Origin: Promethearchaeota archaeon
Lineage (GTDB): Archaea; Asgardarchaeota; Lokiarchaeia; Sigyniarchaeales; SOKP01
DNA: 64,000 nt
Direction of reading: 5' to 3'
Assembly (NCBI GenBank): GCA_019058015.1
Contig: JAHLWH010000192.1
Coordinates: forward strand, 302 to 64,301
The translations under genes and the position numbers were made by a program. The notes beneath the pieces were generated by a model. That model did no database searches. It had not been told where the DNA came from and was given only the letters and a program-made list of their open reading frames with translations. How positions within the stretch are numbered: the first letter of the stretch is position 1; each line of letters starts with the position of its first letter. This document shows, in pieces, positions 1 through 64,000 of this stretch.

Positions 1-510
1 ATTCTACTTGATAATAATTCTCATTTCTTTCTTTTTCAGTTGTTTCATAAATTATGTCTGGTTTAATGCTTGTTGAGAATCTTTTGGTCAAGCAGATTAC
101 CTAATTATGTTGTATTATTTTATGAATAATGGTATTTTTGAAGGTTTCTAATCTAATTAGTTATTAAATAGACTTTTTAGTTTAAAAAGGTTTTTCAACT
201 TGGTTAAAAAAAGATCATATCTATACAAAAAATTAAGATATTTGATTTTTTAAAATGCTATTGAATTTGAATTAATAATTATTAATATTCCACTTATTTT
301 GTTCTATTAAACCTTTTATAAACTCAAATTTAGGCAAATATTGGTATGAGATACAGCTGGACCTAAAGTATTATTATCGCTTAAAATTTTTACTAAAAAA
401 TTTATACAATTAGAATTTATAGAATAAATTAAATCTCTTAAATAATTAGATGGATTATATTACATTTTTGCAATAAATTATCTTTAAGTAAGTTGATATT
501 TGGGATTTAA

Positions 511-2067
511 TTGGAACAAAATAAAAGTAAAGAAAATGCGGAAACCAAAGGTCTTATATTTGAGTTTGATATTATAAAGCGGTTTTCCCTAATTTTTTTT
601 GCTAAAGCAATTGGGGAAGTTTTTTTTTTTATTGTAAGTAATATTTTATTGGTTAATTGGTTGAGTATTGAAGCGAACCGAGATTATATTATTTTTATTT
701 ATCTGGTAAATCTCTTTTTTAGTTTGATTTTTACCTTACATATTGCAATGCCAAGATTCTTACAGAGAGATTCGAGCAAAATTCAGTTGAGATATTTATA
801 TAATGGAACGATTCTTTTACTCCTTAATCTTATAATAATAATCATAGGTATTGTAATTTTTACATTTGGATTTAATTATGATTATAGAGTTTCGCTTCCA
901 GATTATGAAATTATGGTTATTTTTTTATTAGGAGGTATTGGTTATGAATTTTATCGTTTTTTTGAAGGTTGTTTGTATGGATTGAAATTATCCAGTAGAG
1001 TTGCAACAGTTATTTTTTTTTTATCGATAATTTTTTTAATACTTGGATTTAGTTTTGTTGCCATTCTTAATCTCGGATTTATCGGTGCGGCATTGAGTTA
1101 TATTTTATCGTATTTTATATTAGATGGAGTTTCTATTTTTTTTATTTTTCGTGGATCAAATCGAGACAAGAATCAAAATCGGAATTTTAAGATTAAAGGA
1201 TCTATAGATTTAAAAATACAAAAGGAGTTGATTTTATTCTGCTTACCGATTTTAGCTAGTAATATTTTTTATTATTTAAATACTCGGATTGGTCCATTTC
1301 TATTGAGTAATTTAGGTGATGAGTCTCCGCTTATTTTTGGTTTATCTTTATCTTTAACAATATACTTAATTGGTTTGCTTGGAGTAACGGTAAATGATTT
1401 ATTATTACCGTATGAATCGGACGCTTTCTATCATAATGATCAAAATAGAATAAAGAAGATTTATAAATTAATTTTCACTTTTGTTGTAGTTATAATTATT
1501 CCATTATTATTGGCATGTATAACTATGTCGAATTTAATTCTTGGATTTCTTTATCCAAGTATTTATACACAGTTTCCAATCTTCTTGGATGTTTTTCAAT
1601 TAATTTTAATAGGTGGTCTTTTTTATAGTTTGAATCAATTTACAGCGAAGTTTCTTATAGCAAAAGGATTAACTATTAGATTTTTAATAATTCAAGTAAT
1701 AGGAGCGTTGATAAATATATTATTTACCGTAATTTTCCTTCCTTATTTTGGCATTTATTCGGCAACATCAGCGTTTATTATATCAATGGCGATAATGTTT
1801 ATTTTATATTTTTATTGTTTATCGAGGATAATAGAGCAATCTTTATGGCAATTTAAATTAATTCAGACAGTTATTTCTATAATTGTAGTTATTTTTGAGT
1901 TTCTTGTTTTGAAAATAGGTTTTGGGTTTAATGATTATTTAGTTGGTGGATTATCTTTACTTTCTTATTTTTTTCTTTTATTCGGCTTTAGGATTTTAAA
2001 ATTTAGAGATTTAAAAAATTTTTTAAATGATTTTAAGGTAATGATTTTTAAAAGCAAAAAGGTTTGA
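511..2067 (+). CDS. Polytopic membrane protein, Wzx/MOP-type polysaccharide flippase-like
   Basis: 518-aa ORF (TTG start in track). It is hydrophobic throughout with many TM-length stretches and heads a same-strand run of glycosyltransferase genes. The family call rests on architecture and context only. Confidence 0.5.
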   Translation: MEQNKSKENAETKGLIFEFDIIKRFSLIFFAKAIGEVFFFIVSNILLVNWLSIEANRDYIIFIYLVNLFFSLIFTLHIAMPRFLQRDSSKIQLRYLYNGTILLLLNLIIIIIGIVIFTFGFNYDYRVSLPDYEIMVIFLLGGIGYEFYRFFEGCLYGLKLSSRVATVIFFLSIIFLILGFSFVAILNLGFIGAALSYILSYFILDGVSIFFIFRGSNRDKNQNRNFKIKGSIDLKIQKELILFCLPILASNIFYYLNTRIGPFLLSNLGDESPLIFGLSLSLTIYLIGLLGVTVNDLLLPYESDAFYHNDQNRIKKIYKLIFTFVVVIIIPLLLACITMSNLILGFLYPSIYTQFPIFLDVFQLILIGGLFYSLNQFTAKFLIAKGLTIRFLIIQVIGALINILFTVIFLPYFGIYSATSAFIISMAIMFILYFYCLSRIIEQSLWQFKLIQTVISIIVVIFEFLVLKIGFGFNDYLVGGLSLLSYFFLLFGFRILKFRDLKNFLNDFKVMIFKSKKV

Positions 2068-2133
2068 AATCTGACTAATTCAATAAGCATTTGTTATTTT
2101 GGGACATATTCCAGAGAAGCAATTCGAAATAGA

Positions 2134-3180
2134 GTGTTAATCAAAGGTTTAATTAATAATAGCATTAATATTATTGAATGTAATGAAAAAAGTAAAACAT
2201 TTGTAGAAGTTAATAAAGGAAGATATATTATTAACTCATTTAAGAACAGTTTAAAGCTATTAAAGAAGTTAATAGTTTCACATAATTTTGATTTAGTAAT
2301 AGTGGGATATCCTGGGTTCGACTCTGTGCTTCAGGTGAAGCGATTAACAAATAAACCCATTATTTATGATCCATTTATTTCTTCTTACTTGTCATATGTA
2401 TATGATTATAAATATATTAGTGAAAAGTCCTTATTAGCGAAAATTTCTTTTTTCATTGACTATTTTTCATTTAAAGAAGCAGATTTAATATTATCGGATA
2501 CAAAAATTCATGGGAAGATCTTTTCTAAGTTATTTAATCAAAAGCCAAGTAAGATCAAAACGATTTTAGTAGGTTCTGATCCTGAAATTTTTTATCCACG
2601 AGAGTATAAAAAAGATAAAAATAAATTCATTGTTGGTGTTTATGGCACATATATACCATTACAAGGCATAAAGGTTATAATAGAAGCAGCTAAAATTCTA
2701 AAGAGAGATCCTGAACTTAAATTTGAGATTATTGGTGGAAAACCAGGAAATGTTTTATTTCAAGAGATAATTAAATTTAGAAAAAAGTATAATTTAAATA
2801 ACGTTGAGTTGATACCACATATTCCTTTAAGTCAATTACCAGAAAAAATTGAACGTTCTGATGTCCAACTTGGAATTTTTGGGGGTACCTTAAAATCAAA
2901 TATTGTAATACCTAATAAAGTTTATTCCGCGTTAGCTATGAAAAAACCGATAAGAACCGCAAATACAATAGCAGGAAGGGACCTTCTGACACATGAGAAC
3001 AATGTTTATTTATGTAAAAATGCAAATGGTGTTTCATTGGTTAAATCGATCACTATATTGTATGAAGATAAAAATTTAAGAGATAAAATTGCTCGGAATG
3101 GATATAAATTATTTGAGAGAGATTTAACTCCTCAAAAATTAGGAAATGATTTAAAAAAGATTTTCTTAAAACTATTATAA
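2134..3180 (+). CDS. Glycosyltransferase, GT-B (group 1/GT4-like)
   Basis: 348-aa ORF. The C-terminal half has a GT-B-like pattern (GVYGTYIPLQGI ... VIPNKVYSALAMKKPI). It lies inside the glycan cluster. Confidence 0.55.
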   Translation: MLIKGLINNSINIIECNEKSKTFVEVNKGRYIINSFKNSLKLLKKLIVSHNFDLVIVGYPGFDSVLQVKRLTNKPIIYDPFISSYLSYVYDYKYISEKSLLAKISFFIDYFSFKEADLILSDTKIHGKIFSKLFNQKPSKIKTILVGSDPEIFYPREYKKDKNKFIVGVYGTYIPLQGIKVIIEAAKILKRDPELKFEIIGGKPGNVLFQEIIKFRKKYNLNNVELIPHIPLSQLPEKIERSDVQLGIFGGTLKSNIVIPNKVYSALAMKKPIRTANTIAGRDLLTHENNVYLCKNANGVSLVKSITILYEDKNLRDKIARNGYKLFERDLTPQKLGNDLKKIFLKLL

Positions 3181-3202
3181 TTAAAATAAATTAGAACTTT
3201 TT

Positions 3203-4351
3203 TTGGAACTCATGAAAATTTTACATATTATGGCATATCCACCTGATCATATTGGTGGCTATTCAGTTTATTGTCGAAATTTAATAAGAAATTTAAATTC
3301 TCATGGGTTTGAATGTGAAATTTTAACTTCTAATTATAATCGGATCTCTAAAAAGGGAGAATATTTTGATTCTGAAGGTATAAAAATTATTAGTAAAAGG
3401 TATTGGGGAAATCTTTTTGGAATAAATCCAATGTTTAATATTACAAGGTTTTTAAGCAAGTATTATATGAATTATGATATAATTCATGCTCATTCTTATA
3501 TTTTTTTTAGTTCAATTCAAGCTGCATTATTTAGAAAGATATGTAAATTCCCATTAGTTCTTCAATTACATGGCGGGATTCAAACTGATGCCTTTTATAC
3601 TTCAAATTTATTTGAAAATCTCCAACTTTTATTCAAAAAAATAATATTTGATCCAGTTTTTGGAAAATTTACTTTAAAAAATCCAGATTCTTTGGTATCA
3701 GTCTCAAATATAGACTTACAAACCGTTTTAAAAAGATTTAAGGTGAAACGGGAGAAAAATTATTGGATTCCAAATGGGGTTAATACCTCTCACTTCAAGC
3801 CACTTGATGGAGTTAAAAAGAGGTATCTAACTTTTATTGGTCGCTTAAGTTATATTAAGGGTTTTGATTTATTTTTAAAGATAATTGAAAAAATTTATAA
3901 AAAAAATCAGAATATTGAATTTCTTGTTGTGGGAAATGGTCCATTAAATTATATGCTTCAAAATTATAAAAAGCGAATTCCTATCAAACATTATTACAGA
4001 ATCCCATATGAAAAGATGGTCGAAATATATAATCAATCAAAAATTTTATTAATTAGTTCTCGATATGAGGGGATGCCATCAACAATGCTAGAATCAATGG
4101 CTTGTGGGACGCACGTTGTAGCTTCTAAAGTAGGAGGTATTCCTGAAGTAATTAAGGATGAAAAATACGGATTTTTGTTTGATATAAATAATTTAATGGA
4201 AGTTTCGGAAATTTGTTTAAAATTAATTGAGAATCAAACAAAAAGGACTGTAAATTCTAAAAAAATTAGGGAATACATAAAACGGAATTTTTCTTGGGAA
4301 ATAATTACCAAAAAAATGATTAGAGTTTATAAAGATTTGATAGAATCGTAA
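3203..4351 (+). CDS. Glycosyltransferase family 4 (group 1)
   Basis: Contains 'SRYEGMPSTMLESMACGTHVVASKVGGIPEVI', the E-x7-E region typical of GT4 retaining glycosyltransferases. The true start is probably the ATG at 3212 (MKILHIMAYPP). Confidence 0.8.
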   Translation: MELMKILHIMAYPPDHIGGYSVYCRNLIRNLNSHGFECEILTSNYNRISKKGEYFDSEGIKIISKRYWGNLFGINPMFNITRFLSKYYMNYDIIHAHSYIFFSSIQAALFRKICKFPLVLQLHGGIQTDAFYTSNLFENLQLLFKKIIFDPVFGKFTLKNPDSLVSVSNIDLQTVLKRFKVKREKNYWIPNGVNTSHFKPLDGVKKRYLTFIGRLSYIKGFDLFLKIIEKIYKKNQNIEFLVVGNGPLNYMLQNYKKRIPIKHYYRIPYEKMVEIYNQSKILLISSRYEGMPSTMLESMACGTHVVASKVGGIPEVIKDEKYGFLFDINNLMEVSEICLKLIENQTKRTVNSKKIREYIKRNFSWEIITKKMIRVYKDLIES

Positions 4352-4484
4352 TTTGACTAAACAATAACAATTTTATTAAAAAAATTCATAAATTTTAATA
4401 AATAATATTTCCAAATATATAATAATATTATAAATATTTATTTAACTAAATAAGTAGTTTCTTATATAAAAATAGGGTTTAATT

Positions 4485-5315
4485 TTGACGAAAGAACTCG
4501 TAGAACCATTAATTACAACAAGAAATATTTTAAACGGATTGAATCATGTTGATCGTGCAATAAAAATAATAATTCCCATCTATAATGAAGGAAATTCGAT
4601 AACAAATTTAATCAAAAGAATCCAGTATACATTTTCTAAATTAAATAAAACGGTTGAAATAATTTGTATTGATGATGGTTCAATCGATAATACAAGAGAA
4701 ATTTTAAATAAATTAGGTATAACACTCTTATGTAATGAAAGAAATCTAGGAAAGGGAGAGGCATTAAAAAAAGGTTTTGAATATTGTGATTATTATGATA
4801 CAATAATAACTCTTGATGGTGATGGAGAGCACTGTCCAGAAGATATTCCTAAATTATTAAAACCTCTTAGAAATAGAGAAGCAGATATAGTTATAGGGTC
4901 TCGATTTTTAAATACACAAAATGGAAATGGTAGTTATTTAGAAAATAAGAAATATTTGTCTCAATTAAGAAAAGTTGGAAATCAGTTATTTTCAATAATT
5001 GGTACGATGGTTACCCAAAAATATATTACCGATACCCAAAGTGGATTTAGAGCCTTTGGACCAAATATTGTTCATAATTTGAATCTTAAATCCTCGGGTT
5101 TTGAAATAGAAACAGAAATTATTATAGAAGCACTAGAAAAAGATTATACGATTAAAGAAGTTGCTATTTATAATGGAGAATCTCACAGAGATTCGTATAT
5201 GAATCTTGTATTAGATAGTCTTAAAATTGGACTTACTTTTTTTAGCGGAATTTTTCCAAAGAATCTTAAATTTATCCTTAGGTTTCTAACTGCTAAAATG
5301 AATAAAATAAGATAA
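4485..5315 (+). CDS. Glycosyltransferase family 2 (dolichyl-phosphate sugar synthase-like)
   Basis: Contains 'IIIPIYNEGNSI', 'DDGSIDNT' and 'LDGDGEH', the GT-A/GT2 DxD-type motifs. Confidence 0.8.
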   Translation: MTKELVEPLITTRNILNGLNHVDRAIKIIIPIYNEGNSITNLIKRIQYTFSKLNKTVEIICIDDGSIDNTREILNKLGITLLCNERNLGKGEALKKGFEYCDYYDTIITLDGDGEHCPEDIPKLLKPLRNREADIVIGSRFLNTQNGNGSYLENKKYLSQLRKVGNQLFSIIGTMVTQKYITDTQSGFRAFGPNIVHNLNLKSSGFEIETEIIIEALEKDYTIKEVAIYNGESHRDSYMNLVLDSLKIGLTFFSGIFPKNLKFILRFLTAKMNKIR

Positions 5316-5346
5316 TTATTAAGATACGATATTTTAATAATCATTA

Positions 5347-7548
5347 ATGAATTTTATTGAATTCATAATTAAGAACAGAATTTTAAATAAGTGTAAATCA
5401 AAATCAGAGAATTTTATTTTTTTAATTGTAAGAAATTTTGATTTATTGGTTAATTTATTTCTAGTTTTAAGTATATTTTTAATTACCATTAGTTTTTTCG
5501 GTTTTAATTTAAATTCATTGTTTATTTTATTTCCAAGCGTGTTTCTTATTTATTTTATTCCTGGATACCAACTATTCTTCAGAATATTTGAACATAAATA
5601 TAATTTCATTGAAAAAATCGCATTAACAATAATATTTAGTATGATTTTTAATATTTTGATTGGAATAATTGGGGGGTATTTAGGCATATTGATATCAGGT
5701 TTATTTTATATGATCTGTATTCTTATAGCATTTTATTTTCTTATGTTTTTAAATAAATGTATTAGAAAAACTGCACTTATTAAACAAAATGATGTAATGC
5801 ATATTGGGAACTTAATTCCTAAAAATTTCTTACTATTTATTGTATTTCTTGTGTTATTTGCATTTTTCTCAATTTCGCGATATCCCTTATTATTTGGGAC
5901 TGATCCTTGGTTCCATTTAATTTTAACTAACGAGATTATTGAAACAGGAAAAATTCCATTTGAATCATATAGAGGATTAAATGGATTACATCTTATGGGA
6001 GCTGTTATACATTTTTTTTCTGGATATCCAACTATTGAAATAGTTCGATATTTTCCAATTATTAATTATATAATTTCTGGCTTAATAGGATTGATAGTAT
6101 TTAAAAAAATTTTTAAAAATAACCAGATTGGAATTCTTAGTTCTCTATTATTATTAGTTGCTCCATATCATTATGATGAAGCACAGAGTCAATATTCTCC
6201 AACTGCTTTATGTTTATCCATTTTTCTTTTTATGATGTTTTTTTATATTGAGCGTATTAAAAATTTTAAATTTGAGATTAAACAGTCTGTGATAAGCTAT
6301 ATTTTCATAGGTATCGGTTTTTTTGCATTAATTTTTATTTCAGATATAAGTGCAATTTTATTTTTAGGTTTATTTATCTTTATTTCGTTTTTTTTTACAA
6401 TTCTTGATAAGAAAAAATTCATTGATTTGGGATTTTTTACTTTCTTATTTCTAATTTATGTAGTGTATAATATTATTGGCTTTCAAACAATTATTGTTGA
6501 AAGCTTTTTGGTTGATCTATCATTACCAATATATCTTTTCCCAATTCTTGGTGTAATTGGGATTAGTTTAATAATTTTGATTAGTAAATATTCATCTGAA
6601 CCAAAAGGGAAATTTAAATCCTGGTTGAATGTAGAACCAAATGCAAGTATTTTAAAAAAGGTTAGTTTGATATATTTGAAACCAATTTTAATCATATTAA
6701 TCATAATACTTCCGATTATTATATCAATTTTAATCACAATCAGTTTTACTATATCTTATGATTTTGTATATATATTCACATATATAGTGATTCCTATAAC
6801 AGTTATTGTTGCTTCTATGATCTTATCTGTTTTTGGAGTTATTATTTATCGTAAGAAGCATTTAGATGGCACATTAATATATCTTTGGACATACTATTCA
6901 GTTTTGATTCTTGCAGTTTATTTTATTTATGATTTATTATTTATCAAATATATGTTATGGATACGAATGATCACATATTCGAGTATTGGATTAATATGCG
7001 CAGAAATGGCATATTTATTTTATTTATATCAAGATAAATTCTTTAAACCAAAAACTTACAAAAAGTTTTATTTAATTGTTTTTAATTTAACACTTATTAG
7101 TTCATTATTGGCTACGTCAAATGTAACTCAGTTTAAAAAAAGTTATGAAATCTCAAGTGCTCAATGGTTTGGAAGACATTTAAGTAAAGAGAGTTCTTTC
7201 TTGACCGGATTTAGATGGAATTATATTTTAGATTATTATTCAGGAGAAAATCAAAGTATTTATTTTAATGAAGCATTTCTTTTATTTCCATCTAATCAAA
7301 TAAATGAAACTGGTTTTAACAATTTAAGGCAATTTCAACAAGAATTAAATGAAATTGATTTATTTTTATTGTTAGATGATAAGCAGATTATGGAAGGAAT
7401 ATTTGGTGATGTAATCGGAATTAATTTAGGAAAGTTAAATTCTACAATATTAAAAGAATATTATAATTTACCCTATTTAAATAGAATATTTACATCAAAA
7501 AATGCAATGAATCAATCGGTTCAGGTTTATTGGGTTAATGGAAATTAA
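5347..7548 (+). CDS. Large GT-C-type membrane protein, possible divergent AglB/STT3-like oligosaccharyltransferase
   Basis: 733 aa, with more than 12 hydrophobic helices followed by a ~150-aa soluble C-terminus. The first-loop motif 'GTDPWFHL' (5902-5916) resembles the STT3/AglB loop-1 acidic motif. 'SAQWFGRHLSKESSFLTGFRWNYILDYY' (FRWNY at 7210-7224) sits where WWDYG would be but is degenerate. Confidence 0.4.
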   Translation: MNFIEFIIKNRILNKCKSKSENFIFLIVRNFDLLVNLFLVLSIFLITISFFGFNLNSLFILFPSVFLIYFIPGYQLFFRIFEHKYNFIEKIALTIIFSMIFNILIGIIGGYLGILISGLFYMICILIAFYFLMFLNKCIRKTALIKQNDVMHIGNLIPKNFLLFIVFLVLFAFFSISRYPLLFGTDPWFHLILTNEIIETGKIPFESYRGLNGLHLMGAVIHFFSGYPTIEIVRYFPIINYIISGLIGLIVFKKIFKNNQIGILSSLLLLVAPYHYDEAQSQYSPTALCLSIFLFMMFFYIERIKNFKFEIKQSVISYIFIGIGFFALIFISDISAILFLGLFIFISFFFTILDKKKFIDLGFFTFLFLIYVVYNIIGFQTIIVESFLVDLSLPIYLFPILGVIGISLIILISKYSSEPKGKFKSWLNVEPNASILKKVSLIYLKPILIILIIILPIIISILITISFTISYDFVYIFTYIVIPITVIVASMILSVFGVIIYRKKHLDGTLIYLWTYYSVLILAVYFIYDLLFIKYMLWIRMITYSSIGLICAEMAYLFYLYQDKFFKPKTYKKFYLIVFNLTLISSLLATSNVTQFKKSYEISSAQWFGRHLSKESSFLTGFRWNYILDYYSGENQSIYFNEAFLLFPSNQINETGFNNLRQFQQELNEIDLFLLLDDKQIMEGIFGDVIGINLGKLNSTILKEYYNLPYLNRIFTSKNAMNQSVQVYWVNGN

Positions 7549-7569
7549 ATTATTTTTAATTTAAACCAA

Positions 7570-9951
7570 TTAAAAAATTATTTTATTTTTTTTTGTCCAA
7601 TTAATTAATTGTTCTATTCCTTCTTGAGGATTTATTTTTGGGTTCCAATTGAGTTTTTGTTTTGCTTTGGATATATCAGAGATGTAGACTTTTTGATCAC
7701 TTGGTCTCCAATCAAAAAATTCTAGATTTATTTTTTTATCTAATTTATTTTCAAGTAAAGATATTAACTCAAGTAAAGAAAGTGTATTTTCCTTTCCACC
7801 ACCCATACAAAATACTTCATGTTTTAATTTTTGAGAGTTTTTAATGAATTTATCATATGCATTAATTAAATCAGATACATATAATAAATCGCGAACTTGT
7901 TTTCCATCTCCATAGATATTGATTTTTTTATCTAATATTGCTGAAATTACAAAATGAGCAACCCATCCTGGGTCCTCAAAGCCGAATTGCCTTGTTCCGT
8001 AAATACAATTATGAACCAAAAAACCATTAGCTATAAAAATATGAGTATTTTCAACAGTAATATCATATATATCTTCCATCTCTATTTGTTTAATTTCAAT
8101 TATATTATCCCATAATAATTCTTTGGGAAGATTTTTATTATAAAACCTAAACCATTTTATAAATGATTTTTCATTGCTTTTATCCCACTCCATAAAATTA
8201 TATAATTCAGAATTTCGATAAGGATGACAAGCAAATCCGACTTTTGCAAAATTTGTTCTGTTTTTTTTTCCTGCATAAATTTTAAATACTCTTTGAATTG
8301 TTGTTACTCCAGATTTTCTTTTATAATCACCACCATTAAAAATTTCACTTGTTTTTACTCCAAACTCTTGTAAAAGTATTTTTTTTATTGTATTAAGATA
8401 ATCATATAAATTGGATCCGAGTTTTTCATCTTTACTTTGTGCAAATGAAAGACCCCCGTATCTCTCATCAGTATAAGTTATTCGAGCAAGTTCAGCAGAA
8501 AATAGACCTGTTAAAAAACATCGTCGTGTTTCTCTATCGCTTTCTAAAATCCAATTTGGAATATTAAAGGATTTTAAAGCTTTATCTCCTAATGGGACAC
8601 CCAATAATTGAAATAAAGAGCTATATTCTGCTTGAGTTATGACTATTCTTATACTTTTTCCATTTATTACTCTTCCATTAGTTAATTTAGATTTAGAAAT
8701 AGTAATTTGTTCTTTAGAATGAGGTATTCCCAATGAATCCAAAATCTTTTTTATAAAATTAATTTCTTCTTCTTTACCATAAATCTGTAATGCTAAAGAG
8801 ATATTATTCCTATTTTTAGCTTGATATGTATAAAGATTAGCATCTCCAAAACAATAACCAACTAATTCTATTATTCTTTGATAACCTCTTGCAGCTTTTG
8901 AAAAGGGAAGTAATCCTTTTTCTTCCATAGATTTTATTTTTCTTTGAATTGTTATTTCTCTAATATTTAATTTTTTTAGATTTTTATAAATATCATCCTT
9001 AGTAACTAATATTTCACAATTATCTTCAAAATCTATATATTCTTTTTCAATTTGAGGATAAATACATATTAATTCACCATAATTTAATGAATCTATTCTC
9101 TTAAATCCATTTGGTGTATAAAATCTATGGTCTCCTGTTGCTTTTATTATATGATTTCTTCTTGTAGTTATTTTATAAAGTATTTTATTTTCAGAATTTG
9201 TCCTTAATTGTTTAATTACATTAGAAAAAACAATTTTTTTACCATCAAATGAAAGAAGAATATCATTTTCATTAATATCCATTATTTTTTTAGAACCAAG
9301 TATAGTTTGAATAATTGTATCTCCTGTTAAGCACGACATTCTAAACACCCCAGTTTTTAATCCATATATGTGTCCATATTCTTGAACATAAACATCAGCA
9401 CAAAATTTAGAAGCGCCATACGGAGTATGTTCGCATAAATCTGTAGAAAATTCCTCAGATATGCCATTTTTATATTCTGAAGTAAATTCATATCTTGTTT
9501 CTTTTTCCTCAATATCACATTCATTAACGTTATTACCGAATACTTTATTTGTAGAACAAAAAACTATTGCAGGATTTGATTTCGAAATTCTCACAGCTTC
9601 CAATAGATTATAAGTTCCAATTAAATTATTCTCGAAATCTTCTTTTGGATTGGTTACTGAAGTGGTTACTGCAGTCTGTCCTGCAGCATGAATTAATACA
9701 TCAATTTCATTTTTTTTTAATAAATCCTTTAAAAAGTCAAAATCTCTTATATCTTTTTGGCAGAACTCGATATTCTTGTATTGATGCAAATAATTCCAAT
9801 TATACATTGCATTTTTATCATCTTTATGCAACAATCTTGCACGGGATAAATTATCAATTACAATGACTTTATTATTTTTTTGTTTTGCATAATATTCAGC
9901 CACGTGTGAGCCAATAAAACCCCCACCGCCAGTAACAACGATTTGATTCAT
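7570..9951 (-). CDS. NAD-dependent sugar epimerase (CDP-paratose 2-epimerase-like SDR) interrupted by an intein
   Basis: The N-extein 'MNQIVVTGGGGFIGSHV...VIDNLSRA...YGASKFCAD...GVFRMS' and C-extein 'CIYGTRQFGFEDPGWVAHF...GDGKQVRD...' join into a ~351-aa extended SDR. It has the GxxGxxG and YxxxK motifs. Confidence 0.9.
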   Translation of the reverse strand: MNQIVVTGGGGFIGSHVAEYYAKQKNNKVIVIDNLSRARLLHKDDKNAMYNWNYLHQYKNIEFCQKDIRDFDFLKDLLKKNEIDVLIHAAGQTAVTTSVTNPKEDFENNLIGTYNLLEAVRISKSNPAIVFCSTNKVFGNNVNECDIEEKETRYEFTSEYKNGISEEFSTDLCEHTPYGASKFCADVYVQEYGHIYGLKTGVFRMSCLTGDTIIQTILGSKKIMDINENDILLSFDGKKIVFSNVIKQLRTNSENKILYKITTRRNHIIKATGDHRFYTPNGFKRIDSLNYGELICIYPQIEKEYIDFEDNCEILVTKDDIYKNLKKLNIREITIQRKIKSMEEKGLLPFSKAARGYQRIIELVGYCFGDANLYTYQAKNRNNISLALQIYGKEEEINFIKKILDSLGIPHSKEQITISKSKLTNGRVINGKSIRIVITQAEYSSLFQLLGVPLGDKALKSFNIPNWILESDRETRRCFLTGLFSAELARITYTDERYGGLSFAQSKDEKLGSNLYDYLNTIKKILLQEFGVKTSEIFNGGDYKRKSGVTTIQRVFKIYAGKKNRTNFAKVGFACHPYRNSELYNFMEWDKSNEKSFIKWFRFYNKNLPKELLWDNIIEIKQIEMEDIYDITVENTHIFIANGFLVHNCIYGTRQFGFEDPGWVAHFVISAILDKKINIYGDGKQVRDLLYVSDLINAYDKFIKNSQKLKHEVFCMGGGKENTLSLLELISLLENKLDKKINLEFFDWRPSDQKVYISDISKAKQKLNWNPKINPQEGIEQLINWTKKNKIIF
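8008..9333 (-). mobile_element. Intein (442 aa) with LAGLIDADG homing-endonuclease domain
   Basis: Starts with Cys ('CLTGDTII', codon 9333-9331). Block B is 'TGDHRFYT'. The two LAGLIDADG blocks are 'LVGYCFGDANL' and 'FLTGLFSAELA'. It ends 'FLVHN' (Asn codon 8010-8008), followed by the +1 Cys (8007-8005). Confidence 0.9.
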
Positions 9952-10389
9952 TTTTAAAAAATAATTACTTTATAATATTTGGTTTACTATTAAATTAATC
10001 AATTTTCTTAATTATAGAAATTAAAATTACCCATAATAATTAAATTTTCCACATAGTCCAATAAATTATTCAAATATTCGAAATTAAATGTAGAGACTCA
10101 TATGATTTTAAAAATAATTAGAAATCGAAAAATGCATAAATACACAAATCGATAAAGATCAATTAAAAATTATATCACCCAATAAAAAGATAAAGATTAA
10201 TATAGAAAACAAAATTTTATTAATATGATTTCGCATTATTATATTACGAAAAAGAAAAAAAGAAGAAATTATAGACACAAAAACTAATTAAAGTTATTTA
10301 TACCATCTTAAAAATATAATATTTTATTGAAAATCATAGGAGTTTCATAATTTATAAGTCAAAGATTATTATGAATTATTGTATTTACA

Positions 10390-10590
10390 AGTCTCTATGA
10401 AGTATAAAGAATGTGGTGCAACTCCACGCTCACTTCCGCTCAATGTTGCTTTATGGCTATCATAGTTAGGGGAGCAAAAAGAGTCTTCATACCGAGGGAA
10501 GCAATTGGTTAGAGTAGATATAGCATACGCAGTGGAAAAGCAGTCCCAAAAGCTTCGGTAGATGGGATAGAGGGCATAGGGTTATGCCCA
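10390..10590 (+). ncRNA. Candidate structured ncRNA (unclassified)
   Basis: A ~200-nt island visibly GC-richer than its AT-rich intergenic surroundings, with no ORF above ~35 aa on either strand. Nested helices: UCCCA[AAA GC-UUCG-GU AGA]UGGGA, and the terminal hairpin GGGCAUA-GGGU-UAUGCCC followed by a U-rich tract. Strand choice is weak (UUCG loop plus downstream U-run). Confidence 0.3.
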
Positions 10591-10777
10591 TATTGTGTTA
10601 TTATTTAATAAAATGGATAACAGAATTAAACAAGATTAGTTAGGTTTTACTAGTCTTGATAACCTGGGAACTCTCAAAAATCATAAAAATCTATATTTAA
10701 ATTTCAAAAATGATGTTGAAAATCGTACAATTTCAAATCCTTCTCGCGCGGAATTATACTTCCTTTCAGCTTTTCAT

Positions 10778-10963
10778 TTGATCGAAAGCTGTACTGCAAA
10801 ATTTAAAGTACATATAAACAAACATCAAAGAGTAAGAAAAGTTTTAGAAAGGAATCATGAAATTTTTAAAGATAATACTGAAGCAATTTGGCGTTTATTT
10901 CATAGATTAGAGAATCAAATTCGACCAAAATTATGCCTAAAGGTTTTAGAAAATGAATCTTAG
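10778..10963 (+). CDS. Small ORF overlapping the downstream nucleotidyltransferase start; tentative HEPN-like partner
   Basis: 61-aa track ORF (TTG start). The same frame stays open back to 10640 ('...NPSRAELYFLSAFHLIESC...') without a canonical start. Its stop overlaps the ATG of the NTase gene. The helical, R/H-containing sequence fits a HEPN-type partner but is not diagnostic. Confidence 0.3.
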   Translation: MIESCTAKFKVHINKHQRVRKVLERNHEIFKDNTEAIWRLFHRLENQIRPKLCLKVLENES

Positions 10964-11639
10964 ATTAGAAGAAGAAAATATTAAATTCATTAAAAAAAAC
11001 GAAGAACAAGAAAAATTAATAAAATATATTAAAAATTTTATAAAAAAAAATCAATCTAAATTTAAAAATATTGATTCCATATTAGTTTTTGGTTCTTTAA
11101 CTTCTGGAACTTTTACTGATGAGAGTGATATTGATATTTGTATATTTTTAAAAAAAAATACTCCGAAAGCTATAGAAAATAATATATTTAGTAATTTTTT
11201 AGATTTAGAAAAAAAAATAGATCGATTAGTCCAGTGTATTTTTATTTATCCTGAAGAAATTGAAAATTGGGATTCAAATTTTATTGAAAATATTTTAGCT
11301 GAAGGTCGTCTAATATATGGAACTTCGAATTTTTTGGAGATTCCCTTTAAAACTTTGAAATTAAAACCATTTTTAATTATAAAATTCAATTTAAGAGAAT
11401 TGGATAAATCAATTAAAATGAAAATAAAAAGAATGTTGTATGGTTATCAAACTAAAAAGAGATATTTTAAAAAAGTATATCAATATCAAAAAGATGGATT
11501 AGTACAAGAAATAAAAGGATTTAAATTGGGGCGAGGAGCTTTTCTTATTCCTGAAAAATATTTGTGGTTAATAGAGAACAAATTTATGGAATATAATGTA
11601 AACTTTACTCACTTCCGTGTATGGCTTCAAGAAGAATAA
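10953..11639 (+). CDS. Nucleotidyltransferase-domain protein (MNT/Pol-beta superfamily) with extra C-terminal domain
   Basis: 'ILVFGSLTSGTFTDESDIDICIF' is the G-S ... DxD minimal nucleotidyltransferase signature. 228 aa. Confidence 0.7.
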   Translation: MNLRLEEENIKFIKKNEEQEKLIKYIKNFIKKNQSKFKNIDSILVFGSLTSGTFTDESDIDICIFLKKNTPKAIENNIFSNFLDLEKKIDRLVQCIFIYPEEIENWDSNFIENILAEGRLIYGTSNFLEIPFKTLKLKPFLIIKFNLRELDKSIKMKIKRMLYGYQTKKRYFKKVYQYQKDGLVQEIKGFKLGRGAFLIPEKYLWLIENKFMEYNVNFTHFRVWLQEE

Positions 11640-11651
11640 AATGATACCTAT

Positions 11652-11717
11652 ATGTCCGAAGAAGATAAATACAGCAAAAGTATGAAGCAAATAAAATCAG
11701 AATTAAAAACCAATACT
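11652..11717 (+). pseudogene. Orphan 5' fragment duplicating the start of the Roadblock-like gene at 17114
   Basis: 'atgtccgaagaagataaatacagcaaaagtatgaagcaaataaaatcagaattaaaaaccaatact' aligns base-for-base, with a few substitutions, to 17114-17179. Confidence 0.65.
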
Positions 11718-11978
11718 GTTTATTTTTTTAATATTTATATTGTTTTAACTGTTTATCAAAAACTTATAAAAATTTATAAAACACACAACTAATTCCATGA
11801 ATTAACCTTAAGGCTGGTCTTTCCAAAAGCGGAAAGATTGAGGATTGGAATAAATTTTGGAATTTTATAGAAATTACCAAATTTTTATAAACAATTAGAA
11901 GGTTGCTCTTTGTAGATTTTGAAAATATTTCTTGAAAAGGTAAAATGAAGAAGAAAAGGTAATAAATCAATTTTAAGA

Positions 11979-12475
11979 TTAGTTTATTATCAGCTTATGT
12001 TCTTTTAGCACTTTAATAGGTTTTTTATACCCAAATTTATCATATAATTCTGGTTTTAATTTTTTCATTGTTAATTGATATGTTTTTTCATTTTTTTCAG
12101 ATTTAAAAAAAAGCATATCATTTTTAACAAAGAGAAGGCTTGCGTAATATTCTAATAACTCTCTATCTCTGATTAAAGGAGTTAAGAACTCATTTGCTCG
12201 TTCTAGTATTTCCTTATCTCTATCATCAAGTGTGTAATCACTTTTTTCTCCAGAATTTAAAAAACTATCTATTTGATAATAAATATCAGCTAATTAGGAG
12301 GAATAAGGCCCATACTTATACCAATTAAATCGACTTTGAAATTTCAATCCAAATTTTTTTAGTATATAGAAAACTTTTTGAATTATAATTCTGTTAGTAA
12401 TCGTTGAAATATTAGAGTTAATTCCAAGATATTGCAAATTTGAATAAATCGTTCAATATCTTTTTTTATATACAT
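11979..12475 (-). pseudogene. Disrupted ORF (frameshift plus in-frame TAA), possibly Panacea/SocA-like
   Basis: My manual minus-strand translation gives 'MYIKKDIERFIQICNILELT...' and then, in another frame, '...KVFYILKKFGLKFQSRFNWYKYGPYSS*LADIYYQIDSFLNSGEKSDYTLDDRDKEILERANEF...KVLKEHKLIIN*'. The 'W.YGPYS' region recalls DUF4065/Panacea domains. Confidence 0.4.
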
Positions 12476-12620
12476 GCCTATACAATATTATTTTTTGATC
12501 TTAATAATATATTCTCATTATATTATTTAAATTCTAGAGTTGCTAAAATTAGTAATTTCATTTATTAATTTTAATATTCATATATTGATAATATAAGATT
12601 AATACATTAAACGTTTATAA

Positions 12621-12658
12621 ATAAATTTCGTATAATTTCGTATAATTTCGTATAATTT
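12621..12658. repeat. 10-bp tandem repeat (tataatttcg x ~3.5)
   Basis: Read directly: 'ataaatttcg tataatttcg tataatttcg tataattt'. Confidence 0.85.
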
Positions 12659-12687
12659 TCACCACAGTGTTATAATCTACGTTCCAT

Positions 12688-12993
12688 TCAATAGCAATAT
12701 TTAAGGGCAGAATAAATTCCAAGTAATGGTCCTCGATTTCTTTTGGTATTTAACTTATCATCCGTATCATCTAATATGAATGAAAGATTATCAAATTGTT
12801 TGAGGGCATCTTTATATTTTTGAATTTGGTTTTCATCATGAGCTGAGAGAAAAATCTTTTTGCTGAATTTTTCCAGTATCCCAACTTGATATTCAATAAA
12901 AGATTTACCAGATATTTTCATTAACCCTTTATCTATACCAAATCGTTTACTCATTCCACCAATTAAAATTATAAAAGCAATTTCTTTACTCAA
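12688..12993 (-). pseudogene. Truncated MobA-like nucleotidyltransferase (N-terminal half only)
   Basis: 'AFIILIGGMSKRFGIDKGLMKISGKSFIE' and '...GPLLGIYSAL' match the N-terminal half of MobA/NTP_transf_3 proteins. The ORF stops at 101 aa, about half the normal length, and has no continuation downstream. Confidence 0.55.
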
Positions 12994-13031
12994 TCTGTTT
13001 ATATCCTTTAATATTTTATTAAATTCTTCTA

Positions 13032-13964
13032 TTAATATAATGGAAAGAAAAGGATGGTAATGGAAAGAATTATTCCTATTAATATAGTAATTATTACATA
13101 GGTGATTATGTAGAATTTTTTCCTCTCATCTTTTTGTTTTTCAATAAATATTCCAACAACAAAAGCATAAAAAAGCCATTGAGAAAATTGAAACATTTTC
13201 CAAAATACAATTATAATGAGTCTTATTAGGTTTATTAAATCAAGTTCTGAAGGAAGATCACAACCAAAAAATCCTAAATTATTCAGCCATTGATACAGAT
13301 AATTTGGGATAATGAAATAAGGAATCATTATACATATGAACGGAAATATGTAGTAAAGAAATAAATCTTTAACTCTAATTTCCTTATTGATTAATATAGC
13401 AAGTAAGTAAATAATTGCATTAATTTTGAAAATCGCCAGGAAAAAATAAATTGATGCAACTCCTTTTTTTTCTTTTAATAACATTCGATATGATTGGAAT
13501 AAGAAAAAAAGTATCAGAAAATTTGCGTTGTTGAGAAATTGATCAAAATAAAAGGCAATAATTGTAAATGCAAGCCAAAAAAAGTAGTTTTTATCATTTT
13601 TTATAATCTCATCAATCTTAAAAAGAACATAAAAAATTACAGTTAATCTAAGCCCATCCCAAATAAAAAATCCAATCTCGTTAGGCAATAATGTGAGCGG
13701 ATAAAAATAAAAAAACCAGTAGTAAAGATAAGGACAATATGCATCATTTGTATTATCATATAAGTTAAAAAAACCATTTTCAATCATATCAACCCATAGG
13801 AGATAGTCTCCATCAACTAACTCAAAAAGAGAAGGAGTAATCATATGAAGAATTCTGAAGATTACTATCATTATATAAAGTATGATTATAAGAATGATAC
13901 TTAATTTTCTTAGCTGTTTTCGATTTAACATCATAATGATATGATCTTGATATTTGGCAATCAA
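13032..13964 (-). CDS. Polytopic membrane protein (DUF2029/GT87-like, tentative)
   Basis: 310 aa, rich in aromatic residues, with ~8-9 hydrophobic helices. The family assignment is by general resemblance only. Confidence 0.35.
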   Translation of the reverse strand: MIAKYQDHIIMMLNRKQLRKLSIILIIILYIMIVIFRILHMITPSLFELVDGDYLLWVDMIENGFFNLYDNTNDAYCPYLYYWFFYFYPLTLLPNEIGFFIWDGLRLTVIFYVLFKIDEIIKNDKNYFFWLAFTIIAFYFDQFLNNANFLILFFLFQSYRMLLKEKKGVASIYFFLAIFKINAIIYLLAILINKEIRVKDLFLYYIFPFICIMIPYFIIPNYLYQWLNNLGFFGCDLPSELDLINLIRLIIIVFWKMFQFSQWLFYAFVVGIFIEKQKDERKKFYIITYVIITILIGIILSITILFFPLY

Positions 13965-14118
13965 TAGTGAATTTTATTTATGCCTTTCTGTAAAAATATA
14001 TTCGCTAAGATTGAATTATTTATAACGCTTAAATAATTACGTATGCTTTAAGATTTTTTCTTCATATCACCCGGATATTATATACCCTTAAATAAAATTT
14101 TTATATGCTCTTAGAAGT

Positions 14119-14622
14119 ATGGAAAAACTTCAAATATTAAGGAGTTCTCCTAACTACGACGAGTTGGTCAAATTATATAAAAAGGAGAAAAATTTTAAGC
14201 TGAAGGAGCGATACCACGCTCTCTTTTTGATGTACGAGCTTAAAAATTGCACTAAAGTTGCAAAATTGCTCAAAAGATCCCGAAGGACGATTCAATTATG
14301 GGTAACTGTGTTTAATGAGGGAGGTATAAACGCGTCAATTCTAAATACGCCTCCCGGACGCCCATCAAGGCTTTCAAAAAGTCAAATAGAAGAATTAAAA
14401 GCGGATATTCTAACGCATCCTCGTAATTTAGGGTACGAGTTTAGCAATTGGGAGGGGAAGAGCGTATCTTACCACATTAAAAAGAAATTTGACGTGGAAC
14501 TTAAAGTGCGCCAATGCCAAAACCTTCTTCATAAAATGGGTCTCACGCTCCAGCGCCCGAAATACAAGTTTCCAAAAGCCGATCCGGAGAAACAAAAGGA
14601 GTTTGTGAAGGAATATTTTTAA
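14119..14622 (+). mobile_element. IS630/Tc1-mariner-type transposase, N-terminal DNA-binding half only
   Basis: '...ERYHALFLMYELKNCTKVAKLLKRSRRTIQLWVTVFNEGGI...GRPSRLSKSQIEELKADI...WEGKSVSYHIKKKFDVELKVRQCQNLLHKMGLTLQRPK' is the paired HTH region of IS630 transposases. No DDE domain follows. The gene is visibly GC-richer than its flanks. Confidence 0.7.
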
Positions 14623-14658
14623 TAATTTAATCACATATATAAAGAAATTATAAATTTA

Positions 14659-14770
14659 TTATAACAAGTGCAATTCCTAAACTCATGCATTAAAAAGAGA
14701 GTTTGATACCGCTCCTTGAATTTAGGATTTTTTCCATTTTGTATAACTCTACTAATTTTTCATAATTAGA
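14659..14770 (-). pseudogene. Second, inverted IS630-type transposase N-terminal fragment
   Basis: My minus-strand translation 'EGLSNYEKLVELYKMEKNPKFKERYQTLFLMHEFRNCTCYNKF' parallels 'SSPNYDELVKLYKKEKNFKLKERYHALFLMYELKNCTKVAKL' of the 14119 ORF. Confidence 0.5.
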
Positions 14771-14783
14771 GAGTCCCTCAAAA

Positions 14784-14972
14784 ACTAAAAAGAGATATTT
14801 TAAAAAAGTATATCATTATCAAAAAGAGGGAATAATACAAGAATTAAAAGGATTTAAATTAGGCCGCGGAGCTTTTCTTATTCCTGAAAAATATTTGTGG
14901 TTAATAGAGAGCAAATTTATGGGATATAATATAAATTTTACTCACTTCTGTGTTTGGCTTCAAGAAGAATAA
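14784..14972 (+). pseudogene. 3' fragment duplicating the end of the nucleotidyltransferase gene at 10953-11639
   Basis: 14784-14972 aligns to 11451-11639 with scattered substitutions, including the stop and the following 'aaaat'. No 5' part of the gene is present. Confidence 0.75.
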
Positions 14973-15005
14973 AATATATACTATATTTACTAAAATTAGG
15001 AAATT

Positions 15006-15797
15006 CTAGTAAAAAAATTCATAGTTTGGATAAAAATCCTCTATTTTTTTCTTAATTAAGGTAAATTCATCACCTACAATTTTAATAATTTTTGGTATTT
15101 TTCCTACCTGTCCTACTTTTTCCTCCCTACTAATAAAAGCTCCGAATATTCCTTCGAGATCATCCACAAGATCTAAACCCTTTTTTATTGACTTTTCAAT
15201 ATCAGAGCCTTTTACGGCATTAGCAATTTTTGTAGCAGCACCATCAGCAAGAGTGGCATTTTTTGCGAAGATAGTAACGATATCAGATTCTCCGAAACTA
15301 ATTGCATGACCAATTTTAGCGGAGCTTGAACCAATGCCAGAAGGAGAATCATTTTTAGTTATAAGGAAACCTAATTTTCCACCCAGTAGATTTTTTCCTG
15401 CATATAATCCAACTTTAATGGATTCTTTAGCATTAATTGATATTTCTCCCCCATTTTCAACAACTGCTATCTTCAATGGGAACAATCCCTCATTCATTTT
15501 CATTTTTTTTACCATTATATCAGCAAGAGCGCCAGCAACTGTAGCCATCGGACCAACATCGCATATTGCTGAATATTTAACCATAAGTCTAATAATTTCA
15601 GAAGGATTTTTGACTTTTATTGGTGAAAGAGATTTTAAAAAAATCTCATTTTTATACACAAATTTCTCAAGAATCGTTCTATGTTTATAAAAAGATTTAA
15701 TAGCTAATTTAATTGCCTTTTTTGACTCAGAGATTATAGTGACATCTGATTCCTTTTCAATGAAGTGATACGAGAATTTATTCATTAAAAATACCAT
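15006..15797 (-). CDS. UPF0280-family protein (ApbE-like fold)
   Basis: 'CDVGPMATVAGALADIM', 'ENGGEISI', 'GIGSSSAKIGHAISFGESDIVTIFAKNATLADGAATKIAN' follow the pattern I recall for archaeal UPF0280 proteins. Confidence 0.5.
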   Translation of the reverse strand: MVFLMNKFSYHFIEKESDVTIISESKKAIKLAIKSFYKHRTILEKFVYKNEIFLKSLSPIKVKNPSEIIRLMVKYSAICDVGPMATVAGALADIMVKKMKMNEGLFPLKIAVVENGGEISINAKESIKVGLYAGKNLLGGKLGFLITKNDSPSGIGSSSAKIGHAISFGESDIVTIFAKNATLADGAATKIANAVKGSDIEKSIKKGLDLVDDLEGIFGAFISREEKVGQVGKIPKIIKIVGDEFTLIKKKIEDFYPNYEFFY

Positions 15798-16014
15798 CTT
15801 TTAAATATGTATCCATACAAAGATTTATTTTATTAGATAACTCCATTCGTTTCTTTTATTATTTAATTTTATTAAGGTTATTAAAAATTTCTAAATCAAA
15901 AAAAAATAATTTCTATTAAATAAATAATCATTATAATAAAATAACAATGAAAGAAGAATTTTAATAAAAGAATGAGTATTACCGAACAGATTCAATTAAA
16001 AATCATCGTTAGAA

Positions 16015-16437
16015 TTATCCTATTTTGGCAATCCAAGATGAATTCCCTTTGATGATTTTGTACTTGTTGAATATTTTCTTATGAATTTTTTTTAAAAAAG
16101 AAAAATATTTTTTTCCAAATAAAGGTTTTCCCTCTTCCATTGCAAATAAGGTTGTACAATGCCGGTTTTCGATCATATTGATGAATTCATCGGGAGTAAA
16201 ACCGATAGGGTCAATAGGGTCAAGAGTCTCGATCAAGTCATAAAGCAATTTTGCCCTTTCATAATAATTTTTAGGTAATTTCGAAGATATCACGATTAAA
16301 TCAACATCGCTTCGCTCGTTAAAATCCCCTCTTGCCAAAGATCCATATAAAATAATGCATTTGGGATTTAATTTTTTAATAATATTTTCACAAAATTTTT
16401 TAATGCCATAATTAATAGTTTTTAAGGAAGTATTCAT
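16015..16437 (-). CDS. Minimal nucleotidyltransferase (MNT), TA-module component
   Basis: 'IILYGSLARGDFNERSDVDLIVIS' is the GS...DxD motif. 140 aa. Its start overlaps the stop of the upstream HEPN gene by 4 nt. Confidence 0.8.
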   Translation of the reverse strand: MNTSLKTINYGIKKFCENIIKKLNPKCIILYGSLARGDFNERSDVDLIVISSKLPKNYYERAKLLYDLIETLDPIDPIGFTPDEFINMIENRHCTTLFAMEEGKPLFGKKYFSFLKKIHKKIFNKYKIIKGNSSWIAKIG

Positions 16438-16829
16438 TTTTTAATACCTTTAATAAAATTAATTATTATTGACGCATTATTTAAAGCCTCTTCAGCAATA
16501 ACTTCATCATGATATTCGAATGGTGACCCTGTGGAATATGCATTTGGATATCGAGAGGGAATGTAATGTAAATCTAACTTTTTACAAGCAGTTAATATTG
16601 AAGAAACATTAATATCATGATTTTTTAGGTCGCTAGTTAATTTTGTTAAAGAGTGACCAAAAGGAGTTGATCCTAAACCATATAAAAGCGCTTTTAATGA
16701 AAACTCAGCTGCTTGTTGACATTTAAAACAGCTCCAATTGAAAAATCCATTTTTCTTATCTATTTCTGCTGATTTTAATGTATTGTCTGCTTCATTCATC
16801 CATCTATTATATTCATTATTATCAAACAT
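16434..16829 (-). CDS. HEPN-domain protein, partner of the MNT
   Basis: 131-aa helical protein ('AEFSLKALLYGLG...GHSL', 'HYIPSRYPNAY'). Translationally coupled to the MNT gene. Confidence 0.7.
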   Translation of the reverse strand: MFDNNEYNRWMNEADNTLKSAEIDKKNGFFNWSCFKCQQAAEFSLKALLYGLGSTPFGHSLTKLTSDLKNHDINVSSILTACKKLDLHYIPSRYPNAYSTGSPFEYHDEVIAEEALNNASIIINFIKGIKK

Positions 16830-17113
16830 TATTATTCATCAAATATAATAATTTTAAATTAGATTTTTAATAATACAGAAAAAATTCCTAATAATTTTGT
16901 GTATAAAAGTATTACAACCTTCTAATTATTTATAAATTTTTAAAGAACAGTGTAACAATAAAAATGAAAATTATAATAAAAAATTTGATTAGTTTGTAGA
17001 AAGAGAAACGACATTTTGTAAAAAAATTTATAACATTATATTTACATGATTTAGGTATAAGGGTAAATTATTTTTATCGCTTATATTTCAATATTCCACA
17101 GAATGATTCCCAG

Positions 17114-17608
17114 ATGTCCGAAGAAGATAAATATAGCAAAATTGTAAAACAAATTAAATCAGAATTGAAAACCAATACATTAATCGCAAATAAATATGGT
17201 GTAATATTAGGTTCTGAAATTGAAGATTTGCATAAAGGAAAAATTATTCCGCCAGAAATTTCGGATTTGATAAATCAGAGAGCGATATTCGCTAAAAGTC
17301 TTAAATTGAAAAATATAGATTCAATAACTTTAGAAAGCGAAAAATGCTTTTTCTTAATCACTAAAACTAGTGAATTAATTTTACTAGCGCAGTTAAAAAA
17401 AAGTGTAGATTTATCACAACTTATTCCAAGTGTAAAAAAGTTTCTCGAAAAATTAGCAAAAGGTATTTCAAAAAAATTTGAAATTGATGAATTCACAAAA
17501 TTTGAATTCATAAAAGAAATAATTAAGTTAGATGATTCATTAAAAACAGATGAAGATAGACAACAGAAATTTAATATTATTAAAGATTTAATTAAGTACA
17601 TTTCATAA
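17114..17608 (+). CDS. Roadblock/LC7 (MglB-like) domain protein
   Basis: 164 aa. 'LIANKYGVILGSE' ... 'ITLESEKCFFLITKTSELILLAQL' follows the roadblock alpha-beta-alpha pattern (compare MglB). It sits directly upstream of a small-GTPase gene. Confidence 0.55.
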   Translation: MSEEDKYSKIVKQIKSELKTNTLIANKYGVILGSEIEDLHKGKIIPPEISDLINQRAIFAKSLKLKNIDSITLESEKCFFLITKTSELILLAQLKKSVDLSQLIPSVKKFLEKLAKGISKKFEIDEFTKFEFIKEIIKLDDSLKTDEDRQQKFNIIKDLIKYIS

Positions 17609-17662
17609 ATTATTATAAATAAATTTAAAACGTGTATTAGGAGTTTAAGATTTAATATTTAG

Positions 17663-19519
17663 GTGAATATTATTCTAAGGCAAGTTTATATTTATAAAGA
17701 GGGTGAATTGATATATTCCAGTCAGTTTGGCAAGGCATTATCGCAAGAGGTTTTTGATAGTTTGTTCAAACAACTACGTAAAGATGCTATGGCTGCACCA
17801 AGTGATAAGATTGAATATCATGATTACTATAAATATAGAATCACATACGCTACGGAAAAAAAAATAGATTTAATGTTCTTATTTGTAACGGGTATAACTG
17901 ATTCATCCAAAGATATTAAAACTGAATTACTTAGATGTAAAAGGGAATTTCTTAATCTTTTTGGGGATATAATCAAAACTGAATTTGATTCTAAAACTTT
18001 TGAAGTATTTGACCCAACAATTGATGTAATTCATAAAAATTTACGCCCCAAAATTTCACTCGTAGGATTTTCTGGTGTTGGAAAGACAACTATAACTAGA
18101 TTAATTAGGGCTGAAGAAATACCAATGGAACATATCCCTACTATAACTGGAGACATAGCAACTATTAAAATAGGAAAACTACACTTTCATTTATGGGATT
18201 TTGCAGGACAAGAACAGTTTAGCTATTTATGGAATAACTTTATTAAAGGAAGTGATGCAGTCCTTCTCATTACAGATTCAACTTTAGAAAATATAGAAAA
18301 AAGTAAATTTTTCCTCGATTTAATAAAAGATGAAGCACCCCATGCACATACTGCAATAATTGGAAACAAACAAGATCTTTCAGATGCTATTCCTGTAACA
18401 GAAATTGAGAACATTTTAGGTTTAAAAACTTATAATATGATTGCAAATAGAAAGGAAAATCGGGATAAAATGATTACAATAATTGCTGATATCCTTGAAA
18501 TGAGTGCAGAAGTAAGCCCCTTATTGAAACCATTGATTGAGAGAGATAAATTATTACAAGAAGCCGAATTATCACTTAATGAAGGCAATTTCCAAAATGC
18601 TTTAACCTTATTTGAAAAAATTTCGGATTTATGTCTTGATTTAGGTGATGATAGTTTAGGAAATGAATTTAATGAAAAAGCCCAGAAGATTAAAGAAATT
18701 TTAGTAAAGATGGAAACAACCCCAGTTGAAATTGTTAAACAAAAAGAAGAAGCTCAACCTACATCGGTTGAATCAACATCACCTGAACCCAAAGTTGCTC
18801 CGAAACCGGCAATTCCTAAACCACCAGCAATAAAAAAAACAACTGTACCAGAACCTAAAGCTGCTCCGAAACCAACAATCCCTAAACCTCCAGCAAAAAA
18901 AAAGCCAACTGTACCAGAACCTAAAGCTACTTCCAAACCAACTACACCTAAATCACAATCCACACAGCCAAAATTAACAATTAATCTAGAAGATTTTAAA
19001 ATTAAACCTCGTCCAACAAATATCTTATCCGCAAAACCCACTGGACCTAAACAATCATTAACTATTAGCCCCTTTAGTGCTATAAAACAAGAAGAACCTC
19101 AACCAAAACCATATACTACTAAACCCAAATCACCATATCAACAACCCTTACCTGATTCTAAAAAACCATCTCCGCCAATGCAAATAGCACAACCACCCAC
19201 CCCACCGAAAGCTCCACCTCAAACCTCTGTTCCAAAGCCTCTAACTCAGCCAACCCCAGCCCCAACCGAACCCCCAACAACAACCGTAAGAGACCAAGCA
19301 GGCACACAAAAAAATGAACTTGAAAAAACCTTAATGGATTTAAAGATTAAATTTGCAAATATTGCTAAAATGGAACTCGACCTTGATATGAAAGAACTTT
19401 CGGGAGAAATAACCTCAGAAGAGTTTAATAAGAAATCACAAAAAATGAAAGCCATAAAAGAGAACATATCAAAACAAATTGACGATATTCAGAATCTGTT
19501 AAATAGTTTTAGCGCATAA
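17663..19519 (+). CDS. Multidomain small GTPase: longin-like N-domain + Arf/SR-beta-like G domain + helical region + Pro/Lys-rich repeats + coiled coil
   Basis: G1 'GFSGVGKTT', G3 'WDFAGQEQF', G4 'GNKQDL' (NKQD is typical of Arf-type GTPases). The N-terminal ~125 aa ('ILRQVYIYKEGELIYSSQFG...YKYRITYATEKKIDLMFLFVTG') looks longin/SRX-like. The C-terminus carries PEPKAAPKP repeats and a heptad-like tail. Confidence 0.8.
   Translation: MNIILRQVYIYKEGELIYSSQFGKALSQEVFDSLFKQLRKDAMAAPSDKIEYHDYYKYRITYATEKKIDLMFLFVTGITDSSKDIKTELLRCKREFLNLFGDIIKTEFDSKTFEVFDPTIDVIHKNLRPKISLVGFSGVGKTTITRLIRAEEIPMEHIPTITGDIATIKIGKLHFHLWDFAGQEQFSYLWNNFIKGSDAVLLITDSTLENIEKSKFFLDLIKDEAPHAHTAIIGNKQDLSDAIPVTEIENILGLKTYNMIANRKENRDKMITIIADILEMSAEVSPLLKPLIERDKLLQEAELSLNEGNFQNALTLFEKISDLCLDLGDDSLGNEFNEKAQKIKEILVKMETTPVEIVKQKEEAQPTSVESTSPEPKVAPKPAIPKPPAIKKTTVPEPKAAPKPTIPKPPAKKKPTVPEPKATSKPTTPKSQSTQPKLTINLEDFKIKPRPTNILSAKPTGPKQSLTISPFSAIKQEEPQPKPYTTKPKSPYQQPLPDSKKPSPPMQIAQPPTPPKAPPQTSVPKPLTQPTPAPTEPPTTTVRDQAGTQKNELEKTLMDLKIKFANIAKMELDLDMKELSGEITSEEFNKKSQKMKAIKENISKQIDDIQNLLNSFSA
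18782..18952 (+). repeat. 66-nt (22-aa) tandem repeat, ~2.6 copies, inside the GTPase gene
   Basis: Units at 18782-18847, 18848-18913 and 18914-~18952 encode 'PEPK(V/A)APKP(A/T)IPKPPA(I/K)KK(T/P)TV'. Confidence 0.85.
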
Positions 19520-19857
19520 AAGATTATAGAATAAATTCCTTAAAATTATATGTTAATAGAAATATTTTTCTTTTTTTCATTTTGAATTATAAATTTCGTT
19601 TATATAAATTATGAGAATTTTGTATTTTTAAAATTTATATAAGAGTTATTTTTTTGTTTGCTTTTTTCATGTCTACTTTCCTTTTTATCTGGGAAATATC
19701 AATCTTAGTTTAATGTGAATAACAGTAAAATATAAATACCAAAATAAAAACAAATTAACATACCAGAAATTTGGAATTAAAATAAAAATTTATAAAGATG
19801 TGAAATATAAAAATAGTTGTGAGGAAATCAACCATGGTAGTGTATAAATGATAATAG

Positions 19858-20070
19858 AATGCCTATTATCAATATACATCTATTGAAATTGTCTCAACTT
19901 CAGATAAAAATTGGGCAGATGCCGTAAGAGAAGGTTATGCCGAAGCAAAAAAGAGTTTAAAAGGTATTAGAAATATATCCATTATTCAATCTGATGTTAA
20001 AGTAAAAGAAGATAAAGATCAACTAATCTATCGAGTAAGAATGCAAATAAATTTTGAACTTGAGAAATAA
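19858..20070 (+). pseudogene. Dodecin-like ORF with no in-frame start codon after a TGA-TAA-TAG triple stop
   Basis: My manual translation 'NAYYQYTSIEIVSTSDKNWADAVREGYAEAKKSLKGIRNISIIQSDVKVKEDKDQLIYRVRMQINFELEK*' matches the dodecin pattern (Y..IE(I/L)VGTS ... V.F.LE). The frame contains no ATG, GTG or TTG before the conserved core. Confidence 0.5.
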
Positions 20071-20188
20071 ATAAGAAATAGCATTTTTTTTATTTTTTAT
20101 CTCATTTCTTTTTTTTTTAATTTAGAAAACAAAAGGGTTATTTATTTTAAATTATTAATAATCAGAATAAGCGGGGTTTTATTGATAA

Positions 20189-21592
20189 ATGGCAATTGTT
20201 ATAATGAAATTTGGTGGTAGCTGCTTACAAGACGCAGATTCATTTAAAAACATATTAAATATTACGGAAATCTATAAAGAGCATAAAAAAGTTTATGTAG
20301 CATCTGCATTTAAAGGGATCACGGATTTATTATTAGATATGGGCAAAAAAGCAGAAAAGGGAATTGATATTGATAAAAATATTGCCTTTATCGAAAAAAA
20401 AAATTATGATATAATCAATGAGATTTTTGGTGATAATGAAGAAAATGCAAATGTCGCTAAAGAATATATTGACAAGAAAATTAGCGAACTCGAAGATGCG
20501 TTAATTGATGTTAATGAGTTTGGATTTGAGCCATATTATCAGGATTATGTCCTAAGTTTTGGAGAGATCTTTTCTACTTACATTTTACATCTATATCTTA
20601 AAATAAATGGGTATAATATAGTGTTTATCCCTGCAACTGAATTGATAATAACAGATGATAATTTCGGGAATGCTTTTCCACTTTATAAATATACACAAAA
20701 CCGAATTAGGAAGAAAATGGTCCCACTCCTGGATAATCCAGATGACATTACAATATTTTGTATTACCGGGTTTATTGGTCGTAATAAAATTGGCTATATA
20801 ACTACACTAGGTCGAGGTGGGTCTGATTATACAGCAACAATTCTCGCCCATGTGATTTATGAGACCTGTAAATTTAAAGAGATTAAAGTTATTCTCTGGA
20901 AGAATGTTGATGGACTGCTTGTTTCTGACCCAAAATATATAAATAATTCCGAGCCACAATTAGTTAAAATTCTTGATTATAACGAAGCAAAAGAACTGGC
21001 ATTTTTCGGCGCAAAAATTCTACACCCGAAATGTCTGGAAGCAATAGAACCATATAAAATCCCCTTAGAGATTAGAAATTTCAATAAACCTCTCGAAAAA
21101 TCTCAATTTACCATAATATCTGAAAAAACAGACAAATCAAATATAAAAGGGATCTCCACCGTCGAAGAAGTTGCGATGATAACTGTTTCTTCAGGAAGTA
21201 TGGTCGAAGTTCCCGGCGTTCTTGCCAAAATATTTAACATTATGGGAGATAATAAAATAAATGTTTCTTTAGTCGCTCAAAGCTCCAGTGAAATTAATAC
21301 CACATTTATTGTAGATGTGAATGATGGAAAAAAAGCAACAAATTTAATCAAAGAAAATGAATTCTTCAAGAATTTCTTTGAAATCAAAATTGAATACGTC
21401 GGAATACTTGCAGTCATTGGATTACAAGTTCTTGATATAAAAATTAAGGCACGCATCTTTAATGCTCTTAGTTCAAATGATATCAATGTTAAATCAATTT
21501 CACAATCCTCCGAAGGATTAAATATATCATTGGTTATTAATAAGGAAGATATCGAAAAAGCTGTGAACACCCTCCATGAAGAATTTCATTAG
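20189..21592 (+). CDS. lysC: Aspartate kinase with C-terminal ACT domains
   Basis: 'VIMKFGGSCL', 'LGRGGSDYTATILA' and 'FGAKILHPK' are amino-acid-kinase/aspartokinase signatures. The C-terminus holds duplicated ACT-like segments. Confidence 0.9.
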   Translation: MAIVIMKFGGSCLQDADSFKNILNITEIYKEHKKVYVASAFKGITDLLLDMGKKAEKGIDIDKNIAFIEKKNYDIINEIFGDNEENANVAKEYIDKKISELEDALIDVNEFGFEPYYQDYVLSFGEIFSTYILHLYLKINGYNIVFIPATELIITDDNFGNAFPLYKYTQNRIRKKMVPLLDNPDDITIFCITGFIGRNKIGYITTLGRGGSDYTATILAHVIYETCKFKEIKVILWKNVDGLLVSDPKYINNSEPQLVKILDYNEAKELAFFGAKILHPKCLEAIEPYKIPLEIRNFNKPLEKSQFTIISEKTDKSNIKGISTVEEVAMITVSSGSMVEVPGVLAKIFNIMGDNKINVSLVAQSSSEINTTFIVDVNDGKKATNLIKENEFFKNFFEIKIEYVGILAVIGLQVLDIKIKARIFNALSSNDINVKSISQSSEGLNISLVINKEDIEKAVNTLHEEFH

Positions 21593-21877
21593 CATTTAAG
21601 TTACCCTTTTAATATTATAATTTTTAATAATTTGTAAAAATGAGATCCAACCTGGAAAATTATAAATAAAGACTATACTATATTCAATTTGAGTTGAAAA
21701 TGACAGAAAAGACTATTGAAAAGGAAAAAAAAGAAATTAAAAAGTTAAATGATAAAGAAATAACAAAATCAATAATAGATGATATAATAAAAGAACATAA
21801 AGATGTTCTTGATGCATTGGGAGAAGATTAATCTTTTTCCCAACTTATAATCACAAAATAAAAGCAATTCTTGCAAA

Positions 21878-22408
21878 TTAGTGCCCTGAACGAGATTTAA
21901 TAATTCGCCGGGTCAATTCACCAAAAGCCTCCTCAACATGCACTCCAGTCTTAGCAGATGTCTCAATGTAAATTGAATTCTCGGCCTCAGCAAATCTTTT
22001 CGCTTCCTCCCTGTCAATAACTTCACCAACATCCTCAATTAAATCAATTTTATTACCTGCAAGAACAAATGGTATGTGTTCTCCAGCAAATTGCCGAATC
22101 TCCGCTAACCATTTTCGAATATCAGCATAAGTCTGTGCCCTTGAGAGATCGAAAACTAGAAGAACACCCGCTGCACCCTTATAAAACGTGCTTCTAATGA
22201 ACTCAAATCTTTGTTGCCCCCCAATATCCCATATACTCAAAGTCGCAATCTCGTCTCCCTCATAATTAACATCCTTTGTCAAAATATCAACACCAACAGT
22301 TAGTTTATAGTTTGTAGCAAATCGATTCTTGATAAAACGCTGAACTAAAGAGGTCTTTCCCACTGCGGCAGCACCACATAAAAGAACCTTAAGCTTGTAT
22401 GAAGACAT
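21878..22408 (-). CDS. Rab/Ras-like small GTPase (stand-alone G domain)
   Basis: G1 'GAAAVGKTS', G2 'TVGVD', G3 'WDIGGQQRF', G4 'GNKIDL', G5 'ETSAKTG'. 176 aa. The C-terminus ends '...KSRSGH' with no Cys prenylation motif. Confidence 0.85.
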   Translation of the reverse strand: MSSYKLKVLLCGAAAVGKTSLVQRFIKNRFATNYKLTVGVDILTKDVNYEGDEIATLSIWDIGGQQRFEFIRSTFYKGAAGVLLVFDLSRAQTYADIRKWLAEIRQFAGEHIPFVLAGNKIDLIEDVGEVIDREEAKRFAEAENSIYIETSAKTGVHVEEAFGELTRRIIKSRSGH

Positions 22409-22431
22409 AATTAACCAATTCCTATAAATTA

Positions 22432-22470
22432 AGTTATAACGTTATTATTTTAGTTATAATGTTATTATTT
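22432..22470. repeat. Two tandem ~20-nt direct repeats just upstream of the Rab-like gene
   Basis: 'agttataacgttattattt t agttataatgttattattt', located 24-62 nt upstream of the ATG at 22408 (minus-strand gene). Confidence 0.75.
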
Positions 22471-22691
22471 AAATTATACCCCAATATAAAAATACTTTTT
22501 TATTAGATTTATATTCTTATAATCAATTTCGAATTTTTAAATTATTTTTTTTTGCCTTTATATATAAGTTATTATACGGTTTTGAATTAAAATTTTCTTA
22601 TCCTTGAGTTATTTTTAAAATAATTAAGCCTAAAAATTACTTAAATAATTAATATTTCTATCTAGTTAATAAAATAATTTAATTTAAATAA

Positions 22692-23666
22692 TTATATCGT
22701 GTAATTCCTACTTTTAGACCATTCTATATATTTTTTAAGCCCTGTTTGAATATTATATTTTGGCTCAAATTTTAAAATTTTCCTCGCTTTTGTAATATCC
22801 GCAAAACTATCTCGAATATCACCTGGTCTGGGATCTGTAAAATCAACCCCTAAATACTCCTTCTCGCATATTTTTTTTATAATATCTGCAAGTTCATTTA
22901 CAGTAATCGGAGAACTCGCTCCTATATTGAATACCTCACCTGCGATGTTATTAGCAACTCCCGAAAGTAAATTTGCATTAACTACATCTTTAATGTAAGT
23001 AAAATCCCTCCGTTGCTCTCCGTCCCCAAATACAATCGGATTTTCATCTCGATATATCCGTCCGAGCCAAATCGGTATAACTCCACTATACGTCGAATCC
23101 TTCTGTCTCGGACCATAAACATTGAAATACCTTAATGCTACAGTGTTTAACCCATAAACTTTATAAAAAGCATATAGATATTTCTCACACGCCAATTTGG
23201 CTACACCATATGGAGAAATTGGGATAAGATTCATATCTTCCTTTTTAGGTAAGGTTGGCGTATCACCATAAACAGATGAACTCGATGCAAAAATGATTGT
23301 TTCCACATCCCGAATCCTTGCTGCATTTAGTATATTGAGTGTACCATTAACATTTACCTCATTACAAGAAATGGGCATTTTGACAGATTGGGGAACACTC
23401 GTAAAAGCAGCTTCATGAAAAATGATATCAATATCCTTGCAAATCTCTAATAAAAAATCATAATCACGGATATCTGCCTTATGAAAAGTAAAATTTTGGT
23501 TTTGCAAAGAATCTTTTATATTATCCATACGTCCATTGAAAAAATTATCAATTCCAATTACACTTGCTTTCTTCTCTAATAACTCATCAGATAGATTACT
23601 CCCAATAAATCCAGCAACACCAGTTACTAAGATCCTTTTACCTTCTAATTCTAAAATATAAAACAC
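22692..23666 (-). CDS. NAD-dependent nucleotide-sugar 4-epimerase (WbpP/TviC-like SDR)
   Basis: 'ILVTGVAGFIGSNL', 'SPYGVAKLACE' (YxxxK), 'RYFNVYGPRQ'. Confidence 0.85.
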   Translation of the reverse strand: MFYILELEGKRILVTGVAGFIGSNLSDELLEKKASVIGIDNFFNGRMDNIKDSLQNQNFTFHKADIRDYDFLLEICKDIDIIFHEAAFTSVPQSVKMPISCNEVNVNGTLNILNAARIRDVETIIFASSSSVYGDTPTLPKKEDMNLIPISPYGVAKLACEKYLYAFYKVYGLNTVALRYFNVYGPRQKDSTYSGVIPIWLGRIYRDENPIVFGDGEQRRDFTYIKDVVNANLLSGVANNIAGEVFNIGASSPITVNELADIIKKICEKEYLGVDFTDPRPGDIRDSFADITKARKILKFEPKYNIQTGLKKYIEWSKSRNYTI

Positions 23667-23946
23667 CTAATTGAAAAAATCATTTTTATTATTATAAATT
23701 TACCTTTTTGAATAAGAATTTAATGAACTGCTAATTTCCTTTCCGACCAATGGTTATATTATATATTATTACATTGTATATGTTAGAAAATACAAGTGGG
23801 GCTCTACGGAGTTGAATGGTGTTAAAAATGTTTTTAAAAATTCATGGATTTAATTATAGATTTAGGAATTAAATCAAAGATAAGTAAAGAAGATTTACTT
23901 AAAGTTAATGAGAATTTTAAAAAAAAAAATTAGTCTTTTTTTCTGA

Positions 23947-24903
23947 TTAAAAGTTAATTTGCCATTGAAAATGATGTTTTAATCCTTCAGAAATTTTTAT
24001 TTTTGGGGAATATCCTAAGATTTTTTTTGCTTTATCGACGTTAGAGTATGTGATATCGACATCACCCAGTTGTTTTTCAATAAATTGAATTTTCTTCTGT
24101 TTATTTGCGATGGAATACATTTGATTGACTAATTCATTTACGGTTATCGGACTCGAGCAGCCGAGATTAAACACCTCTCCAACTGCCTCTGGTTTTTCTC
24201 CTGCGGCGATTACTCCCTCGATTATATCTGATATGTATGTGAAATCTCTAAGTTGTTCTCCATCTCCAAATATGGTTATCCCATGGTTATTAAGGATGAA
24301 ATCAAAAAATTTTCGAATTGCCATATCGGGGCGTTGGCGGGCGCCATACACAGTAAAAAAGCGTAGTGAGGTGATTGGTAGTCCATATAGTCTGTGGTAA
24401 AACTCGGCGTATTTTTCGCAGCATAGTTTTGACACGGCGTATGGTGAGATTGGGTTTTTGGGGTGGTTTTCATCTACGGGGGTATATTCCGGGTTGCCAT
24501 AGACGGAGGATGAAGAGGCGTTTACAATTTGTTTTATACTTTTATTTAAACAGAATTCAAATAATTTAACGGTTGATTTGATATTGTTGTCCATTACTTC
24601 TATTGGATGGATAATTGAATAGCGCACGCCTGCTTGTGCCGCCAGATGGAATATTATATCGATGTCATGGTCAATTTCTTGTAGAGTAGAATCATCTCTG
24701 AGGTCTTTCTTAATTAAAATAAAGTCTTCCCCGTTCTTATATTTTTGAGTTAAATCGAGCAAATTTTTTTCTTTCCCTGTGTAATATTCATTGAAGTTAT
24801 CGATTAGTATTAGAAAATTTCCGTTTCCGTTTAGCTTTTCCGCCAGATGGGAACCAATAAAGCCAGAGGCTCCAGTAATTAAGATTGTTTGATTTTTTAT
24901 CAT
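23947..24903 (-). CDS. NAD-dependent epimerase (UDP-glucuronate 4-epimerase-like SDR)
   Basis: 'ILITGASGFIGSHL', 'SPYAVSKLCCE', 'RFFTVYGARQRPDMAIRKF'. Confidence 0.85.
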   Translation of the reverse strand: MIKNQTILITGASGFIGSHLAEKLNGNGNFLILIDNFNEYYTGKEKNLLDLTQKYKNGEDFILIKKDLRDDSTLQEIDHDIDIIFHLAAQAGVRYSIIHPIEVMDNNIKSTVKLFEFCLNKSIKQIVNASSSSVYGNPEYTPVDENHPKNPISPYAVSKLCCEKYAEFYHRLYGLPITSLRFFTVYGARQRPDMAIRKFFDFILNNHGITIFGDGEQLRDFTYISDIIEGVIAAGEKPEAVGEVFNLGCSSPITVNELVNQMYSIANKQKKIQFIEKQLGDVDITYSNVDKAKKILGYSPKIKISEGLKHHFQWQINF

Positions 24904-25074
24904 GGATTTGTCGCTGATATTGTTTGCACTATTAAATTTATAAACAATTTGAATATCTTATTAGTATAAAAAATAAAAATTCGATGTTTAAGATATTAAT
25001 ATTATCGGAGTTATTTATTTTTAAATCATGATTTAATTATTTTACATATTATTTTAAAAATCAAGGTATTTTAA

Positions 25075-28000
25075 ATGTTTGAGAAACCATCACCCCAGCA
25101 ATTAGCCGAGGAGGCAGTTCGGCACTTAGATTTAGCCGAGAAATATGAGTCTCAGCAGAATTGGGCGAAAGCTATTGTAGAATATAAGAGGGCTGTTGAG
25201 TTATTAAAACAAAGTGGGTTATTATCAGTTCATGTTGATGATATAAATGAGCGGATTATGCGTTTAACTCAAGTAGCTCAACAGGAGAAGGCATTACAGC
25301 GAAAGAAAGCCGAAGCTGAGTTTTCTGGTATAAGGGATGAAGCATTTCACTTTTTGGATAAGGCAAAGTCTTTAGAAGTCAATGGTCGTTATCAAGAAGC
25401 CATATCTCGTTATTCCTCAGCTATAAAGTTATTGGAACAGGCTAAATGGGATGAGAGTTTATTAGGACAAATCAAGTTAAAACTTGAAAAATTAATGGAG
25501 ATCTTCAAACAGCAACAAATTATGGCCCATCAAAGAGCATTACGGGCTGAACAGACACCCACCAAGGTTGAAAAGTCTTTTGGAGCTCCGGAAACTACAA
25601 TTATTCCTGCAGGACTTGATAAACGAAGTAAATTACGAATGGAATTTGAGACCCAAAAACGAAAGGAAGAGGATATACAAAATCGTGCTTTTGAATCAAT
25701 TGATATGGGTAAAAAGTTTTTGGAGGAAAAGAATTTTGATGTAGCAAAATCAAAATATCTCGAAGCTTTAGATCTATTGAGATCTATTAGATGGACTGAC
25801 GAGAATTTGTCTTATTTATATAGCGATATTGATTCGGTTGAAAGGCAGAGGGTAGCATTTGAAAAAGCAGAAAGTCAGAAAGTTGAGCAAGCTGCTAGAG
25901 CTACACCCCAACCCGTTACTTCGGAAATAGCTCCTCAGAAAGAAATAGTTCCAGAAATTATGGATGTACAATCAAAAGCAATAATGAAATATGAAGCGAA
26001 GAAAAGACGTGAGGAGGAGGTTCAAAAGAAAGCATTTGAATTGATGGATGAGGGTGAGCGTTTAATAAAGGTCAAGGAATTTGATGAAGCCATGGAAAAG
26101 TATGGTATGGCTGGGCGGCTCTTAGAATCTATTGGGTGGGCTGACCAATTAGTTCATATTAATAAAATCATTGATAAGATATATAAAGATAGAGTAAATT
26201 ATAAAAAGTTGCAAGCACAGCAAATTAAAGCAAAAGAAGCAGCGGTTACTGCACCAGTCCCTGAAATCTCAGTAAAAGCAAAAGCGAATATTGAATTTAA
26301 AAAGCAGAAAATAGTAGAGTTTGAAGAACGAAATAAGCATGAAGAGCATATTCAAGAAGAAGCTTTTAAGATGATTGATATTGCAAAACGATTTGAGCGA
26401 GAGAAGCAATATGATGGGGCAATCGAGAATTTTAATAGAGCAATTGATTTATTACAATCAATAGGGTGGACTGATTATGTTAAGCCAATATACAAGTTCA
26501 TCTCTGATATTAGAAGGAGACAAGAAAATGAACAGAAAGTTCTCGAGGAGAAAAAATCTCGAGAGAAAGAGTATTTAAAATTCCAAGAGATTATAAAAAA
26601 GCATGAAAAGATTCAGGTAGACCAGGAAGTAGAAGGAATTTCCCTAAAACAGAAAGAGCTTGAAAAGACACGGGAAATAGATCACGCAAAAGAGAAAAAA
26701 GCTTTTAATGTAATAAATGAAGCCGATGAATTGGTAAGAAAAGGCAATTATGAAAAGGCAATTAAAAATTATAAAAAGGCACGTGATATTTTTAGAGAGA
26801 TAGGTTGGGCTGATCAAATTGCGACAATTGAAACTACATTAAACACGGTTCAATATAAATATCGTGAATTTTTGAAAAATGAGGAGACAGCCAAGGAATT
26901 AAAAGTTAAGCGTGCTAAGGAAGATGAAGAATTTCGAAAAACAATTGCCGAACAGATTAGAAAAGAGAGGGAAAAGTTAGAGAAGAAAAAGATCGAAATA
27001 AGAGAATATGAAACAGAGATTGAATATCGGAAGAAAAGAAAGGTTGAAGCTTTTAAAATTTTAGATGAGGCAGAAGAATACACATTACGCGGGGATTTTG
27101 ATATTGCCATAGAAAAATATTCCATGGCATTAATGATTTTTGCAGAAATTCAATGGACTGATGAATTATCACTCATTCAAGATGCTATTCGAGATCTTGA
27201 AAACAGAAAGAAAGAAATGAGACTTCTAAAACTAAAAGAAAGAGAAGATGCTTTAAAAAGAGAAAAGGAAACAAAAGAGTTTCAGGATAAAATTTCTGAA
27301 CAATTAAGAGAGGAACGTATGAAGTTAAGAGAAAAAGAGATTACAGTTAGAGAATATGAAAAAGAAGTGAAATATCGGGAAAAACAAAAGGAGAAAGCAT
27401 TTAAGATCTTAGATGAAGCTCAAAAATTGACAATCAGTGGAGATTTTGATGATGCTATAGAAAAATATGAAGTAGCTTCGATTATTTTTGCAGAAATTCA
27501 ATGGGATGATGAGTTAGCACTTATTCAGAATGCGATTCGAGAACTTGAGAATAAAAAAATTGAAAGAGAATTATGGGAACAGAAGACTCGAGAGGTATTA
27601 TTGAAACGTGAGCAAGAAACCCAAGAATTTCAGGATATGATTGCTGAAGAATTAAGGATGGAGCGTGAAAAGTTAAGAGAGGGTCAAATTGGACTAAGAG
27701 AACACGAAGCTGAAGTAAAATATCGTGAAAATCGAAAAAATGAGGCTTTTGATATTTTAGATGCAGCAGAGATGTTAATAATGAGGGGGGATTTAGATGC
27801 TACGATTGAAAAATATCATGAGGCATCGATTATTTTTGCTGAAATTCGGTGGACAGAAGAGTTGGCACTTATTCAAGGTGCAATACGCAAACTTGAGCAA
27901 CAAAAGAAAGAGAAAGAACTGTGGGAACAAATAGTAAGAGAGGAAGCTATCAAAAGGGAACAAGAAGCAAGAGAATTTCAGCATGAAATTGCTTTAATCA

Positions 28001-31000
28001 AGAGTCAGCAAGAAGAGAAAGTAAAATTTGCGCAATATATTCAGGAACAGAAAAAAATCTTATCAGAGCAGAAATTAAAGAAACAAGAAGAAGCATTGAA
28101 AATGCTTGAGAGTTCAGATGAGCATATAAGGGAAGGAAATTTAGATGAGGCTATTAGAATTCACAAATCGGCAATAGAAATTTTTAATCAAATTGGTTGG
28201 AAAGGTCCTTATCTTAGGGTAATTAAAGATACACTAGAGAATTTAAATAGACGTAAAGTTGAAATCTCACAAAAGTTGCAACGAAGGAAGGAATTAGCAG
28301 TTAAACATGAAGCTGAAGAAAGAGAATTTCAAGCGAGAATTACTCATAATATTGAGTTAGAAAAGAAAAAAATGCTTGTTAAAAAAATCACGACTCAGAC
28401 TAAAGAACGATTACTTGCTTATCGAGAAAAAAAGCGTATTGAAGCATTTGATGTAATGAATAAGGCGGAGATTTTAACAAAACGTGGAAATTTTGATGAA
28501 TCTTTAGACCATTATCGTCAAGCTGATATTATTTTAAGTGAAATTCAATTTCCCTCACAGGCAGTTAAAGAAATGATACAGAAAATTAAATTGAAACAAA
28601 AGGAACAAAAGGAGTTATTACGGAAAGAAAGAAAGCTTCAAATTCATAGGCAATTAGAGGAGGAGACATTTCAAAAAGAAATTACTCGTCGGTTAGCACT
28701 TGAGAGAGAGAAGATGATGGTGAAGAAGATAGCAATCGAAACACGCGAGAAGATAGAAGTATATCGTGAGCAAAAACGAGAGGAAGCATTTAAGATATTG
28801 GATGAGGCGGAAGATTTAACTAAAACCGGGAATTTTGAGTTGGCAATTAATGCATATCGAAATGCCGTGCTTCTTTTAAGTAAAATACAATATCCTATTG
28901 ATTCGATTCATGAAATGATTAGAAAGGTCCGGTTAAAAAAGGTTGAACAAGAGGAACTTAAACGAAGAGAAATTAAACTGGCAGCCCAAAGGGAGAGAGA
29001 ATCAAGAGAATTTCGGGATAAAATCGCTTGGGAATTAAGAAGAGAGAGTGAGAGATTAAGAAGAAGGACAATTGCACTTATAGAATATGAAGCTGAAGTA
29101 GAATATCGTGAAGATAGAAAAAAGGAAGCTTTTGATGTGTTAGATTCAGCAAAGTTATTAACACTTAGAGGAGATTTTGATGCATCTATTGAGAAATATC
29201 GGAAAACTTCTATAATATTAGCGGAAATTCAATGGACAGAAGAATTAACACTAATTCAAAATACAATTCGTCAACTGGAAAATAGGAAGAAAGAACAAGA
29301 ACTTTGGGAACAACAATCTCGAGAAGAAGCAATTAAACGAGAACTTGAAGAGAGAGAATTTCAAGAAAAAATTACTGAGGCATTAAGAAAGGAGGGTGAA
29401 AAATTAAGAGAAAAAGAGATTGCACTTAGGGAATATGAACAAGAAAAAGAATATCGAGAAAAAAGGAGGGATGAGGCATTAAAGATTTTGGATAAAGCAG
29501 AAAAATCGACTATTGCTGGAGATTTTGATACAGCTATAGAAAAATATCATGAAGCATCAATCATTTTCGCTGAAATACAATGGACAGAGGAATTAGCACT
29601 TATTCAGAACGCAGTTCGCGATCTTGAGTATAAAAAGAAAGAACGGGTGTTTTGGCAACAAAAAGCTCGAGAAGATGCAATTTGGAGGGAATTAGAAGCA
29701 AAAAAATTTCAAACAGAGATTACTGAGGCATTAAGAAAGGAACGTGAAAGATTAAAGGATAAAGAGATTGCAATCAGAGAGTATGAAGAAGAAGTAAAAT
29801 ATCGGGAGATAAGAAAAGAGGAAGCATTTCATATTTTAGATTCAGCACAAATTTTAACAATGAGGGGAAATTTCGATGGGGCTATTGAGAAATATCATGA
29901 AGCCTCAATAATTTTAGCAGAAATTCAATGGACAGAAGAATTAGAACATATTCAAAATGCAATTAGTGAGCTTAATAAGAAAGAGAAAGAAAGAGAGCTT
30001 TGGCAACTAAAATTAAGAGAGGCAGTACTTAAACAAGAGCATGAAATAAGAGAATTTCAGCATAAAATTTCCATAATGAAAAAGAATGAAGAAGATAAAG
30101 TAAAAATGGCGCAGTTTTTACAAAAACAGCAAAAGGTTTTATCAGAACAACAACTAAAAAAGCAAAATGACGCGTTGAAGATGCTTGAAGTTGCAGATAC
30201 TCATATAAAAAGAGGTCAATTAGATGATGCTATTGAAATTTATAAATCAGCAGTAGATATTTTTAATAAGATAGGTTGGAAGGGTCCTTATCTTAAAGTT
30301 TTCCAAGATACATTTGATAATTTAACTAAACGCAAACTTGAAATCGAACAATTAAAACAACATCAAATACAATTAGCAGCTAAACGTGAAGCAGAGGAAA
30401 GAGAATTTCAAGCTAAAATTGCTCGAAGTATAGAGTCTAAAAAGAAGAAGATGCTAGCAAAAGAAATTGCTATTCAAACTAGGGAAGAAATAATTGCTCA
30501 TCGAGATAATCGACGTAATAAAGCATTTGATATTATGGATAAAGCAGAGGAATTAACTAAAGCTGGAAAATTTGATGAATCATTAACGCTTTATCGCCAA
30601 GCTGATATAATATTAAGTGAAATTCAATTTCCATCATATGCGGTAAGAGAAATGATACAGAAAATCAAAATGAAGCAAAAGGAACAAGAGGAATTACGTC
30701 AAAAAGAGAGCGAACTTCAAATAAAAAGACAATTAGAAGAAGAGGCATTTCAAAGAGAAATTGCTCGTCAGGTAGCACTTGAGAGAGAGAAGATGATAGT
30801 GAAGGAAATTGAGATTGAAACTCAAGAAAATATAAGGGCATACCGAGAAAAACGCCGAGATGAAGTATTTAAAGTATTAGATGAAGCGGAATTCTTAACA
30901 AAAAGAGGAAACTTAGATTTAGCTATTGAAACCTATCGCAAAGCAGCTCTTTATCTAACTGAAATTCAATATCCAGTTGATGCAATTTATGAAATGATTA

Positions 31001-33858
31001 AAAAACTTCGCATTAAAAAAATAGAAGAAGATCAAATGAGACAGAGAAAAATTGAAGCACCTACTCAGAGAGAGCTTGAATATAGACGTTTTCAGGAAGA
31101 GATTACTCTAGAATTGAAAAGAGAAGAGGAAAGACTCAAAGAAAAAGAAATCATACTTAGAGAATATGAAAAAGAAAAGGAATATCGTGAAACAAGAAAG
31201 AATGAAACATTCAATATTTTAGATACTGCAAAACAATTTACAATTAGGGGAAATTTTGATGCCGCTATAGAAAAATATCACGAGGCTTCAATAATTTTGG
31301 CTGAAATTCAATGGACTGAGGAATTAACAAATATTCAAAATGCTATTCGTGAACTTGAAAGGAGAAAGAAGGAAAGAGAACTTTTGGAGCAAAAAGCAAG
31401 AGAAGAAGCGCTTAGGAGGGAACAAGAAACGAGAGAATTTCAATACAACATTGTGCAAATGAAGGCAATGAACGCAGAAAAAATAAAAATGGCACAATAT
31501 ATTCAAGAACAACAAAAGGTTTTATCAGAAGCAAATTATTTAAGACAAAATGAAACGCTAAAAATGCTTGAAGCTGCAGATACATATATAAAAAGGGATA
31601 AATTAGATGATGCTATTGAAATATACATATCTGCTATGGGAATACTTAATGAAATAGGATGGAAAGGACCATATTTAAAAGTAATTCAAGACACACTAGA
31701 TAATTTAAATAAGCGCAAACTCGAAATTGAACAAATCAAACAACAGCAAATTGAGTTAGCAGTTAAACGTGATGCAGAGGAGAGAGACTTTCAGGCTAAA
31801 ATCGCACGAAGTATAGAGAATGAAAGACAGAAAATGTTAGCAAAAAAAATTGTTATTCAGACTCAGGAAGAATTACTTGCTCATCGTGAAAATAGGCGTA
31901 AGGAAGGATTTGACATTATAGATAAAGCTAAAGAAATGACGAAAGAAGAAAATTTTGAGGAAGCATTAAGACTATACCGTCAAGCCGATATAATTTTAAG
32001 TGAAATTCAATTCCCATCAAACGTTGTAAAAGAAATGATTCAAAAAGTCAAATTGAAACAAAGGGAACAAGAAGAATTACGTCAAAGAGAAAGAGAGATT
32101 CAAATTCAGAAGCAATTAGAAGAAGAAGGATTTCAAAGGGAAATTGCTTATCACATAAAGCTTGAGAAAGAAAAAATGAGGTCAAAAAAGATTGCGCTTG
32201 AAGCACAAGAAATGATTAAAGATTATCGCGAACAAATAAGAGAAGAAGCATTTAGAGTACTAGAAGAGGCAGGACAATTAACCAACTCTGGAAAATATGA
32301 ATTAGCGATTAGTGCTTATAGAAATGCCACGTTAATTCTTAGCGAGATTCAATATCCTATCGATTCAATTAATGAGATGATTAAAAAAGTTCAGAATAAA
32401 AAATTAGAGCAAGAACAGCTTAAACATATAGAAATGGAGGCAGCGTTCCAAAGAGAGCAAGAAGAAAAGTACCTTGAAGAGGAAATTGGCCAAAAAGTTC
32501 AGTTAGAACAAGAAAGAATGATGAAGAAGTTAAAAGCTATTGTATCACGTGAAAAACTACAAGTACGTTTTGAACAACGAAGAGAAGAAGCATTCAAGGT
32601 ATTAGAAGAAGCAGAACAATTAATTAAGACTGGTAACTTTGATGAAGCAATTGAAACATACCGAAAAGCTTCATTAATTCTAAGTGAAATTCAATATCCC
32701 TTAGAGTCAATCAATGAGATGATCAGAAAAGTACAAATGAGAAAGTTCCAACAAGAACAGATTATTCAACAAGGAAGGGAAGCACAACTTCAGAGAGAAA
32801 GAGAAGAGGCCGATCTTAGAAGAATTATTGAAGAACGTCAGCGTCAAGAAGAGGAAATGAAAAGAGCAAGATATTTGGCTCTAAAGCAAAGAGAAGAATT
32901 AATTGCAAGAGTAGAAAGCCGTAGAGAAGTTGCATTTTCCCTATTGGAGAATGCTGATAAATTTTTAAAGCAATTTCCTCCTGATTTTGATAAATCAATT
33001 GAGTTATATTTAGAAGCTAGAAATATTCTTTTAGAAATAAATTGGGAGCCAGAAATTGCGAATTTAGACACTTTAATCAGAAATTTAAGAGAAGAAAAAC
33101 AAAAATTTATTATTCAACAAAAGCAGGAAGAGGAGGTCCGAATTCGTGCTGCTGAAGAATATGAGAAATTTAAGCAGGAAATCCTAAGAAAAAAGTTAGA
33201 AGTTAAAAGAGTTCAAGAAGAACAACGGATAAAGCTTGAAGCATTTAAATTTGAACAAGAACAACGAGAAAAACTTCAACAAGAGGGTTTTAATCTTCTT
33301 GATGATGCAAAAAAATCAGTTTTAATGCATCAGTTTAATTTTGCTTACAAACAATTTGATCAGGCTGTTGAAAAATTTAAAAGTATTGGCTGGTTTGAAC
33401 AGATAAAATATATTGAAAAGGAAATAGAAACTACTAAGAAATTAGAAGAAAATGCAATAAAAGCACAGGAAGAGGTTAAAAGAGCTCAAGAGGCACTCTT
33501 AAAACAAAAAGGATTAGAAGAACAGCGGCGAATAGAAGAAGAAACAATGAAAATACAATCAGTTAAGGAAATTACAGCAATTTCAGATGACATTATCAAA
33601 TCATTAAGACAACAACGATTAGAACAAGAAAGTATTCAAGTTGTTACTAAAGAACAAATAAAATCAGATGCTGCAAGTTTTGCAAAAGAGTTAACAAAAA
33701 TGATTAAAATTAAACAAAATTTAGTAGCAGAAATTGAAAAAGCTGAAGAGGACGAGAAACAAAAAGCAATAGAGAAAGAAAAACAAAAAACCAAGGAAGA
33801 ACTAAAAGATCTACATAAAAGGATAAAAGATGCTGCCAAAAAATCAAAGAAAAAATAA
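25075..33858 (+). CDS. Giant (2,927 aa) cytosolic repeat protein: ~25 MIT-like three-helix modules separated by Glu/Arg/Lys-rich helices
   Basis: Uninterrupted 8,784-nt ORF with no TM or signal segment. The recurring unit is 'EAFxxLDxAExLxxxGxFDxAIExYxxAxxIxxEIxW..EL..IQxAIxxLE', followed by 'REFQxxI...REYExExEYRExRK'. Confidence 0.9.
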   Translation: MFEKPSPQQLAEEAVRHLDLAEKYESQQNWAKAIVEYKRAVELLKQSGLLSVHVDDINERIMRLTQVAQQEKALQRKKAEAEFSGIRDEAFHFLDKAKSLEVNGRYQEAISRYSSAIKLLEQAKWDESLLGQIKLKLEKLMEIFKQQQIMAHQRALRAEQTPTKVEKSFGAPETTIIPAGLDKRSKLRMEFETQKRKEEDIQNRAFESIDMGKKFLEEKNFDVAKSKYLEALDLLRSIRWTDENLSYLYSDIDSVERQRVAFEKAESQKVEQAARATPQPVTSEIAPQKEIVPEIMDVQSKAIMKYEAKKRREEEVQKKAFELMDEGERLIKVKEFDEAMEKYGMAGRLLESIGWADQLVHINKIIDKIYKDRVNYKKLQAQQIKAKEAAVTAPVPEISVKAKANIEFKKQKIVEFEERNKHEEHIQEEAFKMIDIAKRFEREKQYDGAIENFNRAIDLLQSIGWTDYVKPIYKFISDIRRRQENEQKVLEEKKSREKEYLKFQEIIKKHEKIQVDQEVEGISLKQKELEKTREIDHAKEKKAFNVINEADELVRKGNYEKAIKNYKKARDIFREIGWADQIATIETTLNTVQYKYREFLKNEETAKELKVKRAKEDEEFRKTIAEQIRKEREKLEKKKIEIREYETEIEYRKKRKVEAFKILDEAEEYTLRGDFDIAIEKYSMALMIFAEIQWTDELSLIQDAIRDLENRKKEMRLLKLKEREDALKREKETKEFQDKISEQLREERMKLREKEITVREYEKEVKYREKQKEKAFKILDEAQKLTISGDFDDAIEKYEVASIIFAEIQWDDELALIQNAIRELENKKIERELWEQKTREVLLKREQETQEFQDMIAEELRMEREKLREGQIGLREHEAEVKYRENRKNEAFDILDAAEMLIMRGDLDATIEKYHEASIIFAEIRWTEELALIQGAIRKLEQQKKEKELWEQIVREEAIKREQEAREFQHEIALIKSQQEEKVKFAQYIQEQKKILSEQKLKKQEEALKMLESSDEHIREGNLDEAIRIHKSAIEIFNQIGWKGPYLRVIKDTLENLNRRKVEISQKLQRRKELAVKHEAEEREFQARITHNIELEKKKMLVKKITTQTKERLLAYREKKRIEAFDVMNKAEILTKRGNFDESLDHYRQADIILSEIQFPSQAVKEMIQKIKLKQKEQKELLRKERKLQIHRQLEEETFQKEITRRLALEREKMMVKKIAIETREKIEVYREQKREEAFKILDEAEDLTKTGNFELAINAYRNAVLLLSKIQYPIDSIHEMIRKVRLKKVEQEELKRREIKLAAQRERESREFRDKIAWELRRESERLRRRTIALIEYEAEVEYREDRKKEAFDVLDSAKLLTLRGDFDASIEKYRKTSIILAEIQWTEELTLIQNTIRQLENRKKEQELWEQQSREEAIKRELEEREFQEKITEALRKEGEKLREKEIALREYEQEKEYREKRRDEALKILDKAEKSTIAGDFDTAIEKYHEASIIFAEIQWTEELALIQNAVRDLEYKKKERVFWQQKAREDAIWRELEAKKFQTEITEALRKERERLKDKEIAIREYEEEVKYREIRKEEAFHILDSAQILTMRGNFDGAIEKYHEASIILAEIQWTEELEHIQNAISELNKKEKERELWQLKLREAVLKQEHEIREFQHKISIMKKNEEDKVKMAQFLQKQQKVLSEQQLKKQNDALKMLEVADTHIKRGQLDDAIEIYKSAVDIFNKIGWKGPYLKVFQDTFDNLTKRKLEIEQLKQHQIQLAAKREAEEREFQAKIARSIESKKKKMLAKEIAIQTREEIIAHRDNRRNKAFDIMDKAEELTKAGKFDESLTLYRQADIILSEIQFPSYAVREMIQKIKMKQKEQEELRQKESELQIKRQLEEEAFQREIARQVALEREKMIVKEIEIETQENIRAYREKRRDEVFKVLDEAEFLTKRGNLDLAIETYRKAALYLTEIQYPVDAIYEMIKKLRIKKIEEDQMRQRKIEAPTQRELEYRRFQEEITLELKREEERLKEKEIILREYEKEKEYRETRKNETFNILDTAKQFTIRGNFDAAIEKYHEASIILAEIQWTEELTNIQNAIRELERRKKERELLEQKAREEALRREQETREFQYNIVQMKAMNAEKIKMAQYIQEQQKVLSEANYLRQNETLKMLEAADTYIKRDKLDDAIEIYISAMGILNEIGWKGPYLKVIQDTLDNLNKRKLEIEQIKQQQIELAVKRDAEERDFQAKIARSIENERQKMLAKKIVIQTQEELLAHRENRRKEGFDIIDKAKEMTKEENFEEALRLYRQADIILSEIQFPSNVVKEMIQKVKLKQREQEELRQREREIQIQKQLEEEGFQREIAYHIKLEKEKMRSKKIALEAQEMIKDYREQIREEAFRVLEEAGQLTNSGKYELAISAYRNATLILSEIQYPIDSINEMIKKVQNKKLEQEQLKHIEMEAAFQREQEEKYLEEEIGQKVQLEQERMMKKLKAIVSREKLQVRFEQRREEAFKVLEEAEQLIKTGNFDEAIETYRKASLILSEIQYPLESINEMIRKVQMRKFQQEQIIQQGREAQLQREREEADLRRIIEERQRQEEEMKRARYLALKQREELIARVESRREVAFSLLENADKFLKQFPPDFDKSIELYLEARNILLEINWEPEIANLDTLIRNLREEKQKFIIQQKQEEEVRIRAAEEYEKFKQEILRKKLEVKRVQEEQRIKLEAFKFEQEQREKLQQEGFNLLDDAKKSVLMHQFNFAYKQFDQAVEKFKSIGWFEQIKYIEKEIETTKKLEENAIKAQEEVKRAQEALLKQKGLEEQRRIEEETMKIQSVKEITAISDDIIKSLRQQRLEQESIQVVTKEQIKSDAASFAKELTKMIKIKQNLVAEIEKAEEDEKQKAIEKEKQKTKEELKDLHKRIKDAAKKSKKK
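25438..33420 (+). repeat. In-frame array of 24 modules at 330-351-nt spacing (plus one shorter N-terminal module)
   Basis: The anchor is the codon three residues before the conserved W/F/Y. Anchors start at 25438, 25783, 26128, 26458, 26797, 27145, 27493, 27841, 28189, 28540, 28882, 29224, 29572, 29920, 30268, 30619, 30961, 31303, 31651, 32002, 32344, 32686, 33034 and 33382. I checked all of them to be in frame with 25075. Confidence 0.9.
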
Positions 33859-33883
33859 TTCTTTATTTCTAATTTATAACTGT

Positions 33884-35464
33884 TTAAATATTTTTTATTT
33901 CAATAAAGTATTTTTTAAGATTTCTGTTTATATAAATTATTCCAATTATCATTAGAGCCGAAATTGCTACTACAATTAATAATCTATAATCAAAAATTAT
34001 TGATAATATAAAACTTCCTGAACCACTGCCAAATATCAATTTTACAACTAAGAAATAATCATGATTGTTTGGTACAAAAATTCCGCATCTTCTATAGAAA
34101 TCGAATTGGTTAATGGTTGAAGCAGTTATTATAGGTTCTCCATAATAATTAGGATTGGTATCAAAAATATAAAGCTCTGCTTCTGCATCATTTAATAGAG
34201 CTAGATCAAAAAAATAATGCATTCCACCTTGTAAGTTAATTTTTCTACACCACACTTTTTTTTGATTAGAATTATCTCCCAAGGAAAAACAAACACTATT
34301 ATTGTTTTCAAAACTTACATATAGGTCCAATGCATCTATAGCAGCATAACCTTGAATCATTCCCCATCCTTGATAATTATCTTTAATAGCTCTTGGATAG
34401 ATGGTTTTTATGGAAGTTAAAGAAATAATACTTTTTACTTCAAGGGGTTTTAAGGAAGGGTCTTTTTCAAGCATTAATGATGCTAAGCCGCTAACCATAG
34501 GCGCTGCTACAGATGTCCCTGAAGCATATATATAAGTATCATTTCTCCCAAAATCATCCTTTGTAGCTCCATATATATCGACAGCAGGTGCGCATAAATC
34601 CGGTTTGATAATATTTTCACTAGAAGGACCTTTACTGCTTTTTGAATACATTATTCCATTGCTTTTCACACCACCGACACCAATAACCGATTTTGCATCA
34701 GCTGGAGAAGTAATTGTGTGAAAACCTGTTCCCTCTTCTCCATCATTCCCTACAGCAGCTACTACAACTATTCCTGCTTCCATCAAGGATTCTGTGATTG
34801 AATTTAAGAGTTTTATTGAATTACTATCTGTGGAAGCTTCTAACCCAAAACTCATACTCACTATTTTAATATTATATTTAATTTTATTCTCAAGAACCCA
34901 ATCAATCCCATTTTCAACGGCTTGAATAGAAGATATTAATTCATCATCCTCTTCAGAGAATTCAAAAACTTTTATGGCCACCAAATTTGCCTCAGGGGCT
35001 ACTCCAAGATATTGGGGTGAATTTCCTGCTGCAATTGATGAAACGTATGTTCCATGCGAATTAATATCCTCCGGACTTTTTTCTTTTTGATCAAAAGCAT
35101 CGTAAAACGCAACAATTTTTTCATTCCAAGAGATGGTTCCATTATTTGTGAAAACATCATGATATGGATAAATTCCCGTGTCAAATATTGCAATAGTTGA
35201 ATTTTTTCCGCTTAAATCATCATCGATAAAAGATTTATTTAAGCTAATTAAATCACTCACTTGAAATTGAGAAACAGCAGCTGTCTTAATGGGTGCTTGA
35301 TTGGTTTGAAGATTCAAATTATAATTTGGATTTAATGAAAAAGTTATTTGATTTAAATGATTCATTAAAAAAAGATAGGGAGAATTAAGCCAGATTACTA
35401 TTAACCAGAAGAAAATCCATTTTTTATTTAAAAATTGTTTGCACCCATTTGAATAGTAAAACAT
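33884..35464 (-). CDS. Subtilisin-like serine protease (peptidase S8), N-terminal signal/anchor and C-terminal TM
   Basis: Catalytic triad contexts are 'IAIFDTGI' (Asp), 'NSHGTYVSSIAAG' (His) and 'SGTSVAAPMVSGLASL' (Ser). There is a hydrophobic N-terminus and a C-terminal 'LLIVVAISALMIIGIIYI' segment. Confidence 0.85.
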   Translation of the reverse strand: MFYYSNGCKQFLNKKWIFFWLIVIWLNSPYLFLMNHLNQITFSLNPNYNLNLQTNQAPIKTAAVSQFQVSDLISLNKSFIDDDLSGKNSTIAIFDTGIYPYHDVFTNNGTISWNEKIVAFYDAFDQKEKSPEDINSHGTYVSSIAAGNSPQYLGVAPEANLVAIKVFEFSEEDDELISSIQAVENGIDWVLENKIKYNIKIVSMSFGLEASTDSNSIKLLNSITESLMEAGIVVVAAVGNDGEEGTGFHTITSPADAKSVIGVGGVKSNGIMYSKSSKGPSSENIIKPDLCAPAVDIYGATKDDFGRNDTYIYASGTSVAAPMVSGLASLMLEKDPSLKPLEVKSIISLTSIKTIYPRAIKDNYQGWGMIQGYAAIDALDLYVSFENNNSVCFSLGDNSNQKKVWCRKINLQGGMHYFFDLALLNDAEAELYIFDTNPNYYGEPIITASTINQFDFYRRCGIFVPNNHDYFLVVKLIFGSGSGSFILSIIFDYRLLIVVAISALMIIGIIYINRNLKKYFIEIKNI

Positions 35465-35572
35465 GAATTATATTTATCCATAAAAAATTGATTTATTTAT
35501 TGAATAAGAATAAAAGTTAATAATTATATGAATCACTTAATTTTATTTTTAATCCAATAAGTTGTAGGTATT

Positions 35573-37165
35573 ATGGAACCGATGGAAAAAAGGGAATTTT
35601 CCTTAGAAGAAAGAAAGATGTATGCTCGTCAGCAGCTCGTTGAAGGCTGGGATCAAGAGACTATAAAAAATAGTTGTGCTTTGATTATTGGAGTTGGTGC
35701 TCTCGGGTGCGAGATCGCTAAGGATTTAGCTTTAATGGGTATAGGGAAATTAATTTTAGTTGATATGGATAAAATTGAAACCTCAAATCTCTCAAGACAA
35801 ATGTTATTTCATGCAGGAGATGAGGGTAGAACAAAAGTTGAGGTTGCCGCAGAGCGTTTAAAATTGATGGCTCCGTTTCTCGAAGTTGAGTATTATTTTG
35901 ATAAATTACAAAATCTTCCAATGAAGGTGTATGAAGAATCGGATGTTATTGTTGCTGCATTAGATAATGTTAGGGCAAGAATGGATTTAAACAAGATTGC
36001 TTTAAGATTAAAAAAACCAATGGTTGAGGGTGGTACTGTAGGATTTGAGGGGCACGTTCAAAACATTATCCCAAAAGGCTCAAATATAAAATTCCATGAG
36101 AGAGAAAAAGTTATAGATGAAATAGTGCAAGAGAAATTATGGAATTTATCTGAAGAAGAATATACTGAATATTTTGCTGCTCAAGAAAGTATAGAAAAGC
36201 TTGAGGAGCGAATATCTCTATTAAAATCTCAATTTATCGAGCAGGTTGTTGAAAAAGTACGCCAGCAAGTTGGAAATGAGTTTGATGAAAAATATTCTGA
36301 AGATTATCTTGATCAAACAGCTTGTTATAGGTGTCTAGTTCCTATTCCACCACCTGATGATAAATTAATTGCAGCATGCACATTAAAAGGTATTCCGAGA
36401 AATAGAAATCATTGTGTTTTAAAAGCAGAGTTAAATTTTGAAAAGAAATATGGACGGATGCCAGATTTGGATAATGATGAGGATATATACAAATTAATGG
36501 AATTGGCTCAAGAGGAATTAGAATTATTACAAGAACGAGTTTTTAAAGAAAACGTCTCTGATGAGCAATTATCAACATTATCAGAAGAAGAAATGCAAAA
36601 GTGGAAGATTAATATTCGAGATACTTTCGGTCCAAATTATGTATTTGAAGATATGGAAAATATTTTAGGAAATAAAATCGCTGCGGTTCAGACTGTTAGT
36701 TCAATTATCGCAAGTATTCAATCCCAGGAGGCACTAAAATTAATATTTAGAGCAAAGGGAAGGGATATTGGTCCCCCCATGGATCCTCCTTATGTAAATT
36801 ATAGCGGAATTTATGGAATATTCGAGCAGGTTCCGGTGTTTAAACGAGAAGATTGTATTGATTGTGGGGATATTGAAGGAGAGGAAAATGTTAGTATTGT
36901 AGTTCCATTTAATTCAAAGGTTAAAGACATTTTTAGTGCATTGGATGTTTCTGGTTATAAATTAGATTCCGAAAAGTGGATGATCACGAATTCAATGAAT
37001 AAAGAGATTCTTTGGCATCCCTCAATTCCCACTTTTAAAGATCCTGAAGCTCTATTACAAAGCCTAAAAATAACGAGTAATGACGTTGTAACATTTACAC
37101 CTTTAAGTAACGATATTGGTGAATTAGAAATAAAAAAATATAATGTAATCGTTTCCTATTTGTAA
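35573..37165 (+). CDS. Ubiquitin-activating-enzyme (E1)-like protein, ThiF/MoeB/UBA family
   Basis: Adenylation domain: 'IIGVGALGCEIAKDLALMGIGKLILVDMDKIETSNLSRQMLF' and 'LDNVRARMDLN'. Zn-type Cys pairs: 'CYRC' and 'CIDC'. Eukaryote-type active-site context: 'AACTLKGIPRNRNHC' (Cys codon 36377-36379). There is also a ~90-aa C-terminal domain. Confidence 0.85.
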   Translation: MEPMEKREFSLEERKMYARQQLVEGWDQETIKNSCALIIGVGALGCEIAKDLALMGIGKLILVDMDKIETSNLSRQMLFHAGDEGRTKVEVAAERLKLMAPFLEVEYYFDKLQNLPMKVYEESDVIVAALDNVRARMDLNKIALRLKKPMVEGGTVGFEGHVQNIIPKGSNIKFHEREKVIDEIVQEKLWNLSEEEYTEYFAAQESIEKLEERISLLKSQFIEQVVEKVRQQVGNEFDEKYSEDYLDQTACYRCLVPIPPPDDKLIAACTLKGIPRNRNHCVLKAELNFEKKYGRMPDLDNDEDIYKLMELAQEELELLQERVFKENVSDEQLSTLSEEEMQKWKINIRDTFGPNYVFEDMENILGNKIAAVQTVSSIIASIQSQEALKLIFRAKGRDIGPPMDPPYVNYSGIYGIFEQVPVFKREDCIDCGDIEGEENVSIVVPFNSKVKDIFSALDVSGYKLDSEKWMITNSMNKEILWHPSIPTFKDPEALLQSLKITSNDVVTFTPLSNDIGELEIKKYNVIVSYL

Positions 37166-37174
37166 AACTTTCAA

Positions 37175-37804
37175 TTATACTTTATTTTTTACTTGTGCTT
37201 TCCTAATATTCGCAATGAATTTTTCAATAAAGTAAGTTTTTATTTTAGCATTTTTACCTGCTTCCATATCAAACTCAGAATCCCCTATATAAATAGCTTG
37301 TTCGTTAGAAATATTAAAATGTTTTAGAATTTTGTAAAGACCCTCGGGATCGGGTTTCCATTCAACAACATCTTCTCTTCCAACTATATATTGAAATTTT
37401 CCTAAGAGATTCTGTTTAGACAAAATAGAAAAAATTGTTGAGCGAAAGTTTAAAGAAAAGATTGCTAATTTAATATCTGAATTCAATCCCAACTTTTCTA
37501 AATTCTCGATAAAAAAAACGATTTCTTCAAAGAAGGTATATTCTTTTATATTATCTCTTTCAAATTTTTCAATAGTTCGAATATAAGATTCAATTAATTC
37601 GGGATCTCCTCTCGCTACAACTTTTTGTAAACCTAAAGTAATTCTACTAAATGTTTGTTCTTCTCCAAAATCATCCATATATTTATCACTAAGTAATTTA
37701 CGCAGAGCATCCCAATCAACATGTAATTTTACAAGAGTTCCATCAAAATCAAAAACTACTACTCGCAAATCTTTTGGAAAATCCAATAATTCACTTAGCA
37801 ACAT
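37175..37804 (-). CDS. HAD-superfamily phosphatase
   Basis: Motif I 'VVVFDFDGTLV' and motif IV 'GDSEFDMEAG'. Confidence 0.8.
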   Translation of the reverse strand: MLLSELLDFPKDLRVVVFDFDGTLVKLHVDWDALRKLLSDKYMDDFGEEQTFSRITLGLQKVVARGDPELIESYIRTIEKFERDNIKEYTFFEEIVFFIENLEKLGLNSDIKLAIFSLNFRSTIFSILSKQNLLGKFQYIVGREDVVEWKPDPEGLYKILKHFNISNEQAIYIGDSEFDMEAGKNAKIKTYFIEKFIANIRKAQVKNKV

Positions 37805-37911
37805 TAATTAATTTATTTTTATTTTTTATTCATTTATTATTATGGTGGATTAATTTTTGAAAGAAAAGAAAAGAAAAATGAAGTCTTTAAAGATATTTCT
37901 ATAAAAGATTT

Positions 37912-38421
37912 CTAATCCATGGCGTATTTTTTTGTCCAGCTCTCTGCTTTTTTATCAAATTTCGATTTTTGTCTAAAATATTGTTCTCCCGCTTCATGAT
38001 TTAAAGGATCGCCAGGATTAAAAAATGGTGGTTCCACATGCATCATTCCCTTCAATGCTTCGACAATATTTGTTAAAGTTTTAGAAGGAGTCCATCCTGA
38101 AGCTCCAGTAGAGGCATCAACCTTACCTACAAGATCGGGATTTATAAGATCAAGACAGATATTCAATTTTCCTGGCGGAATTGAAGAGTCGATATTAGGA
38201 TGCCACATTAAAGTATGGGCATAAACATATGGAGGTGCAAAAGGATAATTCTCAGGCATTTTTATCTCAAACAAGAATCTACCCCCACTATATGGAGTTG
38301 CTGGTTTTCCAATTATAGTAAGCCTTAAATGATCTATTGATCTTCCCCAAGGTTCGATAATTACAAAATTAATTTCTTTAAATGCCTCAATTGCTTCTGC
38401 ATAATCAGTTTCTTCTCTAAT
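37912..38421 (-). CDS. Ubiquitin-conjugating enzyme (E2, UBC fold)
   Basis: 'GKPATPYSGGRFLFEIKMPENYPFAPPYVYAHTLMWHPNIDSS...GKLNICLDLI' is the UBC HPN...C signature (Cys codon 38157-38155). The C-terminus 'AESWTKKYAMD' resembles UBE2D '...REWTQKYAM'. The track ORF (TTG at 38274) removes the first ~50 residues of the fold, and the frame is open up to 38424. Confidence 0.8.
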   Translation of the reverse strand: MREETDYAEAIEAFKEINFVIIEPWGRSIDHLRLTIIGKPATPYSGGRFLFEIKMPENYPFAPPYVYAHTLMWHPNIDSSIPPGKLNICLDLINPDLVGKVDASTGASGWTPSKTLTNIVEALKGMMHVEPPFFNPGDPLNHEAGEQYFRQKSKFDKKAESWTKKYAMD

Positions 38422-38664
38422 TTTTTACACCTTATAAGTTTAATTGTAGTCTCTATTTAAAATTATATTATAAAAATCATTATGTTAAGTATTTTTATTA
38501 TAATTGAGTATAGTTAAAACTTTATTTAATTATACATCTTGATTTTTATTAATAAATCTTTTTAATAGATTTTTAGTTTAGTTAATTTCTTTAATATTTA
38601 ATTTAATAGACCAATGAAATATTTTAAAGAATATATTTAATAAATAGCCTAGTATTATTACCAA

Positions 38665-39120
38665 TTGGTTATTATGGGAAAAGAATTACCTAAGAAACAT
38701 TTAAAGGAGAGAATTTTAAAATTTTTGAATAAGAGGAAGGTTTTAGTCTTATGCACATGCAATAATAATATTCCTCGCGCAACTCCGCTTGATTTTTACA
38801 ATGATGGATTAGACATATATATGACACCTGTAGGTGGAGCGAAAGTAGAAAATCTAAAAGCGAACCCTATAGCTAGTATAGGAATATATACTCCGCTTTC
38901 CGAAGGTGAGGTTCAAGGATTGCAAATAACATCAGCTAAAATAAAATTTATTTTTCCGGATGATGAGGATTATGAACATGCGAGAAAGATAGTTAAAAGG
39001 AAAGCAAAAATGTTTTTGAAGATAGTCCCTGAAAAAATCGATTATTTAGATTATTCCTTAAGTAAAGAGGGATTTTCAAGGTTTCAAGTTTTAGAATTGA
39101 ATAATAGTCAAAAAAAATGA
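38665..39120 (+). CDS. Pyridoxamine-5'-phosphate-oxidase-like FMN-binding split-barrel protein
   Basis: 'VLVLCTCNNNIPRATPLDFYNDGLDIYMTPVGGAKVENLKANPIASIGIY' fits the PNPOx-like pattern. The ATG at 38674 is the likelier start. Confidence 0.55.
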   Translation: MVIMGKELPKKHLKERILKFLNKRKVLVLCTCNNNIPRATPLDFYNDGLDIYMTPVGGAKVENLKANPIASIGIYTPLSEGEVQGLQITSAKIKFIFPDDEDYEHARKIVKRKAKMFLKIVPEKIDYLDYSLSKEGFSRFQVLELNNSQKK

Positions 39121-39219
39121 GCTTTGAATTATTATCTATAAATATTTTTTAAGCTAAGTTTTATTAAAGACTTATAAACTGACAAAAATTAAATATTTTA
39201 TAATTTTAAAAAAAGATTT

Positions 39220-40578
39220 GTGAAAAAAATGGTTACAAAAATAGTAGTCATTGGAATGGGATATGTTGGAATTCCAATGGCAGTACTTTTAGCGGACATT
39301 GAAGATTTTCAGGTTATAGGAATACAACGTCGCTCAGAAAGATCTGGTTGGAAAATTGATTGTCTTAATGCTGGAAAGAATCCATTCGAGGGTGAGGAGC
39401 CTGGGCTCGATGAATTGCTTGCCAGAGTGGTAAAGAATGGCAAATTTAGAGTTATTGATGATTATTCGGTTTGCAAGAATGCAGAGTATATTTTAATTGA
39501 TGTTCAAACTCCCGTAGATGCAAAAAAGATACCTCGCTATGAAGCTTTAAGAGAAGTTTCAGAAAATATATCGAAATATTTATCCAAAGGGACTACTATA
39601 ATAATTGAATCAACCGTGGCTCCTGGAACAACCAATAATTTAGTTAAACCAATTCTGGAAGAGGGGAGTGATTTAGAAAGGGGAAAAGATTTCTATCTGG
39701 TATTTTCATTTGAGAGACTTATGCCTGGAGCATTAATAGATTATATTGTAAATATGCCAAGGGTGATTGGTGGAGGTTGTGAAGAAGCAAATAAGCGAGC
39801 ATTAACATTATATAGTCGTGTGATAAAATCTGAACTTCATATTACAGATACATTGACTGCGGAATTAACTAAAGTTATAGAAAATACATATAGAGATATA
39901 AATATTGCATTTTCAAACGAAATGGCATTATTATGTGAAGATTTTAATCGAAATATTTTTGAAATTATCAATCTTATCAATATGAGAAAAGATAGAATGA
40001 TGCATATACCTGGTTCAGGCGTTGGAGGTCATTGTTTGACCAAAGATCCATGGTTATTAGTATATGGGCATGATAAATACACAGAAAAGAAGTATTGTAC
40101 TAAAATGGTGCCACTCTCGAGAAAAGTTAATGAATTTATGCCAGTTCATACAAGTGAGTTGCTTGACGAGGCTTTTATAGAAGCAGGAATAGATGAAAAC
40201 CCTTTTAAAATTGCAATTTTAGGGGTTGCATATAAAGGAGATTGTGATGATACCAGAAATACTCCAGTAGTATCGATTGTTGAAAAGGTTAAGCGTCTAT
40301 TTTCATATAATAAAATCGAAATCATTGCTCATGATCCATATGTTAAACCGATGGACTATAATACTTCAGAATTGACCAGAGATCTTGATAAAGCAGTTAT
40401 AGGTGCTGATGCAATAATTATCGCTACAGATCATAGTATGTATAAACATTTAGATTTAGCTGACATCAGAAAGAAAATGAGACATTCCGTAATTATTGAT
40501 GGTCGCAATATTCTTACTAAAAAAGAATGTCAAGAACTTGGGTTCATCTATAGAAAAGTCGGAGAAGGACCAAATTAA
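39220..40578 (+). CDS. Nucleotide-sugar dehydrogenase (UDP-ManNAc/UDP-glucose dehydrogenase family)
   Basis: 'KIVVIGMGYVGIPMAVLLA' (Rossmann fold) and 'GSGVGGHCLTKDP' (catalytic Cys region). Confidence 0.85.
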   Translation: MKKMVTKIVVIGMGYVGIPMAVLLADIEDFQVIGIQRRSERSGWKIDCLNAGKNPFEGEEPGLDELLARVVKNGKFRVIDDYSVCKNAEYILIDVQTPVDAKKIPRYEALREVSENISKYLSKGTTIIIESTVAPGTTNNLVKPILEEGSDLERGKDFYLVFSFERLMPGALIDYIVNMPRVIGGGCEEANKRALTLYSRVIKSELHITDTLTAELTKVIENTYRDINIAFSNEMALLCEDFNRNIFEIINLINMRKDRMMHIPGSGVGGHCLTKDPWLLVYGHDKYTEKKYCTKMVPLSRKVNEFMPVHTSELLDEAFIEAGIDENPFKIAILGVAYKGDCDDTRNTPVVSIVEKVKRLFSYNKIEIIAHDPYVKPMDYNTSELTRDLDKAVIGADAIIIATDHSMYKHLDLADIRKKMRHSVIIDGRNILTKKECQELGFIYRKVGEGPN

Positions 40579-40662
40579 TCCTAACTTCTCTTTTTAGAAA
40601 AACTAAAAAATAAATATTAATTACACATATTAATTGATATTTGTTGGAAAAAATTTAAACAA

Positions 40663-40794
40663 CCCCTGGTAGCTCAGTGGTAGTAGCGCACGGCTGTAGA
40701 TTTTTATCGCGTATTGAGAAAAGAATCAATGAAAATACGTCAGCTAAAGCGAATAGATACCGTGTGGTCGCTGGTTCAAATCCGGCCCAGGGGA
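40663..40794 (+). tRNA. tRNA-Tyr (anticodon GUA) with ~59-nt intron at the canonical 37/38 position
   Basis: My manual fold: acceptor CCCCTGG/CCAGGGG; D arm GCTC-AGTGGTAG-TAGC; anticodon stem CACGG/CCGTG with loop CT-GTA-GA; T arm GCTGG-TTCAAAT-CCGGC; discriminator A. The intron spans ~40700-40758. No CCA is encoded. Confidence 0.85.
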
Positions 40795-40832
40795 CTTTCT
40801 ACTTTTTTTTATTTTTAGAAAACTTAGAAAAT

Positions 40833-41309
40833 TTAAAGCTTCTCAGTTGATTTCTCCCATTTTTTAAATTCTGAGTCAAGTGTTGCAATAAAATCATCTG
40901 TTTTATCTACATCGAACTCTATTATATCTTTATCGATTTTAAAATTAAATTCCTCAGCCCAATCAAAAATAAAGTCCCATAGATCGCTTTCTTTCATTTT
41001 AAGAACCTCAGCCATCCGAGATACCTCCAATCGCCGTGATACTCTAACTATTGTTGCCAATTTTGCGAGCCGCTGTTGTTGCAGCTGCTCTTGTTGTTCT
41101 TCTTCCATGATGGGTTGTAATTTTTCTGGAACTGCTTTTATTTCTTTTTTAGTCGGTCTAAATTTATATAAGCTTATCGTAACAACAATATATCCGCACC
41201 AGGTGATTTGTATTGGAAACACATAGCTAAACCTTAAAAAAATTATTGTGATTATTAATAATATACATCCAAGTATCCCAAATACAATAGAACTATTTAC
41301 TTTTAACAA
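40833..41309 (-). CDS. Membrane-anchored protein with C-terminal PCI-like winged-helix domain (tentative)
   Basis: Two N-terminal TM helices are followed by 'VRVSRRLEVSRMAEVLKMKESDLWDFIFDWAEEFNFKIDKDIIEF'. This resembles the winged-helix end of PCI domains. Confidence 0.4.
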   Translation of the reverse strand: MLKVNSSIVFGILGCILLIITIIFLRFSYVFPIQITWCGYIVVTISLYKFRPTKKEIKAVPEKLQPIMEEEQQEQLQQQRLAKLATIVRVSRRLEVSRMAEVLKMKESDLWDFIFDWAEEFNFKIDKDIIEFDVDKTDDFIATLDSEFKKWEKSTEKL

Positions 41310-41704
41310 TTGTGCAAATAAAATTGAGAGAAAAATGAAAAGGGGGCTACTCCATAAAACACTGTTGGTATAAAAATTATAAGAAAGATTAAATAAATTA
41401 ATCCAATCTTGCGAAATATTCGTTTGTATTTTTCTTGAATAACCGAATGTATTGATGTATCCTTTAATTCCATCAATTTATATAAATATAAGTCAATTGT
41501 AACCAAATAAAAACCAACAAATAAAGGTAATAATACTATATCAGCAGAACCATGTAAAAAATCACCAATAATCAGGGGAATTCCAATACCAATACATCCA
41601 AGTGCCCCGGATACTATAGCTTTATTTACTTTTGTAAAGAAAGCAAATATAATTGAAAGAAAAATAAAAAAAAGACCTTGCCAGCCACCATAAACGAAAA
41701 GCAT
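41303..41704 (-). CDS. Small polytopic membrane protein, unknown function
   Basis: 133 aa, about 4 hydrophobic helices. It overlaps the downstream gene start by 7 nt. Confidence 0.5.
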   Translation of the reverse strand: MLFVYGGWQGLFFIFLSIIFAFFTKVNKAIVSGALGCIGIGIPLIIGDFLHGSADIVLLPLFVGFYLVTIDLYLYKLMELKDTSIHSVIQEKYKRIFRKIGLIYLIFLIIFIPTVFYGVAPFSFFSQFYLHNC

Positions 41705-42208
41705 ATATCCCCCTCCAGGTGGGATTGGTAAAAACGCGACTATTATAAAAAAAATAATAACGATTAAATGTTTTAATCAAATATTGCGAAACTTCTGTTT
41801 ATTTTTCGCATTATCCATTAATTTTTTCACTGAATAATTTAAATTATTAATTAATTCTTTCTATTCAATTATAATATTTGATTATATCAAATTTAATTTA
41901 TTCCAAATCTATATAAATATTTTTTAAATATTTATGTAGTGAACCATCTAGCGAATTAAGTGGAGTTGATTTTATTTTCTCTGTTATTAAAAATTAATAT
42001 TTCCAAAGGGAGGAAGGACGCCCTAATATTTCTAACAATATTTATATTGATCTTGCCCAATTCTTAGAAGTTAATGGAATTCTTATTTAATTTTAAGGAT
42101 TAAACTTTTTGTGAGTTAAATTTCTGCGTAAATTTTATTTTCTTTAATAATAATACTTTATAATAATTTGGATTTGCTAATCTAAAAAAAATAAATTAAG
42201 GAGCAAAC

Positions 42209-43141
42209 TTGCTAAAAAACAATGATAAGATTGATATAAACGATTTAGAAATCAATCCTTTATTACAACAGCTTAGGGAAAATCCTATTGCAGGGAATGG
42301 AGAAAATCATTATTTCACAAGTTTTGATGGGACAAAAATTTTTTATCGAGTTTGGAAGCCGATCATTAAGATAAATAAGATTATTATTATAAGTCATGGG
42401 ATGGGGGGACATGGAGAGTTTTTTGTGCTCTTGGCGGATAAAGTATTTAATGAAGGAATTATGGTTATCGCTCCAGATTACAGGAATCATGGTCATTCGG
42501 ATGGAAAAAAAGGAGATTTAAAGAGATTTAAGTATATTTTACAAGATCTTCATGAATTCATAAATTATATTTCTGAGCAATATCCAGATACGCCACTTTA
42601 TTTGTTGGGAGAAAGCATGGGTGGTGCAGTCAATATAAATTATGTAGCAGAATATCCTGAAAATTTAACTGGAATGATTTTATTTTCTCCGGCCGTGAAA
42701 ATTAAATTTTCACTAAAGAGAAGAATATTATTGATACTTATTGCGCTACCTTTACTAATTTTAAGAATTTTTGCACCAAGTTCAAGGATAATTGGCGCAA
42801 AAGGAAGGGAGGAAAACGGAATTAGGAACCCCATTCATCAACAATATGATAAAACGGATTCATATCATTTAGAAAAGATATCAATTCGATATTTATTTCA
42901 ACTTTTTAAATATATTAGAAAATCAACCTCAAAGGCTTCAAAAATAAATATTCCGAATGTTATTTTTCAGGGAACATTAGACATGGGAGTTTCTCCAGAA
43001 GCGGTATCTAAATTTTATGAAAAACTAAATTCAAATATGAAAGAATTATATTTAATTGAAGGAGGTTACCATTGTCTTTTTACAGATCCAAATTTTCGAG
43101 ATAAATGGCATTTATTAATTGGATGGCTAAAAAAACATTAG
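42209..43141 (+). CDS. Alpha/beta hydrolase (lysophospholipase/monoacylglycerol-lipase-like)
   Basis: 'SHGMGGHG', nucleophile elbow 'GESMGG', and C-terminal 'GGYHCLF' (His). Confidence 0.8.
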   Translation: MLKNNDKIDINDLEINPLLQQLRENPIAGNGENHYFTSFDGTKIFYRVWKPIIKINKIIIISHGMGGHGEFFVLLADKVFNEGIMVIAPDYRNHGHSDGKKGDLKRFKYILQDLHEFINYISEQYPDTPLYLLGESMGGAVNINYVAEYPENLTGMILFSPAVKIKFSLKRRILLILIALPLLILRIFAPSSRIIGAKGREENGIRNPIHQQYDKTDSYHLEKISIRYLFQLFKYIRKSTSKASKINIPNVIFQGTLDMGVSPEAVSKFYEKLNSNMKELYLIEGGYHCLFTDPNFRDKWHLLIGWLKKH

Positions 43142-43200
43142 CAAAGGATTATTTAATTATTTGTTATTTGATTATCTAAGATTAGAAGTTATAAAAAAAA

Positions 43201-44136
43201 TTGATTTTCGAAATGAAAGATAAAAGAACTGCAGTTGTTGGAGCGGGATGGTTTGGTCGAGCGCATATAAGGAATTATAATCAAGTTTCCAAATTGGTTG
43301 CTGTTTGTGATGCAAATAAAGAGAATTTAGAGCTTGTAAAAGGACTATATGATAATATTAACGTTTATACTAATGTAGATGATATGATTAAAAGTGAAGA
43401 TATAGATGCAGTTAGTGTAGTTACACCACCATCAAATATTCCAGCAATATCTAGGAAGTTTGCTGAGAAAGGTATAGATGTATTGATGGAGAAACCTATG
43501 GCATTAAAATTATCTGATTTAGAACAATTTAAAGAATTTACAAATTGCCGTATCATGCCCGGTTTTATTGAATTATATAACCCCGTTTTTGATAAACTAT
43601 TAGAGAATCTTCCAGAGATTGGCGAGATCATTACTATTACCTCAAAAAGGATAGGTCTTTATCCAAAAAGAGATTGGAATATAGGAGTTATTTTGGATTT
43701 ATCAATTCATGATATTTATTTGCAAGAGAGAATTCTAGGTGAAGTAAAAAATGCTATTGGAATGGTAAATCGGTTTGTTGATAACAAACATGAGGATGCA
43801 GCATTTATTTTATTAGATTTTGGAAAAGCAAAAGGTTCAATTGAATCTAATTGGTATACTCCAACAAAATTTCGAAGAATGTATGTTCATGGAGCTAAAG
43901 GAACTATTGAGATAAATTTTATATCTCAAACATTTAATTTTAGAAGAGGTTTGAATTTATTGGGAGACAACCCAGCGACTAAGGATGAGACATATTCTCC
44001 ATTAAAACTGGAAGAACCATTAAAGAGAGAAATCTTAAATTTCCTATATGATAAGGATAAAGATATTAAAGTAACTCTAGATGATGGAATACGAACTCTA
44101 AAGACTGCATTGGAAGTTATTGAGAAAGCAAAGTAA
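43201..44136 (+). CDS. Gfo/Idh/MocA-family NAD(P)-dependent oxidoreductase
   Basis: 'AVVGAGWFGRAHIRNY' and 'LMEKPMA'. The ATG at 43213 is the likelier start. Confidence 0.75.
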   Translation: MIFEMKDKRTAVVGAGWFGRAHIRNYNQVSKLVAVCDANKENLELVKGLYDNINVYTNVDDMIKSEDIDAVSVVTPPSNIPAISRKFAEKGIDVLMEKPMALKLSDLEQFKEFTNCRIMPGFIELYNPVFDKLLENLPEIGEIITITSKRIGLYPKRDWNIGVILDLSIHDIYLQERILGEVKNAIGMVNRFVDNKHEDAAFILLDFGKAKGSIESNWYTPTKFRRMYVHGAKGTIEINFISQTFNFRRGLNLLGDNPATKDETYSPLKLEEPLKREILNFLYDKDKDIKVTLDDGIRTLKTALEVIEKAK

Positions 44137-44217
44137 AAATGGAAAGATTAATTACCAATAAAGTATTGCATTAAATTAAGTCTTGATAAACTTTTAGCAG
44201 AACTAGTGAATTAGAAA

Positions 44218-44637
44218 TTGTCTGAAGATGAAAAAGAGGAACATGAATTAGAGAAAATTCGATTGAATAAATTAAAAATGATGATGGAAAAGAAAAAGAT
44301 ACACGAAATTCAAAATGTACAACAAAAACAAATTTATGATAAAATTGATGTGGTATTTCGTGCAATTCTCAGCCCCGATGCTTATAATCATTTAATTAAT
44401 TTAAAAAATTCAGATCCAAAAGTTTACTGGGCGATCTTTAATACTTTAGTGACTCCAAGTGTAATTGAACAGATTGATTTATTATTAATGATAATCAATG
44501 AAAGAAATGCCTTATTAAGAAGAATGCCTCTTGAAACTATTGTATATTTAGAAAGAAAGTTTAAAGGGACAAAAATATCAATTAAAGTTAAAAGACGAGA
44601 CGAGGAAGCTGTTGACCTATCGTCTTATTTAAAATAG
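44218..44637 (+). CDS. PDCD5/TFAR19-like DNA-binding protein (tentative)
   Basis: A charged N-terminal helix, then 'ILSPDAYNHLINLK' and a terminal 'ISIKVKRR'. This resembles archaeal PDCD5 homologues. Confidence 0.45.
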   Translation: MSEDEKEEHELEKIRLNKLKMMMEKKKIHEIQNVQQKQIYDKIDVVFRAILSPDAYNHLINLKNSDPKVYWAIFNTLVTPSVIEQIDLLLMIINERNALLRRMPLETIVYLERKFKGTKISIKVKRRDEEAVDLSSYLK

Positions 44638-44663
44638 ATGGATTTTTAAAAAAAATACACTAA

Positions 44664-45218
44664 TTATTGCTCTCTTCCTGAGATAATTGCAGTCACTTTA
44701 TAGCTGTTATCATTTATCTTTTCTCCGTCAATTGAAAAAAATTGAAATGCAAATGGCCGATTAAAGATTTGTTCGACTATATATCCATAGGAGCTTATTG
44801 CAAAAATAAAAAGTCGTTTAAAGATACTCTCAACAGAAACATCAAGATGTAATTCCTTTAGGACCTCTTCTAATACCTCAATTTCTTTTTCGTTATATTT
44901 ATAAGAAAATACAAGTTTGAAATCTACTGGCGTTGGAGCTTCAGGATCATCATATGAAAGGTCAGATTTTCGAAAAGGAAAAAGTGTAGATAAATAAAAA
45001 TTAAAAAATTCACGATAATGATTTTTTAAGAGATGAGAGATTTTAAAGCCCTCAGCATATTTTGGCCAATGCTCTCTCATAGCTTCAAATAATCTGGGAT
45101 AATTTTTTCTCTTTCGTTCGCTTTCTTTTTTTAAAAATAATAATAGCTTATTCTCTATTGGTTTAAACTCACAATCTTTTCCAACTCGTAATAAAAATTG
45201 CTTAAAGCGAACGGACAT
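44664..45218 (-). CDS. Hypothetical protein
   Basis: 184-aa ORF with ordinary composition. I recognise no motif. Confidence 0.45.
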   Translation of the reverse strand: MSVRFKQFLLRVGKDCEFKPIENKLLLFLKKESERKRKNYPRLFEAMREHWPKYAEGFKISHLLKNHYREFFNFYLSTLFPFRKSDLSYDDPEAPTPVDFKLVFSYKYNEKEIEVLEEVLKELHLDVSVESIFKRLFIFAISSYGYIVEQIFNRPFAFQFFSIDGEKINDNSYKVTAIISGREQ

Positions 45219-45516
45219 AGTTTTTTAATAAATTAAGTTAATTTTTAATATATTTTTAGACAGTAAGAACTTACTTTTTATGTTAACACCTATTAAGATC
45301 TATTAAATTTTATTTTTTTGATTTTATATTTAGGTATATTATGAAAATATTATGTTATGCCTTTTTTTATCTTCTTGTTATGAATTTTGAATATCTTTTT
45401 TGAAAGTAAATTTATTTAAATTTAAAATGGAAATTAAAGTAAATATTATTATGCAAATATAGTTAATTCATTCCTATTGAATGATATTACACTTTTTTAA
45501 TCCTTGAGTAAAAATT

Positions 45517-47001
45517 ATGAAAAGACATACAACTTCTCTCTTGTTTATTATAATTTTGTGTTTCAATGTTATAATTGTTGGAAATTCTTTAGTCTGTGCA
45601 AATGAGAATGAAACAATTGATGAGACAATAGCAAATGTAAGAGCAAAAAATATTTTTCTACAGACTAAATTATTCTTACATGAAATAGAAAACGGATTAA
45701 AGGGAGTTGGATATGATGATTATAGTGGGTTAATTGATATTGAAGCAGAAAATAATTCATATGCCCAAGAAAAAATCTTTACATTGGCTGCGTTTTATCA
45801 TAGATATGTTATATCAGGAACTACGATGACTTATGCATGGGCAGAAAATGAGCTATTAACAACATTACAATCAAATTTTTGGAAGTATCACAAGATTTTG
45901 AGAGCGGAAAGTGAAAAAAATAAGAGTATATATTTTACAATTGATAGTATGATTGCTTTAGAATTTTTAACAAGTGCATATCGTGATTCTCAAAACAATA
46001 TCATTAAAAACCAATTATTGGACCCTTTATTCATTCAGCGAGAATCTATGAAAGCAAATAATACGCCCGAATATCAAGGTCCATCTCAATCTGATCATTT
46101 AGCGTTCTGGACTGCAATTAAAGGAGAAGGCTATGAAACAGGACTTAATTCCTATTATAAATATACATCTGGAGGAGATCCAAATTTTCAATATTGTTTA
46201 GCAAATACCTCTTTATGGGCTATTGCAGGTATGCTAAATTATGGATTGTTGGGTAGAGGATCTTCAATCGATGTTGAGCAAGAAATTTTTGATGCATCTC
46301 TTAACGATGCTCAGAAAACGATGAAATATCTTGAAGATGTATTGTTTATTAATGGAAAAGGGTTTAAAGAATATAGTAATGCATCAACAGATAAAATAAT
46401 CTTCAGAACACAAGCTTTATCATTATTATCTTATGTAAGACTATATCAAGCCACTGGAAATGTGGTTTATATTGATAAAGCAGAAAATGTTATCGTTAAT
46501 ATTATAAAACCCTATTTTATTGATTCTGAAAAGGGGGGAGCTGTTGTATGGTTTAACTCAACTTCAGGAATAGGTGCAAATATTAAAGAAGGATATGGGA
46601 ATGCGCTCTATGCATATAGTTTAATGGAATTATTTAAGGCATCTGGACAAGAAAAATATTTAACTACAGCCACAGAAGTAATCAATTTTTTGGGTAATTA
46701 TATGTATAAAAAGAGTTCTGATGAATTGAATGAGGGATATATAGAGTTTATTCAAAAAAATGGAACGATTTACGATCCCCCAGGATTTCTAAGTAATACA
46801 ACTAGATTGTGGAAAACTAATGCGTTAATATTTTATATCAATGAAGATATCTATTTTATTTTTCAACCTTTATTTGTCAAAAATATGGTTTGGATAATAA
46901 CCGGCATAATAGCTCTTATTGGAGTAATTGTAATTGTACTACTTATTAATAAATACAGAGTTAAAGGCAAGAAATTGTCGAAAACAATCAAAACTTCATA
47001 A
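45517..47001 (+). CDS. Secreted/surface protein with N-terminal signal peptide and C-terminal TM anchor
   Basis: 'MKRHTTSLLFIIILCFNVIIVGNSLVCA' is signal-like. 'VWIITGIIALIGVIVIVLLI' followed by basic residues lies at the C-terminus. There are many N-x-S/T sequons. Confidence 0.6.
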   Translation: MKRHTTSLLFIIILCFNVIIVGNSLVCANENETIDETIANVRAKNIFLQTKLFLHEIENGLKGVGYDDYSGLIDIEAENNSYAQEKIFTLAAFYHRYVISGTTMTYAWAENELLTTLQSNFWKYHKILRAESEKNKSIYFTIDSMIALEFLTSAYRDSQNNIIKNQLLDPLFIQRESMKANNTPEYQGPSQSDHLAFWTAIKGEGYETGLNSYYKYTSGGDPNFQYCLANTSLWAIAGMLNYGLLGRGSSIDVEQEIFDASLNDAQKTMKYLEDVLFINGKGFKEYSNASTDKIIFRTQALSLLSYVRLYQATGNVVYIDKAENVIVNIIKPYFIDSEKGGAVVWFNSTSGIGANIKEGYGNALYAYSLMELFKASGQEKYLTTATEVINFLGNYMYKKSSDELNEGYIEFIQKNGTIYDPPGFLSNTTRLWKTNALIFYINEDIYFIFQPLFVKNMVWIITGIIALIGVIVIVLLINKYRVKGKKLSKTIKTS

Positions 47002-47041
47002 TAAAAATCAATTTATAATAAAACAAAACATATGATTATTT

Positions 47042-48256
47042 ATGGAAAAAAAGGTCGGATTACTATATTCTGAAGATTTCATAACATATAATTTTGGCAA
47101 AACACACCCTCTAAAACCAATAAGATTAGAGTTAACTTATAAATTATTTAAGGAGCTTGGTCTTATGTCCCACCCTAAGATTGAGATAATTGCTCCAGAA
47201 ATGGCTACCGAGCAAGATTTGATGATGCTGCATTCGGAAGAATATGTTAAAACTGTAAAAAAATTAAGTGAAGATCCAGCTAATCCAGCCGTGAATGGTT
47301 GGAAATACGGATTAGGCCCAGGAGATAACCCAATTTTTGAGGGAATGTATGAGGCTTCGGCTTTAATCGCTGGTGCAAGTATTAAAGCTGCTGAAATGAT
47401 CATGAATCAATCTGAAAATTATAATATAATTTTCAATCCTGCTGGAGGTTTACATCATGCACATAAAGATCAAGCGTCAGGGTTTTGTATTTTTAATGAC
47501 GTGGCTTTAGCTATCAAGAAAATGAAGTTATTAAAACCCGATATACGAATCACATATTTAGATATTGATGCACACCATGGAGATGGTGTACAATGGTTTT
47601 ATTATAAAGATCCTAATGTTTTAACTATATCTTTTCATGAAAGTGGAAGGTATCTATTCCCCGGAACTGGCGATATAAATGAAATTGGAGATGGAGATGG
47701 GAAATACTTCTCTATTAATTTTCCGTTATTGCCTGGCTTTTACGATGATCTATATCTAAATCTTCTCAGAAACATTATTCCAGAAATCCTAAATATATAT
47801 AAACCAGATGTCTTAGTTACACAACTTGGTGTAGATGCTTATAATTTGGACCCTCTTACTCAATTAGGTTTATCTCTTTCAGGCTATCGTGAAATTGCTA
47901 AAGAAATACATCAATATAGTAAAAAATATTGCAAAAATAAATGGCTCGCCGTTGGGGGTGGAGGCTATTTAGTAACAGTTGTTCCTCGGGCTTGGTCTAT
48001 TTTTCTTGCAGAAATGCTTGACGTTGAGCTCAATAACGACCTTCCTAAAGAATGGAAAAAAGAATGTCATATAAATGCTTCAGATGAAATACCTCCAAAA
48101 ACAATGTTCGATAAAAATGATAAATTAGTATTAGAACTTTTTTCCCATACTGAATTGAAAAAAAGAATGATGGATTATTATAACATGCTAATTAAAGTTA
48201 GTCGTGAAAAATATATTCCAAATTTAAAAAACGCCGTAAAAAAGTTGAATTTTTAG
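47042..48256 (+). CDS. Histone-deacetylase-family protein (AcuC/class I HDAC-like)
   Basis: 'HPLKPIRL', 'AGGLHHAHKDQASGFCIFNDVA', 'DIDAHHGDGVQ'. Confidence 0.9.
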   Translation: MEKKVGLLYSEDFITYNFGKTHPLKPIRLELTYKLFKELGLMSHPKIEIIAPEMATEQDLMMLHSEEYVKTVKKLSEDPANPAVNGWKYGLGPGDNPIFEGMYEASALIAGASIKAAEMIMNQSENYNIIFNPAGGLHHAHKDQASGFCIFNDVALAIKKMKLLKPDIRITYLDIDAHHGDGVQWFYYKDPNVLTISFHESGRYLFPGTGDINEIGDGDGKYFSINFPLLPGFYDDLYLNLLRNIIPEILNIYKPDVLVTQLGVDAYNLDPLTQLGLSLSGYREIAKEIHQYSKKYCKNKWLAVGGGGYLVTVVPRAWSIFLAEMLDVELNNDLPKEWKKECHINASDEIPPKTMFDKNDKLVLELFSHTELKKRMMDYYNMLIKVSREKYIPNLKNAVKKLNF

Positions 48257-48781
48257 AACAAAAAAAAAATAAAATTTTTAATAATTACTTGAAAAAGAGT
48301 ATATCTAAAAAAAAATTCCTTCAAATAAAAAAAATTAAAAAAAAAATCAGTAAAAAATTTACTTTAATTTAATTATCTTTAAGAATATATTAATAATAAA
48401 TTAATGATTTTTTTCTAAAATTGGCATCAAATTTAAGTTTTTTTTACATTAATATGTACATTTTCGATTTTCCCGTTTTTCTCGGGACAAACGAAAACTT
48501 TATATACAATTAGGTTTCATATAGAACTTAAGAAGTTAAAAACTTTTTATTTAATATTCGGACACTGGAGAAATAAAACATGTATTCTTATACCTCAACC
48601 CTTAACCCTATTGTTAGAAACTACATCTCCCTCATTCTAGAATAGTTTTTAAATTATTTCTTCAAACCGAATATACTCCCTTTTCCTTATAACGCCGACA
48701 TTTTTAAGTTTTTTTCCAAATTTAAATATTAATTTTGATATATTAAGAAATGTCAAAAATAACTCTTTTTTCTAGATTTAT

Positions 48782-49147
48782 TTGAAGAGATTGTTTAAAA
48801 ATTTCCCTTCATGTCCCTCAACAACAAATCTTTTATATAAAGTTATATCAAAGCTAAATGATCTTATACCTTCTATTCAAAGTCATAGTTTGGAAGAAGA
48901 TGTATCGGGTTGTGTAGAATTGCTCGAATTTATTAACCCTTTTAACACTAAAGAGATGTTAAAAATAAAAATTAGTGCTGATTTGATATACAACCTTAAT
49001 TTTGTTGGATTAATAACTAGATTTCCAGAAGATATTATTAAAGGAGATAAAAACTCGTGGTTATTTGTTGGAGACATTAAAATTAGTGGAAAAATTTACC
49101 CAAATGAAATCCACTACGTTTTAAGACGATTTAAAAGCAGTTTGTAA
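48782..49147 (+). CDS. Hypothetical ORF adjacent to integrase remnant
   Basis: 121-aa ORF (TTG start) with no recognisable motif. Confidence 0.3.
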   Translation: MKRLFKNFPSCPSTTNLLYKVISKLNDLIPSIQSHSLEEDVSGCVELLEFINPFNTKEMLKIKISADLIYNLNFVGLITRFPEDIIKGDKNSWLFVGDIKISGKIYPNEIHYVLRRFKSSL

Positions 49148-49148
49148 A

Positions 49149-49300
49149 AGATTGGATGTTAAGAATATAACACTAAGAACCTCACGTAGATATTTTAACC
49201 AATCAATTAAAACTGGTATTGACACCAATGAGATTGAAATTGCTGAGAGAATGATGGGACATGAGTTAAATGGAAGTTAATTAGCATACTAAACATTATA
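49149..49300 (+). pseudogene. Possible tyrosine-recombinase C-terminal remnant
   Basis: My manual translation 'KRLDVKNITLRTSRRYFNQSIKTGIDTNEIEIAERMMGHELNGS*LAY*' resembles the integrase box II region (h.LR.sf.t.l...G.....i...mGH......Y). A stop falls before the catalytic Tyr position. Confidence 0.35.
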
Positions 49301-49464
49301 CGACAACCCCGAAGAGTTTATAATGCGGTAAATAGATAATATTGAAGGGAAGACATTAATATTAGGAGAAAACGGGAATATAAAAATTTATTAATACGAA
49401 TATTAATATAGCTAATTTTTACTTTTTTAAGAATAGAGAAATAAGATTATAATTATAGTTTTGG

Positions 49465-50268
49465 GTGGAAAAAATAACTATTACATTTAGTTTTGTTAAC
49501 ATTTTCTCATTTCTAAATACTTTACCTACGTTTATTTTAATTATAACTAATTTATTTATAATTAAATCTGGCATGAACCAATCAGATGAGGTGCGATTCT
49601 CCAAATTATTAATATTAGCGGGTAAAATTAATATTTGTTGTGAGATTATAAAATATTTAATCCCTAATATCTCTATGACTGATATAAATTTTAATTATGC
49701 AGTAGAATATCAATTTTTTCTAAGTTATCAGATTTTTCGATCATTATTATTTGGAATACCAGCCATTATAACTTATGGAATTTTTTTTATAATTTTTGGA
49801 AAGGAAAATCGAGAACATTTTAGAAATTACCTGATAATTGTAGGAATTTTATGGACTTTTAGCAACATATTAAGCACCATTTTCTGGAATGGTGAATTAT
49901 TTACATTTTTATTTGTTGAAGGAATTAGCGTTAATATTATGGTTATACTATATATCATATATAATCTCGTCTGGGGCATACCATATTTAGTCTCAGTAAT
50001 TTTTTTAATAATTCATGGCATAAAAAATAAGGATAGATTTCTTACTTATACTGGTATCTTCTTTTTATTTGAAGTTATTTTTAAATTGATGGTTTTACCT
50101 TTACTTATAGCTACAGCCTTAATCTTTTACGCTGCTGGTGTGATAATTTATGAGCCGGCATTGATTCATCCTCTTTTAAACATGATTGGTTTTATAGTTT
50201 TGCTATTCTTAATCCTGGCAATTGGAATTGTTATTGCGTTTCTTTTTAAAAAAGAAAAGGAAATTTAA
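49465..50268 (+). CDS. Polytopic membrane protein, unknown function
   Basis: 267 aa, about 7 hydrophobic helices. Confidence 0.55.
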   Translation: MEKITITFSFVNIFSFLNTLPTFILIITNLFIIKSGMNQSDEVRFSKLLILAGKINICCEIIKYLIPNISMTDINFNYAVEYQFFLSYQIFRSLLFGIPAIITYGIFFIIFGKENREHFRNYLIIVGILWTFSNILSTIFWNGELFTFLFVEGISVNIMVILYIIYNLVWGIPYLVSVIFLIIHGIKNKDRFLTYTGIFFLFEVIFKLMVLPLLIATALIFYAAGVIIYEPALIHPLLNMIGFIVLLFLILAIGIVIAFLFKKEKEI

Positions 50269-50328
50269 ATTTCAATTATTTAAGCCGTATTTTTTTTTTT
50301 CTATATTTTTATTTTATATCTCTCCTTT

Positions 50329-51444
50329 ATGATAAATATGAGAATTAATAAACTTTTATTGAATGAGAAGATTACTTCTAACCAAATAAAGGTTGATGCG
50401 TTTTTTATCAAGAAACCAGAGAACTTATTATACTTACTAGGCTTTAAAATTGAAACCGATTCGCTTTTACTAATACCAAATGTGGATTTTGAAAATTTTA
50501 GCATACCAAAATTTTTTGTTACTGAATTAGATTATGAGATGGCTCATTCGAAGCTTAAGGATTTAGACATTTTAGAGAAGTTAGAGTTGGTAAAGATACC
50601 TAAGGGAAATCCGGATTTTATTAAAAAGGAAGTAGGCAAATTAAAGTTAAAAAGATTAGGATTTGAAGATGGGTTTGTAACATATAAAAACTATAATGAT
50701 TTAATACAAAAATTTAAAGGTGTTAAGTTTAAAGGAATATCTGACATAATCCAAGAAGCGCGCATGAGCAAAGATGAAGATGAGATCATAAAAATAAAGG
50801 AAGCTGCCAGATTAGGAGATATTGGTCTTAAGGTTGCGATTGAATATATTAAAGATGGAATTACTGAATTGGATCTTGCCGCGGAGGCTGAATATCATAT
50901 GAGAAAGAATGGTTCAAGTAAGGTAGCATTTGAAACAATAGTTGCTTCAGGTGAAAGATCTTGGCTTCCTCATGGAACATCGACTTCGCGAAAGATAAAA
51001 GATGGTGATATAATTACTATAGATATTGGAGCGGTATATGATGGATATTGCTCTGATATGACGAGAACCTTTATTCATGGAAAGGTCTTGGATGAGAAAG
51101 CGGAAATTATTAATTTTGTTAATAAGGCACAACAAGCTGTTTTAGATGTTATTAAGGCAGGTGAGAAATGTTCAGAAATGGACCGCATTGCATGTGATTC
51201 ATTTAAGGAGGATGGAGTTGCGGAGTATTTTATTCATGGATTGGGGCACGGAGTAGGGATTGATATTCATGAAGATCCCTATTTAAACGCAACCTCAAAA
51301 TTCGTTTTAAAGAAAAATATGGTTGTAACAGTCGAACCAGGAATTTATATACCTGGAAAAGGTGGCGCTCGTACAGAAGATTTAATAATTGTTAAAGAAG
51401 ATGGTTTTGAGTGTTTATCTAAATCAGAAATTAAGCAATATTAA
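50329..51444 (+). CDS. Xaa-Pro aminopeptidase/dipeptidase (peptidase M24B)
   Basis: 'DIGAVYDGYCSDMTRTF', 'HGLGHGVGIDIHEDP', 'VEPGIYIPGKGGARTEDLIIV' are the pita-bread metal ligands. Confidence 0.85.
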   Translation: MINMRINKLLLNEKITSNQIKVDAFFIKKPENLLYLLGFKIETDSLLLIPNVDFENFSIPKFFVTELDYEMAHSKLKDLDILEKLELVKIPKGNPDFIKKEVGKLKLKRLGFEDGFVTYKNYNDLIQKFKGVKFKGISDIIQEARMSKDEDEIIKIKEAARLGDIGLKVAIEYIKDGITELDLAAEAEYHMRKNGSSKVAFETIVASGERSWLPHGTSTSRKIKDGDIITIDIGAVYDGYCSDMTRTFIHGKVLDEKAEIINFVNKAQQAVLDVIKAGEKCSEMDRIACDSFKEDGVAEYFIHGLGHGVGIDIHEDPYLNATSKFVLKKNMVVTVEPGIYIPGKGGARTEDLIIVKEDGFECLSKSEIKQY

Positions 51445-51659
51445 TGAAAAAAATCTCAATATTATTTAAATAAAACTAAGATATTGAGTTTTTTTTTTTA
51501 TTGAATAAAAGACTGTTGGGTTTTACTTTATTTAAAGTTGATTTTTATCTCTTGGACTTTTTATGGTTTAAGTATTTATACTAGACGAGTATTAATAGAT
51601 TAAAGCCGATTAAGACAAAATAAATTCGAATAAAGAGATATCTTAAATAATCGATATTT

Positions 51660-52718
51660 TTGATAAGGATGGAAAAAAGCCCTATTGAAGGAATTATTTA
51701 TTCGCAATTCCAAGAAACCGAAGGTCCAACAACACTGTTATGGGAACCTGATGATTTATCTGAAGATATAAAAAGATTAGTTAATAAAAAATCAATTTCT
51801 CTATTAAGAGGAGAAAGAGGATTTATTCCCAAATCGTTAATTATCATTCCATTCCCATCCTTTAACCTAAAAATTATTGTAAAATATTTACATGTTAAAG
51901 ATAAAAGTTATACAGGAGGATTTCGAATCACTGCGATCAATTTACTTTTCAATGATATTGAGGATGTTATTTTTTACAAGTATCATAGAAATTTTGAATC
52001 AGTTTTTAAAAAAATTACTAAAAAAATCACTCAATTAGAAAAATCAAGAGCTGATATAAAATTGATTGCAGGAGAACTAAAGATTTTTAAAATTGATTTA
52101 TTGAATTTAATAAAAGAACTGCGAGATGAGGAAATTTCCACTTTCCATGGAGAGGAATTTCCTGAAACTAAAGAAGATATATCTAAATTTAGAGGTTTTA
52201 AATTTAAGTTAATTATTTGCGGCGATCCAGAGGTTGGAAAGACCTCAGCTTTTTTGAGATTCAACGATAAAGCGTTTAAGAGAACTTATCTTCCAACAAT
52301 TGGGGTAAATATAAGCGAGAAAAAAGTTCAATTAAAAAAATTTAACATGGAAATTGCTTTTATGATTTGGGATATTGCTGGGCAACAAAAATTCCAATCT
52401 ATGAGAAAACATTTCTATACTGGAGCTGAAGGTGTATTTTTAATGTTTGATTTAACAAGTCACGAATCTTTTCTGAATATATCTAATTGGCATAAAGATA
52501 TTAAATTAAAATTAAAGGATGATTTTGTAGGTTTTTTATTAGGAAACAAAAGAGATTTACGTGTTGAGAGAAGAGTAGGTATAGATGAGATACATAAACT
52601 CGCAAAAGATTTGAATTTGGATTATATAGAGACATCTGCTTTAACGGGGTTAAATATTGATAAAACCTTTTATGATATGAGTAAGGCTATAGTCTCGCTT
52701 AATGAATTAAAATCTTAA
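51660..52718 (+). CDS. Rab-like small GTPase with ~180-aa N-terminal extension
   Basis: G1 'GDPEVGKTS', G2 'TIGVN', G3 'WDIAGQQKF', G4 'GNKRDL', G5 'ETSALTG'. The N-terminal alpha/beta-looking domain plus a short coiled coil precede it. The ATG at 51669 is the likelier start. Confidence 0.85.
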   Translation: MIRMEKSPIEGIIYSQFQETEGPTTLLWEPDDLSEDIKRLVNKKSISLLRGERGFIPKSLIIIPFPSFNLKIIVKYLHVKDKSYTGGFRITAINLLFNDIEDVIFYKYHRNFESVFKKITKKITQLEKSRADIKLIAGELKIFKIDLLNLIKELRDEEISTFHGEEFPETKEDISKFRGFKFKLIICGDPEVGKTSAFLRFNDKAFKRTYLPTIGVNISEKKVQLKKFNMEIAFMIWDIAGQQKFQSMRKHFYTGAEGVFLMFDLTSHESFLNISNWHKDIKLKLKDDFVGFLLGNKRDLRVERRVGIDEIHKLAKDLNLDYIETSALTGLNIDKTFYDMSKAIVSLNELKS

Positions 52719-52741
52719 AATGAGATATAAAACGGAAAAGA

Positions 52742-53557
52742 TTATGACACATCAACCAATTTTGTTATTCTACTGATTGTTGTATCTAAAAATGTACTAT
52801 CTTCTATTTTTAATTCAATCGCATTTTGAGGACAAATTAGAACACATCTTCCACATCCTCTGCATTCATTACTAATAGTGGCATGTTTATTAATCAATTT
52901 GATTGCATTAACAAAACATATATTTTTAGTGCATGTTCCGCAACCTATACATTTCTCAGTTACCTTAATGGAGGCACCAGGCATCCTTGTAAATTTTTCT
53001 CCAATTTCTGATGTGACATAAGGTAATATCCTATAAAGACAACAGCATGGGCAACAATTACAGATACTTAAAAGCTTATTTCCTGGGTTAACATTAAGCC
53101 AAGACGAATCCAACTTATTTCTGCCTATTAAATGAACAAGACCGGCTTCTCGACAGCGTCTCACATGTTCTAATGCTTCCTCTTTTGTAACACGACGTCC
53201 TAATTGTGGATTGATGCCCATTACAGCTTCTCCAAGAAAGAGACAACCAAGATTAATAGGATAATCTTTACATTTCATCGAATCTCGACATATACAAAAA
53301 TTCATAATCCAATGATAATTGGCTGTCTCAATGAAATATTCGACTATTTTAGATGGTAATATTATTTCATCTTGAGGTTTCAAGCTTTCATTAATTTGTA
53401 TTACTTTATCCTTGGGCAAAAAGATTATATCATCACCCTCAAAGAGCATCTTCTCGATTAATTTTCCTATGATTGGAAACCTTGTCATCTTAGCAATAAT
53501 AATTATATGAGGAAATGTCTTTTTTAGAATTTTTACAAACCATAACGGGCGTGCCAT
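52742..53557 (-). CDS. Cys-rich Fe-S protein with 2x[4Fe-4S] ferredoxin domain
   Basis: 'CIGCGTCTKNC' and 'CRGCGRCVLICPQNAI', plus the upstream Cys clusters 'FCICRD' and 'CNCCPCCC'. Confidence 0.7.
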   Translation of the reverse strand: MARPLWFVKILKKTFPHIIIIAKMTRFPIIGKLIEKMLFEGDDIIFLPKDKVIQINESLKPQDEIILPSKIVEYFIETANYHWIMNFCICRDSMKCKDYPINLGCLFLGEAVMGINPQLGRRVTKEEALEHVRRCREAGLVHLIGRNKLDSSWLNVNPGNKLLSICNCCPCCCLYRILPYVTSEIGEKFTRMPGASIKVTEKCIGCGTCTKNICFVNAIKLINKHATISNECRGCGRCVLICPQNAIELKIEDSTFLDTTISRITKLVDVS

Positions 53558-53586
53558 ATAATATCATTATTGTTATGAAATAGAAA

Positions 53587-54390
53587 TTAGAGATTTATTT
53601 TTTTAGCCGTATTATATAAGTAGCTATAATAATATGTTGCAGCCGGTCCAAAAGCAAGGTGGTCAGTTACTATTCCAAAATATGAAATTTTTTCAAAGAA
53701 TTGCTGAGAAAAGATTAAGAATGCGTTTTTTCCACCGTCAATAACAATGCCATTTCCAAATATTTGATCTCTTGCTCTAACTTCTGCAATTTCAGTGTAT
53801 TTTGTTAAAATCTCTTTATAAGCACCATCTTTAATTGATTTTTCTTCAACTAATAGTTTGATTTCAATAACTCCCCTTGCGCGAGCTTTCTTTATTGCTT
53901 CATAACAATCTACTAAAAATTCCAGGTCTGGAGTAGCAAAAGATATCGATTTTTTTGCTATCTTAAATAGACTTAAAACAGTATTTAAACAAGTTTCCTT
54001 ACCTCTATGTATATAAAGTGCTATTTTGATTGGACTTTTTTGGCTTTGATATATTGGATTTAACTCTCTAATAACAAGATTAGAATCTTCTTCATATTCT
54101 TTTAACATTTCCTGTTTGGCAATTAATAAGGCTTCATCAGGTGATTTTGCATGATATTTTGAGGGCCTAGATTCTTCTTCTTTTATAATAAAAGATTTTT
54201 CTTTTTCCAAAATACTTAAAATATTATAAATTCGGGAATATGGAACGCCAGATACATCAGAAAGATTGCGTGCATCCATAGCTCCCTCTGAAACAAGTGC
54301 TAAATAGATGGAAATTTCATAATCCGTCAAACCAATTCTCTTTAGACTTTCTTTGACATTTTCTGGAATTCCTCTTACTTCTTGCTCCAT
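53587..54390 (-). CDS. TrmB-family transcriptional regulator
   Basis: 'LKRIGLTDYEISIYLALVSEGAMDARNLSDVSGVPYSRIYNILSILEKE' is the TrmB N-terminal wHTH. Confidence 0.8.
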   Translation of the reverse strand: MEQEVRGIPENVKESLKRIGLTDYEISIYLALVSEGAMDARNLSDVSGVPYSRIYNILSILEKEKSFIIKEEESRPSKYHAKSPDEALLIAKQEMLKEYEEDSNLVIRELNPIYQSQKSPIKIALYIHRGKETCLNTVLSLFKIAKKSISFATPDLEFLVDCYEAIKKARARGVIEIKLLVEEKSIKDGAYKEILTKYTEIAEVRARDQIFGNGIVIDGGKNAFLIFSQQFFEKISYFGIVTDHLAFGPAATYYYSYLYNTAKKINL

Positions 54391-54669
54391 TTTCTAAAGC
54401 CTTTTTATTAAAGATAATGCTAAATTTTTCTTAAGATTAATTCAAAAATAAATTAATTAAATATTAATAGTTTTTCTGTACTATTAAAGGTTCATCACTT
54501 TATTATTTAAGAATAATTGTAATAACTCAGTATTGTTGATAGATTTAATATTGAGTTATATTATATAATTATAACGAGAGAGCGATTTATTGCCTTAATC
54601 ATAAAGGAATTAGATTTAAAAGGTCATAAAATAAATTTCTTTTAGAGAAATTATAAGATGTAATGAGTT

Positions 54670-55854
54670 ATGGTTGATGAATTAGATATTTTAACAAAAA
54701 AATTAGAGGATAGAAATATTAAAATTGAAACGGTTTTTCAAAAATTAGATAATTTCAAGATTGCAACGCCTTCTTGGGGTTATTCAGAAGGAGGAACCAG
54801 ATTTCATATATTTCGGGATAAATTTGCAGCAAGAGATTTAATGGAGAGGTTAGATGATGCAGCGCAGGTGAATAAATTTACAGGGATTGCACCAGAGGTT
54901 GCAATTCATATACCATGGGATAAAGTTGATACATTCAATGAGATTGCCGACTATACTCAAAATTTAGGATTAAAAATAACTGCAATAAATCCAAACTTAT
55001 TTCAAGAAGAAGAATATAAATTGGGAAGTATAACTAATTCTAAACCAGAGATTAGAAAGAAGGCAATTGGTCATATCATGGAATGTATTGATATTGGTCG
55101 AATTTTAAGGGCGTCTTATCTAAGTCTTTGGTTCGCCGATGGAACAAATTTTCCCGGTCAGGGAGATTTCATAAAAAGAAAAAAATGGATGTTACACTCA
55201 CTTCGAGAGATTTATTCAGCAATGCCTGATTTTATGAGCATGTTATTAGAATATAAATTTTTTGAGCCTGCATTTTATCACACGGATTTACCAGATTGGG
55301 GGCAATCCTATATATTTTGTAAGAATCTGGGAGAAAAAGCAAAGGTTTTAGTGGATTTGGGGCACCATCCTCAAGGAACAAATATTGAATTCATTGTTGC
55401 AAATCTAATAGATGAAGATATATTAGGAGGATTTCACTTAAATTGTAGAAAATATGGTGATGACGATTTAACAACAGGTTCATTGAATATATATGAATTA
55501 TTTCTAATTTTTCATGAATTAATTAAAGGGAATGCTGATGATTACAGAAAGACTGCATTTATGTTGGATCAAAGTCATAATATTAAACCAAAAATCGAAG
55601 CAATGATTCAATCAGTAATTTCTACACAAGAAATTTATACTAAAGCTCTTACAATTGATAATGAATGTTTAGAAGAAGCCCAGGAAAATCAAGATATTAT
55701 CAGAGCAGAATCATGTTTAAAAGAAGCATTTTTTACAGATGTCAGTTCAATATTGCTTAAATTTAGAGAGGATAAAAACATACCTAGAAATCCACTTAAA
55801 ATGTTCATAAATTCTGGATATAAAGCTCAAATATCAAAAAAACGAAATAGATAA
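54670..55854 (+). CDS. L-rhamnose isomerase (Pseudomonas stutzeri-type TIM-barrel sugar isomerase)
   Basis: 'ATPSWGYSEGGTRF', 'IHIPWDK', 'GTNFPGQ', 'YKFFEPAFY', 'VDLGHHPQGTNIE', 'KYGDDDLTTGS' and 'LDQSHN' parallel the P. stutzeri L-RhI sequence as I recall it. Confidence 0.8.
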   Translation: MVDELDILTKKLEDRNIKIETVFQKLDNFKIATPSWGYSEGGTRFHIFRDKFAARDLMERLDDAAQVNKFTGIAPEVAIHIPWDKVDTFNEIADYTQNLGLKITAINPNLFQEEEYKLGSITNSKPEIRKKAIGHIMECIDIGRILRASYLSLWFADGTNFPGQGDFIKRKKWMLHSLREIYSAMPDFMSMLLEYKFFEPAFYHTDLPDWGQSYIFCKNLGEKAKVLVDLGHHPQGTNIEFIVANLIDEDILGGFHLNCRKYGDDDLTTGSLNIYELFLIFHELIKGNADDYRKTAFMLDQSHNIKPKIEAMIQSVISTQEIYTKALTIDNECLEEAQENQDIIRAESCLKEAFFTDVSSILLKFREDKNIPRNPLKMFINSGYKAQISKKRNR

Positions 55855-56049
55855 AAAAAGAGAATAAAATTTATTGTTGAATTAATAAAAAAATATATTC
55901 TACCTATTTAATTTCACAATTTTTTCTTATTTGATATATATTATTTTTAAAATTTTATTTTTTTATTTATGAAACTGAAAATTTTTATATAGAATGTTAA
56001 TTTTATTTCCCATAGTATAAGAAGGTTTATCAAAAAATAACATATAAAA

Positions 56050-56499
56050 ATGGAAGTTGTTAAAAAAATGGACCCAATTGATATAAAAATTTTAGAAGAA
56101 TTAAAAGATAATTCTAGAATGTCATTTAATGAAATTGCGGAAAGTGTTGGTAGAACTGAGGCAACTGTTCGAAGAAGAGTTAATCACTTGAAAGAGGCTG
56201 GAGTAATAAAAAGGTTTACAATTGTATATGAAGCAGATAGTAAACCCAAAATAAAGGCAACTGTAAAAATTGAGCCAGATTTTAAGAGGATAAAAGAGAT
56301 TTGTGCAGCACTCTCAAAAATTGAAGAAGTTACTGATATCTGGCGCCTAAGTGGAGATTGTGGTATCTTTTTAAAAGTTGAAATTGATTCCATAGAGAAA
56401 TTTAATCCATTAATCGAAACAAAAATCTCACAAATTGATGGAATATCTATTAAAGAAACATGTTTTATCACACAAGAGATTAAAAGCAAATTTCTTTAA
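56050..56499 (+). CDS. Lrp/AsnC-family transcriptional regulator
   Basis: 'DPIDIKILEELKDNSRMSFNEIAESVGRTEATVRRRVNHLKEAGVIKRF' plus a C-terminal RAM-like domain. Confidence 0.85.
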   Translation: MEVVKKMDPIDIKILEELKDNSRMSFNEIAESVGRTEATVRRRVNHLKEAGVIKRFTIVYEADSKPKIKATVKIEPDFKRIKEICAALSKIEEVTDIWRLSGDCGIFLKVEIDSIEKFNPLIETKISQIDGISIKETCFITQEIKSKFL

Positions 56500-56625
56500 G
56501 ATTACTCAATATCCAACTCAATTTTTATGTCTTCTTCTTTTATTTTAATTACAGCTTGTTTTATAAAAGATAAAAATAATAAAATATTTTCTATTTTAAC
56601 AGTTAAAAATCATCTATAAATTAAA

Positions 56626-57951
56626 ATGAGCTATAAATTCACAAAAGAGGAATTATCAAAATTACTTTTTGATTATAATTCCCTTAAAGATGTGCTCCCT
56701 ACATATAAACCTTCAAAAGTATATATTTGGGATGAAACATTACGTGATGGTGAGCAATCTCCCGCAGTCTTCCTTACATTGGATGAAAAAATCCATCTTT
56801 CAAAACTTCTTGATGAAGCTGGAGTAAAATTAATAGCTGTTGGTTTTCCAGCTGTCTCTAAATCGCAAAAAGATATTGTTAGGGCACTAATGAAAGAAAA
56901 ACATGATAATGCATCAATACTAGCTATTGCAAGACCGAAGAAAGAAGATATTGATGCTTGTATCGATAGTGATGCAAAAGAAATTGTAATTTTTATGCCA
57001 ATTTCCGATTTTTTTATGAAACTTCTAAAATTGGATGAAGAGAAAGAATTGTCAATAATCGAAGAAGCGATTATTTGTGCTAAAGATCACGGTTTAAAGG
57101 TAAATTGGGTGTCTGAAGATTGTACAAGAGCAAAATTAGATCATATTTTTAATGTGTTCAACACAGCAATAGATACTGGTGCGGATCGCATTATAATAGG
57201 CGACACTGTTGGCGTATTAACTCCATATTCAACAAAATTCCTTGTCAACCAAATTATGGAAAATGTAATAAGAAAAAATAAAAATAAAGCAGATATTGGA
57301 ATACACTGTCATGATGACTTTGGATTAGCCACATGTAATACCATCGTAGGCGTATTTGAGGGTTGTGTCTATCCTCATACATGTGTAAACGGTTATGGTG
57401 AAAGAGCAGGAAATGCAGCTCTTGAAGAGGTTGTTTTAATATTGGAAAGGAATGGAATTGATACTGGTATAAAAATGGACAAATTAATGGAGTTAAGTGA
57501 AATAACGGAGAAATATTTTAACCAACCTCTCGCTTTAAATAAAGCAATTGTTGGACGTTATGCCTTTAGTCATGAAAGCGGACTTCACATCGCAGGAATA
57601 TTAGCACATCCTTTAAGTTATGAACCGATAAATCCAAAGATAATTGGAAGACGACGAAAATTTTATCTTGGAAAGGGAAGTGGGTCTCATTCAATTATCA
57701 ATGCAATTAAAGAGAAGATAAAAGTTCTTGATTTAGATATTCCTGATGAGATTATTAAAAAGATTGTAGCTGCAGTAAAAGCAGCCCATGAAGAATCAAG
57801 TAAGGAAGATGTGCAAAAAAGTTTTCAAATAATAAAGAAAGAGTTAGATAATATATCCAAGGGAGTCTCTGATAAAGATTTTTTTAAAATTGTTAACAAA
57901 TATGCCCAGCCATATGTACCTGATGAATTTAAGCCAAAAAAAAAAAATTAA
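56626..57951 (+). CDS. 2-isopropylmalate/homocitrate/citramalate synthase family (HMGL-like)
   Basis: 'IWDETLRDGEQSP', 'HCHDDFGLATCNT', 'GERAGNAALEE'. Confidence 0.85.
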   Translation: MSYKFTKEELSKLLFDYNSLKDVLPTYKPSKVYIWDETLRDGEQSPAVFLTLDEKIHLSKLLDEAGVKLIAVGFPAVSKSQKDIVRALMKEKHDNASILAIARPKKEDIDACIDSDAKEIVIFMPISDFFMKLLKLDEEKELSIIEEAIICAKDHGLKVNWVSEDCTRAKLDHIFNVFNTAIDTGADRIIIGDTVGVLTPYSTKFLVNQIMENVIRKNKNKADIGIHCHDDFGLATCNTIVGVFEGCVYPHTCVNGYGERAGNAALEEVVLILERNGIDTGIKMDKLMELSEITEKYFNQPLALNKAIVGRYAFSHESGLHIAGILAHPLSYEPINPKIIGRRRKFYLGKGSGSHSIINAIKEKIKVLDLDIPDEIIKKIVAAVKAAHEESSKEDVQKSFQIIKKELDNISKGVSDKDFFKIVNKYAQPYVPDEFKPKKKN

Positions 57952-58092
57952 AGAATAGAAATTATTATTACTTTTCTCGTTAAAAGATGGTTTTAATAAA
58001 TAATTATCATAAGAATTTTGATAAATAGTTAGAAATTTATTTGTAATTTTTTATTAAATATTTAGTATTCATTATTTTTATGAGAGATTTCA

Positions 58093-59673
58093 ATGTTTAA
58101 ACATGAAGATATAATTGCTGGAAAACTAATCGGTAAAACAACAACACATACGGTTAATCTTTTAATTGTGGATAAAAATCTAGGGCGAAACGATCATTTA
58201 GTGATTTATACTGATTCTGATAGTAAGGAAGAGAAAGATTATTATTTATTTAAGATAAGTGATATCTGGAATGATAAACAAGGATTAATGGCAACAATAA
58301 AAGTTCTTGGTCATATGCCGAAAAGACCATTTAAGATCGGAAGTGAAGTTTATCTTGCTAAAAAGGAGCAAATTATAGAAACTTTAGGGATTGATAATCC
58401 CGAAGAAGAATCATTACATTTTGGAACTCTACTTGGTTATTCTAAATATGATGTGCGTTTATTAGTAAAAAATTTTGGTAGAATTTTTATTACGGGGAAA
58501 TCTGGCTCGGGGAAATCGTATACAATGGGAGTGTTAATTGAGGAATTCCTCAAAAAAGGAATTCCTATAGTCATTTTTGATCGACATGGTGAATATTCTA
58601 GTTTAAAAATTTCTAGAGAAATTTCAGAATCTGATGAAGAAATTCCTAATGAACAGCCAGAACTTGAATATTGGGATATAAGTAAATCTTCAGAACCAAT
58701 TGAAGAATTACCAAGTGTTCCTTCAGATTCCGAAGCGGAAATTCCAATTGAGGAATTAGAAAAGGAAAAAATATCTCCTAGTGAATTTGTTGAAAAAATA
58801 ATAGAATTTGCTGATTTGAATATGAATGAGGGAGCGGATGTGGACATAAAATACATTTTTTCTTTAGAGGCAACTGATTTAGTAGCTTCAAATTTATGTA
58901 CAATTATAAATTTTAGAGGTTTACCATTGGAACTTCAAGAGGTTATTGCCAATGATATTCTTATGAAATTATATAATGCGAGCACCTCAAAACAAATTCA
59001 ACCATTTTATCTTTTTATAGATGAGGCTCATCTTTTTGCAGGTAAAAAGAAAACAGACACATCTGAAACTGTAAAACTATTTTCTCAAGAAGGAAGAAAA
59101 TTTGGTGCAAATCTCGTTATTTCTACTCAAAAACCCCAACTATTAGATGTTACGATAAGAGGTCAGGCAGGGACATGGATAATACATCAATTAACTGATA
59201 TAAGAGATGTTGATATAACTATTTCAAGTGCTGAAGATTTAGGTCCAGAATATAAAGAAGAAATTCAAAGATTAGACCCAAGTGAATGTATAATTTGTGG
59301 TGATGCCGTTAAGATCGCACCTTTATTTCTAAAAATTAGAAAACGAAAAACAGAACATGGAGGCATAGGATTTAATCCTCTCGATTTTCTTTCTAAAGAA
59401 ACTATTGAAGATTTAAAGAAGAAGAGACTTAAAATATTAGAAGCCAAATCAGAAGGTGAATTGGTAGAAGCGGAATCTCTCTTTCAAAAATATTTTGCTG
59501 GAAAAGATATACAAAAATCGGCTAAAGAAATAGCACTTTTAACAAAAAAAATAGACGAATTAGATTCTGAAGTAAAAATATGGAAAGATAAATATAAAAA
59601 ACAAAAAGAAAAGGCAAATAAGGCTACAAAATTAGCAGAAAAAGCTTTAACTGAAGCAAAGAGAAAATTATAA
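58093..59673 (+). CDS. HerA/FtsK-like (DUF87) P-loop ATPase with acidic insert and C-terminal coiled coil
   Basis: Walker A 'ITGKSGSGKSYT', Walker B 'LFIDEAHLF', 'ISTQKPQ', and an N-terminal barrel-like ~120 aa. An acidic insert 'SESDEEIPNEQPELE...' lies between the Walker motifs. Confidence 0.75.
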   Translation: MFKHEDIIAGKLIGKTTTHTVNLLIVDKNLGRNDHLVIYTDSDSKEEKDYYLFKISDIWNDKQGLMATIKVLGHMPKRPFKIGSEVYLAKKEQIIETLGIDNPEEESLHFGTLLGYSKYDVRLLVKNFGRIFITGKSGSGKSYTMGVLIEEFLKKGIPIVIFDRHGEYSSLKISREISESDEEIPNEQPELEYWDISKSSEPIEELPSVPSDSEAEIPIEELEKEKISPSEFVEKIIEFADLNMNEGADVDIKYIFSLEATDLVASNLCTIINFRGLPLELQEVIANDILMKLYNASTSKQIQPFYLFIDEAHLFAGKKKTDTSETVKLFSQEGRKFGANLVISTQKPQLLDVTIRGQAGTWIIHQLTDIRDVDITISSAEDLGPEYKEEIQRLDPSECIICGDAVKIAPLFLKIRKRKTEHGGIGFNPLDFLSKETIEDLKKKRLKILEAKSEGELVEAESLFQKYFAGKDIQKSAKEIALLTKKIDELDSEVKIWKDKYKKQKEKANKATKLAEKALTEAKRKL

Positions 59674-59695
59674 AAATTAAAATGCTCGATAAATC

Positions 59696-60994
59696 TTATT
59701 TTTTCTTAAGTAATTTTTTTAACTCATATATTTTATTGGTAGCATTTTCTAAATCATACTTTAATTTTTTCATTTGCTTATTGTAATCATTTTGTTTAAT
59801 TTTTCCGTCTCTTTTCTTTTTCTTCAAGAATTTAATTAAATTATTAACTGTTTTTACTTTACTCTCTAATCCTTCTAATTCCGCAGTTAATTCTTCCTTA
59901 GACCGTTTCTTTTTTATAGAAGGCATTCCTTTCGGTCTTGGAGGTAACGGCTTTTCAGTTGATGGTTTTTCAGGTAATTCAGTTAATTCTAAAAGTTCAT
60001 TGTCCTCTTCAACGGCTTCCGCTTCAACTTCCTTTTTTAATTTCTCAAAATCTATTCCAAGATCTGGGGGTTTTTCCAACTGTGGTGGTTGTTGAATTTT
60101 TTCTTGCATTTCTTTGATTGCCTGTAATTCAATAATTTCATCTTCTGATCCTATTACTGAATCTATTAATTTATTTACAACATCACTTAAAGCATTTAAT
60201 TCATCTAATACTGAATATAGAGTTTGTATAAGGTCACTTTTTGAGGAGATTTTAATTTCTGATTTTACAGTAATTGGTGAATACGGTTGAGAACCAACTT
60301 TTTCTTCAGCATCAGAAAACGCAGGATGTAAGCTTGAACCATATGCCAGTCCAGGTTTTTTGGTTGGAATTGTAGAAATTCCTTTTTCCTTTAATTTCAA
60401 TCGATGTTCAGAAATCAACCAATTAAATAAATTTAAAGCGAGTTTTTGATGTTGTTCATTTTCAATTCCACAGCCAATTTCATCTCTAAAGATTTCATAA
60501 CTACCAATTGCGCATACTAACCCATTATCAGCTTCTGATATAGCTATCAAAGGAACTGAGAAGGGATCCGCATCTGGATCACTCATAGCAATTGGAATAG
60601 AACCCCCAATTGTTGTAAGAGAACAACCTGCACGATAGCAAATTTCATTAATTCCTTCATTGATTGGATGAGGTGGTGTAAATGTAGAAGCCTTTGGTAA
60701 ATTTTCCATACCATAATTATTAGGTGAAAGCACTTGATCATTTTCAAATGTAATTCCAAACCGTTCAGCAAGAGCGGAAAGGTTAGTTTGACGACCCTTA
60801 TCACCTCCAGCATGATTTAATAATAATAATCCACCACCATCTTCTCTCACCCAATTCTCAATTTCATTTAATTCCTGAGGTGCAATTTTTACAAAATCAG
60901 GACAAGCAAACACCAAAATATCATAAGGTTTTAGAGATTCATGAGTAATTGGAAATTCTGAAAATTGATATGATTCAAAACCTTGAGAATCCAA
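59696..60994 (-). CDS. GATase1-like/DUF4350-like domain protein with long acidic-basic coiled-coil tail
   Basis: 'YDILVFACPD...EIENWVREDGGGLLLLNHAGGD' has the pattern of DUF4350/ThuA-like domains. The frame stays open upstream to 61084 ('TITYYIAWNESHKPRGRIDINYKTIKQL'), so the TTG start in the track probably truncates the domain. Confidence 0.5.
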   Translation of the reverse strand: MDSQGFESYQFSEFPITHESLKPYDILVFACPDFVKIAPQELNEIENWVREDGGGLLLLNHAGGDKGRQTNLSALAERFGITFENDQVLSPNNYGMENLPKASTFTPPHPINEGINEICYRAGCSLTTIGGSIPIAMSDPDADPFSVPLIAISEADNGLVCAIGSYEIFRDEIGCGIENEQHQKLALNLFNWLISEHRLKLKEKGISTIPTKKPGLAYGSSLHPAFSDAEEKVGSQPYSPITVKSEIKISSKSDLIQTLYSVLDELNALSDVVNKLIDSVIGSEDEIIELQAIKEMQEKIQQPPQLEKPPDLGIDFEKLKKEVEAEAVEEDNELLELTELPEKPSTEKPLPPRPKGMPSIKKKRSKEELTAELEGLESKVKTVNNLIKFLKKKKRDGKIKQNDYNKQMKKLKYDLENATNKIYELKKLLKKK

Positions 60995-61192
60995 GAGTTG
61001 TTTTATTGTTTTGTAATTAATATCAATTCTTCCTCGCGGCTTGTGTGATTCATTCCATGCGATATAATAAGTAATTGTTAAAAGTCACCTTTTTTCTTTA
61101 AAAATAAAAATTATATAAATAATCAATAAATCTTCTTGCTTTAATCTTTATTTTTATTTAATTTAAAATTTTATTTCATTTCGGGCGTTTAC

Positions 61193-62317
61193 TTATTTGT
61201 CATTGTTTAAAACTAGTTGGCATTTATCGCCAATCATCAAATTATCTTTAGAAAGATTATCAATTTTAACATAACTCCCGATAATTGAATTCTCTGTAAT
61301 TATTTTTGAGAGATAGGCGCCATCTTCGATTATGCAATTTTTTAAGATACATTTCTTTAATTTACAATTTTTACCAATCGAGACATATGGTCCAATAATA
61401 GAATGAGTAATTTCAGTGTTTTCTTCAATATTTACTGGCGAATTAATTACGCTATATTTGAAATTTCCATATTGTGTTGGAGATTTTTCATTTATTTGAA
61501 CCATATGCTCTAATATATAGCGGTTGCCTTTCAAAAGTTCGGTAGTTCTCCCAAAATCTAAAATACCTTTTTTCAATTCGACTGCAGCAATTTTGTAATT
61601 TTGATCTATTAAATCTTGAAGTGCTGGAGTCATATAAATTTCACCAGAAGTTTCAGATTTGTTGTCCAAATAATTTTTTATGTTGTTAAATAAAGCTTTG
61701 GTTGTTTTTCTACTAAATGCATAGATTCCTGCGATTGCCAGATCAGAGATAAATTCCTTAGGCTTCTCAACCAAATTCTTGATTATCATATTATCATCAA
61801 CAGACACAATTCCATAAGAACTAGCTTCTTCCTTTGGAACTCTCATAACAGTTATTATTCCATCCACATCTGATTCATAATATCGATATAAAATAAATGA
61901 ATACTCATCAAGTGGAATCATATCACCTAAGAAAATCAAACATCCATCCTTTTTTTCATTTATACTTTTCTTATTCAAATCATCTTCTTGAAAATTGAAC
62001 TGTTTCTTGGCAAGATAAATTGCTTCACCGAGCCCCCAATAATATGGAACATCTCCATCAAAACCTCTGGGAGTTTGTTCAATAAATGTTAAATTAAAAT
62101 CCTTTGAGTAATTTTTATTTATGTAATCAATTATTTGATCTTTCTTATAACCAACGATCAATATTAATTCGGTATCTTCATCGAATGTGTTTTTTAATTT
62201 ATCTAGAATATGATCTAAGACAGTTTTTCCTGCGACTTTGATAAAAGCCTTAGGTTTTTTGAACGTAAAAGGTCTTAAACGCGTTCCCGTGCCGGCTATT
62301 GGTCCAATAATTTTCAT
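61193..62317 (-). CDS. Sugar-phosphate nucleotidyltransferase with C-terminal left-handed beta-helix
   Basis: 'GPIAGTGTRLRPFTFKKPKAFIKVAGK' is the NTP-transferase G-loop. C-terminal hexapeptide-like repeats include 'IIGPYVSIGKNCKL' and 'IIGSYVKIDN'. Confidence 0.8.
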   Translation of the reverse strand: MKIIGPIAGTGTRLRPFTFKKPKAFIKVAGKTVLDHILDKLKNTFDEDTELILIVGYKKDQIIDYINKNYSKDFNLTFIEQTPRGFDGDVPYYWGLGEAIYLAKKQFNFQEDDLNKKSINEKKDGCLIFLGDMIPLDEYSFILYRYYESDVDGIITVMRVPKEEASSYGIVSVDDNMIIKNLVEKPKEFISDLAIAGIYAFSRKTTKALFNNIKNYLDNKSETSGEIYMTPALQDLIDQNYKIAAVELKKGILDFGRTTELLKGNRYILEHMVQINEKSPTQYGNFKYSVINSPVNIEENTEITHSIIGPYVSIGKNCKLKKCILKNCIIEDGAYLSKIITENSIIGSYVKIDNLSKDNLMIGDKCQLVLNNDK

Positions 62318-62384
62318 ATTAAAGATACAATTCTTTCTGTGCTATTTTAATAAAAAAATCTTTAAAATTTAAAACTATTTTTAT

Positions 62385-63161
62385 TCAATAAAACTCTGAT
62401 TTATCCGAATCAAAAATGCGTTGAAGAGTCCCAAATAAAATGTCTAAACCATCTTCTCTTAACGTTGTGATTGGAATTAATTCAGATGTAGAGCCTAGTT
62501 GAGAAAATACTTCGGATATTAAAAGAGATAATTCACGTATTAAACCTTTTTCTCTTTCATTGGCAGCCTCACTTAATTTTTGAAAGTCTGTGCTCCACTC
62601 AAGAACCATATCAATTAAATCATCATCTAATAAATCGATTTTAGAAAGAGCGTTAATTTGTGGGATATTTAGAAATCGATATTGAACTGAAGCAGCTAAT
62701 AACAGGGTAGATATAAACCCATTCGGTCGTTTTACCATATGTGAATCAAATAAAAAAGTTGTTGATCTCTGAACATCACCGAAACCTAAGGAACTTGCGA
62801 TAATTGGACCCACTTCCCTGAAAGCAAATAATTCTAACTGACCTGCAGTGTCAATTAAAACCCAATCAGGTTGATATTGATTTATCTCATATTTGAGATC
62901 TTCTAAATAATTTATCATTAAATCCGAGGCTAATATCATTCCTCCATTTGGACCTAAATTATATTTTCTCATAACTTCATCTAATGTGATATAATCCCTT
63001 ATATCAATCTCTGGATTAAACTTTAAATCTAACGCTCCCGGATCAAGATTAATTGCAATTACAGTTATTTCTGAATCTCTCATCGAGATGTAGTCTTTTA
63101 ACTGAGCAACCAATGTGGATTTTCCGCTTCCCGCTGGTCCGATTACATAATTAAATAACAT
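62385..63161 (-). CDS. GPN-loop GTPase
   Basis: 'VIGPAGSGKSTL', 'NLDPG', 'LGPNGGMI' (the GPN motif), 'DTAGQLELF'. Confidence 0.85.
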   Translation of the reverse strand: MLFNYVIGPAGSGKSTLVAQLKDYISMRDSEITVIAINLDPGALDLKFNPEIDIRDYITLDEVMRKYNLGPNGGMILASDLMINYLEDLKYEINQYQPDWVLIDTAGQLELFAFREVGPIIASSLGFGDVQRSTTFLFDSHMVKRPNGFISTLLLAASVQYRFLNIPQINALSKIDLLDDDLIDMVLEWSTDFQKLSEAANEREKGLIRELSLLISEVFSQLGSTSELIPITTLREDGLDILFGTLQRIFDSDKSEFY

Positions 63162-63447
63162 TAGGCTTGAAAATTGTGATTTGCTCTGTAATAAATAAAA
63201 TAATCTTTTAAAGATTATAAAATCAATTGATACGATTTGGATTTTATTTTTTACTCAATGAAAATCTATTCTATATTTAATAAATTCATTAAAAGAATGG
63301 TATTATTGGGTCGTTCTAATGCAATTAAAGAGAGTAGAGTCGAAAAATATTAGAATTATTTATGGAAAAAAATCAAAATCAAAAGAAAATTCTAAAAAAA
63401 AGCATTTATATTAGTAAAAAAACCTATTATACTTATTAGGTATAAGA

Positions 63448-63618
63448 ATGGTTTCTACAAATTTGAGAAATAAACAAACCATATTAAATGACCAAATAGG
63501 TTTGAAAATATGCGAAAAGTGTGGGAGCATATTAGTTAATCGTATATTAATATTAAAAAACGGGAGAAAACAGAGAATATTGCAGTGTATTGTCTGTAAA
63601 TATTGGTATCCCGCTTAA
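63448..63618 (+). CDS. Small zinc-ribbon protein (56 aa)
   Basis: My manual translation 'MVSTNLRNKQTILNDQIGLKICEKCGSILVNRILILKNGRKQRILQCIVCKYWYPA*' has CxxC...CxxC. It falls below the track length cut-off. Confidence 0.4.
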   Translation: MVSTNLRNKQTILNDQIGLKICEKCGSILVNRILILKNGRKQRILQCIVCKYWYPA

Positions 63619-63724
63619 ACTATTATATTTTAATTTTAAAATTTTATTTTATATTTTTTTTATATCTTTGAATGGATGATAAAAATTAATCTTGAATCCA
63701 CTGCAGTGATAAAGGATAAATAAA

Positions 63725-63827
63725 TGGGGATGATGGGATTTATTCAAAATAGCGAAGCGCCTATTTTTTTGAACCCATGATCACCAACTCTGGAGGCTGG
63801 CGCCGTACCGGGCTAGGCCACATCCCC
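63725..63827 (-). tRNA. tRNA-Trp (anticodon CCA) with 29-nt intron inside the T-loop
   Basis: Reverse complement: GGGGATG-TG-GCCT-AGCCCGGTA-CGGC-G-CCAGC-CT CCA GA-GTTGG-TGATC-ATGGG-[TTCAA...AT with 29 extra nt]-CCCAT-CATCCCC-A. Without the insert all arms have standard lengths. Confidence 0.8.
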
Positions 63828-63934
63828 TTAATTTGATAATAATAAATTATCTAAATCTAAAAAATTTTACTAAGTAAACATTTTTTTCAATGAAACATTA
63901 TCTTTAATTGTTTTTAAAAAAGTGATTAGGTTTA

Positions 63935-64000
63935 ATGAGCAACAAGGAAGATGAAATAATCTTTTTAGGATCGGGAGGTGGCCGTATTCATATTAGAACG
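63935..64000 (+). CDS. 5' end of an ORF running off the window (possibly MBL-fold hydrolase)
   Basis: 'MSNKEDEIIFLGSGGGRIHIRT' shows the beta-strand plus Gly-rich start seen in metallo-beta-lactamase-fold proteins. Only 22 codons are visible. Confidence 0.3.
   Translation, partial: MSNKEDEIIFLGSGGGRIHIRT

Follow-up and report, generated by a model that had tools for sequence, protein, structure and literature searches.

The giant muscle ruler proteins nebulin and titin are built from simple modules that are grouped into multi-module super-repeats. Duplication and deletion of whole blocks drive the growth and shrinkage of these proteins, and the number of blocks differs between species. In spectrin, neighboring repeats are joined by an unbroken helix that serves as the last helix of one and as the first helix of the other, and the known MIT proteins carry, to our knowledge, one or two MIT domains, not the 14–25 modules of the proteins described below. 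Nebulin has position-specific module types that are conserved across its super-repeats (PMC7754682, PMC9109913).

Here, we analyzed a 64,000-nt stretch of DNA (the window), in which the region 27145–32700 is the central, lineage-specific expansion within a single gene of an Asgard archaeon (Promethearchaeota) that encodes a giant cytoplasmic repeat protein. This array gene resembles nebulin and titin in its two-level periodicity, in the gain and loss of blocks, in its variable block number, and in its position-specific module types, but its product has another fold, belongs to another domain of life, and contains only two to three blocks of all-helical modules of approximately 116 aa; a filament partner is known only for the muscle proteins. 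The best explanation as a whole, to which we assign a probability of about 0.8, is a lineage-specific block expansion by unequal recombination in a protein that would act as an elongated, multivalent MIT/TPR-like scaffold. Multi-module unequal crossover of this kind is the ordinary, textbook way in which giant repeat proteins grow. The locus offers an unusually clean case, with one event reconstructed to within a few codons and with independent block gain in three lineages. Of greater interest is the protein itself, in which MIT/TPR-like bundles form a giant array and whose gene lies beside ubiquitin-system and small-GTPase genes.

Architecture and periodicity of the array gene

The gene spans positions 25075–33858 of the window (plus strand, as for all features below unless stated otherwise) as a single ORF of 2,927 aa, and no ORF of at least 100 aa was found on the opposite strand of this interval. 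The module HMM (117 positions), on which the module counts are based, recognized 25 helical modules of 114–117 aa each (approximately 116 aa), followed by a C-terminal tail. Six N-terminal modules (n1–n6, 25075–26925), one more than in the 14-module homologs, lie outside the super-repeat and share 17–36% identity with each other. Block 1 (26926–29004; 2,079 nt, 693 aa) consists of A1.1 (26926–27273), A1.2 (27274–27621), A1.3 (27622–27969), B1 (27970–28320), C1 (28321–28662), and D1 (28663–29004). Block 2 (29005–31083; 2,079 nt) consists of A2.1 (29005–29352), A2.2 (29353–29700), A2.3 (29701–30048), B2 (30049–30399), C2 (30400–30741), and D2 (30742–31083), with a per-module DNA identity to block 1 of 64–77% in register. 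Block 3 (31084–32466; 1,383 nt, 461 aa) has a single A module, A3 (31084–31431), together with B3 (31432–31782), C3 (31783–32124), and D3 (32125–32466). An extra D-type (FP/YP-turn) module, D3b (32467–32808), occupies the place of the third FP/YP-turn module in the ancestral AAA-B-C-D-D arrangement. The C-terminal modules c1 and c2 follow (32809–33513), with the c1 turn INWEPEI kept family-wide, and the gene ends with a non-modular tail (33514–33858) bearing a conserved amphipathic motif at its end and then a lysine-rich end.

The module types are distinguished by their anchors, EIQW(T/D)(D/E)EL for A (EIRW in one module), IGWKGPYL for B, EIQFPS for C, and (E/K)IQYP(I/V/L)(D/E)S/A for D. The initial annotation of this DNA had read the order A A A B C D / A A A B C D / A B C D D and a six-module super-repeat of 2,079 nt, and the module HMM and the anchors bear out both, with the first A anchors of the blocks at 27145, 29224, and 31303, two exact spacings of 2,079 nt. 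In the formal DNA autocorrelation over 27145–32700 (in-frame background identity 0.323 ± 0.009), the 2,079-nt periodicity persists with a self-identity of 0.588 (z = 30), which exceeds that of the single-module lag of 348 nt (0.438). Self-identity is 0.602 at lag 3,462 nt (z = 32), where block 3 meets A1.3-B1-C1-D1 with an identity of 0.68–0.72, and 0.525 at lag 1,383 nt (z = 23), where it meets A2.3-B2-C2-D2 with an identity of 0.67–0.80. The strongest lags of the protein autocorrelation are 1,154, 693, and 461 aa. With a maximum period of 500, Tandem Repeats Finder could not detect the super-repeat and reported only parts of the 348-nt period.

Protein identity is 55–66% within type A, 58–68% within B, 63–70% within C, and 47–60% within D, and 19–47% between types. 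The module tree (neighbor joining [NJ] with bootstrap) clusters by type, as had been proposed, with bootstrap values of 100% for B, 100% for C, 80.5% for A, and 94% for C plus D. Across blocks, equivalent B, C, and D modules resemble each other more than they resemble their neighbors, whereas the A positions carry no such signal. The divergence of the B modules at the DNA level, also pointed out in the initial annotation, is evident from the 73% DNA identity between B1 and B2.

To see whether the A modules correspond by position from block to block, we compared identity matrices, third-position identity, dS, and identity by module quarter, none of which gave a signal. Cross-block A pairs have a mean DNA identity of 70% in register and likewise 70% out of register, and the nearest relative of A1.3 is A2.1. 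The 2,079-nt register therefore rests on the type order and on the B, C, and D modules, and in-register copying of the AAA unit cannot be demonstrated. When the modules of the window gene and of the 15-module relative P0008 were tested, all ten A modules formed one clade (99% support), while outside the window lineage and P0008 the modules A.1, A.2, and A.3 are distinct and position-specific. The A modules are thus homogenized in the window lineage, so gene conversion may have blurred other relationships too, and the four-type scheme is valid for the window lineage only.

History of the blocks

The block number, whose possible variability had been raised in the initial annotation, does vary among relatives, which contain 14, 15, 18, 20, 21, or 25 modules according to the module HMM. 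Six further distinct sequences (P0001–P0006, from Logan, JGI, and NCBI sources) share the 2,927-aa length and architecture and are 89–93% identical; the locus, with this architecture, also occurs in a Promethearchaeota MAG, where the match spans query residues 1–2917. AAA-B-C-D-D, with the same flanking N- and C-terminal modules, is found in 14-module homologs (32–37% identity) and in P0008, and these sequence comparisons identify it as the architecture from which this Asgard (Promethearchaeota) family started, with 14 or 15 modules. The ancestral core would have been a position-specific A.1 A.2 A.3 B C D D′, with five to six N-terminal and two C-terminal modules on either side. All three window-gene B-C-D sets form one clade with those of the relative P0007, with P0008 outside, and the block duplication of this gene is specific to the window lineage. 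This clade and the AAA-B-C-D-D order of the homologs uphold the earlier proposal that the types had differentiated before the blocks were copied. The 18- and 20-module clades have their own, independent four- and six-module block duplications. The module lengths of 116/116/116/117/114/114 are identical in block 1, block 2, and homologs at approximately 35% identity, and module length is constant in every homolog examined, even where identity falls to about 33%; this suggests a geometric constraint, as on a ruler or a rod.

P0007 is a 21-module ortholog of the window gene, and common flanking genes show its positional orthology. BCD1 pairs with BCDx of P0007 (100% bootstrap) and BCD3 with BCDy (98.6–100%), while A1.1–3 correspond to Ax.1–3 and the A2 modules to the Ay modules (67.8–98.6%); a tree-based search found no P0007 ortholog of B2-C2-D2. 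The segment absent from P0007 corresponds to 29962–31344 of the window, which is 1,383 nt or four modules, from codon 88 of A2.3 to codon 87 of A3, and comprises A2.3 (C part)-B2-C2-D2-A3 (N part). Ay.3 of P0007 is chimeric, with informative sites favoring A2.3 by 47:11 over its first 261 nt and A3-B3-C3 by 98:67 afterwards (Fisher p = 1e-7; permutation p < 2e-4). At the level of sequence, it is demonstrable that the P0007 lineage lost exactly 1,383 nt by an A2.3 × A3 unequal crossover. This deletion is the sole event that can be cleanly reconstructed, to within a few codons, and it happened outside the window gene.

The shorter P0007, which lacks exactly this segment, could also be read as the ancestral 21-module state, into which the window lineage recently inserted B2-C2-D2-A3. 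This appears improbable, since BCD2 is not nested within BCD1 or BCD3 of the window clade, which join their P0007 orthologs instead, and is 62–64% identical to both other blocks as compared with 71–75% between window and P0007 orthologs. Moreover, the missing segment begins and stops in the middle of an A module, and the window order cannot be reached from a 21-module gene by any one homologous crossover, whereas one A2.3 × A3 crossover in the window gene yields P0007. A recent insertion would also need a strong rate burst in block 2, but the divergence of block 2 from P0006, an ortholog of the L005 type, is intermediate (92% identity for block 1, 88% for block 2, and 86% for block 3). The trees indicate that all three blocks are older than the split from P0007; the single-A third block was present in the common ancestor with P0007 and is therefore old.

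How the blocks arose before that split may be described by two paths. The one that builds on the initial annotation, to which we would give somewhat less than an even chance, has a six-module block copied twice (27 modules), followed by the loss of two A modules from block 3 through an A × A crossover. The two exact 2,079-nt spacings speak for it, as does the greater similarity of A3 to all three block-2 A modules (71–74% DNA identity) than to the block-1 A modules (68–70%). Block 2 is a weak mosaic, with B2 and C2 nearer to block 3 and D2 nearer to block 1 (counts of 29:44 for B, 22:35 for C, and 49:32 for D; permutation p = 0.02), as expected from a 2-to-3 unequal crossover in the six-module register. 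The path requires three events, however, and no 27-module relative was found when the module HMM was run on the relatives. An A × A crossover did occur in the family, namely in the P0007 deletion, but a chimerism between the N part and the C part of A3, looked for as the trace of losing two A modules, was not detectable; the N part and core of A3 are nearest to A2.3 and its C part to A2.1, within noise.

Two events suffice for a mixed path without loss, which we regard as plausible though short of probable. On this path, [A B C D] (1,383 nt) and a six-module unit (2,079 nt) would each have been duplicated once, whichever came first, which gives the present order directly; for example, two A modules lying six modules apart in an AAABCD-ABCD-D intermediate could have crossed over. 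The strong 1,383-nt lag between A2.3-B2-C2-D2 and A3-B3-C3-D3 favors this path, together with the raw DNA identities, by which B2–B3 (75%) and C2–C3 (79%) are the closest pairs, and with A1.3–A2.1 and A1.2–A2.2 (66% each), which are among the closest A pairs; a four-module block duplication also arose independently in the 18-module clade. On the other hand, protein NJ (92.8%) and codon positions 1+2 (97.8%) join block 2 to block 1, not to block 3, and dS is lower for B1–B2 (0.87) than for B2–B3 (1.14). The signals disagree between codon positions, as third positions join blocks 2 and 3 (84.8%), and between modules, as the single-module trees conflict with each other on the order of duplication; the quartet informative sites for block order split 6:3:2.

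The block copies are old, with a dS of about 0.9–1.6 (0.87–1.6 between paralogs, with values up to 2.35 or saturated) and a between-block protein identity of 61–64%. The whole-gene dN/dS is 0.24 and 0.33, and dN/dS against L005 is 0.12–0.38 for every module, indicating that every module is under purifying selection. Metagenome repeat arrays are prone to mis-assembly, and the hierarchy could be an artefact of mis-joined repeats or belong to a decaying pseudogene without selected function, but we find this scarcely credible. The blocks are 64–79% identical at the DNA level and therefore too diverged for assembly collapse or expansion, and the six further sequences and the MAG agree with the window gene; as for a pseudogene, the reading frame is intact and the whole-gene dN/dS is low.

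Within the preferred reading of a lineage-specific expansion, we propose that after the split from P0008 and before the split from P0007, the diverged modules recombined unequally in two rounds and multi-module blocks were thereby copied, with AAABCD / AAABCD / ABCD + D as the outcome. Each copy has since been retained under purifying selection and without indels. Later, the P0007 lineage lost four modules by the same process, and other lineages independently gained blocks of four or six modules through it.

Predicted fold and gene neighborhood

MIT is the top family in the whole-protein Pfam scan with 147.5 bits (cut-off 30), a sum of many partial matches, followed by TPR_11 with 99.9 bits. 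No single module reaches the cut-off for Pfam MIT (PF04212), with a best score of 27.9 bits covering only MIT positions 2–39 of 66, and the A-type modules gave no Pfam MIT match. Searching the PDB sequences with the module-core profile, we matched the MIT chains of calpain-7, VPS4A, Sulfolobus Vps4, NRBF2, and SKD1 (E = 3e-4 to 0.04), which were the only single-domain PDB sequences matched over at least 45 profile positions; phmmer with one whole block against PDB sequences gave only weak TPR matches. MIT domains dominate the natural proteins among the Foldseek matches and, including the N-terminal domains of katanin p60, account for about half of the top 50, with TM scores up to 0.70–0.77 and all E ≥ 0.05, and designed three-helix bundles fit equally well. 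The AF2 model of a single core has three helices (pLDDT 84), and the two-module model (pLDDT 92.8) contains one continuous helix over residues 48–140 (pLDDT 90–97). These models suggest that each module is an MIT/TPR-like three-helix bundle, the third helix of which extends, long and charged, until it merges with helix 1 of the module that follows. In the AF2 model, which rests on an alignment of 23 paralogous rows, a stretch of approximately 40 residues in the connecting helix is predicted to lie exposed; this long helix could alternatively pair in a dimer or pack within the full-length protein.

The modules may resemble MIT domains (Vps4/CdvC, calpain-7, MITD1, NRBF2, USP8, and katanin p60) in having a predicted three-helix core in which helices 1 and 2 form a TPR-like hairpin, but differ from them in that helix 3 is predicted to extend beyond its own module and into the one after it. 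At the sequence level, the motif G-x-(F/Y)-D-x-A-I-x-x-Y-x-x-A agrees with TPR models and CTPR structures, although only over about 20 residues. Unlike TPR solenoids, which have at least three adjacent stacked 34-aa motifs, the array has one TPR-like hairpin per 116-aa module; the hairpins are set apart by long helices (93 helix residues in the model), and therefore no stacked solenoid forms. The rods of spectrin, alpha-actinin, and dystrophin are similar in having tandem three-helix bundles of about 106–116 aa and arrays that arose by duplication, and the continuity of helix C with the next helix A is predicted in the AF2 two-module model. In contrast to spectrin, helix 2 is short (17 residues), part of the connecting helix is predicted to be exposed, and Spectrin (PF00435) is absent from the families at E ≤ 1 in the whole-protein Pfam scan.

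The helix-linked modules would form an elongated, length-quantized, multivalent scaffold; duplicated blocks would lengthen it and supply more binding sites, in units preserving the A-B-C-D order. Its ligands would most plausibly be short helical motifs of the MIT-interacting type, a proposal that we make with considerable doubt. Comparison of 49 homolog tails revealed the end motif (D/E)(D/E)(I/L)x(K/R)(M/R/W)(I/L)(K/R)(D/E), followed a few residues later by the lysine-rich end. When the tail was examined as an MIT-interacting motif, the profile of 23 tails matched only designed coiled coils among the PDB sequences (E > 1), and the ESCRT-III tails in the PDB sequences gave no match to it. An unlikely but consequential possibility is that the protein is an undescribed Asgard cytoskeletal or membrane-remodeling scaffold, a rod of probably >100 nm with 14–25 MIT-like bundles, a continuous helical backbone, and a MIM-like amphipathic end helix. 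Possible activities of such a protein include multivalent binding of ESCRT-III-type tails, recruitment of Vps4, or head-to-tail self-association, and by analogy with nebulin its length would be tuned by quantized blocks. If so, it would be a new component of the Asgard eukaryote-like machinery; if ESCRT-III-type motifs are indeed bound by the modules, this machinery would gain a new player that is relevant to the origin of eukaryotic membrane remodeling. The protein family appears to be undescribed: in our searches it matched only in Asgard archaea, annotated as hypothetical throughout, and no published description was found in the literature on Asgard MIT/ESCRT proteins, giant Asgard repeat proteins, and Lokiarchaeota tandem MIT domains.

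The array gene may be functionally tied to neighboring genes for ubiquitin E1/E2-like proteins and a small GTPase, although the synteny of related genomes may reflect common descent rather than function. In each of the five loci examined, the array gene has a ThiF-family E1-like gene downstream (35573–37165 in the window; Pfam ThiF, 191 bits) and a Ras-family small GTPase gene upstream (21878–22408 in the window, minus strand; Pfam Ras, 164 bits), the synteny of both being seen in L001–L004. Four of these loci have an E2-like gene close to the array gene (37912–38274 in the window, minus strand; Pfam UQ_con, 64 bits), and the fifth (L002) ends before that position. The synteny of the E1/E2-like and Ras-like genes extends to loci with array proteins that are only 33–36% identical to the query.

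Two-level periodicity of the array gene

The array gene forms a single open reading frame of 2,927 codons at 25075-33858 on the forward strand of the window, whose G+C content is 29 %; no ORF of at least 100 aa was found on the opposite strand of this interval. An HMM with 117 positions, derived from the modules themselves, identified 25 modules, each starting with '(R/K)EFQxxI' and containing the core 'EAFxxLDxAxxLTxxGxFDxAIExYxxAxxILxEIQW'. With the module boundaries set at the 'REFQ' phase, block 1 spans 26926-29004 (2,079 nt), block 2 29005-31083 (2,079 nt) and block 3 31084-32466 (1,383 nt), all on the forward strand, and by turn-motif order an extra D module (D3b) follows directly after block 3 on the same strand. 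The initial annotation had sorted the modules into types A to D by the residues after the anchor; the turn-motif order A A A B C D / A A A B C D / A B C D D reproduces its order exactly, with the first-A anchors at 27145, 29224 and 31303 as it had placed them.

Analysis of DNA self-identity in 27145-32700, with an in-frame background of 0.323 +/- 0.009, gave values of 0.438 at a lag of 348 nt (z = 13), 0.525 at 1,383 nt (z = 23), 0.588 at 2,079 nt (z = 30) and 0.602 at 3,462 nt (z = 32), and the top protein-level lags were 1,154, 693 and 461 aa. The module tree recovered types B and C with 100 % support each, type A with 80.5 % and C+D with 94 %. Since the 2,079-nt periodicity persists and the modules cluster by type across blocks, the observation of a super-repeat stands. 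One qualification concerns type A, which has no in-register advantage: the mean DNA identity of A modules across blocks is about 70 % for in-register and out-of-register pairs alike, and the highest protein identity is found between the third A module of block 1 and the first of block 2 (A1.3-A2.1).

Predicted fold of the module and the C-terminal tail

In Pfam, the whole protein matched MIT (PF04212) with 147.5 bits as well as several TPR families; the best single module reached 27.9 bits against MIT, under the cut-off of 30, and covered only positions 2-39 of 66. A profile of 24 module cores matched consensus-TPR proteins through a 20-residue motif, and its longer-coverage matches were the MIT domains of calpain-7 (E = 3e-4), VPS4A (1.5e-3) and Sulfolobus Vps4 (7e-3); the MIT domains of NRBF2 and SKD1 were also matched. 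AlphaFold2 modeled a single core as a three-helix bundle (pLDDT 84). For two cores in succession (195 aa; 23 paralogous rows), the pLDDT was 92.8 and helices were placed at residues 2-25, 28-44, 48-140, 144-160 and 165-194, so that one unbroken 93-residue helix joins the third helix of a bundle to the first of the bundle after it. About half of the Foldseek top 50 were MIT domains, katanin p60 N-terminal domains included, with TM scores of 0.70 for VPS4B (rmsd 2.1 Å), 0.70 for Sulfolobus Vps4 and 0.77 for the katanin p60 N-terminal domain; no top match had an E below about 0.1, and designed bundles fit equally well. The module is predicted to be MIT/TPR-like, a candidate member of the MIT family, with spectrin-like connectivity from one module to the next. 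A stacked TPR solenoid for the array and the Pfam spectrin repeat for the module were considered and rejected.

The product would be elongated, with small three-helix bundles lined up along a continuous helical backbone. Block duplication would lengthen it in fixed steps with the A-B-C-D succession kept, which suggests different partners or different geometric roles for the module types. It is conceivable, if rather unlikely, that the bundles bind short MIT-interacting-type helical motifs. At 33790-33855, the last ~22 codons carry the motif '(D/E)(D/E)(I/L)x(K/R)(M/R/W)(I/L)(K/R)(D/E)', which is kept family-wide and followed a few residues on by a lysine-rich end; we take this motif to resemble the ESCRT-III MIM1 helix. 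Comparison of the tail profile with PDB sequences matched no ESCRT-III tails.

Copying and deletion of blocks in the family

The two-level hierarchy arose via unequal homologous recombination among diverged modules of one gene, which duplicated entire blocks of several modules and, in the 21-module ortholog P0007, deleted one; purifying selection then kept all copies. The homolog search yielded 53 relatives, which were Asgard in every case with the organism named by the source; the closest are recorded as Promethearchaeota or Lokiarchaeota, the nearest genome is MAG CSMAG_2237 (93 % aa identity), and all database names found were 'hypothetical protein'. Block number varies among them, the module-count classes being 14, 15, 18, 20, 21 and 25 (P0036, listed with 15, really has 14, its last module being matched twice). 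The 14-module proteins (32-37 % identity) consist of n1-n5 at the N terminus, A.1 A.2 A.3, B, three FP/YP-turn modules, and c1 ('WEPE') and c2 at the C terminus. In the ortholog P0008, which has 15 modules and 49 % identity, this core comes with six N-terminal modules; P0007, at 64 % identity, reads n1-n6, AAABCD, AAABCD-D, c1, c2, and 25 modules are found in the window gene and six relatives of near-identical length (89-93 % identity). P0007 and P0008 are positional orthologs, with aspartokinase, Ras-like GTPase, subtilase, ThiF and HAD hydrolase genes common to the flanks of both loci. Because the 14-module homologs and P0008 share the module types and their order, both long predate the block duplication, which supports the core of the initial interpretation, that a block was copied after the types had differentiated. 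A distant relative, P0050 (2,064 aa, ENA metagenome, 24 % identity), has 18 modules, of which the first several are almost identical to one another; this suggests tandem amplification in the very recent past, unlike the blocks of the window gene, which are old and diverged.

Concatenated B+C+D trees joined the set of block 1 (BCD1) with the first P0007 set (100 %) and that of block 3 (BCD3) with the second (98.6 % for protein, 100 % for DNA), leaving the set of block 2 (BCD2) without a P0007 partner. P0007 has six A modules, the orthologs of A1.1-A1.3 and A2.1-A2.3 (67.8-99.4 %); thus, exactly B2-C2-D2-A3 is missing from P0007. Informative sites revealed that the third A module of its second set, Ay.3, is chimeric: the first 261 nt favor A2.3 over A3 by 47:11, and past nt 261 the sites favor A3-B3-C3 over A2.3-B2-C2 by 98:67 (Fisher p = 1e-7; permutation p < 2e-4). 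One homologous crossover between A2.3 and A3, over a distance of four modules (1,383 nt), converts the 25-module order into that of P0007; the reverse is impossible by any single homologous crossover. BCD2 is about equidistant from BCD1 and BCD3 (62-64 % aa), and window-P0007 orthologs are 71-75 % identical. The one-way crossover and these distances indicate that the three blocks, single-A block 3 included, are older than the window/P0007 split, and P0007 is secondarily shortened.

For the origin of the three blocks, two paths are about equally tenable: the loss of two A modules from block 3, as initially proposed, and a mixed path of one four-module and one six-module duplication. Examination of A3 for chimerism gave no interpretable signal, which speaks against the loss. 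Block 2 is nearer block 3 in B (29:44) and C (22:35) and nearer block 1 in D (49:32), and this '3 then 1' pattern (permutation p = 0.02) would be expected of an unequal crossover that turned two blocks into three, a weak point in favor of the loss. As to the order, blocks (1,2) are favored by protein NJ (92.8 %) and codon positions 1+2 (97.8 %), blocks (2,3) are favored by third codon positions (84.8 %), and the quartet informative sites split 6:3:2.

The A-D zone has undergone block duplication repeatedly, with independent events in other lineages. The 18-module clade has an additional A.2-A.3-B-C set and the 20-module clade an additional six-module AAABCD-like block; the B+C tree places the paralogs of both clades far from the window clade, the 18-module ones as sister clades and the 20-module ones as near neighbors that are not strict sisters. 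For most of the family (P0012 and other homologs), A.1, A.2 and A.3 fall into separate groups by position. The tree of the window gene, whose A modules lie within 26926-31431, and P0008 unites all ten A modules in a single clade (99 % bootstrap), which indicates that they were homogenized (concerted evolution) or re-amplified prior to the block duplications, hence their lack of a register signal.

Comparison with the homologous locus L005 (89 % aa identity) gave a dN/dS of 0.24 for the whole gene and 0.12-0.38 for each single module, and comparison with L006 (93 % aa identity) gave 0.33 for the whole gene. Between paralogous modules inside the window gene, dN/dS is 0.14-0.29, with dS from 0.87 to above 1.6. 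Blocks 1 and 2 have diverged by 38 % (aa) yet agree in the lengths of their A, B, C and D modules (116, 117, 114 and 114 residues, respectively), and these lengths are found again in homologs of about 35 % identity. Every module copy is maintained, with a strong constraint on module length.

Titin likewise has two-level repeats with block-wise copy-number change, and the window gene is similar to both titin and nebulin in these respects. As such hierarchies are well known from the two proteins, the evolutionary mechanism is ordinary; the array protein itself is new to the literature searched, in which no description of an array of 14-25 MIT-like bundles was found, and we know of none. For nebulin, both the hierarchy and the block-wise change are well known (PMC7754682, PMC9109913).

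Neighboring genes

Upstream of the array gene lies a Ras-family GTPase gene (21878-22408, -), and downstream are a ThiF-type E1-like gene (35573-37165, +) and a UQ_con E2-like gene (37912-38274, -). Each of the five loci examined, which extend down to 33 % protein identity, has the GTPase and E1-like genes on the flanks of the array gene. In L003 and L004, where the array protein shares just 33-36 % identity with that of the window, the E1-like gene is directly next on the same strand, 160-196 nt off. The E2-like gene is nearby in four of the five loci, and the fifth stops short of that position. These neighbors may mean that the array gene is functionally linked to the ubiquitin system of Asgard archaea. 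A subtilase (Peptidase_S8) gene (33884-35464, -) separates the array and E1-like genes only in the clade of the window, P0007 and P0008.

Directly upstream of the array gene are two NAD-dependent epimerase/dehydratase paralogs (22692-23666, - and 23947-24903, -), versus just one copy in the related loci L001, L005 and L006. A 618-aa Arf/Roc-type GTPase is encoded at 17663-19519 (+), its C-terminus weakly matching a CdvA-like coiled coil (24.3 bits, cut-off 30), and L004 has a similar 612-aa GTPase near the array gene. At 16015-16829 (-), adjacent HEPN and nucleotidyltransferase genes resemble a toxin-antitoxin module, and L005 has a similar gene pair upstream of its array gene. The 132-nt tRNA match at 40663-40794 (+; Rfam, 46 bits), missed by ARAGORN, is probably an intron-containing archaeal tRNA. 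Two short AT-rich tandem repeats at 22429-22478 (20 nt x 2.5) and 37807-37856 (21 nt x 2.4) are located just outside the ORFs 21878-22408 and 37175-37804.

Follow-up and report, generated by a model that had tools for sequence, protein, structure and literature searches.

The association of a giant MIT-repeat protein with ubiquitin-type E1 and E2 enzymes in this stretch of DNA is best read as a gene order that the Loki-type Asgard archaea have kept from their common ancestor, and not as a co-regulated ubiquitin/ESCRT module (probability about 0.6). The segment lies within the 64 kb of sequence analysed here (the window), and the three kinds of gene that it holds are most likely transcribed separately; the neighbours would have stayed together because the whole chromosomal region is rarely rearranged in this lineage. 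An earlier note on the window had proposed, by association, a link between ubiquitin, ESCRT and the MIT protein. The adjacency behind that proposal is conserved in all but one of the informative loci, but the functional link is not supported, since pairs of unrelated genes are kept equally well. The idea itself is biologically reasonable, given that AMSH and USP8 are eukaryotic MIT proteins that link ubiquitin and deubiquitination to ESCRT-III.

Gene order in the window and in related genomes

The genes run in the order MIT-array (25075–33858, + strand), S8 subtilase (33884–35464, − strand), E1 (35573–37165, + strand), HAD-superfamily phosphatase (37175–37804, − strand) and UBC-fold E2 (37912–38421, − strand), and the coordinates, strands and domain assignments of the earlier note all hold against the ORFs and Pfam. 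The MIT-array and S8 genes converge with a gap of 25 nt, and S8 and E1 diverge across an AT-rich intergenic region of 108 nt (35465–35572) that presumably holds both promoters. With strands mixed in this way, the earlier remark that these genes are not an operon is right for the window; in 51–52 other species there is no S8 gene, and E1 follows the MIT gene in tandem, on the same strand and at a median distance of 138 nt, so that read-through transcription from MIT gene to E1 is possible.

A backbone of other genes, recognized by Pfam, family clustering and gene order, flanks the segment. Its upstream part (17114–22408) comprises a small ORF (17114–17608), an Arf/Roc GTPase with a coiled-coil tail (17663–19519, +), aspartate kinase (20189–21592, +) and a Ras-family GTPase (21878–22408, −), and two sugar epimerases (22692–24903, −) stand at the position held by RACo in most relatives. 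The downstream part (43201–51444) consists of a GFO/IDH/MocA oxidoreductase (43201–44136), the small protein f5 (44218–44637, +), f7, a protein of no assigned function (44664–45218, −), a histone-deacetylase-family enzyme (47042–48256, +) and an M24 peptidase (50329–51444, +). The genes at 38665–43141 (PNPOx, UDP-glucose dehydrogenase, two membrane ORFs and an S33 hydrolase) are restricted to the window's own lineage.

The earlier note had suggested looking for the MIT-array/E1/E2 linkage in related Asgard genomes, and had allowed that the adjacency might be unique to this one. Among 80 species-level genomes of Loki type (Promethearchaeota), in which E1 proteins share 60–98 % identity, the MIT-array lies just upstream of E1 in 71 of the 72 loci informative for this pair (the window included), with HAD and E2 downstream; loci L086–L089 likewise have the array upstream of E1. 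The linkage is thus conserved across Loki-type species, yet it is not discriminating. These genomes share a syntenic backbone that extends over 34 kb or more, reaching in the window from about 17 kb to about 51 kb, with aspartate kinase, Ras/Arf GTPases, RACo, f5, f7, histone deacetylase and M24 peptidase in the same order, and L088 has an identical backbone order from independent gene calls. Given enough flank, and against a baseline drawn from 10 kb either side of E1 in species that are not independent samples (median E1 identity 75 %), retention on the upstream side is 99 % from E1 to MIT, 89 % from MIT to RACo, and 100 % both from RACo to Ras and from Ras to aspartate kinase; on the downstream side it is 87 % from E1 to HAD, 91 % from HAD to E2, 93 % from E2 to f5, 98 % from f5 to f7 and 97 % from f7 to the histone deacetylase. 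The E1-to-MIT value stands level with the highest of the pairs measured, and MIT–E1, E1–HAD and HAD–E2 are retained no better than unrelated pairs (89–100 %). Direct adjacency is 71 % for MIT–E1, 52 % for E1–HAD and 59 % for HAD–E2, and 93–100 % for aspartate kinase–Ras, Ras–RACo, RACo–MIT and f7–histone deacetylase.

Conjugation enzymes, phosphatase and protease

The 530-residue E1 matches ThiF in Pfam (191 bits), with an additional weak match to E1_4HB, and carries an adenylation domain and two CxxC pairs. It is an E1 of eukaryote type; its nearest solved relatives are UBA1, UBA7, UBA3 and SAE2, with MoeB/ThiF ranking behind, and its segment pddKliaaCTLkgiP aligns with ppEKsIPlCTLrsFP of Uba1. 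The catalytic Cys269 (36377–36379) lies within AACTLKG, and C251, C254, C269, C428 and C431 are invariant among 18 orthologues. In 41 of 80 loci a BRE/TATA-like motif, ARAGWRTTTAWAT, precedes the start codon of E1 by 35–52 nt (mostly about 50 nt); the exact motif is not present in the window.

The 169-residue E2 matches UQ_con (89.7 bits on the ORF 37912–38424) and has H74-P75-N76, the catalytic Cys89 at 38157–38155 and a 13-residue insertion after this cysteine. Among solved structures it is closest to Ubc1 and UBE2D, to which its cysteine aligns, and its identity across Loki species is 74–88 %, mostly 81–88 %. The ORF contains no ATG, GTG or TTG before codon 50; translation begins at 38421 with an in-frame ATT, which GGTG precedes by a few bases, and since this ATT aligns exactly with the M, V or L start of more than 50 orthologues, 37912–38421 are the correct coordinates. 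Judging from intact motifs and homology, E1 would adenylate a Ub-like protein and load it onto Cys269, and E2 would take it on Cys89. The phosphatase between them (HAD_2, 104 bits) is convergent with E1, lies downstream of E2 on the minus strand, and follows E1 in 59 of the 68 loci with enough room.

The S8 protein matches the full-length Peptidase_S8 profile (157 bits), its triad motifs D-T-G, H-G-T and G-T-S are readable, and it has hydrophobic segments at both the N- and C-terminus; it is probably a membrane-anchored subtilase facing outwards. It occupies the MIT–E1 junction in 20 of 73 loci and in L086, the deepest E1 branches included, and a clade whose arrays have 18 units is entirely without it there. 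S8 is an old yet dispensable occupant of this junction, which would have stood there for long and been lost from many species.

The earlier report of no ubiquitin, RING, JAMM, ESCRT-III or Vps4 gene in the 64 kb agrees with both of our searches. Pfam detected no ubiquitin, RING, JAB/MPN, Snf7 or Vps4 family in the larger non-nested ORFs of at least 70 aa, and phmmer, with Ub, NEDD8, SUMO, Urm1, one archaeal Ub-like protein and one JAB protein as queries, gave no match in stop-to-stop ORFs of at least 40 aa from the window and 80 related loci. In Lokiarchaeota the ubiquitin genes occupy one region and the ESCRT genes another (PMC9192718). Outside the lineage, relatives of E1 and E2 lie within a Ub-like–E1–E2–JAB operon (L083/L084) or adjoin a Cys-rich protein (L082), and the unit profile of the array found no MIT units at any of these loci. 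The classical archaeal Ub–E1–E2–(RING E3)–JAB operon (Caldiarchaeum subterraneum, PMC5654768; L083/L084) encodes related enzymes with intact catalytic motifs; the window E2 is 46 % identical to the E2 of such an operon and shares with it the insertion after the catalytic cysteine, whereas the window E1, 43 % identical over matched stretches, is about 110 residues longer. In contrast to the classical operon, the Loki E1 has no ubiquitin, JAB or RING gene within 10 kb in 80 genomes (nor any other E3, DUB or ESCRT gene), and in the window the HAD gene separates E1 from E2, which are encoded on opposite strands. The two enzymes are probably the Loki versions of those that form the operon in other lineages, with the operon pulled apart, E1 and E2 left facing each other across HAD, and ubiquitin, deubiquitinase and any E3 located elsewhere. 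The clusters of Odin, Heimdall and Hel archaea (PMC9192718) embody the same idea of ubiquitin-system genes adjoining ESCRT-related genes, although the window contains no ESCRT-I, -II, -III or Vps4, and the MIT-like fold is its only ESCRT-flavoured element.

Competing explanations

We consider it unlikely that the array works together with E1 and E2, either as a ubiquitylated substrate controlling ESCRT-III binding or as a scaffold delivering Ub-charged E2 to filaments of ESCRT-III, with selection keeping the genes together. The constancy of the upstream position, the tandem arrangement in other species, the linked ubiquitin and ESCRT genes of other Asgard lineages and the example of AMSH and USP8, whose MIT domains tie deubiquitination to ESCRT-III, all favour such a module; furthermore, the MIT–E1 pair persists where the backbone is broken on both sides (L087) or upstream (L089), so that some selection for adjacency is possible. 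However, conservation of the pair lends a functional link no support, since it is retained no better than unrelated pairs and directly adjacent less often, the backbone from about 17 to 51 kb is also syntenic with plainly unrelated genes included, E1 has its own promoter-like motif in about half of the genomes, and related E1/E2 enzymes outside the lineage are unaccompanied by the array. The lack of ubiquitin, E3, DUB and ESCRT genes near E1 also counts against a module, as do the absence of any ubiquitin- or ESCRT-related domain fused to an array homologue among 51 matches, and L057, where E1 is present without the array. Still less probable is that the real unit is E1–HAD–E2, with HAD an accessory of conjugation (removing pyrophosphate or a phosphorylated intermediate, for example) and the array and S8 as bystanders. 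In most species HAD does sit between the E1 and E2 genes, at a median distance of 20 nt from E1, it follows E2 on the same strand (median gap 107 nt), and its catalytic DFDGT motif is intact. Yet it is missing from that position in nine of 68 loci, at least seven of which keep E2, extra genes interrupt E1–HAD in 30 of 63 loci and HAD–E2 in 22 of 54, and it is absent from the L083 Ub operon and from L082; it is also fast-evolving, with about 42 % identity next to about 85 % for the neighbouring E2.

A doubtful but more credible alternative is that the repeats are not functional MIT domains and form a generic TPR-like helical rod unrelated to ESCRT, such as a structural spacer or a spectrin-like cytoskeletal cross-linker, in which case the ubiquitin–ESCRT rationale of the earlier note would be moot. 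MIT (PF04212) is the top Pfam family over the whole array, with a summed score of 147.5 bits (cut-off 30), but only two MIT stretches pass individually, and TPR families match below it (TPR_11 99.9 bits, TPR_2 75 bits). Against PDB sequences, the unit profile matches consensus-TPR proteins best, through a single short motif, whereas full-unit matches among natural proteins include the MIT domains of calpain-7, VPS4A, Sulfolobus Vps4, NRBF2 and Atg38. The AF2 model of one unit consists of three helices (pLDDT 91); in the two-unit model (pLDDT 92) helix 3 of one unit and helix 1 of the next make up a single unbroken helix of 94 residues. Spectrin repeats are connected in this way, the last helix of each carrying on as the first of its successor. 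The modelled units are nevertheless isolated three-helix bundles, not a packed TPR solenoid, and no spectrin repeat is among the top 50 structural matches of the models. MIT domains dominate the Foldseek matches of the single unit to the PDB, making up about half of the top 50, although all E-values are 0.08 or worse; the Sulfolobus Vps4 MIT domain superposes on the unit with a TM-score of 0.72 (rmsd 1.6 Å over 71 residues). The best structural match of the two-unit model is the tandem MIT of calpain-7 bound to IST1; taken as a whole, the pair of units has no counterpart among solved structures (TM ≤ 0.33). A number of units that is fixed within clades would suit a ruler or spacer.

Architecture of the MIT-array

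Counted with the unit profile, the 2927-residue array contains 25 MIT-like three-helix units that repeat about every 115 aa. Inspection by eye showed neither a signal peptide nor a transmembrane segment, and we regard the array as a giant cytosolic protein. Close homologues come from Promethearchaeota/Lokiarchaeota in 49 of 51 matches, all named 'hypothetical protein', and, apart from MIT and TPR-type repeats, Pfam gave them only a few faint assignments. The TRF period within the gene is 348 nt, and the unit types run in the order A A A B C D. Super-repeat copies at 27133–29364 and 29212–31443, offset by 2079 nt, share 73.6 % identity over 2259 nt (self-blastn), and this six-unit duplication (27133–31443, +) helps to account for the 25 units of the array, against 14 or 18 in most relatives. 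Unit number steps between clades over a range of 4 to 25 and is tightly fixed within them (2116–2136 aa in 30 species). An array of 2927 aa is also present in about nine independent assemblies, with ≥90 % identity, so that its length is no assembly artefact.

As modelled, the array itself is unusual in that continuous helices of about 94 residues link its bundles into a chain. Eukaryotic tandem-MIT proteins, including ULK3, Vta1 and Atg1, also have more than one MIT bundle per chain. In these, as in calpain-7 (PDB 8uc6), two or three bundles are packed together, whereas the 4–25 bundles of the array family would stand apart on a rod. Like the MIT domain of Vps4/CdvC (PF04212; PDB 2v6y, 2w2u, 4u7y), the array unit is a three-helix bundle of about 70 residues, but it is present in 25 copies and not one, without an AAA ATPase or other enzymatic domain, and with helix 3 running on into the next helix 1 through a charged stretch of about 48 residues. 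Spectrin-repeat rods share the three-helix bundles and the continuing last helix; the array differs in its shorter bundles and in leaving about 48 residues of every connecting helix exposed. The protein would be a Loki-specific cytosolic rod of 25 MIT-like bundles joined by single unbroken charged helices, roughly 0.25–0.3 µm long if the helices are straight. Its putative job is most likely to bind, at many sites at once, short helical motifs of the MIM type such as those in ESCRT-III tails; Asgard ESCRT-III proteins bear MIM1- and MIM2-like motifs (PMC7240154). The array has a conserved C-terminal tail (33778–33855, +), made up of an amphipathic helix and then a polybasic stretch (..LKDLHKRIKDAAKKSKKK), that may be MIM1-like. 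The window and L001 tails are variants outside the strict tail regex, and the strict motif is present in 64 of 75 family ORFs, independent of unit number.

Gene layout and the MIT-array protein

The window has a G+C content of about 29% and, as judged by Pfam, encodes several Ras/Arf-family GTPases; among public sequences the nearest relative is a 912-kb contig from a MAG of the Promethearchaeota (the former Lokiarchaeota, according to the NCBI taxonomy), with an E1 that is 96% identical. The five genes on which the earlier note concentrated encode a giant MIT-array protein (25075-33858, +; 2927 aa), an S8 subtilase with hydrophobic ends (33884-35464, -), a ThiF-type E1 protein (35573-37165, +), a HAD phosphatase (37175-37804, -) and a UBC-fold E2 (37912-38421, -). 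An ORF check gave the same coordinates and strands, Pfam upheld the domain assignments, and with strands reading + - + - - these genes are, as had been stated, not an operon in the window. The Pfam scan of ORFs of at least 70 aa also agrees that no ubiquitin, RING, JAB, Snf7 or Vps4 family is represented there.

The array protein is built of 25 units that repeat about every 115 aa. Four sequence types can be told apart among them, arranged as A A A B C D, and a six-unit block is duplicated within the gene (74% nucleotide identity at an offset of 2079 nt); the 2927-aa length recurs in independent assemblies. The top Pfam family is MIT (PF04212), with a score of 147.5 bits (cut-off 30) that is the sum of many weak units, only two stretches passing individually. 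In AlphaFold runs with an alignment made of the array's own units, the AF2 model of a single unit is a three-helix bundle (pLDDT 91; helices at residues 2-22, 25-41 and 45-76), and about half of its top 50 Foldseek matches are MIT domains. The nearest structures are those of VPS4B, yeast Vps4, Sulfolobus Vps4 (2v6y; TM 0.72, rmsd 1.6 A), NRBF2, MITD1, USP8, spartin and katanin, with Foldseek E-values of 0.08 or worse, a weakness to be expected of so small a fold. As modelled, each unit is a bundle of three antiparallel helices, about 70 residues long, that resembles solved MIT domains. A sequence-profile search of the PDB matched natural MIT domains to the whole unit, with marginal E-values, and consensus TPR proteins to one short motif. 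We rejected a TPR solenoid, in which 34-residue helix pairs follow one another in a superhelix, since there is one such motif per unit at a spacing of about 115 aa and the bundles are modelled as separate bodies on a long single helix. That helix is seen in the two-unit model (pLDDT 92), where helix 3 runs unbroken over 94 residues into the next helix 1; its top match is the tandem MIT of calpain-7, spectrin repeats are absent among its structural matches, and the pair as a whole has no counterpart among solved structures. From ideal helix geometry we infer a rise of about 11 nm per unit and a length of about 0.25-0.3 micrometre for the whole array.

When a 5.8-billion-protein collection was searched with the full-length array, 51 homologues were found, two of them very weak and the remaining 49 from Promethearchaeota/Lokiarchaeota; all 49 are named 'hypothetical protein' and none has an added domain of known function. 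In the window, the array is the only protein that the unit profile recognises as MIT-like. In the literature outside subscription journals we came upon no account of MIT-arrays in Asgard archaea, and they go unmentioned in a later survey of ESCRT diversity (PMC10936438). What is new here is the array family, a variation on the MIT domain theme; E1/E2 pairs of this kind are known already. If the units bind ESCRT-III tails, the array would be the first known multivalent MIT scaffold in any organism.

Among the array orthologues at the loci compared with the window, the number of units changes stepwise between clades (4, 7, 9, 10, 14, 18, 20 or 25). This undescribed family of giant MIT-bead rods is an object for experiment. 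Within clades the length is held tightly, with about 19 species at 1640-1665 aa and 30 species at 2116-2136 aa despite diverged sequences, so that length itself appears to matter; this suggests a ruler-like protein whose length is under selection. Both ends are conserved whatever the unit number. In 64 of 75 family ORFs the C-terminus (33778-33855, +, in the window) approximates to (E)REE-V/I-D-x-L/I-K-R/K-M-I/L-K-D/E-x-x-KKKK. It forms an amphipathic helix: hydrophobic residues stand at i and i+4, the stretch leading in is acidic and the end is polybasic. On a speculative reading of its sequence this helix recalls the MIM1 consensus, the motif bound by MIT domains, and Asgard MIM1-like motifs can have Ile in place of Leu (PMC7240154). 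It could serve in self-association, in recruitment of Vps4 or in membrane binding.

The E1 and E2 enzymes and their distant relatives

The E1 (35573-37165, +) has a ThiF-type adenylation domain (ThiF, 191 bits) whose nucleotide-binding glycine motif, GVGALGCE, is invariant among 18 aligned orthologues, and its best solved relatives are UBA1, UBA7, UBA3, SAE2 and UBA6, with MoeB/ThiF ranking below. Cys 269, in AACTLKGIP, pairs in a low-scoring local alignment with PlCTLrsFP of yeast Uba1, whose CTL segment we take to be the catalytic-Cys motif. The same cysteine and two CxxC pairs are invariant in 18/18 orthologues, residues ~430-530, which may hold the ubiquitin-fold domain for E2 recruitment, are also conserved in that alignment, and Pfam reports a weak E1_4HB match. 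To judge from the alignments, the protein has an inserted Cys domain with the catalytic cysteine, like a eukaryote-type E1. A search of 1.8 billion cluster representatives returned a full-length match in only one other 50%-identity cluster; next in rank were Asgard-type E1s of ~415 aa, followed by eukaryotic UBA1-like proteins.

The E2 (37912-38421, -) is clearly a member of its family (UQ_con, 89.7 bits against a Pfam cut-off of 27), with H74-P75-N76 and C89 aligning with the HPN motif and active-site cysteine of yeast Ubc1 and a 13-residue insertion following the cysteine. Its start (38419-38432, -) is peculiar: no canonical start codon occurs before codon 50, and a complete fold, N-terminal third included, requires translation from an ATT, which follows closely on a stop codon and has GGTG a few bases upstream. 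In more than 50 orthologues a Met, Val or Leu start falls, in exact alignment, at the position of this ATT, and a canonical start is missing in a few others as well (L031, L032, L033, L034, L072 and L077). The ATT may keep the translation of a very conserved E2 deliberately low.

Neighbourhoods were inspected for three distant E1 relatives. That of P0125 is an operon of the order Ub-like-E1-E2-JAB, in which the Ub-like protein has 88 aa and the end QQAGG-I, and the E2 is 46% identical to the window E2 and carries the same insertion. Directly upstream of P0123 lies a Cys-rich protein of 433 aa, with a 65%-identical E2 8 kb away, and the neighbours of P0121 are a Ras GTPase and a GNAT/NMT-like protein. 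No MIT-like units are detected by the unit profile near any of the three. The window enzymes are therefore Loki versions of the classical archaeal ubiquitin-operon E1 and E2, detached from ubiquitin and deubiquitinase. They differ from that operon in lying on opposite strands. Searches of the window, and of 80 genomes up to 10 kb from E1, with Ub, NEDD8, SUMO, Urm1, an archaeal Ub-like protein, a JAB protein and a Cys-rich RING-like protein yielded no Ub-like or JAB ORF of at least 40 aa, although very divergent beta-grasp proteins could escape this set. A small ORF after E1 in L087 was considered as a ubiquitin and rejected, as it encodes a membrane protein. A Loki E1/E2 pair that has left its ancestral operon is in itself an object for experiment.

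In L082, from another lineage, the 433-aa protein encoded directly upstream of the 415-aa E1 (8622-9923, +) has no Pfam match and combines an acidic N-terminus with a Cys/His-rich, RING-like pattern towards its C-terminal end; it is a candidate E3. The E1 of L081 may be a paralogue or distant relative, and the 365-aa gene upstream of it, which we tried as a short array, is a GNAT/NMT-like acetyltransferase.

Conservation of gene order and its background

How ubiquitin came to feed the ESCRT machinery is a central question for the origin of eukaryotic membrane traffic, and gene linkage in Asgard archaea is among the few clues. According to published work, ubiquitin-system and ESCRT genes make up one cluster in Hel- and Heimdallarchaeota and in the Odinarchaeum genome, and occupy two separate regions in Lokiarchaeota (PMC9192718); the window, with ubiquitin-system enzymes and no ESCRT genes, is like the Loki pattern. 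Linkage was examined over 10 kb on each side of E1 in 80 species-representative genomes fetched with the 18-orthologue E1 alignment, and the gene orders obtained from tblastn with the window proteins and from de-novo clustering of all ORFs agree. Pairwise identity of E1 over 81 sequences is 60-98% (median 75%). The consensus order, with optional genes in parentheses, is aspartate kinase (+), Ras (-), RACo (-), MIT-array (+), (S8, -), E1 (+), (methyltransferase or GNAT, +), HAD (-), (Fe-S protein and others), E2 (-), (M1 peptidase), (GFO oxidoreductase), f5 (+), f7 (-) and histone deacetylase (+), f5 being a small protein and f7 an uncharacterised one. The backbone reaches further, to an Arf-type GTPase upstream and an M24 peptidase downstream, in loci whose arrays are shorter and in a contig with independent gene calls; in window coordinates this is the stretch from ~17 to 51 kb.

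Retention was scored as presence of the next backbone gene wherever the flank was long enough. The array lies upstream of E1 in 71/72 informative loci (99%), and the linkage proposed in the earlier note is in this respect conserved in related Loki-type genomes; E1 is followed by HAD in 59/68 (87%) and HAD by E2 in 53/58 (91%). Pairs around them are retained equally well, from 31/35 (89%) for MIT to RACo, 10/10 (100%) for RACo to Ras and 7/7 (100%) for Ras to aspartate kinase on one side to 50/54 (93%) for E2 to f5, 43/44 (98%) for f5 to f7 and 34/35 (97%) for f7 to histone deacetylase on the other. Direct adjacency, with no intervening ORF of at least 100 aa, is seen in 71% for MIT-E1, 52% for E1-HAD and 59% for HAD-E2, and in 93-100% for the aspartate kinase-Ras, Ras-RACo, RACo-MIT and f7-histone deacetylase pairs. 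The adjacency of array, E1 and E2 is thus conserved, but no more so than that of genes without conceivable common function, unrelated backbone pairs being retained at 89-100%. We dropped the 71/72 figure as a sign of selection, family clustering having shown the unrelated flanking genes to be equally conserved, and the earlier interpretation is partly supported: the linkage is conserved, but region-wide synteny accounts for its conservation. A striking and very well conserved neighbourhood carries here no more signal than an aspartate kinase beside a Ras GTPase, and gene linkage needs to be weighed against the local synteny background.

Nor do array, E1 and E2 form an operon in the sense of one strand, short gaps and no internal promoter. 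In relatives without S8 the array gene and E1 lie in tandem with a median gap of 138 nt, and in 41/80 genomes a BRE/TATA-like motif, ARAGWRTTTAWAT, stands 35-52 nt (mostly ~50) before the E1 start, which argues for separate transcription. Also new is the fact that the array has been the upstream neighbour of E1 since early in the lineage. A functional link between the array and E1/E2 keeps a chance, since the MIT-E1 pair survives in two genomes of the lineage whose outer backbone is broken (L087 and L089) and only one genome, L057, has E1 without an array; it is nevertheless unlikely, given that the distant lineages (L081, L082, L083 and L084) have E1 with no MIT unit nearby and that the pair is no better conserved than its unrelated neighbours. 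More improbable still, and something of a long shot, is a Loki-specific adaptor in which the array, as a rod of ~0.3 micrometre, would physically couple ubiquitin conjugation to ESCRT-III/Vps4, its beads gripping the MIM tails of the filament, its MIM1-like C-terminal helix recruiting Vps4 or another bead, and E1/E2 switching it by ubiquitylation. If true, this would be an archaeal solution, without eukaryotic counterpart, to the task of ESCRT-0, Bro1 and AMSH-type proteins.

The S8 subtilase (33884-35464, -) matches its profile over positions 1-288/288 (157 bits) and shows the Asp/His/Ser triad in the motifs FDTGI, HGTYV and SGTSVAAP. At the MIT-E1 junction it is found in the deepest E1 branches (the window with L001, L044 with L053, L012, and L032 with L042) as well as in some members of the main group and in L086, and it is missing throughout the 18-unit clade. 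Its presence at the same junction in the deepest branches led us to reject a recent insertion; S8 is more likely an old occupant that has since been lost elsewhere.

Other genes of the window and its relatives

The gene at 17663-19519 (+), part of the conserved backbone (L023, L054 and L088), encodes an Arf/Roc GTPase that is preceded by an N-terminal domain of unknown type and followed by ~200 aa of proline-rich linker and, at the C-terminus, a coiled coil. This last part has a CdvA-like match below threshold (24 bits, cut-off 30), which may be coiled-coil noise. A GIFT-domain match to the eukaryotic intraflagellar-transport protein IFT52 is clear at 59696-60994 (-; E 3e-13), and at 16015-16829 (-) a HEPN-domain gene adjoins a minimal nucleotidyltransferase gene in the usual toxin-antitoxin layout.

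The window is rich in cell-surface sugar genes. Glycosyltransferases lie at 2-5 kb, two sugar epimerases (22692-24903, -) occupy in the window lineage the place that RACo has in relatives, and ~4.5 kb inserted after E2 (38665-43141) carries genes for a PNPOx-like protein, a UDP-glucose dehydrogenase, two membrane ORFs and an S33 hydrolase. At 7570-9951 (-) an NAD-dependent sugar epimerase/dehydratase is split by an intein (Intein_splicing, residues 223-648).

On the metagenome contig L086 the E1 is split into ORFs of 140 and 378 aa (16960-18546, +) beside a 1759-aa array, through either a frameshift or a sequencing error. We note also that JBHL-series MAGs with the labels Thor-, Odin-, Hermod- or Hodarchaeota (L013, L014, L015, L017, L021, L023, L035, L041, L049, L067 and L075) fall inside Loki-type E1 clusters and have the Loki gene order, and their taxonomic labels therefore look unreliable.

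Follow-up and report, generated by a model that had tools for sequence, protein, structure and literature searches.

An E2 gene without a canonical start codon

We analysed a 64,000-nucleotide stretch of DNA from a Promethearchaeota archaeon (contig JAHLWH010000192.1), referred to here as the window, which has a G+C content of about 30%. Its minus strand carries a gene for a ubiquitin-conjugating enzyme (E2), and an E1-like gene of the ThiF family lies 750 bp away. The locus contains the following features, and a tRNA scan of the whole window found no tRNA.

37912..38421, minus strand: E2 coding sequence as redefined here, ATT to Asp, 169 codons plus a TAG stop
37914-37912, minus strand: TAG stop of the E2 gene
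38155..38157, minus strand: TGT, catalytic cysteine, Cys89 in NICLDL
38194..38202, minus strand: CAT CCT AAT, HPN motif, His74-Pro75-Asn76, with H and N as invariant columns
38272..38274, minus strand: TTG chosen by ORF callers, an internal codon (Leu50) of the redefined gene
38419..38421, minus strand: ATT, proposed near-cognate initiation codon, aligned with the ATG/GTG/TTG start of orthologues
38424-38422, minus strand: AAA following the TAA
38427-38425, minus strand: in-frame TAA following the GTG, within the spacer
38422..38427, minus strand: spacer TAAAAA, unchanged across the seven sequences of the window's clade
38430-38428, minus strand: in-frame GTG, the 'start' of an apparent start-stop, inside AGGTG
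38428..38432, minus strand: AGGTG, Shine-Dalgarno (SD)-like motif, part of GGAGGTGATC, 6 nt upstream of the ATT
38454..38461, minus strand: TTTAAATA, TATA-box-like element picked by eye, of putative function
Minus strand, sequence before the E2 frame: ...aacttataAGGTG then TAA AAA ATT AGA GAA
E2 leader: 5'-GGUGUAAAAAAUUAGAG
35573..37165, plus strand: E1-like (ThiF family) gene, 530 aa, neighbour of the E2 gene (ThiF 2e-56; weak E1_4HB match)

The first-pass annotation of this DNA described an E2 gene lacking a canonical start codon, which both the strand read and the list of open reading frames (ORFs) confirm. At the 5' end of the gene the minus strand reads aAGGTG TAA AAA ATT AGA GAA GAA ACT GAT TAT. 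No stop interrupts the frame between 38424 and the TAG at 37914-37912, and the first canonical start in frame, according to the ORF list, is the TTG at 38274. Re-reading the sequence also reproduces the positions that had been given for the GTG, the TAA and the ATT, and the 6-nt spacer between GGTG and ATT. From the TAA to the TTG at 38274 there are 50 codons containing neither a stop nor an ATG, GTG or TTG; the absence of starts had been described correctly, but the stretch had been counted as 51 codons. Given the trinucleotide frequencies of the window itself, the probability that 50 successive codons contain neither a stop nor a canonical start is 2.5e-3 per ORF, so that 0.12 such runs are expected among 47 ORFs. 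When read from the ATT the gene has 169 codons, which is the length of most orthologues (169 aa).

The extended product is a predicted UbcH5-like E2

The extended product matches the Pfam family UQ_con (PF00179) over residues 28-163, with a score of 89.7 bits against a cut-off of 27 (E 1.7e-25). It contains the sequence WHPNID...NICLDL, in which H, N and C vary little or not at all among 32 orthologues, and its homologues are E2 proteins of Promethearchaeota and Lokiarchaeota. An AlphaFold model of the full product, built with an alignment of the 32 orthologues, has a pLDDT of 92.9 and a complete UBC fold, with a helix at residues 2-14 and strands at 21-25, 32-38, 49-55 and 66-69. The best matches to this model in a Foldseek search of the PDB are UbcH5A/B and Ubc4 (E ~4e-13, TM 0.74-0.88, 166-172 columns). 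The family match, the model and the superposition bear out the earlier proposal that the codons upstream of the TTG complete the N-terminal part of an E2 fold. According to the model, a product starting at TTG 38274 would begin at strand 3 and would lack helix 1 and strands 1-2. The gene is predicted to encode an intact UbcH5-like E2 of the ordinary Asgard type. The protein itself is ordinary, and the only unusual feature is the way in which its translation starts.

Orthologues begin at the position of the ATT

We fetched 80 species-representative loci from GTDB genomes together with five from other assemblies. Most orthologues are 169 aa long and start MREETDY, and their first M aligns exactly with the ATT of the window. 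The conserved protein thus begins at the ATT position in the orthologues and not, as had been considered, at the downstream TTG or ATG. We tabulated the codon before REETDY in 84 sequences, the window included (81 non-redundant Promethearchaeota loci plus L002, L003 and L025), finding ATC in 33, ATG in 25, ATT in 12, GTG in 6, TTG in 5 and TTT in 3. The start position is consequently occupied by a canonical ATG, GTG or TTG in 36 loci, by ATC or ATT (ATY) in 45, and by TTT in 3. About half of the related species carry ATC or ATT where the others have their canonical E2 start.

In 34 of the 45 ATY loci there is an in-frame GTG three codons upstream, and this is always the GTG of (A/T)GGTG(AT). 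Gene callers start such orthologues at that GTG (for example P0001, MIIIREE, and P0065, MLKIREE). It is a formally possible start in these loci and counts against a start at ATY. In ten ATY loci (the window, L006-8, L029, L031, L064, L074, L077 and L081), however, there is no in-frame canonical start at all between the upstream stop and the conserved N-terminus of the E2. In six of these (L029, L031, L064, L074, L077 and L081) GGTGA is shifted one base out of frame and itself supplies an in-frame TGA, as in GAT AGG TGA TGA GTA ATC AGA or TGG TGA CAA ACG ATT.

A rough neighbour-joining tree distributes ATY over four or more clades (Fitch minimum of 5 changes), one of which comprises about 38 species. 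L029, L064, L074 and L077 are nested within this large ATC clade, whereas L031 and L081 form a separate ATT clade. Within the large clade the frame of GGTGAT shifts while the ATC stays in place. No other single observation argues as strongly that ATY, and not GTG, is the start. Codon choice at this position also differs from that at isoleucine codons elsewhere in the same genes: ATC makes up 75% of start-position codons but 23% of internal Ile codons, and ATA is found at 0 of 44 start positions compared with 17% of internal Ile codons, although these frequencies ignore shared ancestry and reflect about four independent contrasts.

A strong SD-like match precedes ATC and ATT

The sequence GGAGGTGATC is the complement of the conserved archaeal 16S rRNA 3' end, a consensus of archaea at large that is assumed to hold for these genomes. 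In each of the 45 ATY loci, 5 nt or more match this sequence, and the match ends 4-6 nt before the ATY; it is mostly (A)GGTGAT followed by 4 nt. Matches of this length are found in only 2 of the 36 loci with a canonical start; another 23 match over 4 nt (mostly GTGA), and the remaining 11 show no match. The difference between ATY and canonical loci has a Fisher p of ~1e-20 if ancestry is ignored, and it represents about four independent contrasts. Across the loci the anti-SD is matched in different registers (GGAG, GAGGTG and GGTGAT). The motif-to-start geometry of the ATY loci equals that of a natural strong SD, the GGAGGUGAU-UUAA-AUG of the Pyrococcus abyssi aEF1A mRNA, which has a spacing of 4 nt (PMC6237735). 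In prokaryotes, stronger SDs compensate for weaker start codons (PMC5622118), and the pairing of ATY with a strong SD-like match would be an instance of this compensation.

SD motifs are rare in Promethearchaeum genes (PMC7531240, PMC12993045), and our survey of the genomes studied here found almost none before the first canonical starts of ordinary genes. This rarity weakens the SD model.

Proposed initiation at the ATT

We propose that this is a functional Asgard E2 gene whose translation probably starts at the near-cognate ATT (38421-38419) behind the SD-like AGGTG, and that the GTG-TAA is no functional unit. Initiation at ATT behind a GGTG resembling a ribosome-binding site was among the explanations listed in the first-pass annotation, and it is the one that we favour because orthologues have their ATG where the window has the ATT, and ATC or ATT stands at this position in 45 loci. 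For the E2 gene specifically, we hold the conclusion with good confidence.

Initiation would proceed as follows. The GGTG would lie within the transcript and act as an SD element, with AGGTG pairing with the 3' end of 16S rRNA and so placing the ATT in the P site, where the initiator Met-tRNA would accept it with a third-position mismatch. The predicted product is a protein of 169 aa beginning Met-Arg-Glu-Glu-Thr-Asp-Tyr, in which the first residue would be Met despite the ATT codon. Such a weak start may keep E2 output low. In the simplest reading, the GTG-TAA would be a ribosome-binding motif followed by an A-rich non-coding spacer; given the 6-nt spacing, the GTG of the motif and the TAA of the spacer are necessarily in frame with the ATT.

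Alternative explanations

The main rival to this proposal leaves the ATT start intact and concerns only how the ribosome reaches it. The mRNA would be leaderless or have a leader of a few bases, GGTG(AT) would be promoter-proximal or at the very 5' terminus, and ribosomes entering at the 5' end would accept AUU/AUC. This alternative is kept as the main rival because SD motifs are rare in these Lokiarchaeial genomes and the geometry of the TATA-like elements is ambiguous. Such elements lie 30-37 nt upstream of the ATY and predict a 5' end 3-10 nt before it. If the element TTTAAATA of the window is functional, the transcript would begin near the GGTG and have a very short leader. In the large ATC clade the best TATA-like block predicts a transcript that begins downstream of the GGTG, some 3-4 nt ahead of the ATC, and the GGTG could then have no SD role in that clade. 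The TATA-like elements were picked out by eye in DNA of 70% A+T, however, and the assignments are unreliable. Further points against the alternative are that the anti-SD is matched in differing registers at a canonical spacing of 4-7 nt, and that the SD-like match is stronger wherever the start codon is weaker. Leaderless initiation, moreover, is stated to require a 5' AUG (PMC5622118). On balance we consider a leaderless or short-leader mRNA unlikely.

A second alternative takes the GTG-TAA at face value, as the first-pass annotation did when it listed reinitiation after a minimal start-stop ORF among the possible explanations: initiation at GTG 38430, termination on the TAA and resumption at the ATT on the same mRNA. 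The arrangement is conserved close to the window, since GTG-TAA is kept in all seven sequences of its clade. L006, L007 and L008, three distinct GTDB species with 98, 97 and 94% protein identity, all carry an identical GTG TAA AAA ATT, and L001-3, three independent SRA assemblies, read GTG TAA AAA TTT. In addition, L012 and L067 have ATG-TAA directly before a TTG start. However, the GTG has no SD-like motif of its own upstream and is itself part of one, and the start-stop is absent from the ATY loci L029, L031, L064, L074, L077 and L081, where the out-of-frame GGTGA gives a TGA (AGG TGA TGA GTA ATC, TGG TGA CAA ACG ATT). L004 reads GTG TTA AAA ATT, one substitution away from the TAA, in a stretch that behaves like a spacer; in the window's clade the TAA looks like a T-to-A change that the stretch tolerates, as would be expected of non-coding spacer. 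A search of the E2 initiation region against Rfam, and folding compared with shuffled sequences, gave no Rfam match and no significant fold, and thus no structured tethering element of the kind seen in viral termination-reinitiation. We leave start-stop reinitiation only a slim chance of being the mechanism.

Translation could also start at GTG 38430 and continue by readthrough or recoding of the TAA, which would add three residues to the protein. The many orthologues that have an open GTG-xxx-xxx-ATY and are called from the GTG speak for such a start. Against it, TAA ends 37 of the 47 long ORFs in the window, the route is closed to lineages with a double in-frame TGA TGA before the ATC, and there is no known recoding signal, with neither an Rfam match nor a stable structure. 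Readthrough is therefore highly improbable. Reassignment of TAA is ruled out by its use as the main stop (37 of 47 window ORFs). A frameshift on the A-run was also rejected: the other two frames have no start, and the A-run is missing in other ATY lineages.

According to a further reading, the TAA is a nonsense mutation at codon 2 of what had been suggested to be a recent pseudogene, or only a truncated product is made, from TTG 38274 or from the ATG of Met54. Gene callers do give truncated products, of 120 aa from the TTG for the window and of 115 aa from a downstream ATG for L001-3 (P0050), and L001-3 have also lost the ATT. However, over the N-terminal 53 codons dN/dS is 0.14 between the window and L008 (15.8 synonymous and 12.2 non-synonymous differences) and 0.21 between the window and L001, at a dS of 0.5-0.7 over both pairs. 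Each of the seven sequences of the clade, which come from four or more species, is full length and has no frameshift or stop. The N-terminal codons of the E2 are under purifying selection, with neither relaxed selection nor further disabling changes seen, and the dN/dS values and intact frames lead us to reject a pseudogene. As regards truncation, the product from the TTG, judged from the model, could not form the UBC fold for want of helix 1 and strands 1-2. The probability of this reading as a whole is very small.

L001-3, the closest Logan relatives of the window, have TTT in place of the ATT in a gene that is otherwise intact (C-terminal dN/dS against L008 of 0.086). This TTT is two mismatches from AUG; it lies outside what the ATT-start model accounts for and counts against that model. 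In these sequences an ATT occurs one base earlier, with a gap of 5 from the SD-like element, and is followed by TAG in the -1 frame. As a speculation, a prfB-type +1 slip onto UUU would bring the ribosome back into the E2 frame.

Two other genes, in L074 and L035, likewise carry TTT at the corresponding position, and these genes have a GTG available in frame.

A sequencing or assembly error at 38419-38430, which had likewise been raised, has nothing in its favour beyond prior plausibility and is of negligible probability, because these 12 bases, unchanged or with a single substitution, occur in three other species (L006, L007 and L008) and in the three SRA assemblies L001-3, six independent assemblies that rule out a base-call error.

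Other genes with candidate near-cognate starts

Near-cognate codons, ATT and CTG respectively, also seem to serve as the starts of two further genes of the window.

59696..61075, minus strand: gene with a GIFT/IFT52-like domain; GGTGA at 61089-61085, then 9 nt, then ATT at 61075-61073
2071..3180, plus strand: glycosyltransferase; conserved N-terminus ICYFGTY upstream of the called GTG (2134); AGGT at 2060-2063

The GIFT/IFT52-like gene has 30 codons without a canonical start, within which its Pfam domain begins, and its relatives have a TTG one base away. In the glycosyltransferase, ICYFGTY aligns with the MKICYFG of homologues. A CTG two codons past the stop is invariant in four relatives, and synonymous variation begins directly after it.

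The first-pass annotation had suggested a survey for conserved domains that begin at an ATT behind GGTG. In the window, besides the GIFT/IFT52-like gene, an epimerase (22692-23666) is suggestive only: it has the same architecture, and its orthologues mostly start one residue after the ATT of the window. Three other ORFs with long start-free extensions (17114, 62385 and 23947) were set aside as chance-like, with normal N-termini at ATG. The extension of ORF 40833 overlaps the upstream gene in another frame.

We also examined the 5' ends of non-E2 ORFs in the fetched loci. Where the first canonical start is a GTG inside GGTG, ATT or ATA occurs at codon +3 in 16 of 21 ORFs, compared with 5-9% in other classes. 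Counted in any frame, ATH lies exactly 6 nt after GGTG in 12 of 19 ORF 5' ends, compared with 8 of 101 at other in-frame offsets. Several of these cases are orthologues of one methyltransferase. Its gene lies beside the E2 gene in many loci and repeats the arrangement GAGGTG-N6-ATT; we rejected it as clean support because it may in fact begin at a conserved Met ten codons further on.

These cases suggest a wider proposal, which we put forward tentatively: Loki-type Asgards may regularly use AUU, AUC, AUA and CUG as starts, perhaps in 3-6% of genes and typically with a strong SD, although most genes are SD-less. Beyond the E2 gene, we give the claim an intermediate probability, somewhat short of even.

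Implications

In the searchable literature we found no report of conserved near-cognate starts, or of direct evidence of initiation, in Asgard archaea. If the wider proposal is true, today's Asgard gene models are systematically too short or too long at such genes, and the Asgard proteomes used in studies of eukaryogenesis hold mis-started genes that standard callers cannot fix. The relaxed start-codon stringency of the a/eIF1-1A-2 machinery would then be older than eukaryotes, and near-cognate initiation, usually deemed a eukaryotic speciality, may have deeper roots. At the E2 gene, dozens of species in the archaeal group closest to eukaryotes have ATC or ATT with a strong motif, whereas sister species have ATG with a weak one. 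This contrast is a natural experiment in start-codon selection by initiation machinery of the archaeal and eukaryotic type, and the question is directly testable in cultured Lokiarchaeia.

Comparison with known systems

E1/E2/RING ubiquitylation systems have already been described from Asgard archaea and Caldiarchaeum (PMC5654768, PMC9192718). The gene studied here resembles them in its UBC fold, HPN motif, catalytic cysteine and adjacent E1-like gene, and differs from them only in its translation start. Start-stop minimal ORFs are known from ribosome profiling of E. coli (10.1101/520783), and the window shares with them a start codon followed immediately by a stop in the 5' region of a gene. 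Unlike in E. coli, however, the 'start' is part of the motif that would serve the downstream codon and lacks a separate ribosome-binding site, and other lineages with the non-canonical start do not have the arrangement. L001-3 alone recall the programmed +1 frameshift of prfB (RF2) in having an SD-like element just upstream of A-UUU-AG, although the slip would, speculatively, involve the initiator tRNA.

In bacteria, AUU start codons behind an SD are known from infC and pcnB of E. coli. Another case is ebpA of Enterococcus faecalis (PMC4447247), and in a survey of prokaryotic genomes AUG-to-AUU switches were extremely rare, at 1 in 61,358 (PMC5622118). As with these three genes, the E2 gene is conserved, its only possible start is AUU, a motif resembling a ribosome-binding site stands at normal spacing, annotation pipelines choose a downstream canonical codon, and the rate of translation is presumed to be low. 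It differs from them in that the host is an archaeon with eukaryote-type aIF1/1A/2 and no IF3, and in that the codon is not fixed and alternates between ATG, GTG, TTG, ATC and ATT from species to species. Nor is there in the E2 gene any apparent autoregulatory logic of the kind that discrimination by IF3 gives to infC.

Near-cognate initiation, at CUG, AUU, AUC and other codons, is also known in eukaryotes. Ribosome profiling of Haloferax volcanii revealed putative alternative near-cognate sites that the authors set aside (PMC7261190). The proposed E2 start would have in common with both an initiator tRNA with a single mismatch and the homologous factors a/eIF1, 1A and 2. It differs from the eukaryotic starts, which depend on scanning and Kozak context, in that the positional cue would be an SD-like motif, and from the Haloferax sites in that the ATY would be the sole conserved start of a conserved gene.

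Variation at the E2 start in related loci

In the three closest Logan relatives of the window (L001, positions 2830-2845, L002 and L003), the start region of the E2 gene reads GTG TAA AAA TTT, with TTT in place of the ATT proposed as the start codon. This variant agrees across the three independent samples, and the E2 gene is otherwise intact. The same loci carry an ATT-TAG out of frame, one base before TTT, and this suggests, as speculation, a +1 slip at this site. The neighbourhoods of L001 and the window differ upstream of E2, where L001 has a GIY-YIG gene (941-1954) and the window has a PNPOx-like gene (38665-39120); local gene content therefore differs between neighbourhoods that are otherwise near-identical.

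In two further related loci (L012 and L067), the sequence AAG TGA ATG TAA TTG AGA lies at the E2 start, such that an in-frame ATG-TAA pair abuts the TTG start, a look-alike of the start-stop arrangement in an orthologue with a canonical start. Four metagenomic E2 orthologues (P0006, P0026, P0061 and P0074) contain unrelated short insertions, 8-12 residues long, at differing positions, and the orthologue in L004 (3001-3363) has a frameshift. They may stem from assembly artefacts or represent small insertions.

GTG codons within GGTG motifs

Where a called GTG start falls within (A/T)GGTG, ATT or ATA almost always follows exactly three codons on. The instances are:

Window 17663, called GTG start
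Window 23666 (-), called GTG start
Window 49465, called GTG start
Related loci L016, L030, L038, L044 and L067, called GTG starts

Such a GTG may belong to a ribosome-binding motif, in which case translation would really begin at the ATH codon (ATT, ATC or ATA). The methyltransferase family adjoining E2 (L005, L015, L016, L027 and L046, among others) has a recurring GAGGTG followed by 6 nt, then ATT, ATA, ATG, TTT or GTT, and then CCA; its true start is ambiguous because a conserved Met lies ten codons downstream.

Start regions of other genes in the window

2060-3180 (+), glycosyltransferase, called start GTG 2134
59696-61089 (-), GIFT/IFT52-like domain protein
41303-41776 (-), membrane-protein ORF
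40833-41477 (-), membrane-protein ORF next to the preceding one
17663-19519 (+), 618-aa protein
25075-33858 (+), single 2927-aa ORF

The conserved N-terminus of the glycosyltransferase begins 5' of its called GTG. A CTG at 2071, directly 3' of the stop, is kept in L089-L093, with AGGT, GGGT or TGGT 7 nt 5' of it, and this CTG is a likely translation start.

The GIFT/IFT52-like gene has 30 codons without a canonical start, and at its 5' end GGTGA is followed after 9 nt by ATT at 61075. Its relatives in L086-88 have a TTG start offset by one base and differ in length by 4 nt just downstream.

The two membrane-protein ORFs have start-free upstream extensions of 24 and 56 codons, respectively. The first resembles a transmembrane helix, and this ORF may have a further non-canonical start; for the second there is overlap, in a different frame, with the upstream gene.

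The 618-aa protein has a small GTPase domain of the Arf/Roc type and, towards its C-terminus, a weak match to a CdvA-like coiled coil. The coding strand of the 2927-aa ORF is purine-rich, with a GC skew of 0.2-0.4 and an AT skew of ~0.3 along its length.
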